Source: a virus
IMG/VR virus record: IMGVR_UViG_3300021090_000723
Span: 40,904-104,903 of that record
Direction: 5' to 3' (one strand)
Length of the DNA: 64,000 bases
Shown: piece after piece, positions 1 through 64,000 of the stretch
How the letters are laid out: each line of letters opens with the position of its first letter
Position numbering within the stretch: the stretch's first letter is position 1
Made by a program: the position numbers and the translations under genes
Notes under the pieces: generated by a model
Database searches by the model: none
What the model saw: the letters and a program-made list of their open reading frames with translations, nothing else
Told to the model about the DNA's origin: nothing

Positions 1-1
1 C

Positions 2-541
2 ATGTGCCAGATGCTGAACGCGATGCGCTTCAGCGAGGTCGAGATCTGGGACGTTCACAGTCCGGTGTCGCTTGCGCTCCTCGATCGCGTCAGGAACATC
101 CAGGCATCCCGCTTCGTCGATCGCATCGTCTACGAGGACCCGCTCAAGTATGTGCTCGTGGCGCCCGATGCTGGCGCGGTCAGCCGCGTTCGGGAGTGCG
201 CCAAGCACCGGGGCATGGCCGTGGTGCGCGCGGACAAGATCAGGGACCCGAAGACGGGCGAGATCACCGATACCGTCGTCTATTCGGACCACATCGTGCA
301 CCACAACTTCCTGATCGTGGACGACATCTGCGATGGCGGCGCTACGTTCATCGCGCTGGCAAAGAAGCTCCGCCCACTGACGGACGGCGCCGTGTTGCTC
401 TATGTGACGCACGGCATCTTCAGCAAGGGCCTGGAGGTCTTCCACGGCCTGATCGACCAGATTTACTGCCCGAACATTTGGCCGGGGGTCTCCATGTCGG
501 GGAACGCCTCGGGGATTCTGTCACCCATAGGAGACGACTGA
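2..541 (+). CDS. PRPP synthetase-like protein (probable Adps of NARP1); 5'-truncated by the window edge
   Basis: PRS motifs VAPDAGA and IVDDICDGGATF, plus YVTHGIFS; TGATG-coupled to the NAMPT-like gene. Confidence 0.9.
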   Translation: MCQMLNAMRFSEVEIWDVHSPVSLALLDRVRNIQASRFVDRIVYEDPLKYVLVAPDAGAVSRVRECAKHRGMAVVRADKIRDPKTGEITDTVVYSDHIVHHNFLIVDDICDGGATFIALAKKLRPLTDGAVLLYVTHGIFSKGLEVFHGLIDQIYCPNIWPGVSMSGNASGILSPIGDD

Positions 542-2034
542 TGCCCTTCGACATCTTCATGCCGCACGCGACCGACTTCTATAAGACCGGCCATATCCGT
601 CAGTACCCGGAGGGCACGTCGTTCGTCTATTCGAACTGGACATGCCGCTCGGACAAGCACGCGCAGGTGCTGCCCGACTTCGACCACAAGGTGGTGTTCT
701 TCGGGCTCCAGGGCGTCTGCGACTGGATGCTGAACCAGCAGTGGCGCCGGTCGTTCTTCAACCGCCCGCTTTCCCAGGTCATCCGGCGGATCGAGAAGCG
801 CATGGACGGCGCGCTCGGCGCAGGCGCCGTCGGCCTGGGGCCGTGGACCGCGCTGCACGGGCTGGGCTATCTGCCGGTCAAGATCAAGGCCGTGCCGGAG
901 GGGAGCCGGGTGAACGTGCGCGTGCCGGTCTTCACGATCCAGAACACGCTCAACGAGTTCTACTGGGTGACGAACTACCTGGAGACCATGCTATCGGCGG
1001 AACTGTGGAAGCAGATGACCACGGCCACGACGGCCTACGAATACCGGCGCCTGCTCACGCGCTTCGCCCAGGCAACCGGTGCTGATCCAGGTTTCGTCCC
1101 CTGGCAGGGCCACGACTTCAGCATGCGGGGCTTGAGCGGGATATCCGACGCCACCCAGAGCGGCGCTGCGCACCTGACCTCGTTCCTGGGCACGGACACG
1201 ATCTCCGCGCTGGACTACGTCGAGGAATTCTACGAGGGGGACGAGACCTTCATCGGCGGGTCCGTGCCGGCTACCGAGCACTCTGTCATGTGCATGGACG
1301 GCGAGGGCAGCGAGATCGACACGTTCCGCCGCCTGATCTGCGAGCTTTACCCCAAGGGCATCGTCTCGATCGTCTCCGACACCTGGGACTTCTGGCGCGT
1401 CATCAACGAATATGCCCGTGAATTGCGGGAGGTAATCCTCAACCGGCAACCCGATGCGACCGGCAACGCCAAGGTGGTCTTCCGCCCCGACAGCGGCGAT
1501 CCGGTCAAGGTGCTGGTCGGCGATCCGTCGGAGCCTTTCGGGTCTCCGGCGTTCAAGGGTGCGGTCGAGTGCCTGTGGGATATCTTCGGCGGGACGACGA
1601 ACGCCAAGGCTTATCGCACTCTCGACAAGCATGTCGGGCTGATCTACGGGGACTCGATCAGCCTCCAGCGCGCCCAGGAAATACTCGAGGGCCTGAAGCG
1701 CAAGGGCTTCACGTCCGGCAACGTGGTCTTCGGGCTCGGGTCATATACCTATCAGTATGTTACCAGAGATACGTTCGGCACAGCCATCAAGGCGACGTTC
1801 GGCCGCGTGAAGGGGCAGGACCGCGCCATCGCCAAGAAGCCGAAGACCGACGACGGCGTGAAGTTCTCCGCGCGCGGCCTGCTGCGCGTCGAGCAGGAGC
1901 GCGGCGAATTCGTGCTGCACGAGGACCAGGCCACCGAGCAGGAGGGCCAGGGCGTGCTGGAGACGATGTTCGAGGACGGGATTCTCGTGCGCCGCGAGAA
2001 GTTCTCGGACATTCGCAAGCGCCTCTGGCCGTGA
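541..2034 (+). CDS. Nicotinamide phosphoribosyltransferase-like protein (NAMPT; probable Namat of NARP1)
   Basis: TDFYKTGH, HDFSMRG, SVPATEHSVM, SIVSDTWD, RPDSGDP, LIYGDSI, TRDT and K-SARG motifs; ATG 541 overlaps the upstream stop. Confidence 0.93.
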   Translation: MPFDIFMPHATDFYKTGHIRQYPEGTSFVYSNWTCRSDKHAQVLPDFDHKVVFFGLQGVCDWMLNQQWRRSFFNRPLSQVIRRIEKRMDGALGAGAVGLGPWTALHGLGYLPVKIKAVPEGSRVNVRVPVFTIQNTLNEFYWVTNYLETMLSAELWKQMTTATTAYEYRRLLTRFAQATGADPGFVPWQGHDFSMRGLSGISDATQSGAAHLTSFLGTDTISALDYVEEFYEGDETFIGGSVPATEHSVMCMDGEGSEIDTFRRLICELYPKGIVSIVSDTWDFWRVINEYARELREVILNRQPDATGNAKVVFRPDSGDPVKVLVGDPSEPFGSPAFKGAVECLWDIFGGTTNAKAYRTLDKHVGLIYGDSISLQRAQEILEGLKRKGFTSGNVVFGLGSYTYQYVTRDTFGTAIKATFGRVKGQDRAIAKKPKTDDGVKFSARGLLRVEQERGEFVLHEDQATEQEGQGVLETMFEDGILVRREKFSDIRKRLWP

Positions 2035-2156
2035 ACTGGAATTCCTACTGGGTCCCATCACCATTGCGTCCGCTGTTCGTGCGGTTTAGGCGCTGGTGGT
2101 GGGCCCGCAAGCCGCGGAACGCCCACTATCGCGCGATGAGAAAGAAGCTTCGATGA
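2031..2156 (+). CDS. Small Trp/Arg-rich peptide (41 aa)
   Basis: GTG start overlaps the upstream stop (GTGA) and its stop overlaps the next ATG (ATGA); below the ORF-track length cutoff. Confidence 0.55.
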   Translation: MNWNSYWVPSPLRPLFVRFRRWWWARKPRNAHYRAMRKKLR

Positions 2157-4018
2157 CCCTACCGATCCCAGACGCAGCGCTCGCCCGGCACATCGCGGTC
2201 GTGGGCGAAACCGGAAGCGGCAAGACGCACGACACCAAGGCGGTGATCGAGTATGTCGTGGCGCAGGGCCACCGGGTGTGCGTGCTCGACACGATCAAGT
2301 CCGACTGGTGGGGCATCACGTCGAGCGCCAGCGGGAAGAAGCCCGGCTTGCCGTTCACGATCCTGGGCGGTCCGCGCGGGCACGTGCCCCTTCTGGCGAA
2401 CTCCGGCAAGGCCATCGGCCAGCTGGTCGGCGAGGGCAAGCTCCGGCTCTCGATCATCGATATGGCGGACTTCGAGCCGGGCGGGCCCCAGCGATTCTTC
2501 GAACACTTCGCGCAGTCGCTGTGGAAACACATCAAGGGCGTCGTCTACCTCGTGATCGAGGAAGCCCACGAGATTGCGCCGAAGGAACGGGCCGGATTCG
2601 AGAAAGAGAACATGGCCATCCACTGGGCGAAGAAGCTCGCGACCGGGAGCCGGAGCAAGGGCATCCGCCTGATTATCGCCTCGCAGCGGACCCAGGCGGT
2701 GCACAATGCGCTGCTCGGCAGCTGCAAAACGCTGATGGCGCACAGCCTATCGCTGCCGGCGGATCAGAAGCCGATCATCGACTGGCTGAAGGCGAACGTC
2801 CGCGACGGCAGGCTCCGCGACAACATCGAGCGCGACCTGGCGTTTCTGCCGACCGGCACGGCCTGGGTGTGCAGCGCCAAGGACGAGTTCTTCAAGAAGG
2901 TCCATTTCCCGAAGATCGAGACATTCGACAATACGGCCACGCCAGATTTGGATGCCGACGAAGTCGAGGTTGAGACGGCGCCGGTCGATCACGAGGAACT
3001 CAAGGCCATCATCGGCGAGGCGGTCAAGGAGGCCCTGGCGAACGACCCGAAGGCGCTCAAGGCAGAGATCGCCAAGCTGAGGATCGAGCTTGCGAAGAAA
3101 CCGGGCGTGTCCATTTCTTCGCCCTCAAATGAGGCGGCAAAAACGAACATGGCCGCACTGCGGGCCGAACTCCAGAAGGGTGTGGACGAGGGCTACGGCC
3201 ACGGCTTTGGCCGCGGCTATGCCGAGGGCCTGATGGATGGCTACAAGAACGCCGCAACCGAGATCGGCGTGGCCCACCAGGATCTGGCGCGCCGGGCATC
3301 CGATGCGGTCGCGCGCTACAAGGAGATCGAGAGGGCGCAACGATCGCGCTTCGGCCAACACAAGCGGGTTCCCGAAACCCCCGTTCCAGCACAAGCGCCG
3401 TACACAAAGCCGGCTCCGGTGATCGACGCCAAGGACGGGTTCGCCCCATCCCTCACGACGCGCCCAGATTTCCAGGAGGCGCAGCGGCAAGAGACCGCCC
3501 GGATACGTGGCCTGCTTCAGAACGGGGAGGTTCAGATCACTGGCGCGGGCCAGCGCATCCTCGATGGTCTGGCGGAGCTCGAAGCGCTTGGCGTCAGCCA
3601 GGCGCCGCGCGTGCTGGTCGCGTTCCTCGCGGGCTATTCCCACCTACAGAGCAAGGGCTTCGTCAACGCGATCGGCGCGATCCGCTCGGCGGGGATGGTC
3701 GAATATACCGGGGATGGCGCGGTCTTCCTGACCGATGCCGGCCGCGTCGCCGCCCATCCGCCGGAGGTGGCGCTCACGACGCAGGACGTCCAGAAGCGCA
3801 TCATGGATCTGCTCGGTGGCGCGTCGTCCAAGATCCTTGCGCCGCTGATCGAGGCCTACCCCGACAGCCTGCCACGCGAAGAGGTCGCGCAGCACGCCGG
3901 ATACGGGCACCTTGGGAGCAAGGGGTTCGTGAACGCGCTGGGCCGGATGAAGACGCTCGGGTTCGTGGAATACCCGCAGCAAGGCCGCGTCCGCGCGAGC
4001 GATCTGCTATTTCCATAG
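2153..4018 (+). CDS. HerA/FtsK-like (DUF87) ATPase with coiled coil and tandem C-terminal wHTH-like repeats
   Basis: Walker A GETGSGKT, Walker B VIEEAHE, IIASQR; two AGY-H--SKGFVNA-G-----G-VEY repeats. Confidence 0.8.
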   Translation: MTLPIPDAALARHIAVVGETGSGKTHDTKAVIEYVVAQGHRVCVLDTIKSDWWGITSSASGKKPGLPFTILGGPRGHVPLLANSGKAIGQLVGEGKLRLSIIDMADFEPGGPQRFFEHFAQSLWKHIKGVVYLVIEEAHEIAPKERAGFEKENMAIHWAKKLATGSRSKGIRLIIASQRTQAVHNALLGSCKTLMAHSLSLPADQKPIIDWLKANVRDGRLRDNIERDLAFLPTGTAWVCSAKDEFFKKVHFPKIETFDNTATPDLDADEVEVETAPVDHEELKAIIGEAVKEALANDPKALKAEIAKLRIELAKKPGVSISSPSNEAAKTNMAALRAELQKGVDEGYGHGFGRGYAEGLMDGYKNAATEIGVAHQDLARRASDAVARYKEIERAQRSRFGQHKRVPETPVPAQAPYTKPAPVIDAKDGFAPSLTTRPDFQEAQRQETARIRGLLQNGEVQITGAGQRILDGLAELEALGVSQAPRVLVAFLAGYSHLQSKGFVNAIGAIRSAGMVEYTGDGAVFLTDAGRVAAHPPEVALTTQDVQKRIMDLLGGASSKILAPLIEAYPDSLPREEVAQHAGYGHLGSKGFVNALGRMKTLGFVEYPQQGRVRASDLLFP

Positions 4019-4027
4019 GAGGACCGC

Positions 4028-4345
4028 ATGGTTGTTGACCTGAAGAAGCACGCCGAGCCCCGCTGTGGGAACTGCAAGCATGCCACCCCGCGCGATGGTG
4101 GTGATCCGGAGAAGAAGGGCTATCTCTGCCGCCGCTTCCCGCCCCAGGTGCAGCTGGTCCCGCTGTGCCCGGCGGTGATCCTGCCATACGTGCTCGAGAT
4201 CGCCCCGGCGCCGGCGGCGCTGAAGGAGGCGGTCGCCGAGTTCAAGGGACTGCCGGTCTTCTACCCCCTGGTCAACTTCCCAGGCGTGGCGGGCGGCGAT
4301 GTGTGTGGAGAGCACACCCCGGCACTTATGAGGGCGATGAACTGA
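4028..4345 (+). CDS. Cys-rich hypothetical protein
   Basis: AGGAGG RBS; CGNC...CRRFPP...CGEH. Confidence 0.75.
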   Translation: MVVDLKKHAEPRCGNCKHATPRDGGDPEKKGYLCRRFPPQVQLVPLCPAVILPYVLEIAPAPAALKEAVAEFKGLPVFYPLVNFPGVAGGDVCGEHTPALMRAMN

Positions 4346-4623
4346 TGCCCGAGCCATGGTCGAAAGACAAACGCGCCCAGGTCGCGCGCAAGGTCACCAA
4401 GGAGGCGGCGCGCGCGGCCGGACGGCTGGGCGCGAAGGCGGTGATGATGATCGCGTTCTTCCCGGAGGGCCGGGAGCATTTCCACATCATCGAAGGTGGT
4501 GTAATGCCTGGGTCGTCGGATGCGACATCGCCTCAAGACGCCAAGCGCAAGTTCTACCTGCAAATGGCGTCGATGTGCGAAGTGCTCGACCAGAACGACG
4601 GGGAAGACGTCGCACTGAACTGA
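4345..4623 (+). CDS. Hypothetical protein
   Basis: TGATG coupling to the upstream gene. Confidence 0.7.
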   Translation: MPEPWSKDKRAQVARKVTKEAARAAGRLGAKAVMMIAFFPEGREHFHIIEGGVMPGSSDATSPQDAKRKFYLQMASMCEVLDQNDGEDVALN

Positions 4624-4677
4624 AAGGATGGTGATGGATAACACGCAGTCGCAAAGAAGGAATTCAGCGAAATGCTA

Positions 4678-4707
4678 GAGCCCCGGGGGTCCTTTTACCC
4701 GGGGCTC
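4678..4707. terminator. GC-rich intergenic hairpin
   Basis: GAGCCCCGGG...CCCGGGGCTC inverted repeat; no U-tract. Confidence 0.45.
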
Positions 4708-4724
4708 ACTCACCGGAGGAACCC

Positions 4725-4967
4725 ATGCCATTTCCCAAGATTGACGACATCAAGCGCGGCGACAAGCTGATCGCCGATGGCGGCTTCACTTGCATCGATG
4801 AAGACGAAGTCCTCGAAGTCATGGAGGATGAGGGCGGCCTCTACGTGTTCTGCCGCGGCGAGGACGGGCTCCACGGGCCCGGCAATCACCACTACCTGGA
4901 AGGTCAGGTCGATGACGACGACGGCGCGTGCGTAGGCTTCAAGTTCGCCCCGAAGGTCACTGCGTAA
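4725..4967 (+). CDS. Acidic hypothetical protein
   Basis: GGAGGA RBS; 80-aa ORF. Confidence 0.75.
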   Translation: MPFPKIDDIKRGDKLIADGGFTCIDEDEVLEVMEDEGGLYVFCRGEDGLHGPGNHHYLEGQVDDDDGACVGFKFAPKVTA

Positions 4968-5370
4968 CCAGGTGCAGCCAGAAGCCAGTGCTACCGATCA
5001 CGGCGATCGCCACAAGGTAGGCCGCCGAGTTGAGCGCCACGCGCCGCACCGGCACATCGAACCGGAAGGCGGCCCAAGCAGTCAACGCGAGATAGTGGGC
5101 CACCGTGATAACCACGATCCCGATGAACACGGTGCTGATCGAGCCATGGAACTCGCCTGGCATCGCGATCATGATGTAGCCGCTGTTGATGTTCGTGAAC
5201 CCCGCGCCCAGCGCGAAGAGCCAGACGGCGGCGCCCAGGCGGTCCTCCGTCCCTCGGCCATGGAGGAATTCATAGATCCGCGCTGAAAAGCCGTAGACCA
5301 CGCCCAAGGTCAGCGCCATCAAGACGCACCTTAAGCCGAACAGGGCCACCAGCATGCTAGTTGTCACCAT
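4957..5370 (-). CDS. Four-TM membrane protein at the end of the lysis cassette (holin/antiholin candidate)
   Basis: Four hydrophobic segments; position. Confidence 0.6.
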   Translation of the reverse strand: MVTTSMLVALFGLRCVLMALTLGVVYGFSARIYEFLHGRGTEDRLGAAVWLFALGAGFTNINSGYIMIAMPGEFHGSISTVFIGIVVITVAHYLALTAWAAFRFDVPVRRVALNSAAYLVAIAVIGSTGFWLHLVTQ

Positions 5371-5539
5371 TGCCGCCTAAGGCCTCCCTGAGCATCTTCC
5401 GTTCGCGGATGCGCCGGATGTCTTCTACGAGCTCATCCTTCTGCCGCTCGACGGAGTGCACGATGCGATCGAGGGATTGCTCCTTCTGGGCCTCCTGGGC
5501 CAACTCCCCCGCGGTCTTCCGTTTGAAGATGCTGAACAT
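5357..5539 (-). CDS. Small coiled-coil protein (MFSIFKRK...)
   Basis: Fills the gap between the flanking genes. Confidence 0.6.
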   Translation of the reverse strand: MFSIFKRKTAGELAQEAQKEQSLDRIVHSVERQKDELVEDIRRIRERKMLREALGGNGDN

Positions 5540-5544
5540 CGATC

Positions 5545-5748
5545 TCAGCCTTTCACTGCGGCTCTGAGTTCCGCGAGAACCTGAGCCGTTGACGACCCCA
5601 AAGAGATAACCTGATCGGTCAGCTTTTCGATCCGAGCGTCCTTCTGCTCGATGACCCTCTGCTGGGTCCGGATGATCCACCACGCGAGCACTGCCGCTGG
5701 CGCGAACGCGCCGAGAGACGGCAGGATCGTTTGAAAAATTTGGTCCAT
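5545..5748 (-). CDS. Single-TM plus coiled-coil protein, holin candidate
   Basis: N-terminal TM segment followed by a coiled coil; lysis context. Confidence 0.6.
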   Translation of the reverse strand: MDQIFQTILPSLGAFAPAAVLAWWIIRTQQRVIEQKDARIEKLTDQVISLGSSTAQVLAELRAAVKG

Positions 5749-5751
5749 TAC

Positions 5752-6060
5752 TCACTCCCTCGAACACGCCTGGATCTGGATTTCGTCGAGGGCAAGCCAC
5801 GTCCGGTAAATCCCCCGCGCGGCCCTGTAGATTTTTCCAAGCGTTTCGAAGTCGCCATCGGGCACTGCGGCGAGGTCTTCGTCATCGTCAGGCAAGTCTT
5901 GAGTGCGCGGCGGCCGGCGGTCGGGGCAGACCCGCTGCTCGACGCGGGGGACCTCCACGCGGATGACCTCCGCGGGCGGGCGTTCGGGCGTCGGCGGGGT
6001 TTGGCAGGCCGCTGATGCAAAAACGGCCGCAATTATGCAGAACCTATGCAAATTATTCAC
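5752..6060 (-). CDS. Outer-membrane spanin-like lipoprotein (Rz1-like)
   Basis: Lipobox IIAAVFASAAC; Pro-rich; GTGA overlap with the i-spanin stop. Confidence 0.75.
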   Translation of the reverse strand: MNNLHRFCIIAAVFASAACQTPPTPERPPAEVIRVEVPRVEQRVCPDRRPPRTQDLPDDDEDLAAVPDGDFETLGKIYRAARGIYRTWLALDEIQIQACSRE

Positions 6061-6500
6061 GGCAAGGCCCCCCGGAGATACTTCTCGCCCGCGGAACATG
6101 AAGCGAGCGTGCCTGGGGTGGTCACCGTCGGGCGGGCCAGGATCAGGGCGGAGTTATCGAGCGCACCCTTGGCCTGCTTGGCCGTGGCCGCCATGCTCTT
6201 CTGAAGCCCCTCGTCCCTGGCCTTATCGCCGTCCTCGCGGTCCTTGGCGTTCTTGTCGACGTCGGCGATGGCCTCGCGCAGGCCGGTGGTGTTCGTCAGG
6301 CACTGGGTGACCTGGCGGGTGTAGCCGGTGTCCGGGTTCTCGATCCGCTCCTTGTAGCTGTCGCGATCTGCTTCAATTAACGAGATCCGCCAGGACCACA
6401 CGCCCCACTGCACGGCGTTCCCGATGAGCGCACCGAGGGCAATGATGCCGAAGAGCGGACCAGCGATTGGCCCGATGAAGAACTTCAGCAGCGCAGTCAT
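6057..6500 (-). CDS. Inner-membrane spanin-like protein (Rz-like)
   Basis: N-terminal TM, periplasmic coiled coil with Cys residues; directly upstream of the lipoprotein. Confidence 0.7.
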   Translation of the reverse strand: MTALLKFFIGPIAGPLFGIIALGALIGNAVQWGVWSWRISLIEADRDSYKERIENPDTGYTRQVTQCLTNTTGLREAIADVDKNAKDREDGDKARDEGLQKSMAATAKQAKGALDNSALILARPTVTTPGTLASCSAGEKYLRGALP

Positions 6501-6718
6501 CCGGGGATGAGCTTCGCCACCGCAATGGCGCCCGCGAGCAGGCCGACACCGACGGCGGCGCCGACGATGGGCCCAACGGTCGCGACGGCCGTGGTCGTGA
6601 GCGCGCCGATCACAACGCCGCCCCAGAATCCGGTGAGCGGGTGCTTTTTGATGTACTGGCGGAAGAAGCCCCACTCTTCATCGAACTTCTTCTGCGCCTC
6701 ACCTGTGTTCAGCGACAT
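6497..6718 (-). CDS. Small membrane protein (holin candidate)
   Basis: Gly/Ala-rich C-terminal TM segments; between endolysin and spanins. Confidence 0.6.
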   Translation of the reverse strand: MSLNTGEAQKKFDEEWGFFRQYIKKHPLTGFWGGVVIGALTTTAVATVGPIVGAAVGVGLLAGAIAVAKLIPG

Positions 6719-6720
6719 GG

Positions 6721-7266
6721 TCAGACCTCCTTGTTGGGCGAATCGCCGCCCGCGATCATGCCGGTCACGATGTGGACCGGCTTCACTTCCGTTGGCTGGA
6801 GCTTGTAGATCGGACGACGGCAGGCATGGAGCCGCGCCTTCTCCTTCGCGACGATCGTCACGGCATCGCCCTGGTTCCCGCCCAGGCAATAGAAGCGCGT
6901 CTCGTCCTCGCCGACATACAGCGCCACGTGGCCGCCGCCTTGCCGCTGGAACGTGAGCACGTCACCGAGCGATGGCTCCGGCGAGGCCACGCCGAAGGTC
7001 GCCCAGGACAGCGCGCGCAGCGGGACGGCGGGCGGGTTCTTGCCTGCGCGCTTGGCGATCAGCGCCATGAAGAGGCCGCACCACGGGACATCGTCGCCCG
7101 TGTAGCCGGCGTGATCGAGCCCGGTCTCTTTCGCCCACGCCATGATGGTCGGGTTGTTGCCCGGGCCAGGCGTCTCCAGGGTTCCGTAGAGCTTGACGGC
7201 ATGGACGACCATCAAGGGGCCGGTCAGGGCTGCGAGCCACGCGAATTGGGATGGCAGGGTGCTCAA
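6721..7266 (-). CDS. Endolysin, NlpC/P60 (TIGR02594-like) peptidase
   Basis: DDVPWCGLF, GGGHVALYVGED and LGGNQGD motifs. Confidence 0.88.
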   Translation of the reverse strand: MSTLPSQFAWLAALTGPLMVVHAVKLYGTLETPGPGNNPTIMAWAKETGLDHAGYTGDDVPWCGLFMALIAKRAGKNPPAVPLRALSWATFGVASPEPSLGDVLTFQRQGGGHVALYVGEDETRFYCLGGNQGDAVTIVAKEKARLHACRRPIYKLQPTEVKPVHIVTGMIAGGDSPNKEV

Positions 7267-7296
7267 GGCGGCTTTTCCTCACAGGTTTTGAGGGAA

Positions 7297-7337
7297 GCCG
7301 ACGGACGAGCGCCGACGCGAACAATGACAACTTATCA
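7297..7337 (-). promoter_or_regulatory. Extended -10 plus conserved 5' hairpin motif (copy 1)
   Basis: TGATAAGTT followed by GTCGGCG-loop-CGTCGGC, upstream of the endolysin. Confidence 0.55.
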
Positions 7338-7461
7338 GGCCCATGGGACCGTTGGTAGAGGGCGGCGTGATTCGCACCAGGGATGGCGATGCGCCTGTAC
7401 GATTATTGCGTGTGGCTCGTGTTCGGGGGACCGCTTCTTCTCGCGATCCTGGTCGGCCTCA

Positions 7462-10400
7462 TCAAGGTCTTCGCCTAGTCCGCTCCAGATATTCGGCGTT
7501 GAACATGCGGATGATACGTTCTTCCGCCTCGTTCAAGATCCGCACCTGCTCGTTGTAGCGCGGCCTCGCCATCCTGCCCTGCTCCAACGCCATCTTCGCC
7601 TGAGCGCGCGATGCCCTGATCTCGGACAGTTCCGTCCTGGCGTTGTTCGCGTCGTTGTAGAGCGAGAGCATTGCCCGATTCTCCTGGACGAAGCCACGAG
7701 CCTCAGGTCTCCGGCCCTCGCGCTGGTAGTCCCTGGCATAGGCGCGCGACTGCTCGATCTTGTTGATCCGCTCGTAGAACGTCGCCTTGTCGATCCAGGG
7801 CGGCTTGGATGTGACGACGCGGCGCACGAAGGGGATGTCGTTGAACGTGATCGTGCTGGTCGGGTCGGCAAACTTCATGGGCAGATCGAGGAAGTTGCGC
7901 TCGTAGAACGTGCCTGCGGCGCCCCAGGCCACGCCGAACCCATAGTCCAGCCACTCGGGCGAAATCTCGATCAGTCCGGGCTCGACACCCGTTCCGCCCG
8001 AGGCCGTGCTCAGGAAGTCTGTGACCGCTTTGTAGGCGGGCGAGACCGAATTCCAATAGCGCTGGCTGTTCGGGACCTGTGGGCCGTACTGGGACTGCTC
8101 CGGCGCGATCGGCCGCCCGGCATAGTCCTTGTTCATGAAGAGATCGACGACCGGGTCCATGGTGGTGGGCGCGATCATGTTGAGCAGGTTCTGCGCGCCG
8201 CCAACCGGGTTGAACGAGTCCATGATGGTGATCGCGAGGTTGCCGGCCGACTCCAGCGGGTCCTTGCCACGCATAACCTCGGCGATCGAGCGGCCGACGC
8301 CGTAGAAGATGTTGTAGCCGTAGGGCAGCGGGATCTTCGCCGCCACTCCGCCCTCGCTCGGCGTCATGACGATCAGGTTCCGGCTCTTATCGAACGGCGT
8401 CACCTTGTCGTAGAGCAGCTGGCCGTCATCGTCCTCATCGCTGACAAAGGCGTTGAGGAAGTCCAGCAGGAAGCCGGTCAGCACCGCGAACGCTGCAACC
8501 TTGCGCACGCGCGGGGACTTCCAGGCGGTGAGCAACGTCGCGGTGCCTTGGATGCTCGCGTTATAGAACAGGTAGAGGCTGTTCATCAGCGGGCCCCACG
8601 AGCCGCGGCGGTTGAAGTTCACCGTCAGGTTCTTGGCGAGAGACGCCGCCTTCGCCGGGGTGAAGCCACGCTCGCGCGCGTTCTTGTAGGCCGAGAGACG
8701 GATGGCGTTTTCCACCCCGATGTTCGTGTTCTCGATGATGCGGCCGAGCGTCTTCATCGCCATGATCGGGTTGAGCTTGGACGTGCCGATCTCCCGCATC
8801 TGACCGTCCAGGCGCTTCCGTAGCTCGAGCACGTCTTCCATCTGGTTGAAGTAGACGCGCCCGCCGTTCTCGCGGAACTCCTGGGCCCAACGGTCCCACT
8901 CGGCCTGGTCCTTCGCCATCCACGGCATCAGGGTTTTGCCCGGCTCCGCCTTGAACGCGCTGCGGCTCGATGCCACCAGCGCCTTGCGGTAGTCCTTCAC
9001 CGTTCCCTTGGTGATGCCCTTGATGTCGCCGTGCGCCTGGATGTTCGAGAGCGCGGTCTGCGCATCGCGGAAGGCGTTCGTGATGACGAACTCCGGGTTG
9101 AGCGTCGTGTTCACGTGGCTGAGAATCCGGTTGATCGCGCCAAAATTCCGGATCAGCAGGCTGATCTGATCCTGCCCCAGGCCCTTCAGGCCCTGGGCGA
9201 GATCGCGCGCGACCGGGTTGTTGCGGTTGAACGTGATGCGATGCTCTTGCCCGTCGATCTTGGTGGACAACGTGTACGGAGCATCTTCGGCGAGGATGCG
9301 CCGGACCGGCCAGTATTGGACCTCCTGGCGGGCCTTGATCCACACCGGCCGCATCGCGACCTTGTCGACCTTCCAGAAGTTCTCGTTGGGCGCGGCCTTC
9401 GCCAGTTCGTAGATCGCGTTGCCGATACGATTGTTCTCTCCACGGATGATCGCTTCCTCGGCCTGCATGAACGCATAGGCCAGGATGTCACGCGCTGGCG
9501 ACTGACGGCCGAAGGCACGGTGCGATTCCTTGCCCTTGACGTCGAAGCCCTTGCCCGGGCGCGGGCGGTCGGCCTCGACCTCAGGGTCCAGTTCGGCCAC
9601 GCCGCGCAGCGGGACATAGTCGCGATAGGTGGCGCGCCAGGCCTCGGCCTGCTCTTCCGACATAAGACCCGCTTCGACGCGCGTGTTCAGCGCGAAGGCC
9701 AGGACGTCGTCGACCATGCCTGCCAGGGCGTCGAAGTCCGCGCGCCGGCCGGTCTTATCGACCTCGTCCATGATGCCGCGCGCATCTTCATCGCTCATGC
9801 CCGAGCCAGCGATGCCCTCTTCCCGGAACTTCGGGTTGATCTCATTGATCCGCGCGTTGCGTTCCGGCGCGTGCCGGGCATAGAGGAACGTCTCAAGCTC
9901 TTCCCGGCTGATGCCGCGCTCGTGCATGGCGAGCACAAGCGGCCGGATTTGGCGCTCGAACAGATCCTCCAGCTTCGCGCCCTTGCGGCCGGACGACAGT
10001 TCCTCGGCCAGATAGGCGTTCTCTTCCTCCGTGAGCGGACGACCCAGCATCTGCTCGATCGCCGCCTGCATGCGCGCGACCTTGAGATAGCGGTCCTGGA
10101 AGCCCACGCGCCACTTGTCGAACGACGCATTGATGGCGGAGAGCGAAGCGGCGCCCTTCAGCCGCTCCATCAGGGAGAGGTTCGAGTTGCGGAGATAGTC
10201 CACCACGCTCGGCTGCGGGGAGTCGGTGAACATCGTGAAGGCGTTCGCGCCGGGTGGCATGCGGCGGGCGAACAGGCCCTGGCCCTCCATCACGGACTCG
10301 CGCATGGCAGGCGTCACGTCGAGCGAGTGCACGTCGATCACGCCCTGCTTCTTCTGTGGGTGGGTCTCGGCCACGGTCCACGACGGCTCCGATTCCTTGC

Positions 10401-13400
10401 CGGTGTCGATCTTGGTGGTCCCGACCTTCGCGTCCCACTTCTTGGCGTACCGGTTCAGGAACTGGGGCACGATCCTGTCGTAGAAGCCCTTCATGCCCTC
10501 GCCGCCGACGGTCAGGTCGAGGCCGGAGATTTCACGCACGCGCACACCAAGTCCGGCTGACCGCCCCTCTACTGGTGTTACAGCCAACAGCTTATCGGCA
10601 AGCTCCGCTCCGACCAGTTCCGCCAAGTCATCGCGCGACTCGATCTGACGATTGATGGCCTCCTCATTGCGCTTCCCGTAGGCAATGAGGTGCCCACGTT
10701 CGAATGGCCCGTCCATCCGCGGGCGCCCAATCCCGCCGCTGACGTTGTCTGTCAGCCGGAGGCTGTTGACGTGCTTGGCAAGATTGTACCGCTCAGCCTG
10801 CTGCGCACCGGTCGTCCAGGCGAGGCGGTCGTAGCCGTTCTCGGCGGCGTAGCGCAGCATCCGCTTGAGGGCGATCTCGTGCCAGGTCGACTTGAACGGC
10901 GCGTCCGGGACGCCGGTGCGCTTCTCGATCGCCTCGCCTTCCTTGATCGTCCAATTCGTCGTGTCCATCGGCGCTTGATCGTCACGATTCCACGCCGGCC
11001 GCCGCCCATGCTTATCGCGGATGAATTCCTGCGCCTGGTCCAGCGTCGGTCGAGTGCCTACCAGTTCGCCTTGATCGTCGAAGATTGAAAAGACCGGCGA
11101 ACGGGTTTCCTTGACGCTATAGCCCTGGCGTCTGCCCTTCTGATGCCAATCGCTCTGGATCTCCTCGATGAAGAGCACCCTCTTGCCGTCGGCGTCTGCG
11201 CGATCCTTGAAGCGCACATGGGCCAGGATATTCGCCTCATCGAAGTGACCTGAGCGGAACTGGCCGCTGAGCGCATCGATCGCGAGGCTCCTGTCGCCGG
11301 GATACCGGCGCCGCATGACATCGATCCAATGCGCGTCGTTTGGGCCCTCGTATTTTTTCGTGACGCTATTGAGCACGATCGGGTCATCCCAGGTCCCAAC
11401 CTTATGGTCGCCGTAGAAGACCGTGACGTCGCCCTGGGTGGTCGACCGACGATTGCGCTCGATGCGGACCTTGGCCGGGTCGAAGGGCACGCCGATCTGC
11501 GGCAGCGTCAGCAGCAGTTCGCGGTAGTTCTCGCCGCCAGGGAGGGTTTGGGACTCAAACTTGGTGGCGCCGCCCTCGGCGACGATCCCGGCATCACGAT
11601 GGATCGCTTCACGCGCTTCGATGAAGTCCCCGAAGTCGCCCAACTCTCGACCAGCCCGGATGGCATTTACGCGAGTAACCACTCCGCGCTGGTCGTAATG
11701 GAACGTGACGCTAGCATCGTCAGCGTCAAAGGCCATTTCCGAATAATACCGTTGACCCTCAGGTTGGATGGTCCTTTCTTCATCGGGGAGCCAATCCTCG
11801 ATATTCTCCGGATAGGGTCCCTCATCGTCGCCAGGCGCGCGGCCCTTCTCGACCTCCTCGATCTGGACGTTGTTCTCGCGGATGAAGTCGAGCAGCGCCT
11901 GCTTCGTGACCGGTCCCTGCTGGGACTCGAGCCATTCGTTCACGCCGGTCCACTCGGTCTCGTCCTTCGTGATGCCGCGCGCGTTCTTGATGAAGGCCTG
12001 CCACTGGATGCCCGACGCCTTCTCCTGCTTGGAGGCCTCGATCGTGCGCGCGAGCGTCGAGAAGAACGGCGCCGGCGGCTGTGGCTTCAGGGCGAACTTC
12101 GCCTCGGACCTGGTGGGCCCGGCCTTGCCGCGCTTGCCGATCCTGCCGGACTCGATGCGCTTGAAGATGTCCTCTGGCGTCTGGAAGCCGCGGCCGCGGA
12201 AGAAGTTGCGCAGGCCCTCGAAGAAATTGCGCACGCGCTGGAGAACCTTTGTCGCCAGGCCTGCCTTCGCGAATTCGTTGCTAGGCTCATAGTTCTGCGC
12301 CGCGAACGCGATCGTTTCCTCGGTCTGGACGTCGGGCTTGTAGTATTTGCCGACGATATCGAACGTCCGTTTCCACTTGTCTTTTGCGGCCGCTTCGAGT
12401 GTGGCCCACTCTGACTTGGTGAAGAAGCCGAGATTGCGCAGGCCGTGGATGACCTCATGCGTGATGGTGCCGAACGGGTCCTTGGTATCGAGCGCAATGG
12501 TGATGAGGTTTTTTGTGATGTCGAAGTGGCCGTCGGCCTCGTGGCCCTCAGGGTCCGCAATCGCATCGGCCACGCGCACGGCGAGCGGAAGGTTGCGATT
12601 GACCAGATAGGCGCGGAGATCGGCGGCCAGCTGCTCGCGCTTCGCCTCGAACTCGGGGCTGAATGTGAAGGTGACGCCGTCGCCGGTCTCGATGACCGGT
12701 GGCGCCTGCGGGAGCCTTAGTCTTTCAAGGCCTCTTCCAACGCCTTCTGGGCGCGCGCCCTCGCCTGCTCCACCTCTGGGCTCGACGGCAAGTCCTTGGT
12801 CCTCGCCAAGAATCTCCGCAATGCCATCGGCGAACTGAGTGGGGGCGGTTCCTCGATCAGATACATTGACGACTCCAATCGCTTTCAGCGGCGAGGCGAT
12901 GGCCTCGGCCCCGGCTTGCGCCATCGTATCGAACGTGGCCGCAAGGCTTTCCGGAACAACAACGGATGAACGGTAATCGATGAGGCCGGCGCGCGCTAGA
13001 CCCACCGCGAAGTTATGGCTGAAGTTGGCGACGGCGAGGTTGCGATCGAGGCCCCGCTCGCGGATCAGCGAACGGCCGACGCGGCCCTGGGCGTTCTGCG
13101 ATTCTTGCAGCATCTTGTTCAGGATGTCGGAGGGGCTGGACCACAGCGTCAGGTCCAGATCGGCGAAGGCCCGGCGCGTCTCGGGGGTGAGACGGGCGGC
13201 GTGCCACTGCCCCTCCGTGGTGTGGGCGATCATCCAGTCCAAGCCAGGGAGATCCAGCAACGTCAGGTCTGCGAAGGACAGGCCGTATGGCATCGTGTGG
13301 TTATGGTGGAACACGATCCGCGCATCTGGCTTGCTGAGCGCATCCTCGATCTTGCCCCGGAGGTTCACATATGTGTCCTTGCCGGAGGTCTCCGCCGCGA

Positions 13401-16400
13401 TGACCGTCTGGGTGGCCGGGTCGTAGGCCACGGCCGCTTCGGTCTTGGTGCGCTCACCGAAGGCGCGGAGCCAGTCGCCGATCGCCACGTTCACGGCTGC
13501 TGGCGTCTTGGCCTTCTTCTTCGCGACGAATTTCCCGAGGTCGTCGGCCAGGTCCGAATTGCCCTCCACGATCCGGCGCGCGAGCATGCCCTCGTCCCTC
13601 GGCGGCCGGGCGGGCGGCGCCAAGCCCAGGCCTTCGCCAGGCGCCTCGCTCAGGATGAAGCCGGCGGAGCGGCGCGGCGGGAGGTCCGGCTCGGGCGCCC
13701 CGGCCACGGGCTGGGGATCGGCCTCGATGAGGCCAAGCGCCTGGTCGATCTTGCGCTGACGCTTCAGCGCCGCCTGGTATTGGTCCTCGCGCTCGAACGG
13801 GACCTTGACCAGTTCCTTGAAGTCCACGAGCTTCTTCTTCGCCGTGTCGATCTTGGCCTGGCGATAGTCGATCTCGCCTGGGCGGCTCTTGAAGAAGTTC
13901 TCGATGCGGCTGATGGCGCCCAACTTGAGCGACTGGAGATCGAGCTCCACCTTGTCGGTCATCTTGCCGTGGATCACGGCCTGCGGCTGGTAGTAGCCGT
14001 CGACCTCAACCGAGATCGGGAAGCCGTACATCTTGCCGATCGGGATGTCCTCGATCTCGGCGTTGCGCTTCCGGCCCTGGGCCTCGTTCTTGGACTTCTG
14101 GAGGTTCCAGGCCTTCTCGATGATGTCGGCCAGCGCCTTGGACGCATCGACGCGCTTCTCATAGACCGTGCCCAGGATGGTGTAGTGCGGCTTGTCCTTG
14201 CGTTCGAGGTAGGCGGCGTGGTCGGCTTTGACCCGCCCGCGCGCCTCTTCCATCCCGGCGATCTCGCCCGGCAGGCGGTGGATCTGCCACTCCATTTCGT
14301 GGATGTTGTCGTAGTGCGCACCGCGCAGGCGCGAGAGACGATCGACGTCCGAGTCCGCCTTCGCCTTGTCCAGGATCAGCGGGTTGCCCGCGGCGAGGGC
14401 CTTGGCCTCGGCGAACGACAGCACCTGCTCATCGATGTCTTCGGCCTCGCGGACCGAGGGATCGCCGCGCTTGATCTGGTTGATGAAGCGGGCCTTGCGC
14501 TCGACGGTCTGCCACATATAGGCGTCGAACGATCCTTCGGTGACGTAGCGGAAGAGGTCGATCTCTTCGTTCGTGTTGCCCTGACGCTCGATGCGGCCCT
14601 CGCGCTGCTCGATGTCCGATGGGCGCCACGAGGGGTCGACGTGGTGGAGCGCCTTCAGGCGGTCCTGCACGTTCGTGCCGATGCCCATCTTCTCGGTCGA
14701 GCCCAGCAGGATGCGCTTGCGGCCGGCGCGCACGTCGGCGAAGAGGTTCGCCTTCTTCTGATCGGTGTTGGCGTCCTGGACGAACGCGACATCGTTCGCG
14801 TTCACGCCCTTCTTGACCAGTTCCTCCTTGATGTCGCGATAGATGCTGTAGGCCACGTTCGACGGGACCGACATATCGCAGAAGATGATCTGGGTGTGCT
14901 TTTCCTTGGCGCCCGCCTTGTAGATGCGCGCCGCGTTGCTCGCGACCTCGGAGGCCTTCCGGACCTTTTCCTTCCTCGCGGCCGGGTCCACCACACGCAG
15001 ATCGAGCGATGCCTTGCGGCCGTCGGTCGAGATCAGCAGCATGTTGTCTTCGTCGGGCGTCACCTCGCGCTTGCGGACCGCCTCGGCGCGCTCGCCGATC
15101 TCCGCGATGTAGGCCTTGAGCGCATCGCTCGCGGGCACGATGATGGTCTTGGGCCCGCCGCCGCTGATCTTCGGGAGCTTCACCTGGCCGGTCGCGATCA
15201 GGTCGTCCTTGCTCACCAGGTCCGAGAACTGCCGGTACATCGAGATCAGTTCGGGGATGTTGCGGAAGCGCGCGAAGCGGGTCTTCAGCATCGCCTTTCC
15301 GCCCTCGGGCGTGATCTCGGCTTGCGTGACGGTGTCGCCGAAGGTCGAGGCCCAGGCGTCGAAGTGCGAGAGGCCGCGCTCGGCCAGCCCGCGCGGCTGG
15401 AGATAGCGCTGCATCGTGTACATTTCGGCCATCGAGTTCGAGATCGGCGTGCCGGTCATGAACATGAGGCCGCGGCCCGGCGTCATCTTGTCGATGTACT
15501 TGGTCTTCAAATAGAGATCGAACGCCCGCTGGCTCGACGGCGGGTTCATGTTCGTGATCTTCGTCGCGAATTCCAGGTTCTTGAACAGGTGGGCTTCATC
15601 GACAAAGATGCCGTCGACCCCCATTTCCTCGAACGACAGGCCCCGGTCCTTGTCCTTGGCCTGCATCAGTTCGCGGAGCTTTTCCTCACGGCGCTTCTTC
15701 GCGGCTTCCAGCTGCTTGACCGTCGGGCTGCGGCCCCCGGTGTCGGTCTCGCGCGCGGCACGGATCAGGTCCGCATATTCGGCGATCTCGTCGCGGATAT
15801 AGTCAGCCTGGAACTTGGCCGACATGCCGACGCGCTCGAAACTGGAGTGCGTCATGATGATCGCGTCCCAGTTTCCGGCCGCCGCACGGGCGACGAAGCG
15901 ACGGCGATTGTCGCCAGCGAAGGCGCGCTCGTCCGCCACCAGGATGCTGGCGTTCGGGTACAGCTGCATGAACTCGCGGCTGAACTGCTCCAGCATGTGG
16001 TTCGGGACGGAGAACAGCGGCTTGCTCAGCAGGCCTATGCGCTTGGCCTCCATGGCGGCCGCGATGGCCGTGAACGTCTTGCCGGCGCCCACCAGGTGGT
16101 CGAGCAGCGTGTTGCCCGAGACCAGGTAGCGCCAGACGGCCTTCTTCTGGGTGGAGCGCAGTTCGATCGTGCTGCTGGAGCCAGGAAGCGTCAGGTGATC
16201 GCCGTTGAAGGTGGCGACCCGGAGGTTGTTGAAGTTGTCGTTGTAGAAGCGGGACAGCCGCGCACCGCGCTCTGGGTCCTTCCAGATCCACTTGGAGAAG
16301 CGCTCCTTGATGTCGTTCTGCTTTTCCTGCGCCACGATGGTGGCGTTCATGTCCGTGTGGGTCTTGCCCTCGGAGTCCTGCCAGGAAATGACGGTCGACT

Positions 16401-19400
16401 TCTGGTTAAGCGCATCGCGGATGAGGTCGATGCCGCGGCGCGCGATCGACTTGCCCTCGGCGCGCGAGGTCGTCCAGTTGACCGACCAGGTCTGGGTGTT
16501 GGGCGCGGTGCCCTCCTGGGCAATGCGCACGTGCCAGGTCGCTTCCTTCGGCACGTATTCAACGATGGCCTCGGTCTCGAGCAGTTCGGAAATGAACCCC
16601 TCGACGTCCGAGTTGGGAATCCACGGCGTGCCCATGCGCACCGCGATCTGAGACGGCTTCAGATCGACTGGCTGGACGACTTCGAGCGCCTTGACGTTCT
16701 CGGCCCACTCGGGCTCGCCCTTGGCAGCGTCACGCGCGAAGGCCAACTTTCCGCGCACGTTGCCCGAGAGATAGACCTCGGACGGCTCGTAGGCGCCGGT
16801 CGCCGGGTTCTTGAAGATGCGGCCCTTGAGTTCGTTGAGGAACGTGCTCGGCTGACGGCCCAGGATTTTTGCCATGTAGGGCACGTCGACTATGCCCTTC
16901 ATGTTCATGGACGCGATCAGCGCCTCGTCCGGCGTGTTCACGCGGAGGATTTCGCGCGTCGGCTCGACCACGCGATCGGTGAAGATCGGGCCTTTGATGC
17001 CCTCGTTCTTCTCTTCATCGAAGCGCTCGAGCGCGGAGACCAGCGCCGCGTCCGGATCGTCACGGAACGCCAGCATGTTCGGGTAGCGGCGGTATTCGCG
17101 CACCTCACCGTCCGGCATCGTGCGCCGGCTGATCTGAACCTGGTTGATGTAGCCGAACGCCTTGACGAACTGGGCGTAGAGTTTCCCCAGTTCCTTCTGC
17201 GGCGCGACCCACGGGGCCGTGCCCTTGCCTTCCCACTCGCCGCGCTGCGCGGTCAAGATCTCGCGGGCCTTGTCGCGGAGCCTGATGAGCAGGCGCACGC
17301 GCCCGGCCTGGCCGTCGGAGAGTTCGACCGGCACGGAGGATTGCAGCACGCGCTGGAACAGCTTGCCGTCACGTTCGAAGAAGGCGTTGTCCTTCACCGT
17401 GTCGGGCGGCGGCGCCAGGTCATCGTATGTGTCCACGTCCCCGGCCTCGGGATCGAAGCGGAGCGCGGACTTCTCCATCATGGCCTGGACGGCATTGGCG
17501 ATCTTCTCGCGCAGGCCCGTTGCCGTTCCGGTAACGGTGTATTCGTCCTCGCGGTACATGCCGCGCGTGACGGCGTTCGTCCCCAGGATCATGTTGGGGT
17601 TGTCTTTGAAATACTGATTGACCGTCGCCGGGCTCGTGCCGACGCGGAACTCCTTGGCCTCCAGCCAATCCGGCTTCCCGGCAGGCTCGCCCTCCTTCCG
17701 CTTACGGATGAACAGGATGTCCGTGACGACTTGGGTCCCGGCGTTCTCCTTGAAGGCGGTGTTGGGGAGACGGATGGCGCCGATCAGGTCGCCGCCGGCG
17801 TCCCGGATCATGGTGCGCGCGGTCTTGTCCTGCGAGTCCATCGTGTAGCGGCTGGTCACGAGCGCAAGCACGCCGCCAGGTTTGACCAGCTTCAGGCTCT
17901 TGAAGATGAAGTAGTTGTGCAGGCTGAGCGGGCGGCCCTTATTGTACATCTTGTCGGCCGGGCGAATGTCGCCGAACGGCACGTTGCCGATGACAAGGTC
18001 CACGCTGTCTTCCGGAAGCGCGGTGTCCTCGAAGCCCTGCACGAAGATGCGCGCCTCGGGGTAGAGCGCTCGCGCGATCTTGCCGGTGACGTCGTCAAGC
18101 TCCACGCCGATGAACTTCGGATCGCTGCCCTTCGGGCGCATGCCCATGAAGTTGCCGATGCCCATGCCGGGTTCGAGCACGTTGCCCGAGCCGGTGAAGC
18201 CGAGTTCGGTCACGCCGTCCCAGATGCCGCGAACCACATCCTGGCTGGTGTAGTGCGCGTTGATGGTGGTCGCGCGAGCCGACGCGAACTGCTCCGGCGT
18301 CAGCATGGCCTTCAGCTGCTCGCGGTAGGGGATCAGGCCGTAGTCGAGCCCGCGGCCCTCATCGAAGATCTTGGCGAGGCCCGTGGCGCCCCAGCCCACG
18401 TAATGGGCAAGCTGCTCCTGGTCCTCACGGCTGGCGAGTTGCCCGCCCTTCTCCAGGTCGAGAGCGACCCGGATGGCTTCGATGTTCTTGACGATGCGCT
18501 GGGCTGGACTGCCGGTGGCATAATCGGCGTCTTCAGCGATGCGGAAGTTTAGTCCTCGTATCCCCCGCTTGGCCCGATCCCCGAGGCTTCCCTCTCGCTC
18601 ATCGGGAGATACTCCCTCAGGGCGTCCGACTCCGCCATCAGGAGGGCGCTCCGCTCCAGCTTGATCCGTCTCTCCAGAGGCTCGTCCTGGCTCACTTGCG
18701 GAAGTTGGCTGTTGACCCAGTTCGCTATCGATTCCGATAGGTCCTGGACCCTCTGCTCCAGCTTCCCCTCCGCCTTCAGGCCCGCGAACTCCTGTGGTCG
18801 GTGCACCCGCAGGTGCCCTTCCACCTTGCTCCGGTAGCTTTCCGGGCTGACCTTTTGCACGTTTTTCCCTTTCGAGCTCGGCCCAGCGCTTCGGAATATC
18901 GATCTTTTTGAGCGCTTCTTCAACTGCCTGCTTGGAGTCGGGCAGCGGCGTGTAGGTCTTTTCCTTGAGCGATCCGTCCTCGTTCCACTCCAGCTGGTCG
19001 AGCAGGCCGCGCCACATCAGGGCGAAATTGGCGCGCTCTTCCTCGGCGGGATAGGGCGTGCCGCGATAGCCGGCTTCCTTGGTCGTCTGGCCTTCCGCCA
19101 CCCAGCCATTGACCAGGTAGGGCGAGGTCTGCCCCTTGGCGGCCAGTTCATCGTAGATGAAGGACTCGAACGAGCGCGCCCACAGTTCCTCGGGCCGCAC
19201 CCAGTATTTGCCAAGCTCTTGGGCGTTGCGCTTGAACTTGGTCGTGAGCTTCGCGCTCCACCCCTCGTTCTGCCAAAGGTGGTCCACGTACTGCTCGGCG
19301 GTCTTGAGCGGGCCCAGGCCTTGCCTGCCCCGGATGTGCGACCGGCCGGTGAGCAGATTGTCGACCATCTTGATCGCACCCTCCACGTCCCAGGTGTGGG

Positions 19401-22400
19401 AGAGCGTGCCGTTGACGCTTGCGAGCAGGGCGCGCGCACTCTGACCGGCGGCCAGCAGCGCCTTCTTCTCGGCCTGGAGCGGCTTGACCTTGTCGGACAA
19501 CTCCATCGAGTTGATCGTGCCCTCGCGGTTCCGCTTCACCAGCGCCTCGATCTCCTTGTCGATCGCCGGGACCCGGACGCCGCCTGCGCGCAGGTTGAAG
19601 TCGAGCGCATGGCCCCATTCGTGCGACAGGGACCCGTCGCCCTTGGTCTTGGTCAGGTTGATGACGTTGGTGTCTGGCTCGTAGTGAGCGGAGCCGAACC
19701 CAGATCCGCGCGAGCCGAACGCCAGGCCCAGCTTACCGCCGATGGAGATTGCCTTCGCTGGCACACCCATTATCTCGGCGAAGTCCATGAGCGCGTCGTA
19801 GGCGGCGTTGACGTGCGCCTGGCCCTCGCGGCCGGTGACCCAGTTCCCGAACTCGACGCCGCGGAAGCCGAAGGTCTTGCGGAAGTCCTCGGCCTTGACG
19901 TTCTTGCCCGCCTTCCGGCGCTCGGGCAGGCCCGGGCGCGTGATGTCCTCGATCCGGATGCTCGGCCGCACGAGGGGCGTGGCGCGTGTCGGCATCGTGT
20001 TGTCGTCGCGGAAGTGGGGCAGGCCTTCGTCCAGGCGCCACAGGTTCGGCCACGAATAGTGGTGCAGGTACGGCCGCAACGTCTTCTGCGCCCAGTCCGT
20101 GGCGATGACGCGCGCCGACATGCCTTCCGGGCGCTGGACCTCTTTGACGATCAGGCGCTTGAGCGCGGCGTGGATGTCCTCGACGTTCTTCGCGCCGGCG
20201 AGCGCATCGCCCAGGATCTCCATCGCGCCGATGTATTCGGCGGCGTTCTCCAGGATGGTCTCGCGCTTCTCCTCCCAGCGCTTCTCCAGCGTCTTTCTGA
20301 ACGGCGTGCGCCATTTGCCACGGCCGCCGCCCTGGTTCTTACCCTCCTGCTCGGTGAAGGTGACGAACGAGCGGGAGACGAAGTCGGCGAAGACGTGGGC
20401 GCCGGTCGTGGCGTCAGCCGCCAGGCGGGAGCGGAGGTCCCGCGCGTCCAGAGCCTGCTCGAGCATCTTGTCCAGATCCTCGATCTTCTCGACCTTGGCT
20501 TTGGCCTGGGCGCGCTTGCCCGCCATGGCCTCGCCCACGTCCGTCATCTTCGGCATGGGCGCGCGGCGGTCGGTGACCGGCTTCCTTGGTTCTTTGACCG
20601 GCCTCTTCTCGGGCGCCTCGATTGTTTCACGTGAAACATCAACGGCCTGGGGCAGAATCGCGGTGGTCGTGTCGCCCTCTTCGATCCACCGTTTGAAGTC
20701 GGCCACGTTCATTTCGAGGCCGCCGTTCTTCCGGCGCTGCGGCCCCGAGCCGTCCGAGTACCCGGCGTCATAGACCGCGATGGCCTGCTCCGGGGTGTCG
20801 ACCGCGGCGATGGCCTTGTGCTCATCGAACTTGCCGGTCTTCGGATCGTACTGATCGATGACGAAGACCTTGTCGCTCTTCAGGTTCGGTCCGAGGTAAA
20901 TGTCCAGCTTTTCCTGCTGGTTAGGCGGGGCGTTCGGCTTCGCATCCGCACCGATCGAGCGCTTGATGTAGCCGTAGTCGGCCAGGATGTTGACGTTCGT
21001 CCAGATCGGCTTGCCGTCCTCGCCCTCGGGCCCAAGGCGATCCGTGCCCTTCGGCGTCTCGATAGTGATGTCCAGGCCGTTCCAGTTCTCGATGTGGCCC
21101 TTGGCGTAATTCCCAGCCTCGCGCTGCGCCTCGGTCGTCTCCTTGGCGACCGCGTCACGCGCCGGCTGGATGTCTTCCTCGGTCTCCGGACGCTTGACGG
21201 GGTTGGTCTTGGTGCCTTCCGGCGCCCGGGCGACGTGCTTGATCTTCGCAAGCTGCTCTTTGGCGCTGGCGATGAGGCCGAGGGCGTCCCGCTTCGCAGA
21301 GTCGGGCCAGCTGCCCGACATTGCCCGCTCGACATAGCTGGTCACATAGGCCTTGGCTTCGTCCAGCGTGGCGAATTCGTTCGCGTGCGAGCCGCCCATG
21401 CCGCCCGCTTGGCTGGTGATGTTGTACGAAATGCGCGGGACCGTGTAGCGGGCCTCCTGCGGGTCGTAGACGATCATAAACGCGAGGTTGCTGCTGCTCT
21501 TCTTCGCCTTGGCCGGGAGCAGTTTGCCGGTGTCGAGCACCACTTCGCCGCGCTCCATGACGGCCTCGTGCTCGTCCCGGGCGACCTTCTCGCGCGCCCT
21601 CCGGGCGTCGTGCTCGGCATCCTCGGCGGCGCGCTGGCTTTTGGCTTCCTTGGCGATCGTCGGCCACTTGTACTCAAGGTCGGACTGCTCGGCCTTCGCC
21701 TTCGCGATGTCCACTTTGTAGCGCTCGATCTGGCTCTTCCACGTGTCGAGGTTGATCTTGGATGGCTTCTTCGGTCCCGCCAGGGCCTCGTCCATGCGCT
21801 TCTGCGTCTCGGCCATGTTGTGCTGGTAGGCCGAGAGGTGGAATTCGCGCTGGCGGTAGTCGTCCAGATCCTGCGCCATCGGATGCTCGGGGGCTTCCGG
21901 CTGCTCGCGCTCCACCAGGTAGTCGCCAATGTCCTTGACCAGGTCCGGGAACTTCTTGCCGTACCACTCCAGGCGCAGGCCCTTGGCCGCGGCGCGCGCG
22001 GCGTAGATCGACTTGTCCCAGCCCGGCTCCGGGGTGAAGCGCTCTTCCTGCGCCTCTTCCTCGGCGCGATCGGCCTCCATCTGGACGATCTCGTCCGTGG
22101 TGGGCTCCATCACGTCTTCGCCGGACTTCTCGCCGGGCGCGAGTTCGCGCGCTGGCGGGGTTATGAGACCAGGCAGCGGCTCAACGGGACCTTCGCCTTC
22201 GCGTTGCGCCATGCGCCGGGCTTCATCGGCGCGCTCATCGGCAATGCGCGTTTCCAGCGCCGCGCGCATCAGCCCGGTTTTGGTGTCGTAGTTCCGGAGG
22301 ATGTGCTCCTGGAACACATCGGCGGCTTCCACGCCGAACGAGTCGGCATAGGCGCCCCACCAGTTCACGAATTCCTCAGGGGCGGCGGTGAAGGCCTCCT

Positions 22401-24762
22401 TGGCCTCTTTATCGAGCCGGTCCTTGGCCTTGGCGTTCTTCGGCGGCTTGCCGGTGGCGGGATCGTTGCCCGAGTCGATGTAGGCCTGCGCCGCGCGCAG
22501 CTGGTTGATGGGCTCTTCGAAGTGCCGCAACGCCTCATCGTGGAAGGCGCGCAGCGTTTCGGTGCGCTCTTCCGGCGTCTCGGCCGGGTTCTCGTCCCAG
22601 AAGCCGGGGCGTCCGGCTTCGCGCAGCGCTTCATCCGCAGGCTCGGGGAACGTCTTCTTGAAGTCGAAGGGCAGTCGTTTGCCGCTCGACTTCTTGCCCT
22701 TTTCCTTGGCGAGATCGGCGGCCTCGCGCTCGATCTGGGCCATTTCCGCCTCGACGTCCTGGGCGGGCTTGGTGCCCGGCACGGTGAACGTCTCCTTGGG
22801 CGGCGTCTCCCTGATCCATTCCTCACTAGGCTCACCTGGCGGCTGGGTGAGATCGGCGCGCTTGACGTCGCCGGTCTTCACGTTGTGCCAGCCGATCTGG
22901 TTGTCCTCTTCGTCGAAGAGCGCTTGCCAGTCCTTGCCACGGGGCTTGGGCGGCATTTCTGCCTTCGGCGGCTGGGTTGGTGGCTTGGGCGGTGGCTCTG
23001 GAGCCTGTTCGGCCGCACCCGCTGGCGGCTCTCCTGGCGCGCCTGGGCGCTCCATCGTGGGCTCGACGCGCGGCTTTTCCGGCTCGCCCTCGCCCCGGAC
23101 GAACGGGTGCGTGGCCGCCGCGATCGTGCCGCCCATCACGCCGCCGGTGAGGCCCGCGGCGATCACTGCGCGGGTGGCTTCACCGAACGTCATCTTCTCG
23201 TTCAGGATGCCCATGGAATAGCCGGTCTGGAGCACCTGGGTGAACATTTCCTGGATGCCTTCGGCGCCTGCCGCCTTGAGCGTGCGCGGCAGGAACTTCC
23301 CGCCCTCCTTGATGATGATCCCGAGCGGGATTTTCTCGCCGGCTGTTTCGGCGAAGGCCATGAACGCGCCGTCGAGCGCGGCCTGGGTGGGCGAGCGGCC
23401 GTTCTTGGCGGACTCGCTGTACTGCTCCAGGCCGACCTGGCTTCCCATCATGGCGAGGCCGATGGCCGGGCTTCTGGTCAGGATGGACGCGCCGACGGTC
23501 GCCAGCATGGGCACGCCGGACTCGATGGCGTTGAAGTAGACACCCTTGATGCTGAGTGGATCGAGGTCTTTCGGGGCGCTCTCCTCGAGATCCTTGAGCG
23601 CGGCGAAGGCGATCTTGCCGCCGATGGTGCTGCCAGCGTCCTTGACCGCCTTCTCGCGCGCGGCGAGCATGCCCTGGTACGCCTCTTCGACCTGTGGCGG
23701 CAGCTTGCCGGTGAACGGATTGACCTGTTCGATCGGATAAGGGACCGGGGCCTGGTCCATGGCGAGAATCGCGCCGCCGATCATGTTCTTCAGGTGCAGC
23801 GGCACGCGCTCGGCGGCCGCCATGGTCAGTTCACCGAAGCTGGGCCCGGGGTCCTTCTTGCCGATGCCCGCGATGAACGCGCGCGCCGCGCCGGCGCCGA
23901 CGCCTTCCACGTCGGGTTGCTCGATGGGCTTGAACGGCTTCTGTTTGGCCGCGAACGCCTCGGCGGCCGCGGGCGTCTCGAACTTGCCCATGTGCTGGCC
24001 GGTCTGCTTGTAGCGCTCGATGATCGCTTCGTCTGACTCGCCCTCGGTCAGCTGCGGGAGCACGGTCTCCTTGAAGATGCCGTTCTCCGTGAACTCGAAC
24101 GAGCGCGTGCCCGCAAAGTCGCCCTTGTAGTTGCCCGGTTCGAGCAGGCCCGGCTCCTGGCGCACGAAGTCCGGCTTGTCAGCGACCGCCTGCGGCGCAG
24201 CGGTGATCGGCTCTTCGGAAACGATCGCATACGGATCATCGCCGCCGGGCGGCGCAGCGGAGATCGCCGTCGGGTCGATCGGCTCTTCGGAAACGATGGC
24301 ATACGGGTCGTCCTGCGGCCCCTGAGACATTTGGACCACGCGCTGGACGTAGTCGTTCGTCTCCGGGAACGGGATCTGGGCGATGAACTCGGCTTCGCTG
24401 ATCTCGCCCTTGCGCGGATCGCCCAGGCGGTTGAGCCAGCCTTCGAGCGCGCCCGGGCCAGCGTTGTAGGCCGCACCCGCGAGCGCCGGGCTTCCATAGC
24501 GCTCAAGCATGGCGGCCGCATAGTCGACGCCTACGCGGTCAAGCTCTTCCGGAGTGTCGTTCGCCGCCGGGCGGACGCCAAAGCCCGGGTCCTTCGCGGT
24601 GCCCGGCATAACCTGCATTTCGGAGCGCGCGCCCTTGGGAGAGACCGCGTTGATCGGGCTCGCTTCCGCGCGCCGGATGATGCTGGGGAAATCGACAGGC
24701 GTGGGCGCGAGCCCTCCGCCGTCCATCGGTTCTTCCGAGACGACGTCCCATTCGTTGACCAT
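7462..24762 (-). CDS. Giant polyvalent virion ejection protein (5766 aa): SLT, InPase, LPD1, DarB-like N6-MTase plus SNF2 helicase, JAB-like, HExxH, LPD38
   Basis: AVSPKGA..MQVMPGTA/AAYNAGPG; EAGNYAKGH..FDEHK; FRGVEFGNW..HEWGH; LEPGMGIG/GNVPF; HLVGAGKT/DEAH/TGTPISN/QREGRIERQGN; HHNH..S..D; HEVIH; VNFNRRG..FYNASIQG. Confidence 0.92.
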   Translation of the reverse strand: MVNEWDVVSEEPMDGGGLAPTPVDFPSIIRRAEASPINAVSPKGARSEMQVMPGTAKDPGFGVRPAANDTPEELDRVGVDYAAAMLERYGSPALAGAAYNAGPGALEGWLNRLGDPRKGEISEAEFIAQIPFPETNDYVQRVVQMSQGPQDDPYAIVSEEPIDPTAISAAPPGGDDPYAIVSEEPITAAPQAVADKPDFVRQEPGLLEPGNYKGDFAGTRSFEFTENGIFKETVLPQLTEGESDEAIIERYKQTGQHMGKFETPAAAEAFAAKQKPFKPIEQPDVEGVGAGAARAFIAGIGKKDPGPSFGELTMAAAERVPLHLKNMIGGAILAMDQAPVPYPIEQVNPFTGKLPPQVEEAYQGMLAAREKAVKDAGSTIGGKIAFAALKDLEESAPKDLDPLSIKGVYFNAIESGVPMLATVGASILTRSPAIGLAMMGSQVGLEQYSESAKNGRSPTQAALDGAFMAFAETAGEKIPLGIIIKEGGKFLPRTLKAAGAEGIQEMFTQVLQTGYSMGILNEKMTFGEATRAVIAAGLTGGVMGGTIAAATHPFVRGEGEPEKPRVEPTMERPGAPGEPPAGAAEQAPEPPPKPPTQPPKAEMPPKPRGKDWQALFDEEDNQIGWHNVKTGDVKRADLTQPPGEPSEEWIRETPPKETFTVPGTKPAQDVEAEMAQIEREAADLAKEKGKKSSGKRLPFDFKKTFPEPADEALREAGRPGFWDENPAETPEERTETLRAFHDEALRHFEEPINQLRAAQAYIDSGNDPATGKPPKNAKAKDRLDKEAKEAFTAAPEEFVNWWGAYADSFGVEAADVFQEHILRNYDTKTGLMRAALETRIADERADEARRMAQREGEGPVEPLPGLITPPARELAPGEKSGEDVMEPTTDEIVQMEADRAEEEAQEERFTPEPGWDKSIYAARAAAKGLRLEWYGKKFPDLVKDIGDYLVEREQPEAPEHPMAQDLDDYRQREFHLSAYQHNMAETQKRMDEALAGPKKPSKINLDTWKSQIERYKVDIAKAKAEQSDLEYKWPTIAKEAKSQRAAEDAEHDARRAREKVARDEHEAVMERGEVVLDTGKLLPAKAKKSSSNLAFMIVYDPQEARYTVPRISYNITSQAGGMGGSHANEFATLDEAKAYVTSYVERAMSGSWPDSAKRDALGLIASAKEQLAKIKHVARAPEGTKTNPVKRPETEEDIQPARDAVAKETTEAQREAGNYAKGHIENWNGLDITIETPKGTDRLGPEGEDGKPIWTNVNILADYGYIKRSIGADAKPNAPPNQQEKLDIYLGPNLKSDKVFVIDQYDPKTGKFDEHKAIAAVDTPEQAIAVYDAGYSDGSGPQRRKNGGLEMNVADFKRWIEEGDTTTAILPQAVDVSRETIEAPEKRPVKEPRKPVTDRRAPMPKMTDVGEAMAGKRAQAKAKVEKIEDLDKMLEQALDARDLRSRLAADATTGAHVFADFVSRSFVTFTEQEGKNQGGGRGKWRTPFRKTLEKRWEEKRETILENAAEYIGAMEILGDALAGAKNVEDIHAALKRLIVKEVQRPEGMSARVIATDWAQKTLRPYLHHYSWPNLWRLDEGLPHFRDDNTMPTRATPLVRPSIRIEDITRPGLPERRKAGKNVKAEDFRKTFGFRGVEFGNWVTGREGQAHVNAAYDALMDFAEIMGVPAKAISIGGKLGLAFGSRGSGFGSAHYEPDTNVINLTKTKGDGSLSHEWGHALDFNLRAGGVRVPAIDKEIEALVKRNREGTINSMELSDKVKPLQAEKKALLAAGQSARALLASVNGTLSHTWDVEGAIKMVDNLLTGRSHIRGRQGLGPLKTAEQYVDHLWQNEGWSAKLTTKFKRNAQELGKYWVRPEELWARSFESFIYDELAAKGQTSPYLVNGWVAEGQTTKEAGYRGTPYPAEEERANFALMWRGLLDQLEWNEDGSLKEKTYTPLPDSKQAVEEALKKIDIPKRWAELEREKRAKGQPGKLPEQGGRAPAGAPTTGVRGPEGGGEAGAEGPGPIGIDSELGQQPTSASEPGRASGETDQAGAERPPDGGVGRPEGVSPDEREGSLGDRAKRGIRGLNFRIAEDADYATGSPAQRIVKNIEAIRVALDLEKGGQLASREDQEQLAHYVGWGATGLAKIFDEGRGLDYGLIPYREQLKAMLTPEQFASARATTINAHYTSQDVVRGIWDGVTELGFTGSGNVLEPGMGIGNFMGMRPKGSDPKFIGVELDDVTGKIARALYPEARIFVQGFEDTALPEDSVDLVIGNVPFGDIRPADKMYNKGRPLSLHNYFIFKSLKLVKPGGVLALVTSRYTMDSQDKTARTMIRDAGGDLIGAIRLPNTAFKENAGTQVVTDILFIRKRKEGEPAGKPDWLEAKEFRVGTSPATVNQYFKDNPNMILGTNAVTRGMYREDEYTVTGTATGLREKIANAVQAMMEKSALRFDPEAGDVDTYDDLAPPPDTVKDNAFFERDGKLFQRVLQSSVPVELSDGQAGRVRLLIRLRDKAREILTAQRGEWEGKGTAPWVAPQKELGKLYAQFVKAFGYINQVQISRRTMPDGEVREYRRYPNMLAFRDDPDAALVSALERFDEEKNEGIKGPIFTDRVVEPTREILRVNTPDEALIASMNMKGIVDVPYMAKILGRQPSTFLNELKGRIFKNPATGAYEPSEVYLSGNVRGKLAFARDAAKGEPEWAENVKALEVVQPVDLKPSQIAVRMGTPWIPNSDVEGFISELLETEAIVEYVPKEATWHVRIAQEGTAPNTQTWSVNWTTSRAEGKSIARRGIDLIRDALNQKSTVISWQDSEGKTHTDMNATIVAQEKQNDIKERFSKWIWKDPERGARLSRFYNDNFNNLRVATFNGDHLTLPGSSSTIELRSTQKKAVWRYLVSGNTLLDHLVGAGKTFTAIAAAMEAKRIGLLSKPLFSVPNHMLEQFSREFMQLYPNASILVADERAFAGDNRRRFVARAAAGNWDAIIMTHSSFERVGMSAKFQADYIRDEIAEYADLIRAARETDTGGRSPTVKQLEAAKKRREEKLRELMQAKDKDRGLSFEEMGVDGIFVDEAHLFKNLEFATKITNMNPPSSQRAFDLYLKTKYIDKMTPGRGLMFMTGTPISNSMAEMYTMQRYLQPRGLAERGLSHFDAWASTFGDTVTQAEITPEGGKAMLKTRFARFRNIPELISMYRQFSDLVSKDDLIATGQVKLPKISGGGPKTIIVPASDALKAYIAEIGERAEAVRKREVTPDEDNMLLISTDGRKASLDLRVVDPAARKEKVRKASEVASNAARIYKAGAKEKHTQIIFCDMSVPSNVAYSIYRDIKEELVKKGVNANDVAFVQDANTDQKKANLFADVRAGRKRILLGSTEKMGIGTNVQDRLKALHHVDPSWRPSDIEQREGRIERQGNTNEEIDLFRYVTEGSFDAYMWQTVERKARFINQIKRGDPSVREAEDIDEQVLSFAEAKALAAGNPLILDKAKADSDVDRLSRLRGAHYDNIHEMEWQIHRLPGEIAGMEEARGRVKADHAAYLERKDKPHYTILGTVYEKRVDASKALADIIEKAWNLQKSKNEAQGRKRNAEIEDIPIGKMYGFPISVEVDGYYQPQAVIHGKMTDKVELDLQSLKLGAISRIENFFKSRPGEIDYRQAKIDTAKKKLVDFKELVKVPFEREDQYQAALKRQRKIDQALGLIEADPQPVAGAPEPDLPPRRSAGFILSEAPGEGLGLAPPARPPRDEGMLARRIVEGNSDLADDLGKFVAKKKAKTPAAVNVAIGDWLRAFGERTKTEAAVAYDPATQTVIAAETSGKDTYVNLRGKIEDALSKPDARIVFHHNHTMPYGLSFADLTLLDLPGLDWMIAHTTEGQWHAARLTPETRRAFADLDLTLWSSPSDILNKMLQESQNAQGRVGRSLIRERGLDRNLAVANFSHNFAVGLARAGLIDYRSSVVVPESLAATFDTMAQAGAEAIASPLKAIGVVNVSDRGTAPTQFADGIAEILGEDQGLAVEPRGGAGEGARPEGVGRGLERLRLPQAPPVIETGDGVTFTFSPEFEAKREQLAADLRAYLVNRNLPLAVRVADAIADPEGHEADGHFDITKNLITIALDTKDPFGTITHEVIHGLRNLGFFTKSEWATLEAAAKDKWKRTFDIVGKYYKPDVQTEETIAFAAQNYEPSNEFAKAGLATKVLQRVRNFFEGLRNFFRGRGFQTPEDIFKRIESGRIGKRGKAGPTRSEAKFALKPQPPAPFFSTLARTIEASKQEKASGIQWQAFIKNARGITKDETEWTGVNEWLESQQGPVTKQALLDFIRENNVQIEEVEKGRAPGDDEGPYPENIEDWLPDEERTIQPEGQRYYSEMAFDADDASVTFHYDQRGVVTRVNAIRAGRELGDFGDFIEAREAIHRDAGIVAEGGATKFESQTLPGGENYRELLLTLPQIGVPFDPAKVRIERNRRSTTQGDVTVFYGDHKVGTWDDPIVLNSVTKKYEGPNDAHWIDVMRRRYPGDRSLAIDALSGQFRSGHFDEANILAHVRFKDRADADGKRVLFIEEIQSDWHQKGRRQGYSVKETRSPVFSIFDDQGELVGTRPTLDQAQEFIRDKHGRRPAWNRDDQAPMDTTNWTIKEGEAIEKRTGVPDAPFKSTWHEIALKRMLRYAAENGYDRLAWTTGAQQAERYNLAKHVNSLRLTDNVSGGIGRPRMDGPFERGHLIAYGKRNEEAINRQIESRDDLAELVGAELADKLLAVTPVEGRSAGLGVRVREISGLDLTVGGEGMKGFYDRIVPQFLNRYAKKWDAKVGTTKIDTGKESEPSWTVAETHPQKKQGVIDVHSLDVTPAMRESVMEGQGLFARRMPPGANAFTMFTDSPQPSVVDYLRNSNLSLMERLKGAASLSAINASFDKWRVGFQDRYLKVARMQAAIEQMLGRPLTEEENAYLAEELSSGRKGAKLEDLFERQIRPLVLAMHERGISREELETFLYARHAPERNARINEINPKFREEGIAGSGMSDEDARGIMDEVDKTGRRADFDALAGMVDDVLAFALNTRVEAGLMSEEQAEAWRATYRDYVPLRGVAELDPEVEADRPRPGKGFDVKGKESHRAFGRQSPARDILAYAFMQAEEAIIRGENNRIGNAIYELAKAAPNENFWKVDKVAMRPVWIKARQEVQYWPVRRILAEDAPYTLSTKIDGQEHRITFNRNNPVARDLAQGLKGLGQDQISLLIRNFGAINRILSHVNTTLNPEFVITNAFRDAQTALSNIQAHGDIKGITKGTVKDYRKALVASSRSAFKAEPGKTLMPWMAKDQAEWDRWAQEFRENGGRVYFNQMEDVLELRKRLDGQMREIGTSKLNPIMAMKTLGRIIENTNIGVENAIRLSAYKNARERGFTPAKAASLAKNLTVNFNRRGSWGPLMNSLYLFYNASIQGTATLLTAWKSPRVRKVAAFAVLTGFLLDFLNAFVSDEDDDGQLLYDKVTPFDKSRNLIVMTPSEGGVAAKIPLPYGYNIFYGVGRSIAEVMRGKDPLESAGNLAITIMDSFNPVGGAQNLLNMIAPTTMDPVVDLFMNKDYAGRPIAPEQSQYGPQVPNSQRYWNSVSPAYKAVTDFLSTASGGTGVEPGLIEISPEWLDYGFGVAWGAAGTFYERNFLDLPMKFADPTSTITFNDIPFVRRVVTSKPPWIDKATFYERINKIEQSRAYARDYQREGRRPEARGFVQENRAMLSLYNDANNARTELSEIRASRAQAKMALEQGRMARPRYNEQVRILNEAEERIIRMFNAEYLERTRRRP
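12717..12866 (-). CDS. Overprinted 49-aa ORF (MYLIEEPPPLSS...) in the +1 frame of the giant gene
   Basis: GGAG SD 6 nt upstream of ATG; helical protein-like sequence; the giant frame is a low-complexity linker here. Confidence 0.55.
   Translation of the reverse strand: MYLIEEPPPLSSPMALRRFLARTKDLPSSPEVEQARARAQKALEEALKD
18549..18860 (-). CDS. Overprinted ~103-aa TnpV-like ORF in the +1 frame of the giant gene
   Basis: AAGGG SD then GTG; HLRVHRPQEFAGLKAEGKL..MAESDALREYL resembles the TnpV pattern; the giant frame is a G/P/E linker here. Confidence 0.55.
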   Translation of the reverse strand: MQKVSPESYRSKVEGHLRVHRPQEFAGLKAEGKLEQRVQDLSESIANWVNSQLPQVSQDEPLERRIKLERSALLMAESDALREYLPMSEREASGIGPSGGYED

Positions 24763-24766
24763 GACG

Positions 24767-26155
24767 TCACTGCAACCTTACAGGCTTGCCGTTCTTGAGG
24801 GTCCACTTCTCGCCGCCGGAGAACGTGGTGACCACGCCCTCCTTGAGACGAGAAGCGACCTGCGGGGGCAAGGTCTTGGCACCACCCGCAGGAGCGGCAG
24901 CAGGCGCCGCGGCAGATGCCGGCGGCTTCATTTCGTCGGCTTTGACGACGCCCGCGCGCTGCTGCGGCAGCGGGAAGTTCGTCTTGAAGCCGGGATTGGT
25001 TGGCGTGTTCGCGTCGATCGGTTCGCCGGGCGGTGTGGCCAGGGCGCCTGCACGGGCGCGCACGTTCTTGATGGCCTGCTGCTCGGCAGTGGCGTCTTCG
25101 ATGCCGAAATTGTTCTCCATGATGAGCTTCTTCTCGGCCTGGACCAGGCGCTGGAAGGTGCCGGGGTTCTGGACGCTCTCGCGTAGCATCCCGACAGCCT
25201 CCGGAATATCCTTGGCGATCCCGTTGTCCACATAGAACTTCGCGTTCTTCTCAAGCGTGGTGGGCGCATTGCTCGCATTGCTGATGGGCGTGGTGCGTTT
25301 CACGCCCGGGAAGAAGACTGGCGGGTCGTCGCCCGTGGTCGGGTAGCGATAGGAGCCCGCGACCTCCTTGCCGTCCGGACCGGGGCCTTGACCTGCTGAC
25401 CAGGTGTAGCGGCCGCGCTCGGCCAGATCCTCGCGAGACTCGCGGTCGGCCGTGCGCTGGGCGATCTGGGCGTCGCGGTATTCGTTAAGTTCGCGCTCCC
25501 GCTGCATGCGCGCGGCGATGGCTTCCCTGTTCTGATCGGCCAGGCGCCCTTGCGTGAAGAACTGCTCGGCCAGGCGCTGGCGCTGATCCTGCGCTTGCCC
25601 TTCGGCGGTGGCCTCGTCCCAGCCGACCCCGGCTTGCGCGATGTCGAGTGTGTTGAGCGCCTTGGCCTGCTCGACCGCCGCGGCGCGCCGCTCGTCCATC
25701 GCGCCTTGGCGCATCATGGCCGCGTTCGAGATCGCCTCGGAAAAGCGGCCCGTGCGCGTCGGCGCGCCGATGCCGAGCGCCCACGCCCGCTGCGGGTCGG
25801 GCATCAGCTTGTCGAGATCCTTGATGCGGATCTTGGCGTTTTCTAGCGCATCGCGCTTCTTCTGCGCCGCCTGCTGGCGCGCGTCCTTCAGCGCATTGGC
25901 TTGCGCGAGAGGTCCGCCGCCGAACTCGAGAAGCTCCGTGCCCCACTTGTCGAACGGGGTCTTGTTGCCGCCCGCCGACAGCGCGCCCTGCGCCCCTTCC
26001 GGGCGGTCAACCTGGAGATCGTCCTCGTTGCGCGTCGAGCCGGTCGCCGACAGCGCGCCGGCCACATCAGGCGCGCTCGGATCGTCGGCCATATCCAGCA
26101 GCTGCTGGAAGGGGCTCGGCGGACCTTGGAGGATGCTGGCGATAGGTGAGGCCAT
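24767..26155 (-). CDS. Internal virion (ejection) protein
   Basis: Ala/Gln-rich helical protein directly upstream of the giant gene. Confidence 0.7.
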   Translation of the reverse strand: MASPIASILQGPPSPFQQLLDMADDPSAPDVAGALSATGSTRNEDDLQVDRPEGAQGALSAGGNKTPFDKWGTELLEFGGGPLAQANALKDARQQAAQKKRDALENAKIRIKDLDKLMPDPQRAWALGIGAPTRTGRFSEAISNAAMMRQGAMDERRAAAVEQAKALNTLDIAQAGVGWDEATAEGQAQDQRQRLAEQFFTQGRLADQNREAIAARMQRERELNEYRDAQIAQRTADRESREDLAERGRYTWSAGQGPGPDGKEVAGSYRYPTTGDDPPVFFPGVKRTTPISNASNAPTTLEKNAKFYVDNGIAKDIPEAVGMLRESVQNPGTFQRLVQAEKKLIMENNFGIEDATAEQQAIKNVRARAGALATPPGEPIDANTPTNPGFKTNFPLPQQRAGVVKADEMKPPASAAAPAAAPAGGAKTLPPQVASRLKEGVVTTFSGGEKWTLKNGKPVRLQ

Positions 26156-26162
26156 TTCTCAC

Positions 26163-27086
26163 CTACGCCGCGCGACGGTACGACAGCGCTCCGCGCGAGT
26201 GCGCATAGGGGCGAGGACGGACGGCGCCGCCACGACGCATGCTGCCGCCTTGGAGGAACGACGCGAATGGCGACGGCGCGTAGGCTCCGGGATAGCTCGT
26301 CCCCACCTGCTGGGTCGTGTAGCCGCCGTACTGCGTCGGCAGACCGCGGATGATGTCCGACAGGTAGGTGAGGTTCTGGTACGGGAACGCGCGCTGTTCC
26401 GCGAAATCCCCATAGGCCTGGTCGAGATTGCCCTGGCGGTAGCGATCCTGAGCCGAGCCGGAGGCCGCCATCTGGCCGATGTCTCCAAGCCCCAGGCGTT
26501 GGCTGAGCGCGCCCAACTCGCCGAACTGCGCGCCGCCGGACATCATCTGGCCGCGCTGCGCAAGCGCTGCGTTCAATGCAGACCCGTAGCCGCCCGCCAT
26601 CGCCTCCCCGATCGCGCCCTGGGTGTCGCGCGCGGCGCGCATGGTCATTTCCTGCTCTTGCGGGGACCGCGACTGCCCGGCGGAGACAAAGCGCGCCGAG
26701 ATATCGGGGAGCAGGTTCTGGTTCAGGTTCCGGTTGAGCCCCTGGGTGACGTAGTCCTGGAAGGGGTTGAGGAACGGGGTGACGTCACCGGCCGACCACG
26801 GCTTGGTCGCAGCCGAGGTGAGCGCGCCTGCCTGTTGCATGTACGGCTGATAGCCGCCCACGTTCTGTTGCCCCATCTTCCAGGCTTCTTGCGTGGCGCC
26901 CGACGGAGCAGCGATGCGCGGGCCCTGGTAGGGCTGATAGGGCTGGCCCGCGAGGTCGGTGGCCGCGCCGATCGTGTTGTAGATGGACTGCTGGAGCCAA
27001 AGCGGGAACTGGGTCGAGGAGTCCTGGCCGGTCGGAGCGGCGATCGGTGCCTGGCCCTGGAAGAGGAAGTCAAGTGCGCCAGCCAT
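26163..27086 (-). CDS. Internal virion / DNA pilot-like protein
   Basis: Q/A/G-rich; position in the ejection cluster. Confidence 0.7.
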   Translation of the reverse strand: MAGALDFLFQGQAPIAAPTGQDSSTQFPLWLQQSIYNTIGAATDLAGQPYQPYQGPRIAAPSGATQEAWKMGQQNVGGYQPYMQQAGALTSAATKPWSAGDVTPFLNPFQDYVTQGLNRNLNQNLLPDISARFVSAGQSRSPQEQEMTMRAARDTQGAIGEAMAGGYGSALNAALAQRGQMMSGGAQFGELGALSQRLGLGDIGQMAASGSAQDRYRQGNLDQAYGDFAEQRAFPYQNLTYLSDIIRGLPTQYGGYTTQQVGTSYPGAYAPSPFASFLQGGSMRRGGAVRPRPYAHSRGALSYRRAA

Positions 27087-28222
27087 TAGCGACGTCCTCC
27101 CTTGGTGCCTGAGGCGAGATAGCTCATCGGCTCTTTCGATTTGCGCGGGATGACGCGCGGAGATCCTGTGGTGTGGCGCGCGAGGCGCGAGCGCATCTTG
27201 TCGAGCTTGCGCGCGCCCGCCTCATTTGACCCGTTGCCGAGCCTCGCGACTGTCGCGGCGTCCATCACGTACTCGCCGGCGGAGAGCTTCGCATCGACGC
27301 TGTCGCTCTGGCCGTCGCCATCGCCCTGCACGAAACGATGCCCGGCGGCGGAATCGAAGGTGCCAGCGTTCGGCGGCATCCCGCCCTGGGCATCGCTGAT
27401 GCGCGCCTGCGAGAGCGCGCCACCATGGGCGAGGTTCAGCTGGTTGTTGTTGAAGAACTGCGGCTGCGCCTGCGTGCCGTAGGAATACCAGTCGTTCGAG
27501 ACCGGCTGATAGTTCTGGACCGGCGTCCGACTGATGTAGCCCGATTGCAGCGGCTTGTCGAAATAGGGCCCGCGTGTCGCGGCCGTGGTCTCAGGCCCAG
27601 GCATACCGCTGTAGTCCGGCTTGCCGCCCGCCGACAGCGCGCCGCCGAGCAGGTTCACGAGCCCCTTGCCCATGTTGAAGCCCTTGCCCTTGCCGTCCTC
27701 GCCCTTGGTCAGGCCCATGACGTTGCCGATGTCCGAGAGGAAGCCGCCTTGCGTCTTCCCGCCGCCACCACCACTCCAGTCGTCGATACCGAGGTCGAGC
27801 GGGTTGAAGCCGGGGCCGCTACTGAGTGCGCCGGCCGGGTTGCTGCCACTGCCGAACCCGCCAGCGCCCGGGATGTAGTTCCCGTCAGCGCCCATGGTGG
27901 CCTGACCGTACAGCCCCATGGCCCCCATCGTCTCCGGGAAGAAGTGGCTCGCGCCGCCCAGCGCGCCGCCGCCAAGACCGCCATAGAGCGCACCCTTGCC
28001 AACGTCGCCGCCAGACACCGCGGAAGATAGCGCGCCCACGCCTGCGCCGATCAAGGCAGGGGCGGCAACGCTCCCGATGATGCCTGCGGTCGCCGCGCCG
28101 ACACCGGCGCCGGCCAGCGCCGAGGTGATACCACCGGCGATGAGGATCGAGAGCCCGAAATGGCACTCCCGCTTCGTCTTTGCGAGCCACCGTTCTTCAT
28201 GTTCGTACTCGTGCCTCAGCAT
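27086..28222 (-). CDS. Gly-rich ejection protein
   Basis: N-terminal Gly/Ala hydrophobic helices; C-terminal GDGDGQSDSVDAKLSAGEYV motif. Confidence 0.7.
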   Translation of the reverse strand: MLRHEYEHEERWLAKTKRECHFGLSILIAGGITSALAGAGVGAATAGIIGSVAAPALIGAGVGALSSAVSGGDVGKGALYGGLGGGALGGASHFFPETMGAMGLYGQATMGADGNYIPGAGGFGSGSNPAGALSSGPGFNPLDLGIDDWSGGGGGKTQGGFLSDIGNVMGLTKGEDGKGKGFNMGKGLVNLLGGALSAGGKPDYSGMPGPETTAATRGPYFDKPLQSGYISRTPVQNYQPVSNDWYSYGTQAQPQFFNNNQLNLAHGGALSQARISDAQGGMPPNAGTFDSAAGHRFVQGDGDGQSDSVDAKLSAGEYVMDAATVARLGNGSNEAGARKLDKMRSRLARHTTGSPRVIPRKSKEPMSYLASGTKGGRR

Positions 28223-29022
28223 TTGACGATCTCGAGCTTTCCGCTGACGAGACGGATCAGTCCGACATCCATGCGGATGGTCGGCGGATCTAGCGTCACG
28301 AGTTCGATGGTCTTGTGCCGGGCTACCTGGGCCCAGCGATTGTACAATGAGACCGCCTTGGGCAACTGGCCGCCGATCATCATTTCAGTGCACGCGCCGA
28401 CGATGCGGTTGTGGTCCAGGTCTTCCTCGTGCGGCGGCTCCGTGATTCCGATCTTCTTGGCCTGTTCGCGCATTTCCGCATGGGTGCGCGCGCCGATCTG
28501 CTCCAGCATTTGGTCCTTCTGGACCCAGTCCTGAATGGTGATCGCGTAGAGATCGATGGGCGTGACCTGGCCCATGAAGCGGCTTCCGTCGGGCCGTGTC
28601 AGTTCGAACTTCATGCCCGCCGCGACCGAGAGGGTGCGCGCGGCCTGGTGTCCGTGCGGCACGCGGGTGACGACCTCGCAGGCGTCGGTGTTGCAGAACA
28701 TCCAGCGCAGGACGGCCTTGGCCATCGAGAGCGCCCAGGGCCCGCGCCCCTCAGGCCGCACGAGCGTGTGGACCTCGTAGAGAGCCGGCGTGAGCTTCAA
28801 GAGCATGCACCCGCCGTGCTCGCCCAAGAGCAGCACGTTGCTCTCGTTCCTGACCTGACCGGTGAGATCCAGCACGCCCTCGTCCGGATCGGCGATGAAC
28901 GGGCGGATGTCTGGATGGTTGGCGAGCTCGTTCAGGCGCTTCGCCGCAAAGGAGCGCAAGACCTCGACCATGGGCCTTTGGGTCCGCGCGATCGGCGGCT
29001 CTTCCTTGCGCGAGGTCTTCAA
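28216..29022 (-). CDS. GNAT-like virion assembly protein (P22 gp14/DUF2824-like)
   Basis: LYEVHT..PEGRG..WMF pattern; precedes the ejection genes. Confidence 0.65.
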   Translation of the reverse strand: MKTSRKEEPPIARTQRPMVEVLRSFAAKRLNELANHPDIRPFIADPDEGVLDLTGQVRNESNVLLLGEHGGCMLLKLTPALYEVHTLVRPEGRGPWALSMAKAVLRWMFCNTDACEVVTRVPHGHQAARTLSVAAGMKFELTRPDGSRFMGQVTPIDLYAITIQDWVQKDQMLEQIGARTHAEMREQAKKIGITEPPHEEDLDHNRIVGACTEMMIGGQLPKAVSLYNRWAQVARHKTIELVTLDPPTIRMDVGLIRLVSGKLEIVKC

Positions 29023-29192
29023 CGTGTCCTCCGGGCGCCGAGCGCGCCAGGCGTGGGCGGCGCGAGCTTGCGCTTCATGCGCGACTGAGAAAGGGCGCCG
29101 ACCGCCGAGGGGGCGCTCATCCTCGGCATCCTCGGGCGCGGCCGCTTCACGCCAGCGCGGATCGCTGACGGCTTCTTCTTGCGGGTGCCCAT
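29019..29192 (-). CDS. Small basic protein
   Basis: MGTRKKK... start; carries GALS/GALG motifs shared with the ejection proteins. Confidence 0.45.
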   Translation of the reverse strand: MGTRKKKPSAIRAGVKRPRPRMPRMSAPSAVGALSQSRMKRKLAPPTPGALGARRTR

Positions 29193-29265
29193 GCTGAGGG
29201 GGGAGACGACGGACGGAAAGTCGGAACTGCGCATGCGGCTCTCACCCAAGATGGTGCGGCGGTTA

Positions 29266-29312
29266 GACCAACCGCCAGCGGGAGAGCACGCCGACGCAGA
29301 ACGCGGAGCATA
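29266..29312 (-). promoter_or_regulatory. -10 plus conserved 5' hairpin motif (copy 2)
   Basis: TATGCT followed by GTCGGCG-loop-CGCTGGC. Confidence 0.5.
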
Positions 29313-29337
29313 AACGAGACGGTGACGATGCGAAAGG

Positions 29338-29412
29338 TGGCAGCTGCTGAGGGAGTCGAACCCTACGTCCCCGGAGTCAAAGTCCGGTGCCCTACCGTTA
29401 GACCAAGCAGCC
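29338..29412 (-). tRNA. tRNA-Gln(TTG)
   Basis: Cloverleaf; loop CTTTGAC; CCA encoded. Confidence 0.92.
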
Positions 29413-29413
29413 G

Positions 29414-29489
29414 TGGCGCGCCCAGGGGGAGTCGAACCCTCCGTTTGCCGATTGAGAATCGGCGTTCCTGACCGTTAGAAGATGGGCGC
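29414..29489 (-). tRNA. tRNA-Glu(CTC)
   Basis: Loop TTCTCAA; CCA encoded. Confidence 0.92.
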
Positions 29490-29491
29490 AT

Positions 29492-29565
29492 TGGCGCAGC
29501 TGCGGGGAATCGAACCCCGGTTGTCGGAGTGAAAATCCGCTCTCCGGCCACTAGAGGACAGCTGC
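29492..29565 (-). tRNA. tRNA-Glu(TTC)
   Basis: Loop TTTTCAC; CCA encoded. Confidence 0.92.
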
Positions 29566-29568
29566 GAT

Positions 29569-29642
29569 TGGCGAGGGTGCGACGAATCGAACGCCGGTCA
29601 TCGGGTTTGGAAGCCGAGGCCCTACCACTGGGCGACACCCCC
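29569..29642 (-). tRNA. tRNA-Trp(CCA)
   Basis: Loop TTCCAAA; G73; C31-C39 mismatch. Confidence 0.85.
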
Positions 29643-29647
29643 TGAAG

Positions 29648-29721
29648 TGGTGCGGACGGAGAGGATCGAACTCTCACCCCCGGGTTGGAAGCCCGGTACT
29701 CTGCCGTAGAGCTACGTCCGC
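29648..29721 (-). tRNA. tRNA-Gly(TCC)
   Basis: Loop CTTCCAA; A73; CCA encoded. Confidence 0.92.
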
Positions 29722-29722
29722 G

Positions 29723-29793
29723 TGCGGGTCGCCGGAATCGAACCGGCATCAGCGGAGTGGCACTCCGCGGCCCAGCCAATAGACCAGACCCGC
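29723..29793 (-). tRNA. tRNA-Gly(GCC)
   Basis: Loop GTGCCAC; no encoded CCA. Confidence 0.88.
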
Positions 29794-29798
29794 AAAAA

Positions 29799-29873
29799 TG
29801 GACATGCGCGCCGGAATCGAACCGGCTCATCGCGATTTTGCAGACCGCCGCGTTCCCACCTCGCCCGCGCATG
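29799..29873 (-). tRNA. tRNA-Cys(GCA)
   Basis: Loop CTGCAAA; U73; CCA encoded. Confidence 0.9.
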
Positions 29874-29916
29874 CAAGCATCCAGTTCAGTTTGCGAAATT
29901 TCGATATTTCGATATT

Positions 29917-29990
29917 TGGCGACCCCACATGGATTTGAACCACGATTTCCAGAGTCAGAGTCTGGCGGCCTACCGTTGGCCGATGGAGCC
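29917..29990 (-). tRNA. tRNA-Gln(CTG)
   Basis: Loop CTCTGAC; CCA encoded. Confidence 0.92.
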
Positions 29991-29997
29991 TTGGAAA

Positions 29998-30074
29998 TGG
30001 TTGCGGGGGTCGGAATCGAACCGACGACGCCTGCGCCTTCAACGCAGCGCTCTACCGGACTGAGCTACCCCGCC
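29998..30074 (-). tRNA. tRNA-Phe(GAA)
   Basis: Loop TTGAAGG; CCA encoded. Confidence 0.92.
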
Positions 30075-30092
30075 AAGAGGCAGCGCGTTGGC

Positions 30093-30140
30093 TTATCGCC
30101 AACAACCTCGTTCGGGAAATCGTTGCTGTCGATTGAGCAT
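30093..30140 (-). CDS. Leader peptide D, MLNRQQRFPERGCWR (precedes the Phe/Gln/Cys/Gly/Trp/Glu tRNAs)
   Basis: Codons match the downstream tRNAs; 4 CGA; TAA lies in the loop of the GTTGGC/GCCAAC hairpin. Confidence 0.75.
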   Translation of the reverse strand: MLNRQQRFPERGCWR

Positions 30141-30145
30141 GCCAA

Positions 30146-30220
30146 TGGCTGCGGAGGACGGGCTCGAACCGCCGACCTCGCACTTAACAGGCGCTCGCTC
30201 TACCACTGAGCTACTCCGCA
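30146..30220 (-). tRNA. tRNA-Asn(GTT)
   Basis: Loop CTGTTAA; G73; CCA encoded. Confidence 0.92.
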
Positions 30221-30263
30221 CTGCCGTCTCCATTGGTTGGCCCACCAGGTGGGCGAGGCGCCG

Positions 30264-30292
30264 GTTTTGTCAACCGGGCCCCGAAATGTCAA
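30264..30292 (-). promoter_or_regulatory. Putative sigma70 promoter for the Asn/leader D block
   Basis: Two TTGACA hexamers (30292-30287 and 30273-30268); weak -10. Confidence 0.45.
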
Positions 30293-30305
30293 GCAGAGTG
30301 TAAAG

Positions 30306-30381
30306 TGGCGTCCCCGGTAGGAATCGAACCCACGTCTGGCCGGATTAGAAGTCCGGTGCCTTTCCGCTAGGCTACGGGGAC
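30306..30381 (-). tRNA. tRNA-Arg(TCT)
   Basis: Loop CTTCTAA; CCA encoded. Confidence 0.92.
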
Positions 30382-30383
30382 GT

Positions 30384-30458
30384 TGGAGGACCAGGCGGGG
30401 CTCGAACCCGCAACCGTTCGATTAAAAGTCGACTGCACCACCATCGTGCTGCTGGTCC
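30384..30458 (-). tRNA. tRNA-Lys(TTT)
   Basis: Loop CTTTTAA; CCA encoded. Confidence 0.9.
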
Positions 30459-30459
30459 G

Positions 30460-30531
30460 TGAACCGGGTGGGACTTGAACCCACAACCATCGGATTAAGA
30501 GTCCGCCGCACCACCATCGTGCTGCCGGTTC
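30460..30531 (-). tRNA. tRNA-Lys(CTT)
   Basis: Loop CTCTTAA; no encoded CCA. Confidence 0.88.
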
Positions 30532-30562
30532 AAAACGATCGCCGACTATAGTCGGCGGAAGT

Positions 30563-30637
30563 TGGCGTGCGCGGAGGGAGTCGAACCCACAGCTTCCAGA
30601 TTCGTAATCTGGCGCTCTTCCGTTGAGCTTCGCGCAC
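30563..30637 (-). tRNA. tRNA-Arg(ACG)
   Basis: Loop TTACGAA; CCA encoded. Confidence 0.92.
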
Positions 30638-30641
30638 AAAC

Positions 30642-30716
30642 TGGCGTTCCCGGGTGGATTCGAACCACCGCCCTTCAGATCCGGAATCTGACGCTCCTCC
30701 GCTGAGCCACGGGAAC
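30642..30716 (-). tRNA. tRNA-Arg(CCG)
   Basis: Loop TTCCGGA; CCA encoded. Confidence 0.92.
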
Positions 30717-30746
30717 AAGTCAAAAATCGCCACATCTGACGTAAAC

Positions 30747-30821
30747 TGGCGCGCGTTAGGGGTATCGAACCCCTGACCTTCCGGTTGACAACCGGGTGCT
30801 CTCCCTCTGAGCTAAACGCGC
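30747..30821 (-). tRNA. tRNA-Asp(GTC)
   Basis: Loop TTGTCAA; G73; CCA encoded. Confidence 0.92.
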
Positions 30822-30825
30822 AGTC

Positions 30826-30902
30826 TGGTCGCAGGGGCTGGGATCGAACCAGCGCATGACGCCCTTATGAGGGGCGGGCCTTTCCAGCTTGGCTACCCTG
30901 CG
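30826..30902 (-). tRNA. tRNA-Met(CAT), elongator (Ile2 not excluded)
   Basis: Loop CTCATAA; positions 1 and 72 paired. Confidence 0.85.
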
Positions 30903-30974
30903 TCGTTCTGGATGGTCTCGAACCACCGTCCTCACGATTATCGGTCGCGCGCTCTACCACTGAGCTACAGAACG
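30903..30974 (-). tRNA. tRNA-Ile(GAT)
   Basis: Loop CCGATAA (C33); no encoded CCA; abuts tRNA-Met. Confidence 0.88.
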
Positions 30975-30978
30975 TCAT

Positions 30979-31053
30979 TGGTACGCGCAGAGGGGATCGA
31001 ACCCACCGTTTCCGGGTCCACAACCCAGCGTCCTTCCATTGGACGATGCGCGC
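30979..31053 (-). tRNA. tRNA-His(GTG), type lacking G-1
   Basis: Loop TTGTGGA; G1-U72; A73; C at position -1. Confidence 0.9.
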
Positions 31054-31057
31054 GAAT

Positions 31058-31134
31058 TGGTCTGAGCGGCAGGATTCGAACCTGCGTGTACCTGGTCCCA
31101 AACCAGGTGCGTGACCAGGCTACGCTACGCTCAG
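31058..31134 (-). tRNA. tRNA-Pro(TGG)
   Basis: Loop TTTGGGA; CCA encoded. Confidence 0.92.
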
Positions 31135-31139
31135 GAAAA

Positions 31140-31216
31140 TGGTCGCCCCTGCACGGAATCGAACCTGCGACCTCCCGGGTGTAGGCCGGGCACTCTACCA
31201 GCTGAGCTAAGGGGCG
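31140..31216 (-). tRNA. tRNA-Val(TAC)
   Basis: Loop CCTACAC (C33); CCA encoded. Confidence 0.9.
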
Positions 31217-31268
31217 GCGCGGTGAACGGGGGAGCGGGCGTGGGCCCGCGGTGAGGGACGAGGTCGCC

Positions 31269-31346
31269 TTAGGCGACGACTATCCTATGCGGTCGAATGG
31301 ACATTCGCCGCTTTCTTGGATCTCGTGGTTTGAGAACCGTGCTCAT
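31269..31346 (-). CDS. Leader peptide C, MSTVLKPRDPRKRRMSIRPHRIVVA (precedes the Val/Pro/His/Ile/Met/Asp/Arg/Lys tRNAs)
   Basis: Codons match the downstream tRNAs; TAA forms the loop of GTCGCC/GGCGAC; promoter directly upstream. Confidence 0.8.
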   Translation of the reverse strand: MSTVLKPRDPRKRRMSIRPHRIVVA

Positions 31347-31354
31347 GGCCGGGG

Positions 31355-31383
31355 TGTATGACGGATCATCTTGTTGTCGTCAA
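31355..31383 (-). promoter_or_regulatory. sigma70-like promoter for leader C
   Basis: TTGACG-17nt-CATACA, 8 nt before the ATG (near-leaderless). Confidence 0.6.
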
Positions 31384-31391
31384 CAACGTGA

Positions 31392-31478
31392 TGGTCGGAG
31401 CGGAGGGATTCGAACCCTCTAGCCGCAAGCGGACCGGATTTACAGTCCGGCGCAACCCACCGTCTTTGCCGCGCTCCG
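31392..31478 (-). tRNA. tRNA-Tyr(GTA)
   Basis: Loop CTGTAAA; long variable arm; CCA encoded. Confidence 0.92.
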
Positions 31479-31514
31479 TATATCAAACAGGCCGTTTCGG
31501 TATACGTTTGAGAT

Positions 31515-31596
31515 TGGTAGGCCCGGAGAGATTTGAACTCTCACGCCGAGGCGCCTGCTTCTGAGGCAGGTGTGTCTGCCGTTCCACCACGGGCCC
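31515..31596 (-). tRNA. tRNA-Leu(CAG)
   Basis: Loop CTCAGAA; CCA encoded. Confidence 0.92.
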
Positions 31597-31598
31597 AC

Positions 31599-31675
31599 TG
31601 GTAGGCGCGGAGAGACTCGAACTCTCAGATGTCGGGATTTAACGCCGATGCGTCTGCCGATTCCGCCACGCGCCC
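31599..31675 (-). tRNA. tRNA-Leu(TAA) with a short variable region
   Basis: Loop GTTAAAT; Leu-type D arm; A73; 5-nt variable loop. Confidence 0.82.
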
Positions 31676-31682
31676 GAGAAGC

Positions 31683-31724
31683 TCAGGCAAGTCGTAAGGT
31701 GCGGTATCGTAGGTTCGTGCGCAT
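31683..31724 (-). CDS. Leader peptide B, MRTNLRYRTLRLA (precedes the Leu/Leu/Tyr tRNAs)
   Basis: GAAGGA SD; CTA, TAC, TTA and CTT codons; 2 CGA. Confidence 0.72.
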   Translation of the reverse strand: MRTNLRYRTLRLA

Positions 31725-31734
31725 GCGATCCTTC

Positions 31735-31763
31735 TTGCATTTCCCCGCGCGGCTGTCTACAGA
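31735..31763 (+). promoter_or_regulatory. sigma70-like promoter for leader A (in the divergent region)
   Basis: TTGCAT-17nt-TACAGA, 9 nt before the ATG. Confidence 0.55.
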
Positions 31764-31772
31764 GCGGCCACC

Positions 31773-31835
31773 ATGTTCCGAACGCGAACCACTCGAGCGG
31801 CACGAGCCGCAACACGATCAAGTTCCTCTTCCTGA
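31773..31835 (+). CDS. Leader peptide A, MFRTRTTRAARAATRSSSSS (precedes the Ser/Ser/Ala/Thr tRNAs)
   Basis: All four Thr codons, three Ala codons and four Ser codons are sampled; 5 CGA; stop lies 3 nt before tRNA-Ser. Confidence 0.82.
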   Translation: MFRTRTTRAARAATRSSSSS

Positions 31836-31838
31836 TAC

Positions 31839-31926
31839 GGAAGGGTGGCAGAGTGGTTTATTGCGGCGCACTGCTAACGCGCCGGACCTGAAGGTCCCGT
31901 AGGTTCGAATCCTATCCCTTCCGCCA
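31839..31926 (+). tRNA. tRNA-Ser(GCT)
   Basis: Loop CTGCTAA; long variable arm; G73; CCA encoded. Confidence 0.93.
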
Positions 31927-31931
31927 ATCTC

Positions 31932-32020
31932 GGATGGGTCCGCTGCGTGGGCGGCAACCGGCTTCGAATACCGGCATGGGGTCCGTCAGGGCAGGGGTTC
32001 AACTCCTCACCCATCCGCCA
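31932..32020 (+). tRNA. tRNA-Ser(CGA), atypical (possible 8/4 fold)
   Basis: Loop TTCGAAT; GGATGGGT/ACCCATCC acceptor; long variable region; G73; CCA encoded. Confidence 0.75.
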
Positions 32021-32039
32021 ATCTTCCAGATCAGGATAA

Positions 32040-32114
32040 GGGCTCGTAGCTCAGCGGGAGAGCACCGGCTTTGCATACCGGGTGTCGTGGGTTCGATTCC
32101 CACCGGGTCCACCA
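32040..32114 (+). tRNA. tRNA-Ala(TGC)
   Basis: G3-U70; loop TTTGCAT; CCA encoded. Confidence 0.93.
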
Positions 32115-32124
32115 GTTTGGAAAT

Positions 32125-32201
32125 GCCGGCGTAGCTCAGATGGTAGAGCAGTGTCTTTGTAATTCACAGGTCGCGGGTTCGAGTCCTCGCCGCCGGCTCC
32201 A
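32125..32201 (+). tRNA. tRNA-Thr(TGT)
   Basis: Anticodon TGT; CCA encoded. Confidence 0.92.
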
Positions 32202-32205
32202 AACC

Positions 32206-32526
32206 TCACCCGAGGGTGCAGATCGTGAATCGACCGCGCTTCGAGAACAGCTGCTTGGTCGCGTCCGTGTACCGCAGCTGGACGTGCCAGTTACCGGCTT
32301 GATCGAGTTGTCCGATGGTGAAGGTGTAGGTCACATACTCGTTGGGGAGGAACGTGCCGACCTCCGTCACGATTTCGAGCGCGCCCAGTTCCACGGCGGG
32401 GTTGGTCACCACCAGCGTGGTGTTGTCCGGCTTGGTGAAGGTGAGTTCGAGCCCGGTGAAGGCTGACATATCGTAGCCGACACCGAAGCGGATCTGGACG
32501 CCGAAACTACCAACGAAAATGGTCAT
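32206..32526 (-). CDS. BppU-N/Ig-like virion protein
   Basis: FTKPD..YTF..LDQAGNW.VQL pattern. Confidence 0.7.
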   Translation of the reverse strand: MTIFVGSFGVQIRFGVGYDMSAFTGLELTFTKPDNTTLVVTNPAVELGALEIVTEVGTFLPNEYVTYTFTIGQLDQAGNWHVQLRYTDATKQLFSKRGRFTICTLG

Positions 32527-32546
32527 GCTGGCTTAGCCCCTCTGTG

Positions 32547-32597
32547 GACCAGCCAGCGGACAAGCGCCGACCCTGCTTCGCGACTTGTAGCATATCA
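32547..32597 (-). promoter_or_regulatory. Extended -10 plus conserved 5' hairpin motif (copy 3)
   Basis: TGATATGCT then GGGTCGGCGCTTGTCCGCTGGCTGGTC. Confidence 0.65.
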
Positions 32598-32789
32598 CGG
32601 GCATGCGCACCCCGGCTCATAGACATCAATCGTGGCCTGCCCCATGGGCGAGCACGGCTTCGCGGCGAGCGTGTCCAGCATACTGCTCCACACATTGAGC
32701 ACGTCCATCATCGCCGCCGGCTCCCCGGGACACAGTTCCGGGGTAACGTCGATTGGCCCTTCACTGATGGATGCACATGGGTCCGGCAT
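32595..32789 (-). CDS. Small Cys/Pro-rich protein
   Basis: GAGGAG RBS. Confidence 0.55.
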   Translation of the reverse strand: MPDPCASISEGPIDVTPELCPGEPAAMMDVLNVWSSMLDTLAAKPCSPMGQATIDVYEPGCACP

Positions 32790-32790
32790 G

Positions 32791-33432
32791 TCAGCACTCC
32801 TCCTCGCAGCATGGGTTTCCATCAACGGCGAAATTGTCGGTCATCGGCGCATAGACCGCGAACGTCGGGACGAACGGCGGGGGTGGTAACTGCCCCGTTG
32901 CGAACGTGGACAAGATCGCGCCGGACAGTTTTGGCCTCAGCCTGATCGGCTCGGAGAGCGGCTGGAACCACTTCGAGACGAGCGTGGTCTCGGGCAGCGT
33001 CATGCCGAACGGGCTGATCGTGGTCGTCATCTGCAACGATGCGCGCAGGCCGCGCTTCAGCCGCGCCGGCTCGCGCCACGGGGCGTACCATTTGTCGAGC
33101 GTGACGACCTCGGTCTGGAAGTGCCAGACCATGGCCAGCTGGAACGCAACCGGCCGCTTCGTGCGGATCGGCTGGGAGAGCGGGATCAGCCAGCGATCGA
33201 CCGTCACGGCCTCCGCGTCCGTCATACTCTGCGGGTCCATCGCCGTCGCCTGCTGCTGCGATGGCTTGAGCCCTTGCACGCGCGGTGTCGGCACGTTGAG
33301 CGGCGCGAACCACTGGCTCATGAGGATCGGCCCGCCCACGCTCGTATCCGGCGCCTCGAAGCGCTGTAGCGCCTCTCGTAGCCGCGGCGGCTGGCGCACG
33401 GGCTCGGATAGAGGGCGGAACCAGTCGTCCAT
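32791..33432 (-). CDS. Protein with five W-x-x-P-L-S-E-P-x-R repeats
   Basis: Repeats are visible in the translation; TAATG coupling. Confidence 0.7.
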   Translation of the reverse strand: MDDWFRPLSEPVRQPPRLREALQRFEAPDTSVGGPILMSQWFAPLNVPTPRVQGLKPSQQQATAMDPQSMTDAEAVTVDRWLIPLSQPIRTKRPVAFQLAMVWHFQTEVVTLDKWYAPWREPARLKRGLRASLQMTTTISPFGMTLPETTLVSKWFQPLSEPIRLRPKLSGAILSTFATGQLPPPPFVPTFAVYAPMTDNFAVDGNPCCEEEC

Positions 33433-33719
33433 TACCTGATCCCATAGGATTCGAGCGAGCGTTGGCGTTCAAGCTGCCGTTCGATCTGCTGCTCGAGATC
33501 CTTCTCGAACGGGATGCAGGCCGCGCCATTGGCCATGAGACCGGTGCAGCGCGGGCAGAGCAGGCCGGTGCAGCGCGGGCACATTCCCCCGATGTCCTCG
33601 GGGCGCTCGCGCGGCTTGATGTGCGAGTGGCGCTGGCAATGCTTGCACATGAAGGTCTCGCCCTCATGCACCTTGCCGTCGAGGTCCGTCTCGAAGGTGT
33701 ACCCGCTCGGCTTGAGCAT
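33432..33719 (-). CDS. Zn-finger protein
   Basis: CKHC, CPRC twice, and a further Cys. Confidence 0.75.
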   Translation of the reverse strand: MLKPSGYTFETDLDGKVHEGETFMCKHCQRHSHIKPRERPEDIGGMCPRCTGLLCPRCTGLMANGAACIPFEKDLEQQIERQLERQRSLESYGIR

Positions 33720-33741
33720 CGCTTACCCCTATCAGTCGGAA

Positions 33742-33769
33742 GGGCGGGAGCGCTTCTGCTCTCCCGCCC
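33742..33769. terminator. Intergenic hairpin
   Basis: GGGCGGGAG/CTCCCGCCC inverted repeat. Confidence 0.45.
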
Positions 33770-33798
33770 CCCGGTAACTTGACGATCAGCGCGAAGGC

Positions 33799-34266
33799 TT
33801 ACTCTTCGTGCATCATCGTGCAGGTGGCCGTGCCGGTGTAACCGGCCGAGAGCGCGCGGAAGGCCACGCCGTTCTCGTCCACGGCCGGGATGATGAGTTC
33901 GGAGCCCGGGTTCGCGACCCAGCGATACGAGGCCCGCTGGTTGACGCCGATGAAGAACAGCGACGACGCGGCGGTGATGGTGCCTTCGGCGGTGTAGTTC
34001 GCCTCCGCGATCGAGCCCGCAGCACGGTTGCCCGGATCGATCAGGACGGGGAGGACCGCAGTCGCGGTGCCGGCGGCCGTCTGCCTGGAGATATCGTATT
34101 CCAGGAAGTTGTCGGCAGGCGTCCCGTTCGTGCCGAAGAGCACGTCATAGACCTTGGCGTTCGTGAGGGTGGCGGTCTCGGCCGTCAGCGAGAGCAGCGT
34201 CTTGAAGGTGCCCGAAATGGCCTGCTGCACGCCACCGAGGTCATTGTTTGAGGAATAGCGCGCCAT
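33799..34266 (-). CDS. Beta-rich virion structural protein
   Basis: T/A/G-rich; GGGAG RBS. Confidence 0.65.
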   Translation of the reverse strand: MARYSSNNDLGGVQQAISGTFKTLLSLTAETATLTNAKVYDVLFGTNGTPADNFLEYDISRQTAAGTATAVLPVLIDPGNRAAGSIAEANYTAEGTITAASSLFFIGVNQRASYRWVANPGSELIIPAVDENGVAFRALSAGYTGTATCTMMHEE

Positions 34267-34298
34267 AAAATATCTCCCTGGCTTGGCTCAGATTGCGA

Positions 34299-34352
34299 GA
34301 CCAGCCAGCGGACAGGCGCCGACCCTGTGGTGATGCTTCGCGGAAGATAGCA
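34299..34352 (-). promoter_or_regulatory. Extended -10 plus conserved 5' hairpin motif (copy 4)
   Basis: TGCTATCTT then GGGTCGGCGCCTGTCCGCTGGCTGGTC. Confidence 0.65.
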
Positions 34353-34367
34353 CCGCGCCCGGTGCGA

Positions 34368-34607
34368 TCATAGTCCGAGCTTACGCAAACCCTCGTTCAC
34401 CTGGTGGGCCCAGGCCTGCCAGGTCGCGAAGCCCGTCGGGTCTGGGATACCCAGGCCGGAGAGCGCCGGGACCGTCAACAGGCTGCGCCCAAAGGCCTCC
34501 CAGTCCTCTTCGCGGGGCTCCACCGGCACGTTGCCGATCGCGGCAATGTCGAAGGCCGTGTAAGTGCCCCATTCCTCGAACGTCAGGCCTCGTGGATCGT
34601 AGGGCAT
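34368..34607 (-). CDS. Small Trp-rich virion-associated protein
   Basis: DPRG..W...PDP.GF.TWQ.WA; follows the tail hub gene. Confidence 0.7.
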   Translation of the reverse strand: MPYDPRGLTFEEWGTYTAFDIAAIGNVPVEPREEDWEAFGRSLLTVPALSGLGIPDPTGFATWQAWAHQVNEGLRKLGL

Positions 34608-35204
34608 CTACTCTTCGGTGAAGTCTGAGAGCGGCGTGGACGGGATGGTCAGCGGCGGGTCGACTGGGATCGCGGTCCGGTCTGGCGGCGTGCTGAGCGG
34701 CTTGCCGGTGCCTCCCGACATCTTCTGATCGCCCGCCTCCACATGGAGCACATTGCGGCCGAAGATGTAATCGCCGTTCATCGTGTTGGACTCGAAGATC
34801 ACGCGCAGATACCGACGCGACATCTTCAAGCCCACCAGCTGCTCGTCCGAGTTGGCCGGGTCGGCCTTGAGGATCGCCGCATCGGTCGGGATATCCGATG
34901 CGCGCGGGTTGAAGCCGCCCGAGCCGATGATGGCTATGTCACCCTGCTGGATAATGTCGGCCTCGAGCAGCCCGGCGCTGACCCCGTGCGAGTCGGGAGG
35001 GTTCGCCATTGGTCCCCCGAAAAATGGCGTCGACACATAGGCGCGGATCGGCGTTGCGCCTTCGCGGGTGATCTTGTTCTTGCCCAGTGTCTCATGCAAC
35101 CACAGCTGATACTGGTTCGAGCTTGGCGGCGTAGGTCCGCTAGTCTCGTAGATGAACACGATCACGCCCTGACCGCCGATTCCGCTCTCAGCCATCACTG
35201 CCAC
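34608..35204 (-). CDS. C-terminal part of the tail hub/DNA-stabilisation (P22 gp10-like) protein
   Basis: YQLWLHE..RRYLRVIFESN..GDY.FGR; in frame directly after a TAG. Confidence 0.65.
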   Translation of the reverse strand: MAVMAESGIGGQGVIVFIYETSGPTPPSSNQYQLWLHETLGKNKITREGATPIRAYVSTPFFGGPMANPPDSHGVSAGLLEADIIQQGDIAIIGSGGFNPRASDIPTDAAILKADPANSDEQLVGLKMSRRYLRVIFESNTMNGDYIFGRNVLHVEAGDQKMSGGTGKPLSTPPDRTAIPVDPPLTIPSTPLSDFTEE

Positions 35205-36188
35205 CTACTGGATATCAACGAACCCGGCCCCTGCGCCGCCACCGTAGAGACCGCCGCCGCCGCCCAAGCCATCGAAGGCAAGGGGGAGACCGCCGCCACC
35301 ACCACCACCACCACCACCCGGGCCAGCCCATTCAAGTGTCTCGCTGTCCTGCCAGGTCTGGCCATCGCCGCCGTGGCCGCCGTCGACCTCGCCAACAGGT
35401 GCTTCGACCGCCGGGCTCCCGCCGCGTCCGCCGCCACCGAGCGTTCCGTTCGGGGCATCAGGACTGAGCGTTCCACCGCCGACACCTTCGCTGTTATTGC
35501 CGCCATCGCCGGCTAAAGCATACTGGCCGGTGAGAAGAGTGGCATCGATCTGGCCATCGCCGCGGAAACTAGGCCAGCCGACGCCGTCGGGGTCCACGAT
35601 CGCGCCCCCACCGCCGCCTTGGGCCCTGCCTAAGTTGACGGGGTTAGCCTGGATCGCAAATCCGGCACATCCGGAATCGAGGGGGTTGGGGCTGTCGACA
35701 AACTTGCGTGTTCCGCCCGCAGCGCCACCCGACAATTCCTGGTTCTCACCACCCCAGCTTACGCGCCCATCATTTGGGAGCGGCGCATGGAAGGTTTTGC
35801 CGCCACCTGTGTCTGGGCACGGCACAGGCACGGTGGTCGGGTTGAAGCCGATCCCCCAGCCGACATAGCCTGGAGGGGCAAGGATCATGAGGGCACCGTC
35901 AGCGTCCTCCATCCAGGTCTCGGCCACCGCCAAATCGGCCACGTCCTGGTCGTAGGGTTGCCCGATCTGCAAATTGACCAACGCACCCGCCTGGAGATTG
36001 AAGCCCGCTGCGTCAGCGCCCGTGATGCCGATATAGGCTCCGCCAAAGCCGCCGTGGCCGTTATCGACACCGTTGCCGTCCAGGCCGTTCCCACCCGCGC
36101 TGATCGCGTGGATGGCGACCAGGGAACTGAAATCGGATGGGATCTCGAATTCAGTACCAGCGGTGATGATGAGTATCTTCTGGGCCAC
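35205..36188 (-). CDS. Glycine-rich domain protein inserted in the tail hub locus
   Basis: AAGGA SD and GTG start; paralogous to 44651-45529; more A/T at third codon positions. Confidence 0.7.
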   Translation of the reverse strand: MAQKILIITAGTEFEIPSDFSSLVAIHAISAGGNGLDGNGVDNGHGGFGGAYIGITGADAAGFNLQAGALVNLQIGQPYDQDVADLAVAETWMEDADGALMILAPPGYVGWGIGFNPTTVPVPCPDTGGGKTFHAPLPNDGRVSWGGENQELSGGAAGGTRKFVDSPNPLDSGCAGFAIQANPVNLGRAQGGGGGAIVDPDGVGWPSFRGDGQIDATLLTGQYALAGDGGNNSEGVGGGTLSPDAPNGTLGGGGRGGSPAVEAPVGEVDGGHGGDGQTWQDSETLEWAGPGGGGGGGGGGLPLAFDGLGGGGGLYGGGAGAGFVDIQ

Positions 36189-36205
36189 AGCAAGATGATC
36201 CTTCT

Positions 36206-37381
36206 TTATGGCGTGGGCGGAGCCATGTTCTCGACGCCGGTCATGATCGGGAAGCGGAAACCTTGGGCAAAATGTCCCGCCGAGCGACCGCCCTCGGGCA
36301 GCACCGTGTCGTACCAGCACTTCTCGCGGATGTTGTAGATGGCTGCGTGGCTCGGCTCGGTCGCGCCGAAAAGCGGTGCGCAGAACCAAATCTCGCCGTA
36401 GCGCGGGACCTTGAACGCGAACGATTTGCCCGCGTAGCTCGGGTTCAAGTTGTCGAAGAACCAGTCGGCGTTGAAGCTGTTCGGGATCTCCACCACCGTC
36501 CCGTTGAACATCAGGAAGCGATCGACGCCCGCCCAATAGTAGAGCCCGTCGTTCTCGATGACGGTGGCACCTGCCAGGATCGAGGACGACGGCGAGGCGG
36601 TGTTGAATCGGAACCACTCGGGCGGGCCGGTGAAGTTCGCGGACACGACCTCTGACAGCGACCAGAAGAGCGCAGCCGGCGAATTGGCGCCGCCGCCGCG
36701 CAGCGGCATGCCCGCCACGAACTTCTGGGCGGAGACGCGCGCGATGCCTGCGCCGATCGTGCCTCCCGAGATTCCAAGCGTGGTCGGGATGTTGGGCGCT
36801 GACCAGCCAATGCGACCGTCGCTGTCGAACGAGAACAGGAACGGCTGGACGCACACGATTCCGCCCGCGACCTGGGGCTTGGTGTAGTTGCCGCCGAAGG
36901 TGCTGGACGGGTTGCCAAGCTGCTTCAGCGGCTCGGTATCGTCCATGAGCCCGATGAAGGGCGGCGTGCGGACGTTGGTAGGAACCACGCCCACGTTCGG
37001 CGTGGAGTGCGCGATGATCTGCACGGCCTCGCTCGTGGTGTCGAAGAGTGCGTCGATGGTCCAGCCTGGCTCGATGCCGCCGATGAAGTTCGCTGGCGTG
37101 CGGTCCACGCGGCTGATGAAATTGCCTTCTAAGTCGAAGACGACCTTGTCGATGCCGTGGCTGTGCCCGATATGCCCAAAGACCTCGCGGCCCTGGTAGA
37201 ACATATGGATGCGGCGGCCGATGCCCCCGATCCCGTCCGTGATGGTCCGGTAGCCGCCCATCTTGCGCGGCCGCCCGTTGCGCCAGCGCGTCCACTGGGC
37301 ATCGACCGAGCACTTGGAGTCCACGCGCGTCCCATCGCGTTGCACTCCGGGCTGGAAATCAAGCGGGTATGGTCGGCTCAT
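36206..37381 (-). CDS. N-terminal part of the tail hub/DNA-stabilisation (P22 gp10-like) protein
   Basis: PGVQRDGT..W.RW..GRPRKMGGY; FFDNLN..EIWF..IYN.RE..WYD beta-propeller pattern. Confidence 0.75.
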   Translation of the reverse strand: MSRPYPLDFQPGVQRDGTRVDSKCSVDAQWTRWRNGRPRKMGGYRTITDGIGGIGRRIHMFYQGREVFGHIGHSHGIDKVVFDLEGNFISRVDRTPANFIGGIEPGWTIDALFDTTSEAVQIIAHSTPNVGVVPTNVRTPPFIGLMDDTEPLKQLGNPSSTFGGNYTKPQVAGGIVCVQPFLFSFDSDGRIGWSAPNIPTTLGISGGTIGAGIARVSAQKFVAGMPLRGGGANSPAALFWSLSEVVSANFTGPPEWFRFNTASPSSSILAGATVIENDGLYYWAGVDRFLMFNGTVVEIPNSFNADWFFDNLNPSYAGKSFAFKVPRYGEIWFCAPLFGATEPSHAAIYNIREKCWYDTVLPEGGRSAGHFAQGFRFPIMTGVENMAPPTP

Positions 37382-39921
37382 AGGTTGTCCGTCCAGCCGT
37401 AGCACATCAGTGCGTTGTTCGCGCCTTGCGATGCCCAGTAGAGGTCGCCCGATTCGAGCATGAACGTGACTGTGTCGGTGACCGTGTTGGACGAACCCGG
37501 GCTCGCCAGGTCGATCTGCGGAGCGCCCAGTGGGTTGGAGAACGCGCCGCCATAGGTGCTGTTCGGCGCGACGATCACAAGCCCGTTGGTCCCGGTGGCC
37601 TGGGCAACAACGGTGACCTCACTCGCGGTCGGAGGCGCGAAGTTGGACGTCGACACCGGTATCCAGTTCGGGATGGAGATCGAGCCCGCATCGCCGGTCG
37701 CCATGGCTTGCAGCGCTTCGGTGTACCGCCCCTGTCGGCCGTATTGCAGGGTGCGCCGGAATTGAGCAGATCCGTTTGTCCGCACCGCGCCGACGCGGCC
37801 GAAGAACGTGTAGCCGGCGGGAAGTGTGGGCGTGGAGAAGTTGGTCGAGATCAGGCCCGCCGTCGTGGTCCCGTCCGAGATCACGTAGACCGCGTACCAG
37901 GTGTTGTTGCCGAGCGAGCCAGCGTCCAGACCATTGGGCACGCCCACGGCGAGCCCGTTGATGGTGACCGCGACGTTCGTCCGGATCAGCACCGGGCTTC
38001 CGCTCACCGGGGCAACGCCCACCGATTCCGCGCTGACATCGATCTGGGATGCGGGCGTGCCGGAGTTGTTCGCGACCCGCAGGCGTGTGAACGAGCTCCG
38101 CGCGCCGCCGCCACCACCGGTCGAGCCAGCGAAGGCCGGATTCATAAATTCCCAGCGGGTGTTGGCGAAGTCGTAGCGCAGGATCGCCTCGTACCCAGCA
38201 GCGGCAATGTCGCCCACCACAAGCGGCTGGCCGCCCAGCTTCACGATGGGATTCGCGGTGAGCGCGTTCGGCTGGAACGTCGGGGCGACGACGGTGTTGG
38301 CGCCGATTGCTCGGAAGCTCAGGAGCAGGCCATCGGTCAGAGCCGCGATGGCGGGGCTGTAGGCGCCGCTGATGACGTCTGGTGTGCCGCCCGCGATGAC
38401 CCAAGGGATGCCGCCGCCAGCGCCGCCGCCTGACGCCGGATTCATAAGCTCCCAGCGGGTGTTGGCCAGGTTGTAGCGCAGGATCGCTTCGAAGCCAGCG
38501 CCCGAGATATCGCCCGCTGCGAGCGCGATGCCGCCCAGCTTGGTGATGACTTGCGCGCCCAGCACATTGGGATTGAACGTGGGCGTGGCCGTGACGTTCG
38601 CTGAGATCGCCCGGAAATACAGCAGCAGGCCGTCCACCAGCGCGGCAACAGGCGGGTCGTAGGTCGCCGTGATGGCATCCGGCGTGCCGCCCGCGACTAC
38701 CCAAACGCCTGCGGAATTGTCGAGAAAGAAGGTCCACCAGGTGCCGTTCGGCGATGCGCCATCGGTCACGATCAGCGCGGACGCACCTTGCTTGATGACC
38801 AGCGGCGCGGCGAGCGCCCCGGTGTTGATCTGGTCAGCAGCCGGCGGCTGAATCGTCACATCGCCGCCCTGGGCGAGCACACCGATGAAGTAGTCGGCGC
38901 CGACCGTTCCGGCCTCGGGCAGGTTGATGGTCAGCGCGGCCGTGGCGACATACATCGTGCCGGCGTTGGTATCGTCGAGGGTCTGGTCCGTCGCGACCGT
39001 GCTTTCAACCAGCAGGCTTTGCTGGATGCCGAGCAGCGTCAGGACCGCGGCGGCCGACGGTGCGGTGAAGATCGCAATGCCGATGGCCGTTCCGCCGAAG
39101 TTCGTCAGCGCGCCCAGCGCCGTGGTGGCGCCGGTGCCACCGGCCGAGATCGGGACCGGGATGGGCTGCGCGCCGAAGACGTGGAAGCCCGTCGATGAGG
39201 CGACGATGATCGCGGTGTAGCGCAGATCCGTGGTCGCGGGCGGGAGCGTGAACGACGGCAGGCCCTGGTTGATCGTGTCAGCGCCGGAGGCGTCGATGGT
39301 CAGAACGCCGTCGGATTCGTTGGTGACCATCGCCCACCAGCCGGGCTTGAGCGTGCTCGAGGTCCCATCCCCGATAGCTGAAAGCTGGAAGGTGTGATCG
39401 TTCGGACCAGTGAGCACCGCGGCGTTGGCGCGGTGCGTCTCGGTCAGCGTCAGGTCCTCGTCAGCTGCGAAGACGGTGGCGATCTTGGACCGGAGCAGCG
39501 TGAGGTTCGCTTCGAGCCCCGCGCCAGCGAGCGCGCCGGCTTGCGCGTCCGACGTCATGGCGCCCAGCTGCACCACGCGCCACAGGCCCGCCTGCGTCGT
39601 GTTGTCGGTCAGCAGGATGACCCAGGCGGTGCCCGGATCGACCATCGTGATCTGCGCGCCGGAGTTGTCCTGAAGCTCGAAGGAGTCCGTGCCGATGTTC
39701 GCGATGATGAGCGAGATACCGGTTGCGGCCTGGCGCGCATCGGGCATGCGGATGAAGTCGCAGTCCGTCGAGTCCACGTCGATCCAGTCGGCCACATAGG
39801 GCACGCCGGACTGGCTCTCGGTCGGCCAGACCAGCGTCACATCGCCCGTCGGCTCGATGAGTTCGTACTCGGGGAAGGCTGAACGCTGGGCAAGTCCCGA
39901 GAAGAGGTTCTGCCAACTCAT
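37378..39921 (-). CDS. Tail fibre / tail-associated protein with a tandem ~95-aa repeat
   Basis: T/G/A-rich beta sequence; duplicated AGGTPD..ILRY..NTRWE.MNPA module. Confidence 0.78.
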   Translation of the reverse strand: MSWQNLFSGLAQRSAFPEYELIEPTGDVTLVWPTESQSGVPYVADWIDVDSTDCDFIRMPDARQAATGISLIIANIGTDSFELQDNSGAQITMVDPGTAWVILLTDNTTQAGLWRVVQLGAMTSDAQAGALAGAGLEANLTLLRSKIATVFAADEDLTLTETHRANAAVLTGPNDHTFQLSAIGDGTSSTLKPGWWAMVTNESDGVLTIDASGADTINQGLPSFTLPPATTDLRYTAIIVASSTGFHVFGAQPIPVPISAGGTGATTALGALTNFGGTAIGIAIFTAPSAAAVLTLLGIQQSLLVESTVATDQTLDDTNAGTMYVATAALTINLPEAGTVGADYFIGVLAQGGDVTIQPPAADQINTGALAAPLVIKQGASALIVTDGASPNGTWWTFFLDNSAGVWVVAGGTPDAITATYDPPVAALVDGLLLYFRAISANVTATPTFNPNVLGAQVITKLGGIALAAGDISGAGFEAILRYNLANTRWELMNPASGGGAGGGIPWVIAGGTPDVISGAYSPAIAALTDGLLLSFRAIGANTVVAPTFQPNALTANPIVKLGGQPLVVGDIAAAGYEAILRYDFANTRWEFMNPAFAGSTGGGGGARSSFTRLRVANNSGTPASQIDVSAESVGVAPVSGSPVLIRTNVAVTINGLAVGVPNGLDAGSLGNNTWYAVYVISDGTTTAGLISTNFSTPTLPAGYTFFGRVGAVRTNGSAQFRRTLQYGRQGRYTEALQAMATGDAGSISIPNWIPVSTSNFAPPTASEVTVVAQATGTNGLVIVAPNSTYGGAFSNPLGAPQIDLASPGSSNTVTDTVTFMLESGDLYWASQGANNALMCYGWTDNL

Positions 39922-40577
39922 GGCTTGGTCCTTTCAACCGCGCGATCGAGGATGCGCTGGAGATCCTGGCCGTTCAGAAGCCCAAGGGCCTCGTTGAACT
40001 TCTTCTCCCAGACCGGGATTCGCTCATCGTTCTTGAGGTACGGGGCGGCTTCGAGCAGCGCCCCATAGAGCAGCGCGTTGGGGGTGTAGATCGCGTAGAA
40101 GTTCGTTTCGTTCTGTTCGTCCAGCAGCTGCGGCTGCATGTAGAAGACGCCGAGCATCGGATAGGTCGCCTGGGGCGTCGGCACGATCAGGTAGTGCTGA
40201 TAGTCGTAGTCCGCGTAGAACTCCGGCACGCCGACCGCCGTCTGGTCGGGCCAATACATCTGGCAATACTCCAGCGAGCGCGGGAAAAGCGGGTTGAGCG
40301 TGTTGGCGCCCGTGCCCGTGCCGAACTTCAGCGAGACCGTCTGCCGCCACCGGTCGGGCTTGGTGATGATCGCCTGATTTATGACCAGGCCGGACAGGTC
40401 GCGCAGCACTTCGATCTGGCCGAGCAGCTTCAGCCGGTCGGAAATGTTGCGCTCGCTCGCGTTGATGAGACGCGGGATCTGGGCAAAGACCTCAGGGTCC
40501 GACGTGGCCGAGCCGCCGCGCTCCAGATACGTCTTCATGTCCGTCCGCAGACTGTTGAATGTGGTCGTTTCAGGCAT
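39918..40577 (-). CDS. Head-tail adaptor protein
   Basis: QIPRLIN..E..I; PTP..Y; ALLYGALLEAAPYLKNDERI.VW. Confidence 0.8.
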   Translation of the reverse strand: MPETTTFNSLRTDMKTYLERGGSATSDPEVFAQIPRLINASERNISDRLKLLGQIEVLRDLSGLVINQAIITKPDRWRQTVSLKFGTGTGANTLNPLFPRSLEYCQMYWPDQTAVGVPEFYADYDYQHYLIVPTPQATYPMLGVFYMQPQLLDEQNETNFYAIYTPNALLYGALLEAAPYLKNDERIPVWEKKFNEALGLLNGQDLQRILDRAVERTKP

Positions 40578-40584
40578 GGCTCAC

Positions 40585-40773
40585 CTACTTCAGCGCGATC
40601 GAGTCTTGGCTCGATCCGCCGATGGTCATCAGCTTGAGCGGCGGCGGCCGCTCGGGACGCGCCTCGAACTGCGCAAAGACGGCGGTGGGCAGCTGACGCC
40701 GCCTGAACAGGTGCGGCGGGTTCATCGTGCCGAACGGGCCTGCGGCGACGGCGTCTTCCGGGGGTGTGGCCAT
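40585..40773 (-). CDS. Small hypothetical protein
   Basis: TGATG coupling; fills the gap. Confidence 0.5.
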   Translation of the reverse strand: MATPPEDAVAAGPFGTMNPPHLFRRRQLPTAVFAQFEARPERPPPLKLMTIGGSSQDSIALK

Positions 40774-41279
40774 CAGGGCTCTCCAGCGGTGAAGTAGACG
40801 CCGGTCGCGCGCGGCCACTCGGGCGGGTCGTCTCCGCTCCACCCGTCCTCGAGGACCACGATCCACGGCTGGGGCAACGTCGTGTTCTCCGAGTTCGGGT
40901 CCTGCGGCACGATGGTGTCGCCCTTCCGGTAGAAGGTGCGCGGTTGCCACACGCGCGCGGGGCGCAGCTGCGTGATCGGCGCGCCACCCACGGCCGAGAC
41001 GTTGTTAACGATCGGGTTCAGCTGGTTCGTGCCGTAGAGGGGCGTCGGGCCCAGGTCGGCGATCCCCACGTCCGGGCGCGGATGGTCGAGGCTGATGTCC
41101 TCGGTCTGGCGCGCCGGCAGACGCCACGGGTCGAACTGATCCTTGTCGTCCTTGCAGACGAACAGGCCCGGGATGTTCGGGTCCTCTTCGAGTTCGTCGT
41201 AGGGGAATTTTTGCGAGCAGCGGCCGCAGATCGCGATTGCAATCTTGGTGCGTCCCCTTGTGTCGATAAATTTCGGCAT
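40773..41279 (-). CDS. Head-completion protein with a CxxC motif and a C-terminal CBM-like module
   Basis: AICGRC..VC...D..DP..PRPD; WQP.T.Y..GD. Confidence 0.65.
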   Translation of the reverse strand: MPKFIDTRGRTKIAIAICGRCSQKFPYDELEEDPNIPGLFVCKDDKDQFDPWRLPARQTEDISLDHPRPDVGIADLGPTPLYGTNQLNPIVNNVSAVGGAPITQLRPARVWQPRTFYRKGDTIVPQDPNSENTTLPQPWIVVLEDGWSGDDPPEWPRATGVYFTAGEP

Positions 41280-41282
41280 CGC

Positions 41283-42401
41283 TCACCTCGTGTAAGGCGA
41301 GATATCCGGCGTGATCCGGATCGGCGCCTTCGTGCGCTCTTCCGACCAAGCCAGCATCCGGGCTTCCTTGGCCCGGCGTTCGCACAGGTCCAGGCGCTGC
41401 TTGCGCTCCGCGAGCCTCAGCTGGGTCAGTTCGGGCGGATCGGCGAGCAGGATGTTGGCCGGGATCTCGGACATGATCTTCTCGGCCAAGGTCCACTGGA
41501 CGCACTCGATCCAGCGCCGCGGGATTTCCAGATCGTCCCGTAAAGTGCCTGGGTCCTGGATGTAGCGCCGGGTCAGGGCGGTGACCGTGCCCGCGTAGAA
41601 GGCCGAATTGTCCGGCACACCCCAGATTTTCAGGATCGGGCCATCGATGCCGTCGGTGATCTGGCGGTCCACATAGGCCACGACCGGCCGGTTGGACTGC
41701 TGGGCCTTGTTCGGCAGGGTGAAGTAGTCATCGATGTTCTCGACGCCGAGCGGGGTATCGATGCCGTTCGCCAGGCCGAACTGCATGTGGTTGATCGCGA
41801 TCGTGCCGATGCCGGTGTAGTTCACCCGCACGTACTGGGCCTGGGTGGAGGGATCGAGGTCGAAATACGCCCAATGCCCCGGGGTGAAGGTGGTTTCCGG
41901 AAGCAGCTGGCTGGTCGTCCAGGTGACCCCGTCCTCCGAGGTCTGGACCTGGAAGGCTGTCACCACGTCGACCGAGCCGCCCAGCAGGATACCGATGGTG
42001 TTCAGTATGCTGACCGTCGTGAAGTCGACCGAGACAAAGCTGGTGTTAACGTCGGGCCCATCCTCCGCTGCGAAGAGCGTCGAGTTCGGCCCGCCCGAGA
42101 CGGTGCACACCCCACGGTACGGGTTGAAGGACCGCCAATAGGACTGGAGCACGTCCACGACGCCGCGCGGGAAGATGACATTGGGCGACCCGGGCGTGAT
42201 GCCGAGCAGCAGGTATTGCCGCGTCCAAAGCGGGAAGCCTGCGTTGATGAGGTCGGTGCACAGCGAATAGAGCAGATCCAGGGCGATCGTCATGCCCTCG
42301 CTGGTGATCTTCTGGACCTCATAGCCCGCGCGCATGAAGGCGTGATCCATGATCTTGCGGATCGGATACGGGTGCGCGCTGACCGTGCCGGAGGTGGCCA
42401 T
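41283..42401 (-). CDS. Head-tail connector/adaptor with a discoidin-like insert
   Basis: MATSGT..AF.RAG..N.G.PLWT; QTSEDGVTW..QYVRV insert. Confidence 0.7.
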   Translation of the reverse strand: MATSGTVSAHPYPIRKIMDHAFMRAGYEVQKITSEGMTIALDLLYSLCTDLINAGFPLWTRQYLLLGITPGSPNVIFPRGVVDVLQSYWRSFNPYRGVCTVSGGPNSTLFAAEDGPDVNTSFVSVDFTTVSILNTIGILLGGSVDVVTAFQVQTSEDGVTWTTSQLLPETTFTPGHWAYFDLDPSTQAQYVRVNYTGIGTIAINHMQFGLANGIDTPLGVENIDDYFTLPNKAQQSNRPVVAYVDRQITDGIDGPILKIWGVPDNSAFYAGTVTALTRRYIQDPGTLRDDLEIPRRWIECVQWTLAEKIMSEIPANILLADPPELTQLRLAERKQRLDLCERRAKEARMLAWSEERTKAPIRITPDISPYTR

Positions 42402-42405
42402 CAGG

Positions 42406-42978
42406 TCACCATTTGCAGGACGGCTTGTCGACCGAGCCACCGTGCGAGAAGCGCTTCGGCAGCGCCTCGGCGGGCGTGGACGGCGGACGGCGGCCCTGCT
42501 CGCGGGCCTTCTCGCCGATCGCGCGCGCCTTCTGCCCCTCGGCCTCGAACTGATCGAGCCGCCGGTGGTGGCGCTCGGGCTGGGTCTGGACGCCACGGCG
42601 CCGGCCCTTCGGGTTCAGCACGCCTTTGCCTGGCGACGGCATTTCGTCCCAGGTCTCGTAGAAGTTGTCGATGTCCTCGGTGCGTTCGCGCGCGCTTTGC
42701 GGACCAGGCCGCACGGCTGCATCGCCGCGCGCCGAGATCATGTTCATCCGCTCTTGCGCCTCTTCGCGCAGATCGTCCTCGGTGCGGCTGACCGAGCCGC
42801 CCTTGGCCAGGTGCTGAAGCTTCTTCGTGCGCTCAGGGAGCCGCGACACCTTCTGGCCGTGCGATTCCTTCACGAACTTCTTGGCGACTTTCGGGCTGAT
42901 CTTCAGGCGCTCGGCGACCTCGGGGTCAGCCGCGGCGGCGTGCATAAAGCGGTTTTGTGCCTTGGAGCGCATGGGCAT
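42406..42978 (-). CDS. Basic internal head protein
   Basis: MP.RSKAQ.RFM.AAA; AKGGSV motifs. Confidence 0.65.
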   Translation of the reverse strand: MPMRSKAQNRFMHAAAADPEVAERLKISPKVAKKFVKESHGQKVSRLPERTKKLQHLAKGGSVSRTEDDLREEAQERMNMISARGDAAVRPGPQSARERTEDIDNFYETWDEMPSPGKGVLNPKGRRRGVQTQPERHHRRLDQFEAEGQKARAIGEKAREQGRRPPSTPAEALPKRFSHGGSVDKPSCKW

Positions 42979-42997
42979 TGGCTGATCTCCTGATTGC

Positions 42998-43040
42998 GAC
43001 CAGCCAGCGGGCAACGCGCCGACCCAGACTCACTGTAACA
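42998..43040 (-). promoter_or_regulatory. Extended -10 plus conserved 5' hairpin motif (copy 5)
   Basis: TGTTACAGT then GGGTCGGCGCGTTGCCCGCTGGCTGGTC. Confidence 0.65.
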
Positions 43041-43044
43041 CGGC

Positions 43045-43266
43045 TTAGTCGGTTGTGTCGTCCGCGCGCGGATGTTCGGTGATCGGCTCGGCGGGCAACG
43101 GCTCATCGGGCACATTCGGGTCGTTCTGAAGGCGCCCGATCTGTCGCGAAGCCTTACCCAGAAAGAACGCGACCGACGCGCAACCCTCGCCGCCATCGGC
43201 CTCGTACATGCGGGCCCACTCCTCGAGCGCGTGGCGGTGAGCCCGCATAATCTCCGGCGTCATCAA
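43045..43266 (-). CDS. Hypothetical protein
   Basis: 73-aa ORF coupled to the upstream stop. Confidence 0.55.
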   Translation of the reverse strand: MMTPEIMRAHRHALEEWARMYEADGGEGCASVAFFLGKASRQIGRLQNDPNVPDEPLPAEPITEHPRADDTTD

Positions 43267-44621
43267 TGGACCTTGCCTCCTGAACGCAGCGTGGTGATCG
43301 GCTGCATGCCGTTGTTCTGCGGGAGCATGGTGTTCGCCATCGGTGGCCCGCCCATGCCCATGCCCATGCCAAGGCTCGGATCAACCATACCGCCCATATT
43401 GAGCTTGAGCTTCGTCGGCCTCTGGCCCTTGTGCATGCCGGTCTCGTGCTGGCGGACGCCCTTCTTGACCATCGCGCGGTCCTGGGAGACGTCGCCATTC
43501 ACAGATCCGCCCTTCGCCATGCGCATCTTGCCCTGGGTCTTACCGGCGATCCGCTTGGCGATGATCTTGCCCGCCATTTCGCCAAGGCTCGAACCCGCTT
43601 GCGCGAGTGCCGGCGGCAGCGCCACGCCGGTGTCACCCTGGCTGCGCCCGTTGCCCTGAAAGCCGGGCGTCGGCTGCGGCGGAGCCATCGGGCCTGAAGG
43701 CTGGGTCGTCTGGAACGGGGCCTGTTGGGCCGCCTTGGCGGCGGTCGCCTTTTGCTGCATCGCCTGCATGATGGTGCCGATCATGCCGCCTGCGGGGGCG
43801 ACCTTGCCGCCCGTGGCCATGGCGCGCCTGGGCACGCCCGCGCGACGGCTGACTCGGCTGGCGAGATCGTTGACCGCCGTCTGCATCACCGGTGGCGGCA
43901 GCGTTTGCGTCGGCATGCCCGGACCAGGCTGCGCGCCTGGGAGCTTCCCGGCGTCCATGGTCGCCGTGCCGCCGAACGTCTGCGGGTTGAGTGGCACGGG
44001 CTGCGCCATCGGTGTCGGCGGCGCCATGGGCGTCGGTTTGGCCATCGTGAGCGCGCCAGGCTGCATGGGCGTGATCCCGCCAATCGCGTATTTCTTGACC
44101 TTGCCGCCCTTGGCGTATTTCTGCTTGGCGGTGGCTTTACCGGCCCCTCCGGCCGCCGCTCCGGCGTCGCCAGCCTTGGAGAGCGCCTTGTTGACCTTGT
44201 CCATGGCGTTGCCCATCGGGTGGGCCTTCACGACTGCGCCGAACAGGCGCTCCGCGAGCGAGGGCGCTGGCTTCTTCACCGTGCCGCCTTCGGCATAACC
44301 CTTCTTCGCCATGCCGCCGCGGCACATCTTCTGGGCCTGTGCGGCGCGCATCAGATTGGCGTTGCGGTCGCCCTTGTTGACCTTGCCGCCCTTCTTGAAG
44401 CCGTAGCCGCCGCTCTGCCGCCAGTTGTGCTCGGCCTTGTTGTCCGCCTTCGCCTTGTCCGACGTCGGATCGGTCGAGGGGTTCAGCTGTCGGTTCGTGA
44501 CCGGGCCCCCATTGGCGAACGCCTGCGGCTTGTGTCCTGACGGCGAGAACACATGGCGATTGTCGAAGTCTCTTCCTCCGAAGTCCTTGCCCTCGGGCAG
44601 ATAACGAAGCGTTTTGCTCAT
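43263..44621 (-). CDS. Low-complexity basic internal head protein with about ten xAxGGxV motifs
   Basis: K/M/G/P-rich; repeated motif. Confidence 0.7.
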   Translation of the reverse strand: MSKTLRYLPEGKDFGGRDFDNRHVFSPSGHKPQAFANGGPVTNRQLNPSTDPTSDKAKADNKAEHNWRQSGGYGFKKGGKVNKGDRNANLMRAAQAQKMCRGGMAKKGYAEGGTVKKPAPSLAERLFGAVVKAHPMGNAMDKVNKALSKAGDAGAAAGGAGKATAKQKYAKGGKVKKYAIGGITPMQPGALTMAKPTPMAPPTPMAQPVPLNPQTFGGTATMDAGKLPGAQPGPGMPTQTLPPPVMQTAVNDLASRVSRRAGVPRRAMATGGKVAPAGGMIGTIMQAMQQKATAAKAAQQAPFQTTQPSGPMAPPQPTPGFQGNGRSQGDTGVALPPALAQAGSSLGEMAGKIIAKRIAGKTQGKMRMAKGGSVNGDVSQDRAMVKKGVRQHETGMHKGQRPTKLKLNMGGMVDPSLGMGMGMGGPPMANTMLPQNNGMQPITTLRSGGKVH

Positions 44622-44650
44622 GGTCGACTCACCCTTTGGTTGACGTGATA

Positions 44651-45529
44651 CTACCCGACAAGGCCGGGGATTGATGTTCTTCCTGTTGGCGGCACGAGCG
44701 GCGTGTAATCGAGCACGAGCAGACCTTGGCCGCCGTCGCGTGGTGAAGCGTTTCCCGCGCCGCCGCCGCCGCCATAGGTGGCACCTTGTCCGGTCACTCC
44801 CGCTGCTTTCCGCCCGCCGCCACCGCCGCCGGAGCCGTGTGTGGCATCAAATGCTTGGTCCATCGCGCCGTTGAAGCCACTCTGATTGCCAGCGACGCCG
44901 CCCGCGCCGCCACCGCCCGTACCAGGGGTGCCTGGATTACCGGCCGTGCCGCCGCCCGTGCCGCCTACGCCGTCACCACCTTGCCCTTGCCCATCGGTGT
45001 TGCCCGCTTCACCACTATTTGCACCGCCGCCACCGCCCGCTGGCTGAGCGCTGATACCGTTGCCGCCTGCACCGCCTGCGCCACTCGGCCCACCGGCACC
45101 GCCGCCGGCACCACACGCTGTATTGCTACCGGCCGCTCCGGGTCCGGTCCCACCCGTGCCGCCATTTGCGTTTCCGTCCGGCCCTGTGCCCCCGGTCCCG
45201 CCCGTTCCAGCCTGACCAAAATTGCCGCCGTTCTTGGCTTCAAGGATGATCGTGCCGCCGCCGCCGTTCTGGTTTTTCAACCATGTTCCGGCCACGGCGT
45301 TGCCAGCGTTCGGGGCCACCACATTGATGTCGTAAGCCCCACCAGCGACAAGACCGGCCGGGTTGTTGATGCGCCGATACTCGCCACCACCGCCCGCGCG
45401 AACGGTCGCTTGATTGGTGCCGCCTTGGCCGCCGGCACCGATCGCGTGCCACGCCGCGGCGGCAGGGTCGTAATCGGCCGGCAGTACGATCTGGCTGGCC
45501 CCGAGCGTGGTGTAGAAAACCAGGGTCAT
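44651..45529 (-). CDS. Glycine-rich domain virion protein
   Basis: HAIGAGG...GGQGLLVLDY; poly-Gly runs. Confidence 0.75.
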   Translation of the reverse strand: MTLVFYTTLGASQIVLPADYDPAAAAWHAIGAGGQGGTNQATVRAGGGGEYRRINNPAGLVAGGAYDINVVAPNAGNAVAGTWLKNQNGGGGTIILEAKNGGNFGQAGTGGTGGTGPDGNANGGTGGTGPGAAGSNTACGAGGGAGGPSGAGGAGGNGISAQPAGGGGGANSGEAGNTDGQGQGGDGVGGTGGGTAGNPGTPGTGGGGAGGVAGNQSGFNGAMDQAFDATHGSGGGGGGRKAAGVTGQGATYGGGGGAGNASPRDGGQGLLVLDYTPLVPPTGRTSIPGLVG

Positions 45530-45852
45530 GAGGGCCCCGCCGATCGGATGGTGGGGCTGACCCCCGGATCAAGCTCCTGGTCCTTCTCCCGCTCGACGCG
45601 GCCGGCCTCAACCTGGTCCATGCGCTGGAGTTCGGCATGGATGGCGGGTGGCAGTCCTTTGTCGCTGGCCTCAACGCAGGCCCGGTGCAGCGAGCGCTGA
45701 TCGGTGCAGGCTCGATAGACCCGCGCATCGAGGATGACTTGGGTGTGGCCCTTCGGGTTGAAGGCTGGGTCGGTGGCGAGCGCCTTGGACGACGCGCCCG
45801 AGACGGTGATCGCGATCAAGCCCTGCTCATCGAAGATGACCGCGATCGTCAT
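45526..45852 (-). CDS. Hypothetical protein
   Basis: ATGA-coupled on both sides. Confidence 0.6.
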   Translation of the reverse strand: MTIAVIFDEQGLIAITVSGASSKALATDPAFNPKGHTQVILDARVYRACTDQRSLHRACVEASDKGLPPAIHAELQRMDQVEAGRVEREKDQELDPGVSPTIRSAGPS

Positions 45853-46424
45853 GACTTGCGCACCCTCAGACCGAGCTCCACCCGCTCGATGTCCGTCACG
45901 CTGTCGACGTTGAAGCGGTAGGTGTCACCGGCCGCGAACGCCGTATCCCAACCGGTCAGCGTGTTGTCCTGCGACTTGTCGGATGGCCCTGAGATCGTGG
46001 GGGGCGTACCACCTGACGTGATGGAATCGGCGTCCGTCGGCGGGTAGTTGGCATAGGTGTCCTTCCAGATGTCGATGACGATTGCGCCTGATTGATCGGC
46101 GAGCATCGTATAGCCGAGCAGTTCGCCATCGAAGTCCCAGTGGTGATCGCCCTTGATGCCGGTCGTGATCTCCGCGCCGCCGCCGTCGATGACGATGGGC
46201 AGCGTCGTGATGTTGTCGACCCAGGACGCATCGAAATCGGTGCCCGAATCCTTGTGCAGGATCTGGCCCGCCGCGCCGCCGGTCGGGAGCGTGCCAGGAA
46301 CAGGGCCGCCGCCTTCCCAGTCTGCATCGAAGTTGTCGTTGGATTCCTTGGTCAGAACCTGCCCGGTGAGACCACCTGGTGGCAGACCAGGGGTTGCTAC
46401 GACTCCAGCCCCGCCGACGCTCAT
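45849..46424 (-). CDS. Fibre-like virion protein
   Basis: LP.GG..GQ.L.K.S...FDA.W occurs twice. Confidence 0.7.
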   Translation of the reverse strand: MSVGGAGVVATPGLPPGGLTGQVLTKESNDNFDADWEGGGPVPGTLPTGGAAGQILHKDSGTDFDASWVDNITTLPIVIDGGGAEITTGIKGDHHWDFDGELLGYTMLADQSGAIVIDIWKDTYANYPPTDADSITSGGTPPTISGPSDKSQDNTLTGWDTAFAAGDTYRFNVDSVTDIERVELGLRVRKS

Positions 46425-46591
46425 GACGTCAATCCCTTCTTGGGCTCGAGATCGGCATCGATCAGTTCAGCGAACTCGAACTCTTCCGGCGGCTCCGGAT
46501 CAGGCTGAACGATGCCCGAGACTTGGCTGACGCCCGCGCCCGAGACGACACCGCCAGAAAGCGACACCCCGGTGGAGGTGCTGACACCCAC
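46421..46591 (-). CDS. Small hypothetical protein (MGVSTSTGVSLSGG...)
   Basis: 56 aa; fills the gap; ATGA overlap with the downstream gene. Confidence 0.5.
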   Translation of the reverse strand: MGVSTSTGVSLSGGVVSGAGVSQVSGIVQPDPEPPEEFEFAELIDADLEPKKGLTS

Positions 46592-46595
46592 AAGG

Positions 46596-46943
46596 TCACC
46601 GCCCTGTGCTCTGGATGATCGTCAACTGCCCGACGTCGGTCCCATTGGCATCTGCGGCAAGCCGGATCGCCCTGACCGAGAAGGCGTAGTTGCCGTCCTC
46701 GTCCGCAACCATGGCCGCCATGGTCGGATGGCTGAACCACTTCGCATTGGCGTTGTAGAGATCCGCCGACGCATACGACCATGGGTCCTCGAAGCAATGC
46801 TGGACCGTGAAACCCGTCGTGTTGCCGTTCGTGTTGAACCCCATGCCGACGTTGAAGGGGTTCTCGTAGATGTCCATCGGGCACGGCGCGCTCAAGCTGG
46901 GCGTAGCGCCATTGCCGGTCAGGGTTAGCGTAACAGGCCGCAT
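46596..46943 (-). CDS. Small beta-sandwich virion protein
   Basis: FTVQH.F.D..WF.H..GNY...VRAIRL. Confidence 0.7.
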   Translation of the reverse strand: MRPVTLTLTGNGATPSLSAPCPMDIYENPFNVGMGFNTNGNTTGFTVQHCFEDPWSYASADLYNANAKWFSHPTMAAMVADEDGNYAFSVRAIRLAADANGTDVGQLTIIQSTGR

Positions 46944-46958
46944 GGGATTCTCCGCCGG

Positions 46959-47342
46959 TTACGGGTTGGGGCTGTCGCCCGTTCCCGTGGCTGCTGGGGC
47001 TCCGTCACCCGTGGGTGCTGGCGTGCCTTCGCCCGTCGGCGCGGTGCTTCCATTGCCTGTCGGCGCTGGCGCTCCAGCTGGGCCCGACGTGGTTTCGGGT
47101 CCATCGGCCGGTGCATCGCCCGTGCCGGACTCTGCCGGCGGTGCGGGAGGCTGCTGGGGCAGAGGCATCTGCTCTTCCTCGACCTCGTCCGGCGGCCCGT
47201 CAAAGGCGGCTGAGATACCGGCCTGAATGGCAACCTTGACGTCATCGAAGCTGGGCGCGCCGCGATAGGGCTGGGCCGCAAAGGCTGCGTCGATGCTCTT
47301 GCCGATGTGCGCCAGCATGCGAGCCTTCGTTTCGTCGTCCAT
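46959..47342 (-). CDS. Protein with a disordered Pro/Gly/Thr tail
   Basis: Repeated APTG(N/E/D)G motifs. Confidence 0.55.
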   Translation of the reverse strand: MDDETKARMLAHIGKSIDAAFAAQPYRGAPSFDDVKVAIQAGISAAFDGPPDEVEEEQMPLPQQPPAPPAESGTGDAPADGPETTSGPAGAPAPTGNGSTAPTGEGTPAPTGDGAPAATGTGDSPNP

Positions 47343-47403
47343 GGGACTTCCTCTCTTGAGGGCTGGACCTGCCGCGACCACGCGGCCGCAGCAGGCCTAA
47401 ACC

Positions 47404-48327
47404 TCAGCTGTTGAAGGCCGCGCCGTTCACCAGGCCGGCTGCATCGTAGTTGCCGGTGAAGATGACGTTCGGCTGGCCGCTGATGTCGAACTGAGCCGCG
47501 ATCAGGGCCGCATCGGCGAAGAAGTTTCCGCAGATGAGAGCCGAGTTCGCCGCCAGATCGCCCGCAGCGCCCTGGTCCATGTCCGCGTAGACGAACGCCG
47601 CCCCGACGGTCATGAAATAGTTCGCCGCGATCAGCGTATTGAGGAAGATGCCCGCGCCGCCGCCCGAGACGTTGACCAGCGACTGGAGATCCACGGCGTT
47701 GCCGACGAAGCGGTTGCCGATGACCCTGTTGTCGGTGGTGCCCACGCCCGATGGATTCGCCGCGTGCTGGAACGCCAGCCCGTAGCCCGCCGCGTTGCCC
47801 CGGAACAGGTTGCCCTGGATGAGGCCCTCGGATGCGGTGTAGCCGTCATCCGCTGCGAGGCCGACCAGGCGCAGGAGCGCTTCGGTGGCGCCTTGACCGT
47901 CACCGTCGAACACGCAGCCAGTGTACTCGAAGCCGTTGCCGTTCTGCTGGACAACGTCCGAATCCGCCGAAGAGAGGCGGAGATTGCGGGCGATGAAGCC
48001 TTGGGCCTCGACTTTGAGGGTCACGCCCGCGCTCGCGACCAAGTCCGGCTTGCCGTAGCCCGACAGGTTCGCGCCCATGATCGTGATGTAGTCCTTGGTG
48101 ATGACCAAGTTCTCGTCGTACTCGCCGGGGAAGACGAAGATGGTGTCGCCGGGGCGCGCGGAATCGTAGGCGTTCTGGATGGCTGGGAACGGTTCGGCAG
48201 GGCTGATGCCCGTGCCGGCCGCCGAGCCGTTTACGAACCAGACCTTGCCGTTGACGCTCGGGATCGAGACCCCTGGTGTCAGGAGCGGCATGCCTGCTCC
48301 GAAAACCATGTCTGAAAAGCTCGTCAT
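47404..48327 (-). CDS. Right-handed beta-helix (pectin-lyase-like) head decoration or spike protein
   Basis: G.SP..PF..IQ.A...A.PGDTI.V.PGEY.E; Asn ladders. Confidence 0.75.
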   Translation of the reverse strand: MTSFSDMVFGAGMPLLTPGVSIPSVNGKVWFVNGSAAGTGISPAEPFPAIQNAYDSARPGDTIFVFPGEYDENLVITKDYITIMGANLSGYGKPDLVASAGVTLKVEAQGFIARNLRLSSADSDVVQQNGNGFEYTGCVFDGDGQGATEALLRLVGLAADDGYTASEGLIQGNLFRGNAAGYGLAFQHAANPSGVGTTDNRVIGNRFVGNAVDLQSLVNVSGGGAGIFLNTLIAANYFMTVGAAFVYADMDQGAAGDLAANSALICGNFFADAALIAAQFDISGQPNVIFTGNYDAAGLVNGAAFNS

Positions 48328-48392
48328 GACTGTTCTCCCTGTGCTGATGGCGTGACGCGATTAAGCGCCACGCCCCAGCGAAGAGGCCTCGG

Positions 48393-49307
48393 TTAGAGAC
48401 CGGCGGTGCCGAACACGGTGCGCGGGTCGGTCCATCCGGGGATGTACCGTTCCGTCGCCTTGTAGCGGGCGGTGTCGGTCTCGAAGTCGCCTTCCATGGA
48501 CCGCTTCAGGCCACGGCGCTTCACGAGCTTGAGGCCCTCGGGAGCGTTCGTGTTGACCCACCACGCCGTCGTGGAGGTCAAGCGGCTCATGTTGTACTGG
48601 CCCTCGGTCAAAAGTTGCATACTTTTGATCGGGTTGATGTCGTTGTTCGCAGTTCCCGTGCGAAGCGCGGACTTCAAGATCGTCTCGGCCTGGAAGATGT
48701 TCGAGGGCGAGCAGGTGATCGCGCGCGGCATGAGCCGGATCTTCTTGCCGTTGTTGTCGACGGCGCCGCGGACCTGGATGAGCATCTGCTCGAGCGAGGT
48801 CTGCGAGAGCACCGCGGCGATGGCAAGCTGATTGCTGAACGTGCCGTTGGCGATCGGGTGGGCAGTCGAGACAAGCGAGACGCCATCGCCGCCAGGGAAC
48901 GCGCCGTTGAACGCCCGATTGAGGATGTTCGCGGTCAGCGTTTCCTTCGTTTCGATCAGCGACTGCGCCAGGTGGCGCGAGTAGATCTGGCCGATGCGGA
49001 TGTGGTCGCCGTCTTCCACCAGGATCTGGGTGAGCGCGAACGCCAACCCGAACACGCGATACTGGTAGCGCTTGATGAACAGGGTTCCGCCCTGCTGGTA
49101 ACTCACTGGCATACCATCAGGAATCTCGGGTGCGGCTCCAAAACCGAACAGCACCGGTTCTTCATGATAGTTACGCGGCGTCCCGGTGATTTCTTTGAAC
49201 GGACCCTTCCATTCGTCGGTACGCTGCTCGTAAAGACCGTCGAATTCCTCGTTGAGGATGGGCTCGACGATTGCTCTGAAGTCTGTGGACCTCATTGCGA
49301 TGGACAT
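48393..49307 (-). CDS. Major capsid protein
   Basis: EP.L.GFGAAP...G..V.Y; KE...ANILNRAF..GGDGVSL...HP; GDFET...YKATERY..GW.DPR. Confidence 0.88.
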   Translation of the reverse strand: MSIAMRSTDFRAIVEPILNEEFDGLYEQRTDEWKGPFKEITGTPRNYHEEPVLFGFGAAPEIPDGMPVSYQQGGTLFIKRYQYRVFGLAFALTQILVEDGDHIRIGQIYSRHLAQSLIETKETLTANILNRAFNGAFPGGDGVSLVSTAHPIANGTFSNQLAIAAVLSQTSLEQMLIQVRGAVDNNGKKIRLMPRAITCSPSNIFQAETILKSALRTGTANNDINPIKSMQLLTEGQYNMSRLTSTTAWWVNTNAPEGLKLVKRRGLKRSMEGDFETDTARYKATERYIPGWTDPRTVFGTAGL

Positions 49308-49383
49308 GGGACTCTCCTTCAAGTTCTGGTCAGAAGGCGGAGGAACCGAATTAGGGCGCCCCCGAGACTGGTCAGGGCTCTCC

Positions 49384-49980
49384 TTAGCCGGGTGAGGTCT
49401 GGAAGCCGGACACGGCTTGCGGGTAGCTGATCGCAACGATCAGGTCGGTGAACGCATCGCCGACAAGCTCGTTGATGCCTTCGCCGAATTCGATCAGCTG
49501 CAACTGGCCCTGCACGCCCACGCCGACCGCGGCTGCTGCCGCCGTCATGGCCGAGAGGCCCGTGACGGTGCTGCCGGCGGCGAAGTTCGACAGGTTGAAC
49601 TGGTCGCCATAGGCGGCCTGAGCGACCGTGCCGTCCGCTTGGATGCGGAAGCGCATGTTGTCCACCCATGCCGGGCAGATGCAGGCCTCCATTTTGTCGA
49701 GCCCTGCCACATAGGTGGAGCCCGACGGCCAGAAGTCCGCCACCACCGGGCGTTGGCCCGTTGGCGTGTATTCGACGCCCATGAACACGCCGTAGATCTT
49801 GTCGGTCGTCGCCGTGACCGGGGTGATGGTCCCGTTGACGGTGTCAAGCTTCACGGCCTGGTACTTGAAGATGTTGGCGGCGAGCCCGGACGCGATCCCG
49901 TTCTTCAGGACGAGCGGCCGGACCGTGCCGGAAAAGTCGCTGATGGGCTGGAGCCCATAAGGCGCTGCTGTTGCACTCAT
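49384..49980 (-). CDS. Capsid cement/decoration protein
   Basis: APYGL.P..GVFMGVEY..F.IQADG; directly upstream of the capsid gene. Confidence 0.75.
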   Translation of the reverse strand: MSATAAPYGLQPISDFSGTVRPLVLKNGIASGLAANIFKYQAVKLDTVNGTITPVTATTDKIYGVFMGVEYTPTGQRPVVADFWPSGSTYVAGLDKMEACICPAWVDNMRFRIQADGTVAQAAYGDQFNLSNFAAGSTVTGLSAMTAAAAAVGVGVQGQLQLIEFGEGINELVGDAFTDLIVAISYPQAVSGFQTSPG

Positions 49981-50035
49981 TGTGGTCTCCCACGGTCAAG
50001 GTTTCACCGTGGGCGCGAACAAGGTTTGGAGGTCT

Positions 50036-50674
50036 CTAGCTCGAGAACTCCGGCATTGGCCGCGCCCGTTGGACGATATCGGCCGTACCATCGCCTTCCT
50101 CAGCGATTCTGGTCCCCACTGTCTGCGCTGCATCCTTGAGGCCTGTGACGACGGCCCGGAGCTTTTCTTCTTCGGCTCGGGGGAGCGTGTCGTGGACCTC
50201 AACCATGTAGCGGTTGTAGAGGCGGAGAGAGATTCGCGCCGCGACCATTTCGTTGACGCTGATGACGCCCTTGTATTCCCCGGACTTGAGGCTTTCGCCT
50301 CTCCAGCCAGCGATCATGTCCTGCGTGATGAGCTCGTAGCCCATACGGACTCGCATCGCGATGCTGTCTCGGGGATTGGTCGTCGTCAGCCAACAAAGAT
50401 GGTAACCCGGCATAGGTGGAAGGTTCGGTAGGACCGATTGCACGATCGAGGACTGGAAGAGAGCGAAGCGTTCGTCCTCGGTCAGTTCCCGATCTGGATT
50501 GTTGATGTCCCGCTCGTTGTGGTCTGTGTCGCGGCCATCATCCTGGCCCTCGCGTGACGTCTCACGGGCGGCATCCGCTTGCGCGGCGGCAGGCTTAGAA
50601 CGGGTGCGCGCATTTTTAGGCGCAACGCCGTCGCCATCTGCCAGGCTCGATTCCGTGTGTTGTTTCGCGGCCAT
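50036..50674 (-). CDS. Conserved head-module protein
   Basis: LP..P..PGYH.CW...R...GYE. Confidence 0.7.
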   Translation of the reverse strand: MAAKQHTESSLADGDGVAPKNARTRSKPAAAQADAARETSREGQDDGRDTDHNERDINNPDRELTEDERFALFQSSIVQSVLPNLPPMPGYHLCWLTTTNPRDSIAMRVRMGYELITQDMIAGWRGESLKSGEYKGVISVNEMVAARISLRLYNRYMVEVHDTLPRAEEEKLRAVVTGLKDAAQTVGTRIAEEGDGTADIVQRARPMPEFSS

Positions 50675-50686
50675 GGATTACGTCCC

Positions 50687-52018
50687 TCAACTCTTGGTCA
50701 GACCGTGTGTGCGGTCGAAGTCCGCATACTGCCGGAGCATGCGCTGGAATTTTGGTGGGTCAGCGATTGTGCCGTCGGCTTGGACGACACCGGCATCGAT
50801 GAGTGCCTTCTTGCGTTCGGGAGTGACCTTGACTTGGTTCTTCCCGCCTCCGGACGACCGCTGCTCGGCCGCCCCACTGGTCATTGGCCCACGCCGTTCC
50901 GGCTGAGCCTGTTGCCGTTCGCGCCGCCCATCGCCGTTCGCGTGGCCATTGGCCTGGCGTCGGGCGGGCTGGCGTTCTTGACGCTGCTGGCGGTCGCCAG
51001 CGTCGTCCTCGTCCTCGAAGTGTTCCGGGAGGCGCGCAGCCAAGCGCTTGTTGAGTTCGTCCCAGTAGTCGTCGTTCTCGGGGTTGAACCCGGCCTTGCG
51101 GACCTGGTTGTCGATGAAGATGGTCAGCTGCGAGTCTTCGTCGCCGCCGTTCGGATCGAACCAATCGTGCTGGGCGCAGAACTCGTCCACGCGGCGGAGG
51201 CCACGGGCGCTCAGCTTGCTGGCGGGCTGGTCACGCCGCGGCCGACGGTCACCACCATCGTCCTGGCGGTTCTCGCTGCGGTTGCCCCGGTTGTCGCGGT
51301 CGTCATCTTCCGGTGCTCTGCGCTTGTACTCGTCGCGCGCGCCCTCGGCCTGGAGCTTCGCAACAAATGCTGCTTGTTGCTTGTCGAGGGCGGCTACAAC
51401 CGTCTCCTCATCACCTTCGCGCAGCGCCTTCGCGAAGGCCTTCTTTGCCGCATCAAGCTCGGCGGTGGCGGCGGTGACGTTGTTCTCGAGGTTGGTGGCG
51501 GCTTCCTTGGAGAAGCGCTTCTCGATGTGGGCGAGGCGCGGCTCGGTCTCATCTTGCGCGGCCCGTAGACGCCGGATCTCGGCCTTCAGATCGTCGTTCT
51601 CTTTGTCCTTGCGGGCGCGGGCATTGCGCTGGCGCTCGCGGCGTGAAGAGCGGCTTTCCCAGCGCTCGTTGCCACGGCCCTTGCCGTTGATGAGCGGTTC
51701 ATCGTGCTCGCCGCGGCCCTGGTCGTCTTCCGAGAGCGTGGCCTCGCGGCGGTCGGGATCGTCATCGTCCTGGCCGTCATCGACCTGGTCGTCCCGACCC
51801 TGGGTGGCAGGGTTGAGCGGTCTGCCTTTGTCGTCGACCTCGAAGGCCTCGAACTGGTCGTCGGCCTGTTGCTGGGCGTTCCTCAGGACGGGCTGCTGGG
51901 GAGCAGCGAGCCGTTCGAGCCGTTCATTGCCGTTGACCACGACTTCGCGGCTCTCGCCGTCATCGCCGTCGTCCTCGGTGATTACGTTCGTCTTCTGGGG
52001 TGCAGCTGCGCGGGCCAT
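50687..52018 (-). CDS. Capsid scaffolding-like protein
   Basis: Acidic coiled coil; WF..G..P...YW.EL..RL; position. Confidence 0.7.
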   Translation of the reverse strand: MARAAAPQKTNVITEDDGDDGESREVVVNGNERLERLAAPQQPVLRNAQQQADDQFEAFEVDDKGRPLNPATQGRDDQVDDGQDDDDPDRREATLSEDDQGRGEHDEPLINGKGRGNERWESRSSRRERQRNARARKDKENDDLKAEIRRLRAAQDETEPRLAHIEKRFSKEAATNLENNVTAATAELDAAKKAFAKALREGDEETVVAALDKQQAAFVAKLQAEGARDEYKRRAPEDDDRDNRGNRSENRQDDGGDRRPRRDQPASKLSARGLRRVDEFCAQHDWFDPNGGDEDSQLTIFIDNQVRKAGFNPENDDYWDELNKRLAARLPEHFEDEDDAGDRQQRQERQPARRQANGHANGDGRRERQQAQPERRGPMTSGAAEQRSSGGGKNQVKVTPERKKALIDAGVVQADGTIADPPKFQRMLRQYADFDRTHGLTKS

Positions 52019-52031
52019 GTTCGCGATCTCA

Positions 52032-52706
52032 TCAATCCAGGAAGGCTTTGACTTTGAGGGGGTCACCCGTAATGACGCCGAGGATGTCCTTCGCCTTGAA
52101 CAGGCAGAAGATGATCTCCTCGCGGCGCGTGCTGGGCTCGAAGTGATCCGAGCCCGGCTCTTTCAGGCGATAGACGTGGTCGTACTCGACAGCGAAGCGG
52201 TCGCCGCCGTATCTGGGGACACGGACGTATTCGCCCAGTTCAAACCAGGCGCCCTCCACGTAGGGCACCATGATGTCGTGAGGGGCCTCGCCAGCGATGG
52301 CGGGCTGGACCTCTTTCACGGTCTTGAAGCAAAGCGGCCCTAAGGCGATCACCTTGGCCACCTGGGTGTTGTAATACTCGGTCGCACGGGTCTCCGCGAC
52401 CAGTTCCACCCCGCCGGCGCTGAAGCGCTTGGGCTGGCGGATCTGGACTAGCACCACCGCCCCGAGGGGCTTGATGCCTGGGTCGATCGCCGGGAAGGCT
52501 TCGTCGAGCGAGTCGTACTTGAACCCCAGCGCGTTGCCCGAGGTCAGCAGCGACTGTGCGTCCCCTTGCTTGGATGGCGCCTGGTCGTACCGGCTTCGGG
52601 TCCGGGTGGGCGTTTTGTTGAACTCTGCGATTGGTGCAGCCGCCCGGCGCCTGGTCCGGGCCGTCTTCAGTACCGTGACGTTGGAAGCAGCCGCCCTGGA
52701 AGCCAT
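52032..52706 (-). CDS. GroES-like co-chaperonin
   Basis: IKPLG.VVLV, AGGVEL, KVIALGP, GEYV..PRYGG and DILGVI motifs. Confidence 0.8.
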   Translation of the reverse strand: MASRAAASNVTVLKTARTRRRAAAPIAEFNKTPTRTRSRYDQAPSKQGDAQSLLTSGNALGFKYDSLDEAFPAIDPGIKPLGAVVLVQIRQPKRFSAGGVELVAETRATEYYNTQVAKVIALGPLCFKTVKEVQPAIAGEAPHDIMVPYVEGAWFELGEYVRVPRYGGDRFAVEYDHVYRLKEPGSDHFEPSTRREEIIFCLFKAKDILGVITGDPLKVKAFLD

Positions 52707-52903
52707 TAGTCGTGGTCTCCCGTGAGCGCCATGTCCTTGCGGCCCGCTTCGCGCATCAGTTCGACGGCCTTATCCAGGCCGCGACAGATGCCCTTAAGCT
52801 CCGTCAATCCATGGGAATCGCCGTTGGCCAACTTCATTGCCGAGTCCGCCATCTTTCGCTTTTCCGCATCGATCAACTGCTCAAAGTGGGTCTTTGCCGC
52901 CAT
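52706..52903 (-). CDS. Small helical head-module protein
   Basis: G...GL motif; TAATG coupling. Confidence 0.65.
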   Translation of the reverse strand: MAAKTHFEQLIDAEKRKMADSAMKLANGDSHGLTELKGICRGLDKAVELMREAGRKDMALTGDHD

Positions 52904-53095
52904 CGGTGCCGCGAGGGTTGCGGCAACCAGAGTAGGAGCGCAATCCCTCACCACAAGATGTGCGATTGCGCGCTATAGGTTGCGATAGGCTTGCAACGGC
53001 GTTGGATTATTTTCATAACCATCGCGACACCAGAGACGGCGATTCGTTCCGCCGGTCTTCCGCGCAGAGGTGCAGGTGCCTCGAATCAAAGCAGG

Positions 53096-53374
53096 ATGGC
53101 GCCAGTGAACGACACTCCGGCCCGGGCCTATCTCTCCCGCAAAGAAGCCGCCGACTATCTCACCGAAAAATACTTCCCGATCTCGAAATACGCGCTCGCC
53201 CGATATGCGATGGACGGGACTGGCCCCGAGGCGCGCACGCGGCCAGGCGGCGGCCAATGCCTCTACCTCAAGACGGAGCTCGACACCTGGGCCAATGCGT
53301 TCCCGGTCGTCGGCGGCCACAAGCAAAGGAAGCGCCAGCGTGGTGTTGGCGCGCTATCAGGAGCAAAGCGATGA
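53096..53374 (+). CDS. AlpA/excisionase-like HTH protein
   Basis: YLSRKEAADYL..L...A..G.GP..LY...ELD.WA. Confidence 0.75.
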   Translation: MAPVNDTPARAYLSRKEAADYLTEKYFPISKYALARYAMDGTGPEARTRPGGGQCLYLKTELDTWANAFPVVGGHKQRKRQRGVGALSGAKR

Positions 53375-53628
53375 GCACGAGCACCCGCGGATTCGCGTCG
53401 ATGGACCCAGTGAAGCAGCGTGCGATAGCCAGCAAGGGCGGCTCGAGTGTCGACCCGGCAAAGCGATCGTTCTCGCAAAGCAACGATCTCGCGAAGGCCG
53501 CCGGGCGGAAGGGCGGGGAGAACGTAGCGCCCGAGAGCCGGTCGTTCTCACAGGACCGGACGCTTGCCGCCAATGCCGGCCGCAAGGGCGGGCTCGCACG
53601 TGGCCGTCAGATCAAGGGCGAGCCATAG
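53371..53628 (+). CDS. KGG-repeat general stress protein
   Basis: RGFASMD..QRAIASKGG; RSFS..LA..AGRKGG twice. Confidence 0.88.
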   Translation: MSTSTRGFASMDPVKQRAIASKGGSSVDPAKRSFSQSNDLAKAAGRKGGENVAPESRSFSQDRTLAANAGRKGGLARGRQIKGEP

Positions 53629-53872
53629 GGGCCAACTCGGCGAGGATTTCCTGGGCCGAGCGCCCCTGCTTGAGCATGGCCCCGATCTTCGGCCCGAAGT
53701 TAACGTCCTTCTCGATCAGCGCGCGCAGCTGGCGCGCGGCGGTCGCCTCGCGGATCTCTTCGTTGATCTCGGTCCCTGATCTGGGCGCGATGAACGGCGC
53801 GCCAGCTGCCTTCGCCTGCTCATAGCCGAAGCCCATCCGGCCAGCGGCCGGTCCGTCTGCGTGTTTTGGCAT
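53612..53872 (-). CDS. Hypothetical protein
   Basis: GAGGG RBS. Confidence 0.5.
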   Translation of the reverse strand: MPKHADGPAAGRMGFGYEQAKAAGAPFIAPRSGTEINEEIREATAARQLRALIEKDVNFGPKIGAMLKQGRSAQEILAELAPMARP

Positions 53873-53963
53873 TGCCCTACCCTCGATTGACGCGACGGGT
53901 GACCCGCTGCCGGCTCTTCCCACCAGCTGCCCACGTGGCCGGGCCACCCGCGCTCAGATCATG

Positions 53964-54278
53964 TCAGTCGAACGTCACGCGATCAACGGTCTTTCCGGCC
54001 GCGTTCTCGACGTAGGCCGCGTAGTAGAAATCGACCTCTTTCGCGAAGCCTTCTGGCTTCGGCCTGTTGCGGTTGGCGATGTAGTAGGCGGAGTAAGCGT
54101 TCGGGCCGCCCGGCGGATGGGTGATGGCGACCTCCATGAGTTCTTGTGACCGGAGGGTGTGGACCGCGACCTCAGTCGCCTCAACAATAAATGTGGAGAA
54201 GCGCTTCAAAGTCGTCGGGCCGCCCGGGGCATCGGGAACATCTTCTACGCGCTCAAGCATAATCTTCACTGTCAACAT
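53964..54278 (-). CDS. Hypothetical protein
   Basis: AGGAG RBS; AYVEN..GKTV. Confidence 0.7.
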   Translation of the reverse strand: MLTVKIMLERVEDVPDAPGGPTTLKRFSTFIVEATEVAVHTLRSQELMEVAITHPPGGPNAYSAYYIANRNRPKPEGFAKEVDFYYAAYVENAAGKTVDRVTFD

Positions 54279-54328
54279 GGTGCTGCTCCTGTTTCTGTTT
54301 CTGCTGCTTCTGCTGCTTCTGCTGTGGT

Positions 54329-54405
54329 TGGTTGCGCAGGAGGGATTTGAACCCCCGACCTTCAGCTTATGAGGCTGACGAGCTACCGGGCTGCTCCACC
54401 GCGCC
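54329..54405 (-). tRNA. Initiator-like tRNA-Met(CAT)
   Basis: GAGCAGCCCGGTAGCTCGTC D arm; 1-72 mismatch; loop CTCATAA; CCA encoded. Confidence 0.88.
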
Positions 54406-54542
54406 ACCAGTCCCGCCACCCGCCCGACCCTTTCGGGTCGGGCTTCGTGGCGACTCGCGACCAAGAAGGTCTGTCCGTCCTACGCCAGGTCCCGGAGGAG
54501 CACTGATCCGGATAGCCTCGCCCACTGATTCGCGAACCCGGA

Positions 54543-54785
54543 TTATGCCACGCTTGGTGACGATGGGGTGGCGTCGTTGTGCTTCTTGCCCTTGTAGGCG
54601 GAGTTCGAGCGAATCCATTTGTGGAAGTGCGAGCCGATCGACTTCGCCTTCTTCAGTTCCTCGTACACCTGGACCGGGACGGGCGTGTATTCCCAGACCT
54701 CGCCGGACTGGAACTGGACGTAGAGCGTCTTGTCCTCGTGGGCCAGCGCCTTGATGTTCGTGGATTGGACTGGCTCGAGCTTCAT
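54543..54785 (-). CDS. KTSC domain protein
   Basis: V.S.NI.....L.V.F..G..Y..VP..VY..L..A.S.GS.F...IR. Confidence 0.88.
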   Translation of the reverse strand: MKLEPVQSTNIKALAHEDKTLYVQFQSGEVWEYTPVPVQVYEELKKAKSIGSHFHKWIRSNSAYKGKKHNDATPSSPSVA

Positions 54786-55006
54786 TGGCGCGGCGTTCCG
54801 TCTGGTTGGCGCGTGATGGCGACGTTCGCCCACATCGCGTTCGAGCGGTGGGCCCGCATGATGAAGGTCTTGTCGGGACCGTCGGGCAGTTCGGCATCGA
54901 GCACGTCGGCGTAGACCTTGGCCGCGGCTCGGACCTTGGCCATGCGCTCGACCTGTTCATCCGTTGGCTTCAGATACTCGAACGTCGATGGGTGCAGAAC
55001 CGTCAT
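54782..55006 (-). CDS. Acb2/Tad1-like hairpin protein (putative cyclic-nucleotide sponge)
   Basis: F.Y..PT..Q......R.AAK..A......P....K........MWAN.AI.R pattern. Confidence 0.6.
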   Translation of the reverse strand: MTVLHPSTFEYLKPTDEQVERMAKVRAAAKVYADVLDAELPDGPDKTFIMRAHRSNAMWANVAITRQPDGTPRQ

Positions 55007-55248
55007 GCCCGTCTCCTTGTGGTTAGGCCGCGCTCCGCGATATCGCAGAGCCGTTCGACCGCAGCGAATTCGATGGTCAGGCTGTTGGCGAGCGGGCTGT
55101 TGGCGAGCATCGAGTGCGCGATCCCGCCGTCGCGCGCGATCTGGATGGACTGACGCATGCGCTTGACGAACGCGGCATCGCCCTCCGGGACCAGGATCTC
55201 GACCTTGCCCACATCCCTAGCTTGCCGGTTTGCGTTGCGTGATGACAT
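55003..55248 (-). CDS. Hypothetical protein
   Basis: 81-aa ORF in the operon. Confidence 0.5.
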   Translation of the reverse strand: MSSRNANRQARDVGKVEILVPEGDAAFVKRMRQSIQIARDGGIAHSMLANSPLANSLTIEFAAVERLCDIAERGLTTRRRA

Positions 55249-55465
55249 CGGTGAGTTCGATATCGAGGGTCTTCGCGGCGAAGGCCATGTCGGCGGTGGT
55301 CATGAGCGACCAGTCGATGGCCCAGGTGTCGTCGTCCCACTGGATCAGGACGATCACGCCCTTCATCCGCGGGACTTTGTTGAGGGTGCGGTGCAGAACG
55401 ACATCAGGCGTCAGCTTCGTGCCGGGCAGGTGGACGAGCGGCGGATCGTAATCCCCCTCGGCCAC
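55217..55465 (-). CDS. Hypothetical protein
   Basis: 82-aa ORF in the operon. Confidence 0.6.
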   Translation of the reverse strand: MAEGDYDPPLVHLPGTKLTPDVVLHRTLNKVPRMKGVIVLIQWDDDTWAIDWSLMTTADMAFAAKTLDIELTDVITQRKPAS

Positions 55466-55466
55466 C

Positions 55467-55652
55467 CTAATAGTTCTTGCCTTTGCTATTCGCCACCTTG
55501 TTTTCCGTCGAGGCGACGGTGGCGCCGTTCGGGTTGTCTTTGCCGCTCACCTTGTCGCCGGTTGCCAAGCGGTGGTGCTGACGTAAGGGCCCGGTCTCGA
55601 CGTTGCCGCCGGCCTGGGAAAGATGATGCGACTGATTGGGTTCCTTGGCCAT
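55467..55652 (-). CDS. Small hydrophilic protein
   Basis: AGGAG RBS. Confidence 0.6.
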   Translation of the reverse strand: MAKEPNQSHHLSQAGGNVETGPLRQHHRLATGDKVSGKDNPNGATVASTENKVANSKGKNY

Positions 55653-56145
55653 GGCGTGGCTCCTGGGGGTTGGTTAGACGCTACCTACTGATGGGGTTCT
55701 CTTGCCCTTCGGCGACTCAAGTGTAGCAGAGTTTGCTGTGGCGGGCAGTGCCGCCGATTAGGGCATCCAAAGGGCTTAGTTTTGTGAGACCGAGAAGCGC
55801 CGGTCATCGCTCGCCACAGCGCTGGCATCAAACTCCGGCGTTCCAGCATTTGCAACGGTGCGCGGCGTTGATCCTGTGGAGAAAACCGGTACGGTCCTAA
55901 ACAATCCGATGGAGGAAGCAATGAAACGAGGTTCTGGCACCGGGAAAAAGCGCGGTAAATATCGTTCCAGTATTGCAAAAAAGAACGATGCGCAGCTGGT
56001 TCGTCAAGTGTTGGGTGACACGGCCCAGCGCAATCCTGGCGACCTTTTGTTCCGGCTGGCTATCGATGCCTTTGAGCGGCTATTCCCGTCGGGGGCCGGT
56101 GGCGACAGTGGCGAAGGCTAGCAACCAACGTATTCAGCAGGGGGT

Positions 56146-56556
56146 TCACTTGGGCGCTTGGTCGCGCTGGAGCACGAACCAGCCGCGTTCGAGGAAGCCG
56201 TGCCACCGGCATGGCGAGGTCTTCTGGATCGATGGCGCAAGCGTCGGGTTGACCTCATCGCCGTTCCAGGCCCACGACGGGCGGTCGGCGGTCCCCGGCC
56301 GGCGCACGGTGAGCGCGCCCATCGATCCGCAGCCGCATGGGCAGATGAACGTGAGGGCCGCGATCGGGCCCGTGCCTTCGGCGCCACCGTGATAGGCGGG
56401 GTTCCACTGCGCCGTGCCAGGCGGCAGGTCAGGGCGCATCCAGCGGCCAGCGCCGCCCTCGTGGCTCCGATAGCCCTTCTGGTCGGGCTCGTCCTCGTCC
56501 CAGATATCGAGGCCGGGCTGGAAGTTGATGCGCACGGGCTGCATTGTGGCGCTCAC
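56146..56556 (-). CDS. DUF6527-like Zn-binding protein
   Basis: FICPCGCG..W.WNG....PTL.PSI....C.WHGF...G. Confidence 0.78.
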   Translation of the reverse strand: MSATMQPVRINFQPGLDIWDEDEPDQKGYRSHEGGAGRWMRPDLPPGTAQWNPAYHGGAEGTGPIAALTFICPCGCGSMGALTVRRPGTADRPSWAWNGDEVNPTLAPSIQKTSPCRWHGFLERGWFVLQRDQAPK

Positions 56557-56870
56557 TTCTTCGGATCAGGCGGAATGTCTTCGCCGGTCCAGTCGGCAAG
56601 CTTCAGATGCACATGCCACTCGCAGCCCTTCGGGTCTTCGGGATAGGCCGTTCCCTTCTTGTGATAGAACGAGGCTGTCACCATTCCATCGGCGTGCACA
56701 TGATGGAGCCCGATACCGCTCACGGCCCCGCAATTACAACGGATCAGCGGCTTTACGGCTTTGCCGTTGCCGTCGACCGCCCTGAACCATCCTGGCTTTC
56801 CAACGACCGGATAGCCGTCCCACACACTGCCTTCGTGAGACAGCCGCGGGATCGTGATCGTTTCCGCCAT
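56553..56870 (-). CDS. Divergent DUF6527-like protein
   Basis: IRCNCG..H.V..DG.VT.S....C.WH. Confidence 0.55.
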   Translation of the reverse strand: MAETITIPRLSHEGSVWDGYPVVGKPGWFRAVDGNGKAVKPLIRCNCGAVSGIGLHHVHADGMVTASFYHKKGTAYPEDPKGCEWHVHLKLADWTGEDIPPDPKK

Positions 56871-56874
56871 GGCC

Positions 56875-57090
56875 CTACTTGATCGCGCCGTCTTTGGCGA
56901 TATCGGCGTCGGCCTGCTTCAGCACGGCGATGGCGGTGGGCACGTGGAAAGTCCACATGCGCCTGGGCTTCTCGATCGAGCCCTCAACTGGCGTGGGCGG
57001 CCACAGCGCATCGGGGTCCTGGCCCGAGGCCTTGCAGACGATCTTCGCGTAGCGCGCAACCCGAGGGGACATCACCACGCCTGCCATCAC
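56875..57090 (-). CDS. Hypothetical protein
   Basis: C...G.DPD motif. Confidence 0.6.
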   Translation of the reverse strand: MMAGVVMSPRVARYAKIVCKASGQDPDALWPPTPVEGSIEKPRRMWTFHVPTAIAVLKQADADIAKDGAIK

Positions 57091-59795
57091 TTGCTCGCTT
57101 TCTTAGCCGCCGGTTTCGGCTTGGGTTTGGCCTTCGCCACGGCAATGGCGGTGTCCTTGCTCGCTCGGCGATTGCCTTCGGCGGTGTATTCCACCTGCAT
57201 GCGGTTACCCCGGGCGATCCCTTCCTGGGCCTGGCGGTCACCCTCGGCGGTCTCTTCCTTGGCGTCGGCCTGGATCAGGGTCGTGGTGAGCTTGTTCTCA
57301 TTGCCCTCACGCGCTTTGAGCAGTTCGGCAGCGGTCTTCTCGCGCTGGACGGCGGCTGCGGTGTCGATCTGCTTGTCCTTGAGCCCGGCGTCGGCCTGGT
57401 CCTTCGTGCCCTTGCGCTCCAGTTCCTTGGCCGCGAGTTCGGCCTTGGTCGCGTCGTCGGCCGCCTTGCGCTGGGTTTCCTCGGAGGCAGCTTTTGCGGC
57501 GGCCTGGGCGGGGTCCATCGGTGGGGGTGGCATCATGGCTTGCAGGGCCTGCATGCCCTTCTGGAGCAGCGGCAGGGCCTTCTCGAACGTGATGCTGATG
57601 CCCGGGACCAGCCGCATCGAGGCCATCGCCAGCACCTGGTCGAAGGCCTGCTTGACGTCGTCTTCCTGGCTATAGAGCTCGTGTGCCGGCGTCTCGGCGG
57701 CGTCGGAGACGAAATTGTTGATGATCGTGACGTAGTGATAGACCATGTGCTCCGCGCAGTGCTGCAAGAGGCCGGGCAAAAACTTCTGTTGCAGGATCGG
57801 GTTACCGCCAAGCGCGGGCGATTGGGCGAAGTCCAGGTGCGATTGCAGGTGCGCGAGGTGGTCCTGGTTGGCGAACACGACCACGGGACGCCCAAAGGCC
57901 ATGGCGACGTTCTCGTTGACCGAGTTCAGTTCGGCCGGCTTCTGCTCCGCGACCAGGAGCGCTTCCATGTCCGGCACCTTCATGAGCTTCAGGAAGCGCC
58001 GTTCAACCTCGCGGTCGTTGTAGAGGGCGATGCCCAGCTGCTTGAGGGTCAGCTGGCGCTGTTGGATCGCGCCGATCTGCTCGAAGCGCTGGCGGTCGGA
58101 GTAGATCGTGGGGTCCGAGGTCGGCTGGACGTCGGACTGGCCCTCGAAGTCGCGGCGCATGATGAGGGTTTCTTTGCCCTCCAGATCCACGCGCTGCACT
58201 TCGGGCAGGTAGAGGCGATTCAGCCGGTGCAGGCCCTGAAGCAGGCGATTGAACGCCGTGTGGGTGCGGCCGTGGATGGACGAGAAGACCGTCAAGCCCT
58301 CCTCGACGCGCGATAGCTGCGTGCCGACGGGGGTCTGCGGGTTCGGGCGGTCGGACGGGGTTTCGTCCAGGGTGGTGCGCACCACGCCCTTGGACGACTC
58401 GACCAGCGCGCCGAGCAGCTGGAAGAGCACGGTCGAGGGCTCTTTGGTGTTGAAGGGCATGACCGCATCGCGGATGTCCTTCGTCTCCATCCCGGTGTCG
58501 ATCTCGATCAGTTCGCCCGGCATGGGCTTCTTGTTCTGACCCGAAACGCCCGCGCCTTTCTTGATGTAGCCGCCCTGGACGTTCGCGATGTGCGCGGAAT
58601 CGAGCAACGCGCGCAGCGCGCCGGTCGATGCACCCGAGAGACCGCCGATGATCTGGCAGAAGCCGATCGACATGGCCCCGCGCCACGGGATCATCGGGAA
58701 TTCGAAGTAGTGCTCGATGGGCTCGCGCGCTTCGTCTTCCTGCTCCCAGTCCCGATACATCGAGAGCACGCGCTTGGACGAGGCATCGATCGCGATCAGG
58801 TAGGGATAGAGCTTGCCCGATTCCTCGTGCTCGAGGTGCTGGACCATTTCATCGGACACTTCGAGGTACGTCATCGTCTCGTAGATGTCGCGCTCGCCGT
58901 CGATGTTGGTGCCCGTGCCCTCTTTGCCCTCGACCTTGTCGGTTGCCTGCTGGGCCTTGCTCTTCTCCGGGTCCATTGCCGGCGGCGGGACGCGCTCGGT
59001 CCGGTACTGCCCCGATTCCACCCGCTGGAGGTATTCGACCTGGGTGATGGTCTCGCAGAAGGTGCGCCGGGTCGCCTCCTGCATGCTGTCGGCCGCCGCC
59101 TGGAGAAAGACCTTGTCGACGGCCACGAACTGCATGCGCGGCCGCCCAAGCCGGTGGTCCTGCCACAGCTTGATGAATTGGGAGCCGCCCAACATGACCT
59201 GGGTGAGCGTCTTCTCGACGGTGTCGAATCCCTCCTTGATGAGCGTGGTCAGCTGGAGGTTCATGTAGGCGGTCTTGCGGTCGGCGCGCGCCTGCTTCTC
59301 CGCCGTGACCTCGCCGATGACCTTGGGTTTGACGGGCCCGGATGGCGGCCATAGCTCCTTCATGAGCCGCGCTTCGCCGTCGATGCAGGCTTCCGTCAGT
59401 CCGGGGTGCACCACCTTGCTCGCGCCTTGGAACGAGGCGCCGCCTGGCGCGTCGTTGCCCAGGCCCGTGCGGCGAATCCCCTCCTCGTACTGCTCGTCCC
59501 GCTTCGAGCGCGCCTGCTTGTCCTCATCGATCTTCATCAGCAGATCGGAGGCGATGCGCTGGAGCTCGACCTCGGGGATCACGTCATCGGCCAGGTTCTC
59601 GAAGAATTCGCCGGTGCCGCGCTGGGGCTCCTCTTCCTCGCCGCCCATGTCGACCAGGAGCGAGCCGTCCTCGCCGATCTCCCCGCGGAGCATCTGGGGG
59701 TCGTCATCGATCTCGAAATACTCGGTGATGTCGAGGTCTTCGGCCCCTGCTGACGGAAGTAGGCGCTGCGCGGCGCTGACGGCCATGTTGTCCAC
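57087..59795 (-). CDS. Portal protein
   Basis: F.GAS.V.HP.L.EA; GPVK..VIG; LR.LLDS....N..G; PS.VLFQLLG; PVGT. Confidence 0.88.
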   Translation of the reverse strand: MDNMAVSAAQRLLPSAGAEDLDITEYFEIDDDPQMLRGEIGEDGSLLVDMGGEEEEPQRGTGEFFENLADDVIPEVELQRIASDLLMKIDEDKQARSKRDEQYEEGIRRTGLGNDAPGGASFQGASKVVHPGLTEACIDGEARLMKELWPPSGPVKPKVIGEVTAEKQARADRKTAYMNLQLTTLIKEGFDTVEKTLTQVMLGGSQFIKLWQDHRLGRPRMQFVAVDKVFLQAAADSMQEATRRTFCETITQVEYLQRVESGQYRTERVPPPAMDPEKSKAQQATDKVEGKEGTGTNIDGERDIYETMTYLEVSDEMVQHLEHEESGKLYPYLIAIDASSKRVLSMYRDWEQEDEAREPIEHYFEFPMIPWRGAMSIGFCQIIGGLSGASTGALRALLDSAHIANVQGGYIKKGAGVSGQNKKPMPGELIEIDTGMETKDIRDAVMPFNTKEPSTVLFQLLGALVESSKGVVRTTLDETPSDRPNPQTPVGTQLSRVEEGLTVFSSIHGRTHTAFNRLLQGLHRLNRLYLPEVQRVDLEGKETLIMRRDFEGQSDVQPTSDPTIYSDRQRFEQIGAIQQRQLTLKQLGIALYNDREVERRFLKLMKVPDMEALLVAEQKPAELNSVNENVAMAFGRPVVVFANQDHLAHLQSHLDFAQSPALGGNPILQQKFLPGLLQHCAEHMVYHYVTIINNFVSDAAETPAHELYSQEDDVKQAFDQVLAMASMRLVPGISITFEKALPLLQKGMQALQAMMPPPPMDPAQAAAKAASEETQRKAADDATKAELAAKELERKGTKDQADAGLKDKQIDTAAAVQREKTAAELLKAREGNENKLTTTLIQADAKEETAEGDRQAQEGIARGNRMQVEYTAEGNRRASKDTAIAVAKAKPKPKPAAKKASK

Positions 59796-60049
59796 CCTTT
59801 GAGAACGTCAGGGCAGCACCCGATTCCGGCGCACCGCTATAGCGTCAGAATTATCATGGACGGCCAGAAACGCGAAAGGGCCCGGCTTGCACCCGGACCC
59901 TTGCACGTGTTCAACCATCAACCACCATAGAAGGACGATCACCATACGCCGATTCGCGGGGGACCCAAACGCCAAAGGGCCCCGGGTTTGAAACCGGAGC
60001 CCTTCAACGTGGATAGAGCGCTTTGAACCGTACCCGTAGAAGACGCACC

Positions 60050-60214
60050 CTAGACTGATTCGCGCTCTTCGTCCTGGCCGCGTCGCCATTCCATGCGCAG
60101 CGCCTGGCGCCGGAACGGGTTGGTGAACTGGCCGTCGCGATAGTCGTGGACGCCGCGCCAATAGGCGAGTGAGGGCGGGCGCTTCACGGCGTTGTAGTTG
60201 GTCTGGCGGGTCAT
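60050..60214 (-). CDS. Rmf/CrpP-fold-like small protein
   Basis: AY.RG..D...G...NPF......W.RG. Confidence 0.5.
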   Translation of the reverse strand: MTRQTNYNAVKRPPSLAYWRGVHDYRDGQFTNPFRRQALRMEWRRGQDEERESV

Positions 60215-60456
60215 CGGGTGACGTACCACACGCCGATCAGGATGCCGCCAAGGCCCGGGAAGGGCGCCGGCAAGCCAGCGATCGTGCAGAACACAGCCCA
60301 CACGGCGGTAAGCAGGACCAGACCGGCGAGCCATTTCGTGCCGCGCACCGTGCTGCGCACTGCCCTGCGCCAAAGCGGCGGCGGTGGCGGCTCGGGCGCA
60401 AAGCTGCCGTACATCTTGCGCGGGTCGACGTAGCCGCGGTCGAAGTGCTCGCTCAC
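60211..60456 (-). CDS. Small two-TM protein
   Basis: Hydrophobic C-terminal half. Confidence 0.6.
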   Translation of the reverse strand: MSEHFDRGYVDPRKMYGSFAPEPPPPPLWRRAVRSTVRGTKWLAGLVLLTAVWAVFCTIAGLPAPFPGLGGILIGVWYVTR

Positions 60457-60694
60457 CAGTCGCGGTCCTCTCTCATGAGCTTCAACCCTTCGTTCTGGGC
60501 GCGGAACGCGACGATGCCCCGCATGTCGACCTCAGACTGACCGGGCGGGATGGTGAAGTCATCGAGCCCGCCATGACAACGTACCACGACCCGCGTTTCT
60601 CCGGTGTAGAGATCCTGCTGGATCGAGGCTTTGAGCGCTGGCGCCTGGCAGATCGCGCAAAAGACGATCTGCGCAGGGCCAACCCGACTGAGGC

Positions 60695-62014
60695 TCACCG
60701 CGCCGCCAACGCACGGCCAGACGGTATGGACATATCCAGCGTGAGGTCTTTTGCGGCCTTCACGGCGAACATTTCCATCAACTGCTGGGCACCGGATGCC
60801 GAAGTCCCGCCGCCACCGTTGCCCGCCATAACCACGCTCGGCACCCACGAGCCCTGATGTGCACCAATCGCGGCCGCGTAGGCCTGGTTCACCTTCAGGT
60901 ACGTGTCGAGCTTCTGGGTCAGGGCGCCGTCGGCATTGAGGGTCAGCCGCTTGCGCTCCGCCTCGCCCTCGCCGATCAGGATCTGCTCGGCCTTGTAGAA
61001 CCCGGCCGCCTCCTGGTTCAGCTTGGCCACGTCACGCGCCCGCTGCGCGCCCAGCACCGCCACGTCTCGCTCGCGCTCCGCCTGCACCACGGCGGTGGCC
61101 GCGACCGCTGAAGCCTCGGCCCTGGCCGTCGCGGCCTTGGCTTCGCCCTGCGCCTTCGCCGTGATGGAAGCCTGCTCGGCCTGCTTCGTGGCCGCCTGTG
61201 CCGTCTGCACGGCTAGGATCGCGTCACGTTGGGCCGCGATCTGCTTCTCGACCTCATCATCGTAATCGATCCCCGTCAGGGTCGCGATCGGAAGGACGAT
61301 GCCGTAACGCTGGAACGGCGACGGCCCTATGCGGGTCGGACCGCCCGGTCCCATGATGATGTCCACCTTCGAGATCGTCTTCTCCTCGCCCGTGATGGGA
61401 TCGGGCTCCCGGACCTGGATCGTCCGGGTCTGGTAAGGGCCGTTGCGCAGCTGGTCCGCGAAGACCTCCACGAACTCCGTGCGGCGCGCGGCGTAGCTCT
61501 CCGTGGACGACATCAGAGGCGCTGTGCGGATGGCGAGCATGTCCACGATGGCCGGGGTGACCAGCTGGCGCTGGATGGCCTCAGCCGACCGGAAGTCCCT
61601 GTGGAGTTCGATCACCGCGGTGGGGCCGACGGGCATTTCCCAGGATATCTGCCCGGAGACCCAGGCGTAACCGCCGTCGTTGTACCGGACCCTGATGGAG
61701 GTGTCGGGGACCTCCTGCTTCATTTCCGCTGGCGTCGGCCGGTGGAACACCACCTGCAAACGCCGTGGATACGTCGTAATCGTCCCCCAGCACTGGCACA
61801 TCGGACCAGGTTGAGACACGACCGTGAGCGACCCGTCCATGACGGACTGGCGCACGACGATCTCGCCGGCATCCACCCACGCGAAGGTGTTACCGACAGC
61901 GATGAACCCGAAGATGACGGCGACGACCGCGCCACCGATCATGGCGTAGCGCTTGACCTTCTTGAAGGTGTCGCCGAAGGAGAGGTCTTCCCGATCCTCG
62001 AAGTTATTGCGCAT
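60695..62014 (-). CDS. SPFH/band-7 family membrane protein
   Basis: N-terminal TM, SPFH core, Ala/Glu coiled coil, GEGEA.RK.L...ADGAL.QKL. Confidence 0.85.
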   Translation of the reverse strand: MRNNFEDREDLSFGDTFKKVKRYAMIGGAVVAVIFGFIAVGNTFAWVDAGEIVVRQSVMDGSLTVVSQPGPMCQCWGTITTYPRRLQVVFHRPTPAEMKQEVPDTSIRVRYNDGGYAWVSGQISWEMPVGPTAVIELHRDFRSAEAIQRQLVTPAIVDMLAIRTAPLMSSTESYAARRTEFVEVFADQLRNGPYQTRTIQVREPDPITGEEKTISKVDIIMGPGGPTRIGPSPFQRYGIVLPIATLTGIDYDDEVEKQIAAQRDAILAVQTAQAATKQAEQASITAKAQGEAKAATARAEASAVAATAVVQAERERDVAVLGAQRARDVAKLNQEAAGFYKAEQILIGEGEAERKRLTLNADGALTQKLDTYLKVNQAYAAAIGAHQGSWVPSVVMAGNGGGGTSASGAQQLMEMFAVKAAKDLTLDMSIPSGRALAAR

Positions 62015-62165
62015 CGGTGCCACCCCCCTTCTTGTCCTTGACGCCACGGAACAGGGGGAAGAGTTCGCCCCCCGTGGCCAGAGGCCAGATGACTTCTTTG
62101 ACAACCAGGATGACGAAGACCGCCGCTGCGGCAAGCTCCGCCAGATAGAGTAAACCACGGAACAT
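62004..62165 (-). CDS. Small TM protein upstream of SPFH (MFRGLLYLAEL...)
   Basis: GGAGG RBS; 53 aa; one TM segment. Confidence 0.6.
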   Translation of the reverse strand: MFRGLLYLAELAAAAVFVILVVKEVIWPLATGGELFPLFRGVKDKKGGGTDAQ

Positions 62166-62246
62166 TTGAGCACCCTCCTATCGGGATTCTCCGCAACACG
62201 GTGAGCGGTGGTCGGCGCGGAGGAATCCGCCACCAGAAAAATGGGG

Positions 62247-62477
62247 CTAAGCCTCGGCGATAGCCTTCAGGGCCGCCTTGGTCTCGGGGAAGTCGGGGTA
62301 CGGGAGCCGCGCGCCGCCGTCGGCCTCCATCGACTCCAGCAGACGGAGCGCCCGGGTGCACGTGGCAACCAGGTGATCCTGCACATCGGAGAGGATGCGG
62401 TTGCGCTTCTTGAGGCGTGCCTCGCGCTCAGTCTCGGGCGCCGGCGCCTTGACCTTCGTCTTTCGTTTCTTCGTCAT
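62247..62477 (-). CDS. Hypothetical protein
   Basis: Basic N-terminus; AALKAIA end. Confidence 0.55.
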   Translation of the reverse strand: MTKKRKTKVKAPAPETEREARLKKRNRILSDVQDHLVATCTRALRLLESMEADGGARLPYPDFPETKAALKAIAEA

Positions 62478-62553
62478 CGACGGTGCCTGTGGTGTCTGCA
62501 CAGGGCGCTGAGGATCAGCACCAAGAATTGAGCCCAGTATGGCAACCGCTGGT

Positions 62554-62760
62554 TCATGGGGTGACCTCCTGTTGCTTTTCCAGGCATACCACGATTCCCT
62601 CGGTCGTGAAGGGCCCGCCGTAGGCGCATTTGCCGGTCACGGCCACCAGGCACTTGCGGCACATGCCGCAGCAGGCGGGGTTGTTGAGCACCACGCGCTG
62701 GCCGTAGCGATCGATGAAGGAGATCCGGCTGTCCGTCGTGATTGGCTCAGACGGCATCAA
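62554..62760 (-). CDS. Small Cys-rich protein
   Basis: CCGMCRKC..C.YGGPF. Confidence 0.55.
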   Translation of the reverse strand: MMPSEPITTDSRISFIDRYGQRVVLNNPACCGMCRKCLVAVTGKCAYGGPFTTEGIVVCLEKQQEVTP

Positions 62761-62893
62761 CCGCCCCCATTCATGGCCTTCAGGATGGCGGCAAGGCCGA
62801 GCAGCCCGAGGGCGGCGAGCGCCACGCAGGCGAGGATGATCTCCAGGGGACTGGGCGGCTCTTTGTCGTCGGGGTAGGTGCCAGGCTTGCGCG

Positions 62894-63112
62894 TCATGGC
62901 TTCACCTCGCGAGGCGGCATGCCCAGGCGCTCGCGGAGGATCGTGTTCTCGTCTTCGAGCAGCTTGATGATGCCCAGCGCGACGTTCACGCCGCTGAACG
63001 GGCCGTGCGACATGCCGGTTACCGCGCGGTCGGGATGGTCGAGGCAGGCCTTGTGGGCGGCATCGAGCGCCGCGCTGGCCTTCTGGTAGAGCGGGCCTTG
63101 GGTGTTACTCAT
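62894..63112 (-). CDS. Hypothetical protein
   Basis: 72-aa ORF. Confidence 0.55.
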   Translation of the reverse strand: MSNTQGPLYQKASAALDAAHKACLDHPDRAVTGMSHGPFSGVNVALGIIKLLEDENTILRERLGMPPREVKP

Positions 63113-63416
63113 CGGGCGGAGGCTCCACCCCCAGTTCGCGAAGCTCCTGCTCGATGTCGGCCGCGAGCCAGGCGAACATGCGCCGCGCTAGACCGCGATC
63201 GATGGTGGCGATCTCGTGCATCGAGCCGCCGCCGTCCTCGCCCTCGACCATTTCGATGCGGAAGACCTCGTCCGCCTCATCCATGCCGATGGGCGTCAGG
63301 CCGTTCTTCCAGCGCTCCGTGTTGCGGTAGTTCTCGGGCGGGTTGAGGTCGTAGCGGATATCGAGCAGGGCCTCGACCAGGAACGCCGCGCGTGTCGCGT
63401 TCTTCGCGGTCATCAT
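63105..63416 (-). CDS. Hypothetical protein
   Basis: Ends in ELRELGVE. Confidence 0.6.
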   Translation of the reverse strand: MMTAKNATRAAFLVEALLDIRYDLNPPENYRNTERWKNGLTPIGMDEADEVFRIEMVEGEDGGGSMHEIATIDRGLARRMFAWLAADIEQELRELGVEPPPDE

Positions 63417-63520
63417 AGCGTCCCCCCGTTGAGCCAGAGCAGGATGCCGAACCCGAGCATGCCGCCCAGGTACAGGCCACCCACACATTCAGCGATGTAG
63501 ATGCCGAGCATCGGCGCCCC

Positions 63521-63806
63521 TCAGCTGATTCCGACGGCTCTTTCGATAGCAGCCTGTTTGCAGCGCCGCCAGAGCATCGCGTGGCATTTCCACAGAAGAT
63601 GGTTGGTCAGATCGCGCTTGGACCGGCGCTTGGCGCGGAGGTAGGCGCGGCGCAGCAGGCGCGAGACCGGGGACCAATGCTTTCCGCAGATCCACTCGTG
63701 CCCGTCGAACAGCCATTTGGTCGTCCGCCGGCAGTGCGGCACGATGCAGCGCACCCGGTCACTCGCAACAGGGCCCGTAGGTTTTGCCGAGGTCGGTGAC
63801 GCGCCA
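63521..63806 (-). CDS. Cys/His Zn-binding hypothetical protein (start approximate)
   Basis: C.VP.C.RT.....EWICGKHW. Confidence 0.55.
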
Positions 63807-64000
63807 TCCGGCTCGGGTCGCGGCCGAGCGCTGCGCGATGTAGCCGTCCTGGTCGAATACCTGAACTTCGCGGCAGGTCTCACAGGTCATCCTCAGGAAC
63901 GTCGGGCGTGGGCACGGGCCGGTGTCGGCGCCGCCGATCTCAATTCCCACGGCGATACCAGCTGGTGTGGCGCTGAAGTTGGCGCATCAGTTCGCGCGGC

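Follow-up and report, generated by a model that had tools for sequence, protein, structure and literature searches.

Why should a phage place tiny open frames directly ahead of its tRNA genes, and why should the codons of these frames specify the amino acids of the very tRNAs that follow? The question is raised by a tRNA array in the window, i.e., the whole stretch of 64,000 nucleotides analysed here (IMG/VR record IMGVR_UViG_3300021090_000723), in which ARAGORN predicted 28 tRNA genes (24 on the minus strand and four on the plus strand) with all 20 amino acids represented. The array falls into blocks, each headed by an ATG frame of 13–25 codons (leaders A–D; Table 1), and the amino-acid match between leaders and blocks points to ribosome-read control of tRNA supply in a GC-rich uncultured phage. 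On balance, we favor the reading that the four short frames are real, selected, and ribosome-read leaders, which probably couple the decoding speed of their own codons to the output of the tRNA block.

Table 1. Features of the tRNA array, in window coordinates
Feature	Coordinates	Strand	Remarks
tRNA array, 28 genes	29338..32201	both	ARAGORN and Rfam tRNA model matches
Block A: tRNA-Ser(GCT), Ser(CGA), Ala(TGC), Thr(TGT)	31839..32201	+	ARAGORN
Leader A, 20 codons	31773..31835	+	Ser/Ala/Thr are 13/19 residues; five in-frame CGA; stop 3 nt from tRNA-Ser
Stop-codon hairpin A, 7 bp	31826..31845	+	3' arm is tRNA-Ser nt 1-7
Block B: tRNA-Leu(TAA), Leu(CAG), Tyr(GTA)	31392..31675	-	ARAGORN; all three of long-arm type
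Leader B, 13 codons	31683..31724	-	three Leu, one Tyr; stop 7 nt from tRNA-Leu
Stop-codon hairpin B, 8 bp	31671..31689	-	3' arm takes in tRNA-Leu nt 1-5
Block C: Val, Pro, His, Ile, Met, Asp, Arg, Arg, Lys, Lys, Arg	30306..31216	-	ARAGORN
Frame upstream of leader C, 8 codons	31343..31369	-	stop overlaps leader C start (ATGA); 6/7 residues cognate to block C
Leader C, 25 codons	31269..31346	-	52 nt ahead of first tRNA; 19/24 residues cognate to block C; V, P, H, I, M, D, R, K all present
Stop-codon hairpin C, 6 bp	31263..31277	-	TAA in loop
GC-rich 6-bp hairpin without T-run, terminator-like	31234..31249	-	between leader C and tRNA-Val
Hairpin plus T-run site	30728-30741		inside block C
Hairpin plus T-run site	30540-30557		inside block C
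Structured spacer, 85 nt, without ATG frame	30221..30305	-	fold z -2.7; two exact TTGACA hexamers
tRNA-Asn	30146..30220	-	ARAGORN; leader D starts 5 nt downstream
Block D: Phe, Gln, Cys, Gly, Gly, Trp, Glu, Glu, Gln	29338..30074	-	ARAGORN
Leader D, 15 codons	30093..30140	-	18 nt ahead of first tRNA; F, Q (CAG and CAA), E, G, C, W, six of six block D amino acids; four in-frame CGA
Stop-codon hairpin D, 7 bp	30086..30104	-	TAA in loop
AT-rich repeat spacer, 43 nt	29874-29916		within block D

The four frames were found at the positions and with the translations given in an earlier note on this DNA, and the near-exclusive partition of amino acids described there was confirmed: Gln, Glu, Gly, Cys, and Trp occur only in leader D, Lys, Asp, His, Ile, and Val only in leader C, and Tyr only in leader B. 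The note had also stated that each leader contains codons for all amino acids of its block, which is true of 19 amino acids. Namely, the position of tRNA-Asn places it in the block that follows leader C, a leader lacking any Asn codon; the coverage is therefore 19/20 and not 20/20. Asn is the sole amino acid uncovered by the leader ahead of its tRNA, and an Asn codon is present in leader D.

At the level of codons, those of leader C (AAA and AAG; CGA, CGG, AGA, and AGG) suit both of the Lys and all three of the Arg tRNAs. The proposed deliberate sampling of synonymous codons, nonetheless, was inseparable from the non-coding base composition, and a hand count with standard wobble rules revealed no enrichment for codons read by the block's own anticodons (11 of 24 informative codons versus 12.3 expected). 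For four isoacceptors (Ser-CGA, Leu-CAG, Glu-CTC, and Gly-TCC), the leader of the block contains no codon that they could read. Most amino acids appear just once per leader, which would therefore be a weak sensor.

One possibility to be weighed is chance, in which the frames would be meaningless openings in spacers really holding promoters, processing sites, or hairpins, and the match would have been picked post hoc from many arrays. An ATG frame of the leader kind occurs per shuffled spacer with a probability of 0.36, 0.59, 0.33, and 0.10 for A, B, C, and D, respectively, and when each leader is considered alone, the block coverage has P of 0.58 for A, 0.11 for B, and 0.07 for C. In favor of chance are also the 22 full-coverage frames among 128 in control arrays, the lack of a clear start signal, of a switch, and of a related array showing conservation for these leaders, and the fact that the array came from very many windows read at the first stage. 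For leader D, full coverage had P of 7.5e-5 per shuffled spacer and of 0.0017 conditional on a frame of similar length.

The leaders were then scored jointly by an automatic pipeline. Among closed ATG frames with 10 or more codons, it picks the one closest to the tRNA downstream, and all tRNAs that follow until another spacer with such a frame count as the block. On the window, 43 of 69 leader residues were cognate to their own block with 19 of 20 amino acids covered; when the 20 amino-acid labels were permuted 2e7 times, the former value was reached by none and the latter by 21 of the permutations, and the label-permutation P was at most 1.6e-4 whichever leader was dropped. In dinucleotide-preserving shuffles of each leader's own spacer, compared among frames of like length, the cognate fraction gave P of 0.023 (B), 0.0019 (C), and 0.013 (D), as well as 5e-4 for A, a value that is optimistic because leader A is of low complexity with tandem repeats of 6 and 9 nt; Fisher combination of the four yielded ~6e-7. 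Furthermore, when 471 additional short frames with an ATG start were drawn from this genome for comparison, every leader ranked in the top 4% by cognate fraction, and the other frames of the leader-bearing spacers exhibited no cognate enrichment. The 8-codon frame joined to leader C through ATGA is likewise rich in cognate residues, which favors the reading as leaders.

When the same pipeline was applied to 52 control phage arrays, P was roughly uniform, and GC-rich arrays were among those with no match (L136, P 0.82; L199, P 0.57). With no hand choice involved, the window array ranked first among the 53 by a wide margin. The leader/block concordance that the earlier note proposed to look for in other tRNA arrays is not a general one, given that the pooled controls showed 0.586 observed versus 0.605 swapped, but it does recur in the four arrays described below. 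We conclude that the amino-acid match of leaders to blocks is real and that its chance origin is very unlikely; the account by meaningless frames and post hoc picking as a whole is accordingly regarded as improbable.

Two further traits, both spotted post hoc, are common to all four leaders and, as independent features, also argue against chance. First, CGA constitutes 20% of the leader codons versus 2% in the genome's other short frames, and 14 of the 16 CGA triplets of the leaders are in frame 0; in the spacers outside the frames, CGA amounts to ~3.2% (hand count) versus 2.9% genome-wide, i.e., no enrichment. Second, all four leader stops are located within gap-free hairpins of 6–8 bp, while at least 6 bp was attained in 12% of null frames.

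These traits also bear on the idea that the frames matter but not as block sensors, either as short basic peptides, rich in Arg, that have their own function or as untranslated triplets acting at the RNA or DNA level. A protamine-like frame, tpr, is located behind tyrT in E. coli, and all four leaders are very basic with 4–6 Arg apiece. Also, strong RNA structure is seen in the spacer that contains leader C (z -3.5), and the stop hairpins together with the 9–12 nt spacing of CGA in the leaders could be RNA or DNA signals. Neither version, however, accounts for an amino-acid content that tracks the neighboring tRNAs, and the enrichment of CGA is specific to the reading frame within the leaders; we thus consider a non-sensor role quite unlikely.

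If the leaders are read by ribosomes, what would they switch? The hardware of an attenuator switch is not visible in this window. A consensus scan detected a hairpin plus T-run terminator at none of the four leaders; the stops of leaders A and B are separated from the tRNA that follows by only 3 and 7 nt, respectively, which leaves no space for a terminator, and leaders C and D are followed by GC hairpins alone, lacking a T-run. The hairpin between leader C and tRNA-Val formed with a probability of ~0.99 in all six modelled ribosome states and is hence insensitive to ribosome position, leader C being the only one modelled. For leaders A, B, and D, no alternative pairing of the antiterminator type was found, and the pairing between leader and tRNA was marginal for A (P 0.037) and B (P 0.047) and absent for C and D. 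When the array spacers were searched against Rfam with E up to 1, neither a T-box nor any other family was matched, and besides tRNA only chance matches were obtained.

Signals for starting the frames are also scarce. No consensus promoter was detected by scan at the leaders, with weak -35-like hexamers lying 30–38 nt upstream of the ATGs of A, B, and C. No Shine-Dalgarno sequence precedes leaders A, C, and D, and leader B alone has a weak AGGA upstream. A Shine-Dalgarno sequence is nonetheless seen in just ~24–39% of the long frames of this phage, and leaderless starts of the four frames are possible.

These results bear directly on the reading as classical attenuators of the trp/his type, in which stalling on the leader shifts the RNA from an intrinsic terminator to an antiterminator and which evolved to replace tRNAs lost to host anticodon nucleases. 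The same logic is seen in the terminator-bearing units of other phages (see below), and phage tRNAs are known to act against defences that target tRNAs (PMC10264068, PMC11464382, and PMC11555353). Also, this phage seems to use GC hairpins with no T-run at gene ends, as exemplified by the one ahead of tRNA-Met at 54329. The missing terminators, the insensitivity of the hairpin behind leader C, and the lack of correspondence between leader codons and anticodons, which a sensor for nuclease replacement would need, all speak against such attenuators, and we find this version unlikely. What stands of the attenuator interpretation in the earlier note is the amino-acid match (P < 1e-6) and the recurrence of this logic in other phage tRNA arrays, with no terminator, position-dependent antiterminator, or anticodon-level enrichment found at the window leaders; induction upon tRNA depletion and a link to anticodon nucleases are hypothetical parts of it.

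In the favored reading of ribosome-read leaders, the frames would be translated, perhaps with a 5' leader that is very short or lacking altogether, and the fate of the downstream RNA would be decided by where the ribosome stands at the leader's 3' end, with the controlled step being something other than a canonical hairpin plus U-run terminator. For leaders A and B, which are unstructured and C-rich (C/G of 1.6 and 2.0, respectively; the region of B folds more weakly than 199 of 200 shuffles), a stalled ribosome might mask a leader resembling a Rho-loading site, as in the tna operon, or alternatively the 3' end of the leader might compete with the acceptor stem of the first tRNA. For leaders C and D, the candidates would be the stop-codon hairpin and the GC-rich hairpins with no U-run. 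That slow decoding would give more tRNA is not derivable from the window sequence; this sign of the regulation is an assumption based on the analogous, terminator-bearing units of Cellulophaga phages.

A more specific form of this mechanism is conceivable but rather doubtful: the leaders would constitute a four-channel, 20-amino-acid decoding gauge devoid of intrinsic terminators, in which each tRNA block is gated by a translated leader naming its amino acids. Gating would act either by the masking of Rho-loading sites or by the stop-codon hairpin, which in two units pairs with the first nucleotides of the leading tRNA, and in-frame CGA codons would slow the ribosome at programmed points and thereby time its progress. 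Against the favored reading of ribosome-read leaders as a whole, stalls at different cognate codons would put the stop hairpin into different states.

Leader-peptide attenuation of a multivalent kind, in which a short frame is rich in codons cognate to the downstream product and several amino acids are sensed per leader, has been described (PMC1183508 and PMC3082878). The attenuators of amino-acid operons (ilvGMEDA and thr; also trpL, hisL, and pheL) resemble the window in that the upstream frame is cognate to the downstream supply. In the window, however, the regulated genes are tRNAs and not enzymes, the cognate codons are mostly single and not in runs, no terminator/antiterminator pair is demonstrable, and two of the leaders abut the first tRNA. 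Attenuators of pheST and other aminoacyl-tRNA synthetase genes exert leader control over the decoding machinery instead of amino-acid synthesis, as proposed here, but they rely on one amino acid, a protein product, and a canonical terminator. T-box riboswitches also sense tRNA status for genes of the translation apparatus but do so by direct tRNA binding and not by translation. In the Rho-dependent tna operon, a ribosome held on the leader (TnaC) could mask an unstructured C-rich stretch and prevent Rho termination; such masking dispenses with an intrinsic terminator and therefore fits leaders A and B. Unlike in TnaC, the Rho sites in the window would be deduced from composition and unstructuredness, and the RNA downstream is highly structured tRNA.

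No homologous array was found in IMG/VR, fetched JGI metagenome loci, GTDB genomes, and INPHARED, and in the closest relative the site of the array is occupied by a 264-aa gene. Our literature search found no paper describing codon-matched leaders on phage tRNA arrays, the Cellulophaga units included. The leader logic was, however, found together with textbook hairpin plus T-run terminators in two IMG/VR loci (L200 and L140) and in two cultured Cellulophaga phages, phi17:2 (NC_021798.1) and phi4:1 (NC_021788.1). In phi17:2, 44 of 78 residues are cognate with 18 of 19 amino acids covered (P 1.5e-5), and several units of L200 and L140 also exhibit the leader/block match. As in the window, a tiny matched frame heads each tRNA block, and the units jointly cover most amino acids. 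These four arrays differ from the window in being AT-rich and in having strong T-run hairpins that end 5–13 nt (~125 nt in L140) before the first tRNA, while the window is characterized by 64% GC, stop-codon hairpins, and CGA punctuation; no sequence homology is shared.

In L140, furthermore, the order is promoter, one tRNA, leader, and block, and the single tRNA between promoter and leader is reminiscent of tRNA-Asn before leader D. The hexamer TTGACA occurs six times in the window versus 15.5 expected, with two of the six inside the structured spacer upstream of tRNA-Asn. Judging from these motifs, this spacer may be the promoter of a unit composed of tRNA-Asn, leader D, and block D.

The source record of the window is a 104.9-kb IMG/VR virus, ~88% complete, with a GC content of ~64%; this phage is also present in a second freshwater-sediment study, and relatives about 95–97% alike occur in two freshwater runs, as 151-nt pieces only. 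Among the sequencing runs listed for the phage, none was an RNA data set. By ARAGORN, its array was found to contain 28 tRNA genes covering all 20 amino acids, with four genes (Ser, Ser, Ala, Thr) on the plus strand and 24 on the minus strand; the two groups diverge from a 163-nt spacer, and the remaining long spacers are 175, 85, 71, and 43 nt. On both sides, the array is bordered by minus-strand structural genes of the phage. Also, we noticed that the 3' CCA is encoded by nearly all of the array tRNA genes, that the long-arm tRNAs (Ser, Leu, Tyr) cluster around the divergent spacer, and that the 43-nt spacer, between tRNA-Gln and tRNA-Cys, has 35% GC and an 8-nt periodic TCGAAAT-like repeat.

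Features of the window and of the compared phage loci
Feature	Location	Strand	Description
tRNA array	window 29338-32201		four blocks, A to D
Leader A	window 31773-31835	+	heads Ser, Ser, Ala, Thr
Leader B	window 31683-31724	-	heads Leu, Leu, Tyr
Leader C	window 31269-31346	-	heads Val to Arg
Leader D	window 30093-30140	-	heads Phe to Gln
175-nt spacer	window 31217-31391	-	contains leader C
43-nt spacer	window 29874-29916	-	periodic repeat
TTGACA pair	window 30268-30292	-	before tRNA-Asn
Site of the array	window 29323-32208		compared with L082
L082	8753-9710		same site in a relative
L200	6140-8660		IMG/VR phage; leader, terminator, and tRNA-block units
L140	770-1250		unrelated IMG/VR phage; leader, terminator, and tRNA-block units
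L248 (phi17:2)	NC_021798.1 85308-93604		three units: leader frame, hairpin/T-run terminator, tRNA block
L249 (phi4:1)	NC_021788.1 83855-92521		three units: leader frame, hairpin/T-run terminator, tRNA block
GC-rich hairpin	window 54406-54450	-	upstream of tRNA-Met
Lone tRNA-Met	window 54329-54405
Long open frame	window 7462-24762	-	5766 codons
Phosphoribosyltransferase-like protein	window 4-2034	+	PHROG 448

The earlier note had proposed that each of the four blocks is headed by a tiny frame encoding the amino acids of the tRNAs behind it. All four ATG frames were indeed recovered in place with identical translations, and the leader/block match is statistically robust. As the statistic, we used the share of leader residues that are cognate to the block (i.e., amino acids whose tRNA sits behind that leader), and frames of similar length in dinucleotide-preserving shuffles of the leader's own spacer served as the null; P was 5e-4 for A (an optimistic value, because leader A is of low complexity), 0.023 for B, 0.0019 for C, and 0.013 for D. 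Each leader also ranked within the top 4% against 471 other short ATG frames of the genome. In terms of coverage of all block amino acids, only leader D stands out from its shuffled spacer (7.5e-5). In an automatic pipeline, where no frame was chosen by hand and tRNA-Asn was assigned to block C, 43 of the 69 leader residues were cognate, and 19 of the 20 amino acids were covered. When the amino-acid labels were permuted 2e7 times, the cognate count was reached in no permutation and the coverage in 21; P stayed at or below 1.6e-4 after omission of any single leader, and the overall result is independent of leader A. The identical pipeline gave near-uniform P for 52 control arrays, with values of 0.82 for L136 and 0.57 for L199, both of which are GC-rich. 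A first estimate by coverage only, against the peptides of 120 other, mostly AT-rich, phage arrays, had been borderline (Fisher ~0.02–0.04) and was overturned by the composition-aware and permutation tests. A match by chance, to be weighed between these permutations and the pooled control arrays, in which no general leader/block match was found, is considered unlikely.

Two further traits of the leaders were spotted after the fact, namely their CGA codons and the hairpins at their stops. Although only 11% of the phage's Arg codons are CGA, this rare codon accounts for 14 of the 69 codons in the leaders; its average in other short frames of the genome is 2%; 14 of the 16 CGA trinucleotides within the leader frames are in frame, and no CGA richness was found in the spacers outside these frames. 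All four leader stop codons sit within gap-free hairpins of 6–8 bp, and a hairpin of at least 6 bp is found at the stop in 12% of null frames. For leaders A and B, the first 5–7 nt of the first tRNA serve as the 3' arm of this hairpin. Also, the start of leader C is overlapped via ATGA by an 8-codon frame, which is again rich in the amino acids of block C.

P below 0.01 was obtained for three of the 52 control arrays against 0.5 expected, and two of them, L200 and L140, were inspected. L200 has three units; in each, a promoter-like site is followed by a leader frame containing the amino acids of its own block, then by a strong T-run hairpin, and finally by the tRNA block. In L140, a consensus promoter is followed by one tRNA, a leader, a strong terminator, and nine tRNAs, and the leader contains every one of the block's nine amino acids. 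Two cultured Cellulophaga phages, phi17:2 and phi4:1, are relatives of L200 and carry the same three units. In phi17:2, 44 of the 78 residues in the leaders are cognate, and the leaders cover 18 of the 19 amino acids (P 1.5e-5, with one start codon chosen by hand); one such leader is probably gp077, a protein of this phage annotated as hypothetical. A strict automatic search of the controls for units of leader and terminator returned only nine (P 0.2), with one L200 frame mis-picked. Based on the units in L200, L140, and the Cellulophaga phages, therefore, the placement of codon-matched leaders ahead of tRNA blocks in phages is a real pattern at the sequence level. No paper on leader control of tRNA genes was found in the literature searched, relative to which the window is a new variant of known control logic.

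While the attenuator hardware is of the textbook type in L200, L140, phi17:2, and phi4:1, the canonical terminator is missing in the window; therefore, either a different switch is used or the match serves another purpose. Consensus scans found no sigma-70-type promoter, and hairpins with a T-run only within block C, behind no leader. Just 3 nt (A) and 7 nt (B) separate the end of the leader from the first tRNA, too few for a terminator. A GC hairpin without a T-run lies behind leader C, and its predicted probability is ~0.99 with the ribosome absent, stalled at four codons, or at the stop, with no visible switch. The 175-nt spacer of leader C folds into four hairpins far better than its shuffles (z -3.5) and could alternatively be a small stable RNA; an Rfam search of the array spacers gave no match, and 11-mers common to the spacers and the remaining genome were chance matches only. 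Leaders A and B pair with their first tRNA marginally better than shuffled leaders do, C and D show no such pairing, and the result is non-significant overall. A, C, and D lack a Shine-Dalgarno sequence, but few are used by this phage, so the absence carries little weight. The earlier note had further read the frames as tRNA-depletion-sensing attenuators of the classical trp/his type, answering host anticodon nucleases. This reading is partly supported: the frames are probably matched, ribosome-read leaders; classical terminator attenuation is unsupported in the window, given neither a leader terminator nor a switch, and we regard that exact model as improbable, even with its hardware in the other phages. 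The link to anticodon nucleases belongs to the published background and is not seen in the window.

At the codon level, the leaders contain 24 codons for amino acids whose codon family is only partly read by the phage tRNAs; 11 of these can be decoded by a tRNA of the block (12.3 expected), under standard wobble rules that U34 modification could blur. The same rules leave Ser-CGA, Leu-CAG, Glu-CTC, and Gly-TCC without a decodable codon in the leader of their own block. That the frames serve another role appears very unlikely. Instead, we favor, somewhat above even, that the four frames are matched leaders read by ribosomes. The leaders would be translated, and the ribosome position near the leader 3' end would set the fate of the RNA behind. 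For A and B, both of which are unstructured and C-rich (z +0.6 and +2.2; C/G 1.6 and 2.0), Rho-dependent control would fit, with the loading site covered by a stalled ribosome. As a second route, the stop hairpin overlapping the tRNA 5' end may act on tRNA folding or RNase P access. The sign of control is not derivable from the window sequence. In the case of leader D, the hexamer TTGACA is underrepresented across the window (6 vs 15.5 expected), and two of the six exact copies lie 19 nt apart in the structured 85-nt spacer before tRNA-Asn, which suggests that a promoter, tRNA-Asn, leader D, and its block form one unit as in L140. tRNA-Asn sits behind leader C, with no Asn codon, and immediately upstream of leader D, with one; if this unit is true, coverage would rise to 20/20.

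In the closest relative read (L082), a neighbor protein is 84% identical, and a 264-aa gene replaces the whole array between the same two conserved genes, with no tRNA; more distant 64-kb relatives have 0–2 tRNAs. The array is exchangeable cargo at its site. No homologous array or leader was found in IMG/VR, GTDB genomes, or INPHARED: alignment-based scans gave 120 loci, none with a tRNA array beside a homologous gene; single-protein IMG/VR scans with both flanking genes gave no match; INPHARED blastn matched single tRNAs only; and pattern scans of viral contigs for a degenerate form of the leader D peptide, for two triples of anticodon loops, and for the CGA skeleton, with two patterns also run in genome contigs, gave no true match.

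The purpose and control of the near-complete tRNA sets of some phages are an old open question. Ribosome-read feedback on tRNA genes, if true, would be a new target for classical control logic and would couple tRNA supply directly to decoding speed, bearing on codon-usage compensation and on escape from tRNA-cleaving host defenses. The window adds a GC-rich case, in which the amino acids are partitioned unusually cleanly over four leaders, and the cultured Cellulophaga phages with the same logic make the idea directly testable.

Elsewhere in the window, a lone tRNA-Met is immediately preceded by a perfect GC-rich hairpin that has a GAAA loop and lacks a T-run, and T-runs seem to be absent from the gene-end hairpins of this phage. 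A single 5766-codon open frame adjoins tail-like genes, and a nicotinamide phosphoribosyltransferase-like protein (E 5e-183) is encoded at the beginning of the window.

Follow-up and report, generated by a model that had tools for sequence, protein, structure and literature searches.

The window analysed here is a stretch of 64,000 nt, positions 40,904 to 104,903 of the IMG/VR record IMGVR_UViG_3300021090_000723, from an uncultured phage whose tRNA set covers all 20 amino acids. Four short open reading frames (leader ORFs A to D) each stand at the head of a block of tRNA genes, and their stop codons all lie within short hairpins. The leader ORFs and the first tRNA gene of each block are:

31773-31835, plus strand: leader ORF A, MFRTRTTRAARAATRSSSSS, 20 codons, heading the Ser-Ser-Ala-Thr block
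31839-31926, plus strand: tRNA-Ser(GCT), first gene of block A
31683-31724, minus strand: leader ORF B, MRTNLRYRTLRLA, 13 codons, heading the Leu-Leu-Tyr block
31599-31675, minus strand: tRNA-Leu(TAA), first gene of block B
31269-31346, minus strand: leader ORF C, MSTVLKPRDPRKRRMSIRPHRIVVA, 25 codons, heading the Val-Pro-His-Ile-Met-Asp-Arg-Arg-Lys-Lys-Arg block
31140-31216, minus strand: tRNA-Val(TAC), first gene of block C, unpaired with leader C in the folds
30093-30140, minus strand: leader ORF D, MLNRQQRFPERGCWR, 15 codons, between tRNA-Asn and the Phe-Gln-Cys-Gly-Gly-Trp-Glu-Glu-Gln block
29998-30074, minus strand: tRNA-Phe(GAA), first gene of block D

Every leader ORF contains all amino acids of its own tRNA block (4 of 4), with a joint P of 6e-8 against genomic frames and, relative to shuffles that keep the composition of the ORFs, of 1e-5, and in a cross-matrix of leaders and blocks each leader matched its own block. 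Ser, Ala and Thr provide 13 of the 19 residues of leader A. In leader C, 19 of 24 residues belong to the amino-acid set of the block and all eight block amino acids are present; leader D contains all six of its block (full-coverage P 0.0002-0.001). The codon CGA represents only 7% of the Arg codons in the genes of the phage. In the leader ORFs it occurs 14 times in frame, five times in leader A, versus twice out of frame, once in each of the other frames (P 1.2e-5). A Shine-Dalgarno-like motif was present in leader B only (AAGGA, 5 nt 5' of the ATG), a scan of the locus for sigma-70-type promoters scored none, and no leader ORF was found for the lone tRNA-Met at 54329-54405. Since the ORFs are statistically non-random, a translation-linked role of the hairpins at their ends is plausible.

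These hairpins and the neighbouring structures are:

31826-31845, plus strand: hairpin A, CTCTTCC/TGATAC/GGAAGGG, 7 bp (one G-U), 6-nt loop, -8.3 kcal/mol
31672-31688, minus strand: hairpin B, GCCTGAG/CTT/CTCGGGC, 7 bp (one G-U), loop CTT, -9.3 kcal/mol
31263-31277, minus strand: hairpin C, GTCGCC/TAA/GGCGAC, 6 bp perfect palindrome with the stop TAA as loop, local fold z -3.8
31217-31262, minus strand: C-rich tract from hairpin C to tRNA-Val, 46 nt with 27 C, 10 G, 6 T and 3 A (59% C)
31234-31249, minus strand: hairpin C2, GCGGGC/CCAC/GCCCGC, within the C-rich tract, present in the local fold, -8.1 kcal/mol
30540-30557, minus strand: terminator-like hairpin CGCCGAC/TATA/GTCGGCG followed by ATCGTTTT, in the leaderless spacer between tRNA-Arg(ACG) and tRNA-Lys(CTT), z -4.4
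30240-30277, minus strand: two hairpins, CCGGTT/GACAA/AACCGG (30261-30277) and GCCCAC/CTG/GTGGGC (30240-30254), in the 85-nt spacer before tRNA-Asn
30087-30103, minus strand: hairpin D, GTTGGC/GATAA/GCCAAC, 6 bp (7 with a G-U), stop TAA in the loop, -8.5 kcal/mol
30064-30084, minus strand: hairpin D2, leader tail GCTGCCTC with nt 4-11 of tRNA-Phe, 8 bp (two G-U), -11.6 kcal/mol

The four stop-codon stem-loops of the preliminary description were all found in the sequence at these positions, and each is present in the local minimum-free-energy fold. Its statement that every leader stop lies inside a hairpin is true for all four, with the TGA of B located in the 5' arm rather than in the loop; in A, the loop opens with the stop TGA. 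The 5' arms of A, C and D are written in the last sense codons of the leader, that of B in the last sense codon and the stop. The arm of A reads as the Ser codons TCT TCC, that of C as GTC (Val) GCC. On the other side, the 3' arm of A is identical to nt 1-7 of tRNA-Ser(GCT), and that of B ends in nt 1-4 of tRNA-Leu(TAA). The distances from stop codon to tRNA differ (3, 7, 52 and 18 nt for A, B, C and D), thus the four leaders have no shared geometry. The local fold of hairpin D was no better than that of shuffled sequences (z -0.5). The second hairpins C2 and D2 are additions to the four structures described before. An Rfam search revealed only tRNAs above the gathering scores.

Hairpins with at least 6 bp are enriched about fivefold in the long spacers of the array: 13 were observed versus 2.5 +/- 1.6 in 500 dinucleotide shuffles, none of which reached 13. 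The long spacers have 15 such hairpins per kb, the remainder of the window about 5, and hairpins cover 22% of the spacer bases. Leader stops were within hairpins in 4 of 4 cases, other stop triplets in 3 of 16 (rough P 0.002-0.015). Like hairpins occur in ORF-free spacers (30540-30557, 30261-30277, 30240-30254 and 29258-29276), and the pair at 30240-30277 contains no leader stop. An enrichment common to all spacers, together with an acceptor pairing that is mostly explained by composition (see below), would suit a generic punctuation of the polycistronic pre-tRNA, in which spacer stem-loops serve processing, stability against exonucleases or insulation of neighbouring tRNA folds. Leader stops would then fall into hairpins because A/T-rich loops are among the few sites that permit stop triplets. 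Such a general function is conceivable, though we consider it somewhat unlikely; against it speak the difference between leader stops and other stop triplets, the construction of the 5' arms of A and C from codons cognate to the first tRNA, the strong frame-specific signals in the ORFs, and a tRNA capture by leader A that exceeds about 99% of shuffles.

The preliminary description had noted the lack of a U-tract, and this was confirmed: no T-run follows any of the hairpins A to D, whose tails are TGGCAGAG, GCGTGGCG, CTCGTCCC and GCGCTGCC. An intrinsic terminator, i.e., a G+C hairpin with U-tract, was absent between leader and first tRNA in all four leaders. The terminator-like hairpins of the phage elsewhere have stems of 9-11 bp and T-containing tails, whereas the stems of A to D comprise 6-7 bp, with about -8 to -9 kcal/mol for A, B and D, which supports the earlier view that these are not classical intrinsic terminators. 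A scan of the array detected terminator-like sites only at 30557-30540 and 30741-30728, both in ORF-free spacers. Nor was a mutually exclusive antiterminator pairing found; the local folds consist of successive independent hairpins, and the stop hairpins C and D had no overlapping alternative pairing in them.

A precedent for the stop in a loop is present in the Caulobacter phage phiCbK (JX100813), where a small ORF stands ahead of each tRNA block and contains its amino acids. One of these ORFs, ahead of tRNA-Glu/Asp, has its stop in the apical loop of a U-tract hairpin annotated as rho-independent terminator; hairpins that enclose a leader stop are therefore also present in an unrelated phage. 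The geometry, a 5' arm within the ORF and a stop within the loop, is that of phiCbK, and the hairpins might be regarded as weak intrinsic terminators devoid of U-tracts that are blocked by a ribosome on the last codons, a reduced coupling attenuator of the pyrBI or phiCbK type. The short stems, the missing U-tract in all four cases, the longer T-tailed hairpins elsewhere in the phage and the location of the two U-tract hairpins of the array in ORF-free spacers render this very unlikely.

Termination by Rho would not require a U-tract. In tnaC, speFL and cruR, ribosomes at the stop codons of upstream ORFs shield adjacent Rut sites (PMC12360218). A corresponding attenuation at the tRNA blocks would comprise a stop hairpin that pauses the RNA polymerase and a stalled ribosome that shields the C-rich RNA from Rho; fast release of the ribosome would expose this RNA and lead to termination before or within the first tRNA. 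The C/G ratios of the leaders, 1.64 for A, 2.0 for B, 1.56 for C (2.23 for its tail) and 1.19 for D, compare with 1.59 as the 95th percentile of 66-nt windows; A, B and C have a bias of C over G, and D is not C-rich. The rut-like C-rich tract that had been proposed after leader C is present directly behind the hairpin, but it is confined to this leader and partly folded: 16 of its 46 nt, one third, are taken up by hairpin C2 with about -8 kcal/mol. Rut sites usually span 60-90 nt with more C than G and little structure. About 30 nt of such C-rich, weakly structured RNA can suffice (PMC12360218). In leaders A and B almost no RNA separates the stop from the tRNA, the gaps being 3 and 7 nt. For the four leaders, attenuation of this type is quite unlikely.

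According to the preliminary description, two hairpins sequester the acceptor strand of the first tRNA. The overlap is real, 7 nt in A and 4 nt in B. Fold models predicted capture of the acceptor strand with a P of 1.00 for A, 0.98 for B and 0.73 for D, and none for C. Among shuffled leaders, about 1% captured as well as the native leader in A, 10% in B and 25% in D; capture occurred in 81% of the shuffled leaders of B and 45% of those of D. Pairing with the tRNA 5' strand in shuffles of the 30-nt tails gave P values of 0.17, 0.05, 0.51 and 0.08 for A to D. In these models, capture beyond the effect of composition is predicted only in A, and capture in B and D is largely explained by C-rich leaders. 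In a swap test, the fit of the tail to its own first tRNA ranked first or third of 28 for A, B and D. Hairpin D has no contact with the tRNA, and D2 is outside the reach of the leader ribosome. The folds also contained a 9-bp pairing of leader A with the D-arm of tRNA-Ser. This pairing was dropped because long-range leader-tRNA duplexes are not cognate-specific (cognate ranks 6, 3, 28 and 18 of 28 for A to D).

Masking of a ribosome footprint in the fold model suggested a clean switch for leader A only: in the ribosome-free model the acceptor 5' strand was captured (P 1.00), and with a ribosome on the Ser codons 17-19, the acceptor stem of the tRNA was predicted to form with a P of 0.85-0.99. 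The switch was partial in B and did not appear in D; for C, masking was irrelevant. Ribosome-controlled folding and RNase P access, as suggested earlier, are backed by the fold models only in A, with a weak effect in B, no switch in D and no capture in C. No single mechanism accounts for the hairpins A, B, C and D together.

The four stem-loops at the 3' ends of the leader ORFs are not intrinsic terminators. The reading we favour, tentatively, is that they act as ribosome-sensitive gates. Because the end of the ORF provides the 5' arm of each hairpin, the hairpin can form only while the stop and the few codons before it are free of ribosomes. The acceptor 5' strand of the first tRNA serves as 3' arm in block A and, more weakly, in B, where the hairpin would compete with folding of the tRNA and its cleavage by RNase P. 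If a ribosome paused at the Ser run of leader A, tRNA-Ser would be released to fold; since the tRNA would be freed by the waiting ribosome, slow reading of its codons would yield more mature tRNA-Ser. The stop hairpins of C and D lie off the tRNA and may serve as pause or coupling elements, with Rho possibly acting on C-rich RNA behind them. Points against gates include the like hairpins in spacers free of ORFs and the fact that in RNA of 60% G+C the A/T-rich loops are the sites at which stop triplets can occur. In a stricter form of the gate reading, the hairpins would be the output stage of a translation-gated switch of tRNA maturation, with feedback at precursor folding instead of transcription termination. 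A scarce tRNA would keep the ribosome on the last leader codons, the hairpin would stay open, the first tRNA would fold and RNase P would cut, whereas behind a fast-finishing ribosome the leader would clamp the 5' end of the tRNA. We regard this stricter form as unlikely.

Relatives of the array were sought in several ways. IMG/VR scans with the single proteins of both flanking genes gave no matches. For a neighbouring head-morphogenesis-like protein homologues exist, four of them with 59-71% identity, and alignments led to 29 IMG/VR and 41 metagenome loci. No array was detected when all 29 of the former and 15 of the latter were scanned for tRNAs, and 23 of the viral records, searched over their whole length, had no more than one tRNA each. 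The closest relative, with a neighbouring protein of 84% identity, carries a 264-aa ORF at the position of the array. Four DNA pattern scans, two with Val-Pro(-His) anticodon arms and loops, one with an odd Lys D-arm and one with Ser-Ser-Ala loops, yielded chance matches only, and no cultured relatives were found. A single locus without detected array-bearing relatives, short stems, the z of -0.5 for the local fold of D and the promoter scan would agree with a coincidence, i.e., short palindromes and ORFs that overlap by chance in G+C-rich spacers and regulate nothing. The joint statistics on hairpin enrichment, stop placement, amino-acid inventory and in-frame CGA codons argue otherwise, as does an unrelated phage tRNA array taken as control, in which cognate leaders were absent. 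We consider coincidence highly improbable.

Leader-peptide switches are textbook knowledge for amino-acid operons; our literature search revealed no paper in which tRNA genes are under such control. We read the locus as a terminator-less variant of such control on tRNA genes, in which the leader ORFs are presumably translated and effects on processing, pausing or termination are putative. If ribosomes on the leader ORFs set the amount or the maturation of phage tRNAs, the phage could sense a depletion of the host tRNA pool directly and answer it, e.g., when caused by tRNA-cutting defences, with its own tRNAs. The locus adds a variant free of intrinsic terminators and poses the question at which step it would be regulated: folding of the precursor with access of RNase P, pausing, or Rho. 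The cassette of leader A and tRNA-Ser is small and yields a clear, testable prediction.

In the trp leader, the I:II pause hairpin synchronises ribosome and RNA polymerase (PMC1183508). Like the trp and his attenuators, the phage leaders have a short ORF whose codons are cognate to the downstream product, and the hairpin at its end would be melted during translation. They differ in that neither a III:IV terminator with U-tract nor a mutually exclusive antiterminator was found here, that the controlled genes are tRNAs instead of biosynthetic enzymes, and that the regulatory codons form a mixed inventory and not a run, with the exception of the Ser run in A. With tnaC, speFL, cruR and mgtL (PMC12360218) they would share a short ORF whose stalled or terminating ribosome is adjacent to C-rich RNA, and the dispensability of an intrinsic terminator; unlike in those systems, a distinct C-rich tract behind the stop is present only in leader C, where it is short and partly folded, and leaders A and B run into the tRNA. 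The hairpins of phiCbK are long terminators with U-tracts, whereas the stems here comprise 6-7 bp and lack U-tracts. There is no sequence relationship to phiCbK, and two of the hairpins described here use the tRNA's own 5' end as 3' arm. Cleavage by RNase P in E. coli can be gated by designed hairpins in the 5' leader (PMC8925977). As in these riboswitches, an alternative pairing at the leader/acceptor junction, predicted here for leaders A, B and D, would decide on maturation by RNase P. The designed elements are synthetic and driven by a ligand; in the phage the proposed effector would be the ribosome, and the hidden strand the 5' strand of the acceptor stem.

The tRNA array comprises 28 genes for all 20 amino acids (29338-32201; 24 minus-strand and 4 plus-strand genes) and lies in the virion gene module of a virus record (IMG/VR) of 104.9 kb that is some 88% complete and has 64% G+C. 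Two genes border it:

28216-29022, head-morphogenesis-like gene on one side (phrog_651)
32206-32526, gene of 106 aa on the other side

Both are kept in L031, the closest relative with readable DNA, in which a neighbouring protein is 84% identical and a 264-aa ORF (L031:8766-9560) replaces the whole 2.9-kb array. The array's absence between the same flanking genes therefore indicates that it was gained or lost recently in the virion module. The other relatives that were scanned for tRNA genes have none near the locus, and a whole-record search of 23 viral records yielded at most one tRNA per record. Absent from L031 and the other scanned relatives, the array is thus lineage-specific. One open reading frame, 5766 codons long, occupies 7462-24762 (minus strand), upstream of the head-morphogenesis-like gene and the tape-measure-like gene. 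C is the first base (C1) of several array tRNAs (Val, Pro, Tyr, Met, Ile, Cys), and an encoded CCA end is missing from three. In tRNA-Val(TAC) (31140-31216, minus strand) a C is located directly 5' of the anticodon (loop CCTACAC), a position where U is near-universal. The 43-nt A/T-rich spacer before tRNA-Cys (29874-29916, minus strand) is unlike the other spacers; it contains ATATCGAA as a direct repeat in two copies, and CGAAATTTCG, a palindrome of 10 bp.

Short ATG ORFs were present in the four spacers heading tRNA blocks:

31773-31835, plus strand, leader A, peptide MFRTRTTRAARAATRSSSSS, followed by tRNAs Ser, Ser, Ala, Thr
31724-31683, minus strand, leader B, peptide MRTNLRYRTLRLA, followed by tRNAs Leu, Leu, Tyr
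31346-31269, minus strand, leader C, peptide MSTVLKPRDPRKRRMSIRPHRIVVA, followed by tRNAs Val, Pro, His, Ile, Met, Asp, Arg, Arg, Lys, Lys, Arg
30140-30093, minus strand, leader D, peptide MLNRQQRFPERGCWR, followed by tRNAs Phe, Gln, Cys, Gly, Gly, Trp, Glu, Glu, Gln

The reality of these ORFs was tested because any translation-linked reading depends on it. Each of the four contains all amino acids of its own block, and for each the share of in-set residues peaks with that block. The probability of full coverage among open frames of the same length, taken from all genomic frames, was 0.35, 0.05, 0.016 and 0.0002 for A to D (product 6e-8); shuffles of the ORFs' own bases gave 0.61, 0.17, 0.09 and 0.001 (product 1e-5). 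Independently of coverage, the triplet CGA, a rare codon that accounts for only 7% of the Arg codons in the phage's genes, occurs 14 times in frame in the four leaders versus once in each other frame (P 1.2e-5). Pairs of CGA in C and D occupy both arms of small hairpins within the ORF (CGAAT/ATTCG, AATCG/CGATT), and one CGA of leader A forms part of the loop of GCGGC/ACGA/GCCGC. An unrelated phage array used as control showed nothing comparable to these signals. The four leader ORFs are codon-structured and probably translated. A TTGNNN hexamer precedes, by 37-40 nt, the ATG of leader A (TTGCAT), of leader C (TTGACG) and of the tRNA-Asn spacer (TTGACA); a promoter scan gave no score for any of these sites. 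The ATGs of leader A and of the Asn spacer (30221-30305, minus strand) share a GGCC(A)ACC(A)ATG-like context, and from the latter an ORF runs in frame through tRNA-Asn into leader D.

The preliminary description had placed each leader stop codon in a hairpin. All four stem-loops were recovered as written, each in the local minimum-free-energy fold, and all four stops lie within them; for B, the TGA is situated in the 5' arm, not in the loop. Two further hairpins were added:

30084-30064, minus strand, second hairpin of D, pairing the leader tail with nt 4-11 of tRNA-Phe
31249-31234, minus strand, second G+C hairpin of C, inside the C-rich tract

The long spacers hold 13 hairpins (stem of at least 6 bp, loop of 3-6 nt) versus 2.5 ± 1.6 in dinucleotide shuffles, none of 500 reaching 13. 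Their density is 15 per kb versus about 5 per kb in the remainder of the window, and 22% of the spacer bases are within hairpins. Generic punctuation of the spacers is a serious rival explanation: hairpins of the same type occur in ORF-less spacers, one ahead of tRNA-Lys(CTT), two ahead of tRNA-Asn and one behind the last tRNA. The leader stops are found in hairpins in four of four cases versus 3 of 16 other stop triplets (rough P 0.002-0.015). This association may be partly trivial, since ORF-less spacers also hold hairpins and since stop triplets, rare in RNA of about 60% G+C, favour A/T-rich loops.

The earlier view that these are not intrinsic terminators held: stems are of 6-7 bp, the energies of A, B and D are about -8 to -9 kcal/mol, and no T-run follows any of the four. 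Terminator-like hairpins elsewhere in this phage have stems of 9-11 bp and T-containing tails (59876-59902, 59975-60004, 54422-54443). Inside the array only two terminator-like sites, with T-runs, were detected, both in ORF-less spacers (30540-30557 and 30728-30741, minus strand). Block C is divided by them behind Asp and behind Arg(ACG), and they could determine how abundant the distal tRNAs are relative to the rest. As to a possible role of Rho, the proposed rut-like tract is present in C (31217-31262), and only there, with one third of it folded. The C/G ratios of the leader RNAs are 1.64 (A), 2.0 (B), 1.56 (C; tail 2.23) and 1.19 (D), the 95th percentile of 66-nt windows being 1.59. Rut sites are low-structure regions with C>G, best at 60-90 nt, while about 30 nt can suffice (PMC12360218). 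The gap from stop to tRNA is 3 nt in A and 7 nt in B.

Sequestration of the first tRNA's acceptor strand had been ascribed to two hairpins. The pairing exists in the sequence, and three tails rather than two can touch the first tRNA because of the second hairpin of D. When each leader was folded together with its complete first tRNA, the acceptor 5' strand paired with the leader with P 1.00 (A, tRNA-Ser(GCT)), 0.98 (B, tRNA-Leu(TAA)), 0.00 (C, tRNA-Val(TAC)) and 0.73 (D, tRNA-Phe(GAA)); folded alone, each of these tRNAs forms its acceptor stem. Shuffled leaders matched the observed capture in 1% (A), 10% (B) and 25% (D) of cases, and for B 81% showed some capture. Shuffling 30-nt tails gave P 0.17, 0.05, 0.51 and 0.08 for A to D (combined 0.04). 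When the other 27 tRNAs were swapped in, the cognate ranked 1st, 3rd, 27th and 1st. Unrestricted leader-tRNA duplexes revealed no specificity for the cognate tRNA. Much of the pairing stems from C-rich leaders and G-rich tRNA 5' ends; only A is clearly above this background.

Before refolding, a ribosome was modelled as a mask that starts 15 nt upstream of the A-site codon and ends 11 nt downstream of that codon's first base. With the mask on Ser codons 17-19 of A, the acceptor stem formed again (P 0.85-0.99); with it on the last Ser codon or the stop, the first bases of the tRNA are covered. Release in B was partial, up to 0.60. D was unchanged, as its clamping hairpin is beyond the reach of the leader ribosome, and C had no captured strand to release. 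Slow reading of Ser codons in leader A would favour tRNA-Ser maturation, because the 5' arm of hairpin A consists of the Ser codons themselves. In the model, the switch logic for A is coherent. Leader hairpins of artificial design are able to gate RNase P in E. coli (PMC8925977). Computationally, a ribosome-gated folding switch is credible for block A and weak for B; for C and D it has no support.

Judged from sequence, the four leaders and their hairpins fit best with leader-peptide control of tRNA genes in a variant that lacks the terminator; our literature search found no paper on such control of tRNA genes. The preliminary observations stand with these additions, and of their interpretation the non-intrinsic nature of the hairpins and, in the model, the switch of block A. 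At tnaC, speFL and cruR, ribosomes at uORF stop codons protect neighbouring Rut sites (PMC12360218). As hairpins at an ORF end that a ribosome would melt, the present ones resemble the trp leader's I:II pause hairpin (PMC1183508). In the Caulobacter phage phiCbK (L079, JX100813), the deposited annotation has rho-independent terminators immediately in front of tRNA blocks, and small ORFs with amino acids of those blocks precede the blocks:

L079:882-944 (JX100813 48081-48143), ORF of 20 codons before tRNA-Glu/Asp, containing Glu and Asp
L079:2341-2478 (JX100813 49540-49677), gp083, 45 aa, about half P/K/L/S, before the Pro, Lys, Leu and Ser tRNAs

The published annotation gives the terminators and lists gp083 merely as a hypothetical protein. 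The UAA of the 20-codon ORF falls within the apical loop of one of these annotated terminators, which carries a U-tract, so a leader stop in a hairpin ahead of a tRNA block is not unique to the window. The two phages differ in the terminator part, which phiCbK possesses with its U-tract and which the four hairpins here lack.

Follow-up and report, generated by a model that had tools for sequence, protein, structure and literature searches.

Dispersed, in-frame CGA codons in the leader mini-ORFs of a phage tRNA array and their possible role as slow translation steps

The tRNA array and its four leaders

The window analysed here, a stretch of 64,000 nucleotides, covers positions 40,904 to 104,903 of the IMG/VR virus record IMGVR_UViG_3300021090_000723, which is 104,903 nt long, has a GC content of 64.6% and stems from an uncultured soil phage. 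It carries an array of 28 tRNA genes at 29338-32201 in which, according to ARAGORN, all 20 amino acids are represented. The array is made up of four blocks, each headed by a mini-ORF. These leaders, A to D, all run from an ATG to a stop codon and comprise 73 sense codons in total. The blocks (tRNAs as called by ARAGORN) and their leaders are as follows.

31839..32201, plus strand: block A, tRNA-Ser(gct), Ser(cga), Ala(tgc), Thr(tgt)
31773..31835, plus strand: leader A, 20 sense codons and TGA, stop 3 nt before tRNA-Ser(gct); in-frame CGA at 31779-81, 31785-87, 31794-96, 31803-05 and 31815-17 (codons 3, 5, 8, 11, 15)
31725..31772, no strand assigned: divergent region of 48 nt between the ATGs of leaders B and A, with a -35-like hexamer some 29-32 nt ahead of either ATG and lacking a Shine-Dalgarno sequence
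31683..31724, minus strand: leader B, 13 sense codons and TGA, stop 7 nt before tRNA-Leu(taa); in-frame CGA at 31709-07 and 31694-92 (codons 6, 11)
31392..31675, minus strand: block B, tRNA-Leu(taa), Leu(cag), Tyr(gta)
31269..31346, minus strand: leader C, 25 sense codons and TAA, stop placed 52 nt from tRNA-Val within the loop of a hairpin; in-frame CGA at 31325-23, 31307-05 and 31295-93 (codons 8, 14, 18)
30306..31216, minus strand: block C, tRNA-Val, Pro, His, Ile, Met, Asp, Arg(ccg), Arg(acg), Lys(ctt), Lys(ttt), Arg(tct)
29338..30220, minus strand: tRNA-Asn, leader D, then block D, tRNA-Phe, Gln(ctg), Cys, Gly, Gly, Trp, Glu, Glu, Gln(ttg)
30093..30140, minus strand: leader D, 15 sense codons and TAA, ATG 5 nt after tRNA-Asn, stop 18 nt before tRNA-Phe; in-frame CGA at 30131-29, 30122-20, 30110-08 and 30098-96 (codons 4, 7, 11, 15), the last adjoining the stop

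Judged by their sequences, the four leaders are a codon-matched family heading the tRNA blocks of the phage, and the CGA signature that they share marks them as one family. Among the non-Arg residues, 13 of 14 in leader A correspond to block A (Ser, Ala, Thr); 4 of 8 in leader B are Leu or Tyr; 13 of 18 in leader C belong to the set of its block, as do 7 of 10 in leader D (Phe, Gln, Cys, Gly, Trp, Glu). The amino acids of each block are all represented in its own leader, and the match of the four leaders to their own blocks reaches a combined P = 3e-11. As to arginine, leader B has two CGC besides its two in-frame CGA, and leader C also has AGA, CGG and AGG, which together with CGA match the three tRNA-Arg genes of block C. 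The motif Leu-Arg(CGA)-Tyr-Arg is common to leader B and to leaders found elsewhere, in L036, L153, L185, L229 and L248.

The closest relatives are known from Logan assemblies only, and the terminase of the phage gives a single match (27%). In L082, the nearest relative compared, a neighbouring gene is 84% identical and a 264-aa ORF occupies the site of the array, which argues that the array was inserted as cargo between window positions 29322 and 32209. A direct orthologue of the array is absent from L082, more distant relatives of 60-65 kb have 0-2 tRNAs, and none of the INPHARED cultured phages has the leader A/B module of the window or the module of L153. Rfam matches in the array region are tRNAs only, the spacers giving none. 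One spacer contains an AT-rich tandem repeat with ATATCGA (29874-29916).

Start sites, terminators and predicted RNA structure

Hexamers resembling a -35 element precede the ATGs of leaders A, B and C, and those of the leaders in L025 and L036, by 29-32 nt; a hexamer-to-ATG spacing of 29 nt recurs in L025 and L036, and no Shine-Dalgarno sequence is visible. A strict sigma-70 consensus scan found no promoter in the region. The proximity of the hexamers to the ATG, together with the missing Shine-Dalgarno sequence, points, if weakly, to leaderless starts as the likely mode of initiation.

The terminator scan returned nothing between leaders A, B and D and their first tRNA; the sites that it reports lie inside block C only (30557-30540 and 30741-30728), none of them after a leader, and leader C has GC hairpins without a U tract. 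In predicted folds, the 3' end of leader A pairs with the 5' acceptor strand of tRNA-Ser (z = -2.85), while the region of leader C is strongly structured (z about -4) and contains a hairpin in which two CGA codons pair with each other. Of the four leaders, A and C pair significantly with their tRNA in these predictions, while B and D do not reach significance.

CGA enrichment, frame and spacing

The first-pass annotation had described the leaders as punctuated by 14 CGA among 73 sense codons (A 5, B 2, C 3, D 4), spaced by gaps of 2-6 codons, in a phage whose large genes appeared to use mostly CGC and CGG. The count holds, and so does the statement on the genes: in 87 GC3-filtered ORFs of the phage (25,948 codons), arginine is encoded by CGC (52%), CGG (23%), CGT (8.5%), AGG (7.9%), CGA (5.7%) and AGA (2.6%). 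CGA amounts to 4.35 per 1000 gene codons (0.44%), against which the 14 of 73 in the leaders give P = 3e-19. As a share of leader Arg codons, CGA accounts for 14 of 19 (P = 4e-14 versus 5.7%; P = 6e-8 versus a uniform 1/6), and the Arg codons of A, B and D are exclusively CGA or CGC. The excess is equally evident when the genome-wide frequency of the trinucleotide (2.9%) is taken as reference (P = 3e-8); per position, CGA makes up 2.3% of the tRNAs and 2.1% of the non-leader spacers. Control mini-ORFs beside tRNA blocks at other high-GC loci contain 1.1% CGA and 9% Arg, and none has 13% CGA or more.

Of the 16 CGA trinucleotides within the leaders, all but two share the reading frame (14 of 16, P = 1e-5); the exceptions, one in B and one in D, go unmentioned in the first-pass annotation. 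When leaders of the same design from elsewhere are added, the figure is 23 of 26. The codons are also dispersed in a particular way. CGA-CGA pairs are entirely missing from nine leaders (permutation P = 0.025, a post hoc statistic), and a cognate codon comes next after CGA in 19 of 21 cases versus 3 of 8 after CGC (permutation P = 0.04, likewise post hoc). There is a single CGA-CCG pair, in leader C. The remaining codons fall into two classes, since filler codons have a gene-like GC3 of 0.88 versus 0.45 for the cognate or test codons, which are spread over synonymous codons (Fisher P = 3e-5). With gene-like fillers on the one hand and synonymously spread test codons on the other, relaxed codon usage does not explain CGA.

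Three other causes were considered and rejected. Avoidance of structure would not account for the A-ending codon, because synonymous CGA swaps shift the predicted folding energy (MFE) in no consistent direction. The bases flanking CGA vary, so that there is no extended motif around it, and a TaqI-like TCGA site is not involved, as a T precedes CGA in only 3 of 14 cases.

Related leaders in other phages and in Inquilinus

Leaders of the same design are present in uncultured high-GC phages and in Inquilinus genomes, where their dispersed Arg codons are almost exclusively CGA or CGC. Those with CGA stand before tRNA blocks in L025/L026, L036, L184, L153/L185/L229/L248 and L224. Over eight independent high-GC leaders, leader C left aside, the Arg codons are 19 CGA, 9 CGC and no CGG or AGR, L248, which has one CGG, being counted with its family in this 28-codon tally. 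The 19 CGA correspond to P = 2e-17 versus gene usage and 2e-6 versus 25%, and the absence of CGG and AGR to 1e-5; in the genes of the L025 and L036 phages, CGA shares of Arg codons are 6-7%. Enrichment and in-frame position of CGA in homologues, on which the initial proposal had been made to depend, are thus found in the same-design leaders elsewhere, with 9 of 10 trinucleotides in frame.

One such leader is available in 11 related copies, four from phages and seven from Inquilinus, all of which keep the reading frame. In 10 of them the Arg preceding Tyr is encoded by CGA, and this codon stays while the adjacent Tyr and His codons differ synonymously. Chance matches to the Arg-Tyr leader pattern within long ORFs never have CGA at that Arg. 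Among the close relatives of the L153 family, CGA is swapped for CGC and once for CGG, and L248, which is missing the tRNA-Gln gene at just this place, has an in-frame gap of two codons that drops the Gln codons. A scan with the promoter-plus-ATG pattern of L025/L036 yielded no contigs beyond the three known ones, and a search for leaders of the L153 type that allowed any wobble base at the Arg codon gave no new members, only chance matches in long ORFs. The mini-ORF between tRNA-Gly and tRNA-Leu in L023/L035 was not counted as a leader, since cognate enrichment is absent.

A homologous-style leader is found in the Dolichocephalovirinae (phiCbK, Rogue, BL10, Kikimora, CcrPW), and a mini-ORF composed of the amino acids of the tRNAs behind it was confirmed in phiCbK and six relatives. 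The architecture is the same as in the window, with a mini-ORF matched to the tRNAs behind, but these leaders precede annotated terminators whereas those of the window abut tRNAs. They contain 4-7 dispersed Arg encoded by CGT, CGC or CGG, with one CGA, and so lack the preference for CGA of the window leaders; another phiCbK leader has no Arg at all. Since the leaders of these Caulobacter phages keep Arg and not CGA, Arg punctuation is the wider trait and the CGA preference a lineage-specific one. The near-absence of CGA in them also means that slow CGA is not a universal requirement of tRNA leaders.

CGA as a programmed slow step

The decoding of CGA in this phage centres on one gene of block C.

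30563..30637, minus strand: tRNA-Arg(ACG), with the anticodon loop U33-A34-C35-G36

This loop is the core of the substrate of bacterial TadA, and, with A34 converted to inosine, the tRNA would be the only one of the phage that reads CGA. Both CGA and CGC are read by tRNA-Arg(ICG). As the first-pass annotation had noted for the array, there is no tRNA-Arg(TCG), and none is found anywhere in the whole record either. A pattern search did not find one in three Inquilinus genomes, while the ACG version of the pattern detects tRNA-Arg(ACG) in each of them. Where a bacterium has no tRNA-Arg(UCG), CGA is read solely by the inefficient I:A wobble of tRNA-Arg(ICG), so that each CGA would insert an intrinsic slow step. 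Experimentally, CGA inserted into the Salmonella his leader stalls ribosomes and causes de-attenuation, CGC and CGU, which the same tRNA reads, being faster (Chevance et al. 2014, PMC4046918). In yeast, the codon in the A site is distorted when an I:A pair occupies the P site, a defect that extra tRNA partly rescues (Tesina et al., bioRxiv 10.1101/755652).

The explanation that we prefer, tentatively and as one that falls a little short of being probable, is that CGA serves as a programmed slow I:A-wobble step setting the transit time of ribosomes in translated sensor leaders. We infer that the leaders are translated, that CGA is decoded slowly in the host and that tRNA output is affected. The four mini-ORFs would be sensor leaders, probably leaderless ones, composed of a few gene-like fillers, test codons for the amino acids of the downstream tRNAs, and regularly dispersed Arg codons, the latter being selectively CGA in this phage and in several soil-phage and prophage relatives. 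The slow step at CGA would be independent of any scarce tRNA, and the summed steps would set the occupancy of the leader by ribosomes relative to the time in which the first tRNA is made and folds; the 5' acceptor strand of this tRNA may pair with the 3' end of the leader. CGA nearly always stands directly 5' of a test codon and, with I:A in the P site, may in addition render the reading of that codon more sensitive to how much of its tRNA is present. A pacing brake that tunes ribosome-RNA polymerase coupling had been proposed at the outset. The brake is favoured by the slowing effect of CGA demonstrated at the bench in Salmonella hisL (PMC4046918) and by the persistence of CGA amid synonymous change; the coupling part stays hypothetical, and no terminator lies between A, B and D and their first tRNA.

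A more elaborate version, possible but rather unlikely, makes CGA a purpose-built sensitiser: from its place directly 5' of a test codon, the I:A pair in the P site would weaken A-site decoding of that codon and render the dwell time on it steeply dependent on tRNA concentration. A leaderless ORF of 13-25 codons would then act as a multi-channel gauge of tRNA supply that controls whether the downstream tRNA precursor matures or survives. In that case, lineages with hosts that lack tRNA-Arg(UCG) should use CGA and others different brakes.

Alternative explanations

The slow-step reading has to be weighed against selection on the Arg residue, where dispersed positive charges would slow the nascent chain or anchor it within the exit tunnel, or break hydrophobic runs, and CGA would be a secondary habit of particular lineages. 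A need for Arg in nascent-peptide arrest, mentioned as an alternative in the first-pass annotation, has gained weight from the phiCbK-type leaders, which conserve dispersed Arg positions over deep divergence without preferring CGA. Moreover, the Arg sites of the L153 family accept CGC and CGG yet stay Arg, Arg occupies 28 of the 61 non-cognate codons of the high-GC leaders, and the Lys-rich L224 is likewise polybasic. However, such selection does not predict 19 CGA out of 28 with no CGG or AGR, given fillers with a GC3 of 0.88 and a CGA share of 6% of gene Arg codons, nor does it predict retention of CGA while its neighbours change synonymously, and one phiCbK leader does without Arg. On balance we regard it as unlikely.

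CGA could also be a test codon itself, all leaders monitoring tRNA-Arg(ICG), arginine or inosine status as a common input to the four blocks. In leader C, CGA stands beside AGA, AGG and CGG and is truly cognate, block C having tRNA-Arg(ACG), (TCT) and (CCG); the Arg codons of A, B and D are all CGA or CGC and read by tRNA-Arg(ICG); and CGA is a non-optimal choice, as test codons are. This idea is nevertheless distinctly doubtful, because CGA is used likewise by relatives whose genomes are complete and encode just 2-5 tRNAs, with no tRNA-Arg among these, so that CGA is not tied to a phage-supplied tRNA-Arg. Dispersion and avoidance of CGA-CGA would also be unusual for a starvation sensor, as classical leaders sense via runs of the sensed codon.

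If CGA acted as nucleic acid, in contact with an RNA- or DNA-binding protein or as a pairing element (with the T-loop UCG, or within an Arg-Tyr-Arg near-palindrome), its frame would be incidental. The CGA-TAY-CGA core is indeed palindromic in L036 and L229, the spacer at 29874-29916 repeats ATATCGA in an AT-rich context, and two of the CGA codons of leader C pair mutually in the predicted hairpin. Against this, 23 of 26 leader trinucleotides are in frame, flanking bases have nothing in common, CGC substitutes freely, and Rfam has no match in the spacers. TRAP-like binding involves 9-11 RNA triplets at a regular 2-3 nt spacing, independent of frame, unlike the window leaders with 2-5 CGA each, separated by 3-15 nt in multiples of three and in one frame in 14 of 16 cases. 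The RNA-motif alternative raised initially is thus weakened by these irregular multiples of three, by the lack of an extended motif and by synonymous swaps that alter the predicted folding energy in no consistent direction, and we consider a role as nucleic acid very unlikely. Finally, it is scarcely credible that the signature is a chance or selection artefact of untranslated ORFs picked as interesting: the frames were chosen by eye, Arg-rich frames are frequent in non-coding DNA of high GC, and random frames in 65% GC DNA would contain about 14% Arg (an estimate from composition), but the control mini-ORFs near high-GC tRNA blocks stay at 1.1% CGA and 9% Arg with none at 13% CGA, leaders that were identified independently in other phages and in bacteria bear the same signature, and the gap in L248 removes Gln codons, in frame, where the tRNA-Gln gene is missing.

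Significance and comparison with known systems

In the searchable literature we found no paper on codon-matched tRNA leaders or on their CGA punctuation. Frame-locked CGA provides independent evidence that the mini-ORFs are read as codons and strengthens the case for leader-peptide regulation of tRNA genes in phages and some bacteria. Because CGA and CGC are synonymous and leave the peptide unchanged, effects of decoding speed can be separated from those of the peptide in a leader system. Should CGA be a brake or a sensitiser, a natural wobble pair would have become a kinetic design element in a ribosome-based sensor, and such an element could serve in the engineering of sensors that report on tRNA or on the state of translation.

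Classical attenuators (trpL, hisL, leuL, thrL, ilvL, pheL) consist of a short 5' ORF rich in the sensed codons, with hairpins overlapping its end. The window leaders resemble them as short upstream ORFs enriched in codons for the sensed supply, but they head tRNAs whereas classical attenuators control biosynthetic enzymes. They also differ in having no intrinsic terminator between A, B or D and the first tRNA (stops 3, 7 and 18 nt away) and no Shine-Dalgarno sequence, and in test codons that sample many amino acids and many synonymous codons. To our knowledge, programmed rare-codon punctuation is not a described feature of classical leader-peptide attenuators.

Inhibitory CGA codon pairs in yeast were reportedly the subject of work by Letzring in 2010 and Gamble in 2016. 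The parallel with what is proposed here lies in I:A-only decoding, poor reading of the next codon and partial rescue by more tRNA (bioRxiv 10.1101/755652). The yeast effect, however, is eukaryotic, deleterious and counter-selected, whereas the window leaders avoid CGA-CGA and place a single CGA before test codons. The Salmonella his leader has in common with the proposed role a CGA in a leader peptide that slows the ribosome and shifts attenuator output (PMC4046918); there CGA was put in at His positions by the experimenters, whereas here it is natural, recurrent, dispersed and located before tRNAs. In mycobacteria, leaderless poly-Cys short ORFs are ribosome-based sensors in which a stalled ribosome remodels the downstream RNA (Canestrari et al., bioRxiv 10.1101/834739). 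They sense one amino acid by a run of Cys and unmask the ribosome-binding site of a protein gene, unlike the window leaders, whose downstream targets are tRNAs and which carry, between their other codons, Arg codons as a distinct and presumably slow class.

tRNA array and its four leaders

The uncultured-virus record that holds the window comprises 104,903 nt at 64.6 % GC. Its tRNA array (29338-32201) consists of 28 genes for all 20 amino acids, 4 on the plus and 24 on the minus strand, and contains four mini-ORFs, leaders A to D, each of which heads a block of tRNA genes:

Leader A, 31773-31835, plus strand; heads Ser, Ser, Ala, Thr
Leader B, 31724-31683, minus strand; heads Leu, Leu, Tyr
Leader C, 31346-31269, minus strand; heads Val, Pro, His, Ile, Met, Asp, Arg, Arg, Lys, Lys, Arg
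Leader D, 30140-30093, minus strand; lies directly after tRNA-Asn and heads Phe, Gln, Cys, Gly, Gly, Trp, Glu, Glu, Gln

Each leader includes all the amino acids of its own block, and non-Arg residues match that block at 13/14 positions in A, 4/8 in B, 13/18 in C and 7/10 in D (combined P = 3e-11); these are therefore not arbitrary reading frames. No Shine-Dalgarno sequence was read at the leaders, and -35-like hexamers are found about 30 nt upstream of them. The stop codons of leaders A, B and D are followed by the first tRNA after 3-18 nt. The 3' end of leader A is complementary to the 5' acceptor strand of tRNA-Ser, as are the leader 3' ends of a family of related phage loci (L153, L185, L229 and L248, hereafter the L153 family).

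Several further features of the array were observed. Two TTGACA hexamers occur in the 85-nt spacer upstream of tRNA-Asn (30221-30305, minus strand), which lacks its own leader; the leader D frame is open backward through tRNA-Asn into this spacer, giving a 50-aa ORF (30093-30245). Block C (minus strand) contains terminator-like hairpins with T runs at 30540-30557 and 30728-30741, in the 31-nt spacer before tRNA-Lys(ctt) and the 30-nt spacer before tRNA-Arg(ccg), their number not exceeding that in shuffled sequences. The first base pair is C1:G72 in tRNA-Val (31140-31216) and tRNA-Tyr (31392-31478) and U1:A72 in tRNA-Asn (30146-30220), and the CCA end is encoded in all tRNAs whose 3' ends were read. 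tRNA-Cys and tRNA-Gln(ctg) are separated by an AT-rich 43-nt spacer (29874-29916, minus strand) that contains a tandem ATATCGAA repeat, possibly a protein-binding or promoter element; its ATATCGA core is also present where the L036 and L229 phage leaders encode Arg-Tyr-Arg.

Enrichment of CGA in the leaders

The first-pass annotation had described all four leaders as punctuated by rare CGA codons, and the factual parts of this description are all confirmed. A recount gave 14 CGA among 73 sense codons (A 5, B 2, C 3, D 4), separated by gaps of 2-6 codons. In a reference of 87 GC3-filtered genes (25,948 codons), CGC and CGG do prevail, with 52 % and 23 % of Arg codons, while CGA makes up 5.7 % and occurs 4.35 times per 1000 codons; the leaders thus show a 44-fold excess (P = 3e-19). 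The record encodes tRNA-Arg(ACG), (CCG) and (TCT), and no tRNA-Arg(TCG).

Among the 19 leader Arg codons, 14 are CGA (P = 4e-14 versus gene usage, 6e-8 versus equal use of the six codons). Measured against the trinucleotide background, in which CGA amounts to 2.9 % in the genome, 2.3 % in the tRNAs and 2.1 % in other spacers, the leader excess still has P ~3e-8, and of the 16 CGA trinucleotides that the leaders contain, 14 fall in the reading frame (P = 1e-5). Control mini-ORFs of similar length that adjoin tRNA blocks in other high-GC loci contain 1.1 % CGA, none of them reaching 13 %.

Leaders in related phages and bacteria

In L082, the closest relative that could be fetched, the array slot (8753-9710, compared with window 29323-32208) is occupied by a protein gene, a 264-aa ORF of lower GC content between conserved virion genes; the whole tRNA array is therefore a cargo insertion. 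In more distant phages of the group, this slot holds small sets of tRNAs, each preceded by a mini-ORF of the same design: a Ser/Thr-rich leader ahead of Ser, Ser, Thr in L025/L026 and a Leu-rich leader ahead of Leu, Leu in L036. These leaders have the promoter-like region and the first three codons in common and diverge exactly where the cargo diverges.

A scan with the 5' end of tRNA-Ser(gct), which biases the sample to tRNA-Ser-first modules, yielded 119 phage loci in which all mini-ORFs adjoining tRNA blocks were scored blind. The top ranks were taken by the window leaders together with those of L184 (a Leu/Ser leader in which all six Leu codons occur, ahead of Ser, Leu, Leu, Leu, Ser), L153/L185/L229 (ahead of Ser, Gln) and L224/L201 (Lys-rich, ahead of four tRNA-Lys). 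L248 is a natural experiment: its leader is identical to the L185 leader except for an in-frame 6-nt gap that removes the two Gln codons, and its block has Ser(tga) in place of tRNA-Gln. The same leader start is also found in seven Inquilinus-type bacterial genomes, before weak tRNA-Ser-like and tRNA-Tyr-like genes.

The relatives' leaders all contain CGA, in frame at 9 of 10 occurrences. Outside leader C, Arg in eight independent high-GC leaders is encoded by 19 CGA, 9 CGC and no CGG, AGA or AGG, L248 with its one CGG being counted within its family; these three codons make up one third of the Arg codons in genes. L025 and L036 genes use CGA for about 6 % of their Arg codons. Across the L153 family and the Inquilinus copies, 10 of 11 leaders use CGA for the Arg that precedes Tyr while the adjacent Tyr and His codons switch synonyms, and two more Arg sites of the L153-family comparison are CGA in 4/4 and 3/4. 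When the pattern was searched with a free wobble base, chance matches within long ORFs encoded that Arg by CGG, CGT or CGC, never by CGA. Lack of enrichment or of frame in homologues had been named beforehand as what would speak against a role for CGA; because the relatives' leaders carry CGA in frame and as the preferred codon, the proposal withstands this comparison.

Minor features of these loci were also recorded. In the Inquilinus-type loci (L259, 5950-6230; L263, L268, L305, L314, L316 and L332), a 14-codon leader homologous to that of L229 is followed 2 nt past its stop by the tRNA-Ser-like sequence (27 bits, under the Rfam threshold) and then by the tRNA-Tyr-like gene (31.7 bits); this arrangement may represent the remnant of a prophage or an accessory tRNA cassette of the host. 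The tRNA-Ser(gct)/tRNA-Gln(ttg) spacer of L153, L185 and L229 harbours a second conserved 10-codon ORF, 50 nt before tRNA-Gln, with one in-frame CGA, one synonymous difference and no Gln codon. Upstream of tRNA-Ser(gct) in L235 and L241, a very short frame, Met-Ser-Ser-Arg(CGA)-Ser-Ser, runs into the tRNA without a stop; the equivalent stretch of L133 is shifted by one base, which puts CGA out of frame.

Codon classes and placement of CGA

Codons of the high-GC leaders fall into three classes. Test codons, i.e., those cognate to the following tRNA block, use the four third bases evenly (GC3 0.45), as though synonymous codons were being sampled; non-cognate fillers follow gene-like usage (GC3 0.88; Fisher P = 3e-5); Arg is encoded by rare CGA or by optimal CGC. 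The preference for CGA is not mere relaxed codon usage. Two post hoc tests of placement are weaker points: CGA codons are never neighbours (permutation P = 0.025), and the codon after CGA is cognate in 19/21 cases, versus 3/8 after CGC (permutation P = 0.04).

A proposed slow step on the leader and its alternatives

In most bacteria, tRNA-Arg(ICG) alone decodes CGA, by means of a purine-purine I:A pair. In the Salmonella his leader, ribosomes stall at CGA and attenuation is relieved, CGC and CGU being faster (PMC4046918); in yeast, the P-site I:A pair distorts the next codon, a defect that more tRNA partially rescues (bioRxiv 10.1101/755652). Leaderless short ORFs serve as ribosome sensors in mycobacteria (bioRxiv 10.1101/834739). 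Our tentative reading, which we give a little under an even chance, is that CGA sets ribosome occupancy. A ribosome on the leader would prevent the leader from trapping the nascent tRNA, and CGA codons, slow through chemistry and not through tRNA scarcity, would lengthen and thereby set the time it spends there, perhaps also making the next codon depend more sharply on its tRNA. The leaders would work like leader-peptide attenuators with a programmed slow codon added; they differ in that a terminator scan of leaders A, B and D did not find the terminator of the attenuator family, and in that the genes proposed to be controlled are tRNAs.

That the Arg residue counts and not its codon is unlikely, and finds its support in the cultured phiCbK lineage. 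From phiCbK to Brevundimonas phage Kikimora, 4-7 dispersed Arg are retained in the leader that heads Phe, Val, Ile, Ile, Val, Gln, Gln; their codons are CGT, CGC and CGG, and CGA appears once, in CcrPW. Arg is absent from the 45-codon leader whose block starts with Pro, Pro, Lys. Since this lineage keeps Arg without preferring CGA, dispersed Arg is the wider trait, and the CGA preference is confined to the window phage, soil-phage and Inquilinus lineages. The start of the phiCbK Glu/Asp leader (L366, 782-844), Met-Thr-His-Leu-Leu-Thr-Arg-Tyr, resembles the Met-Thr-His-Ala-Leu-Arg-Tyr that opens the L229 and Inquilinus leaders, a hint that the tRNA leaders of alphaproteobacterial phages share an origin. 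Most leaders (A, B, C, L025, L036, L184, L153 family) contain Arg-X-Arg (or Lys) triplets, familiar from macrolide-dependent arrest peptides, as expected by chance in leaders with about 25 % Arg.

It is quite improbable that CGA is an input for tRNA-Arg(ICG), which would fit leader C but not the relatives without tRNA-Arg. Among bacteria, a pattern search of three Inquilinus genomes found no tRNA-Arg(UCG). A nucleic-acid motif, suggested earlier as a repeated RNA site for a binding protein, is very unlikely, because synonymous replacement of CGA in silico shifts the predicted folding energy in no consistent direction, the triplets have no flanking bases in common and their spacings are irregular multiples of three. 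Chance is scarcely credible.

A literature search found no published link of leader peptides to tRNA arrays. The main value of the CGA punctuation is that it makes a larger, undescribed leader-tRNA system testable with synonymous mutations.

Elsewhere in the window, the virion gene cluster includes a single ORF of 5,766 aa (7462-24762, minus strand), and a nicotinamide phosphoribosyltransferase gene is found at 4-2034 (plus strand; PHROG E = 5e-183).
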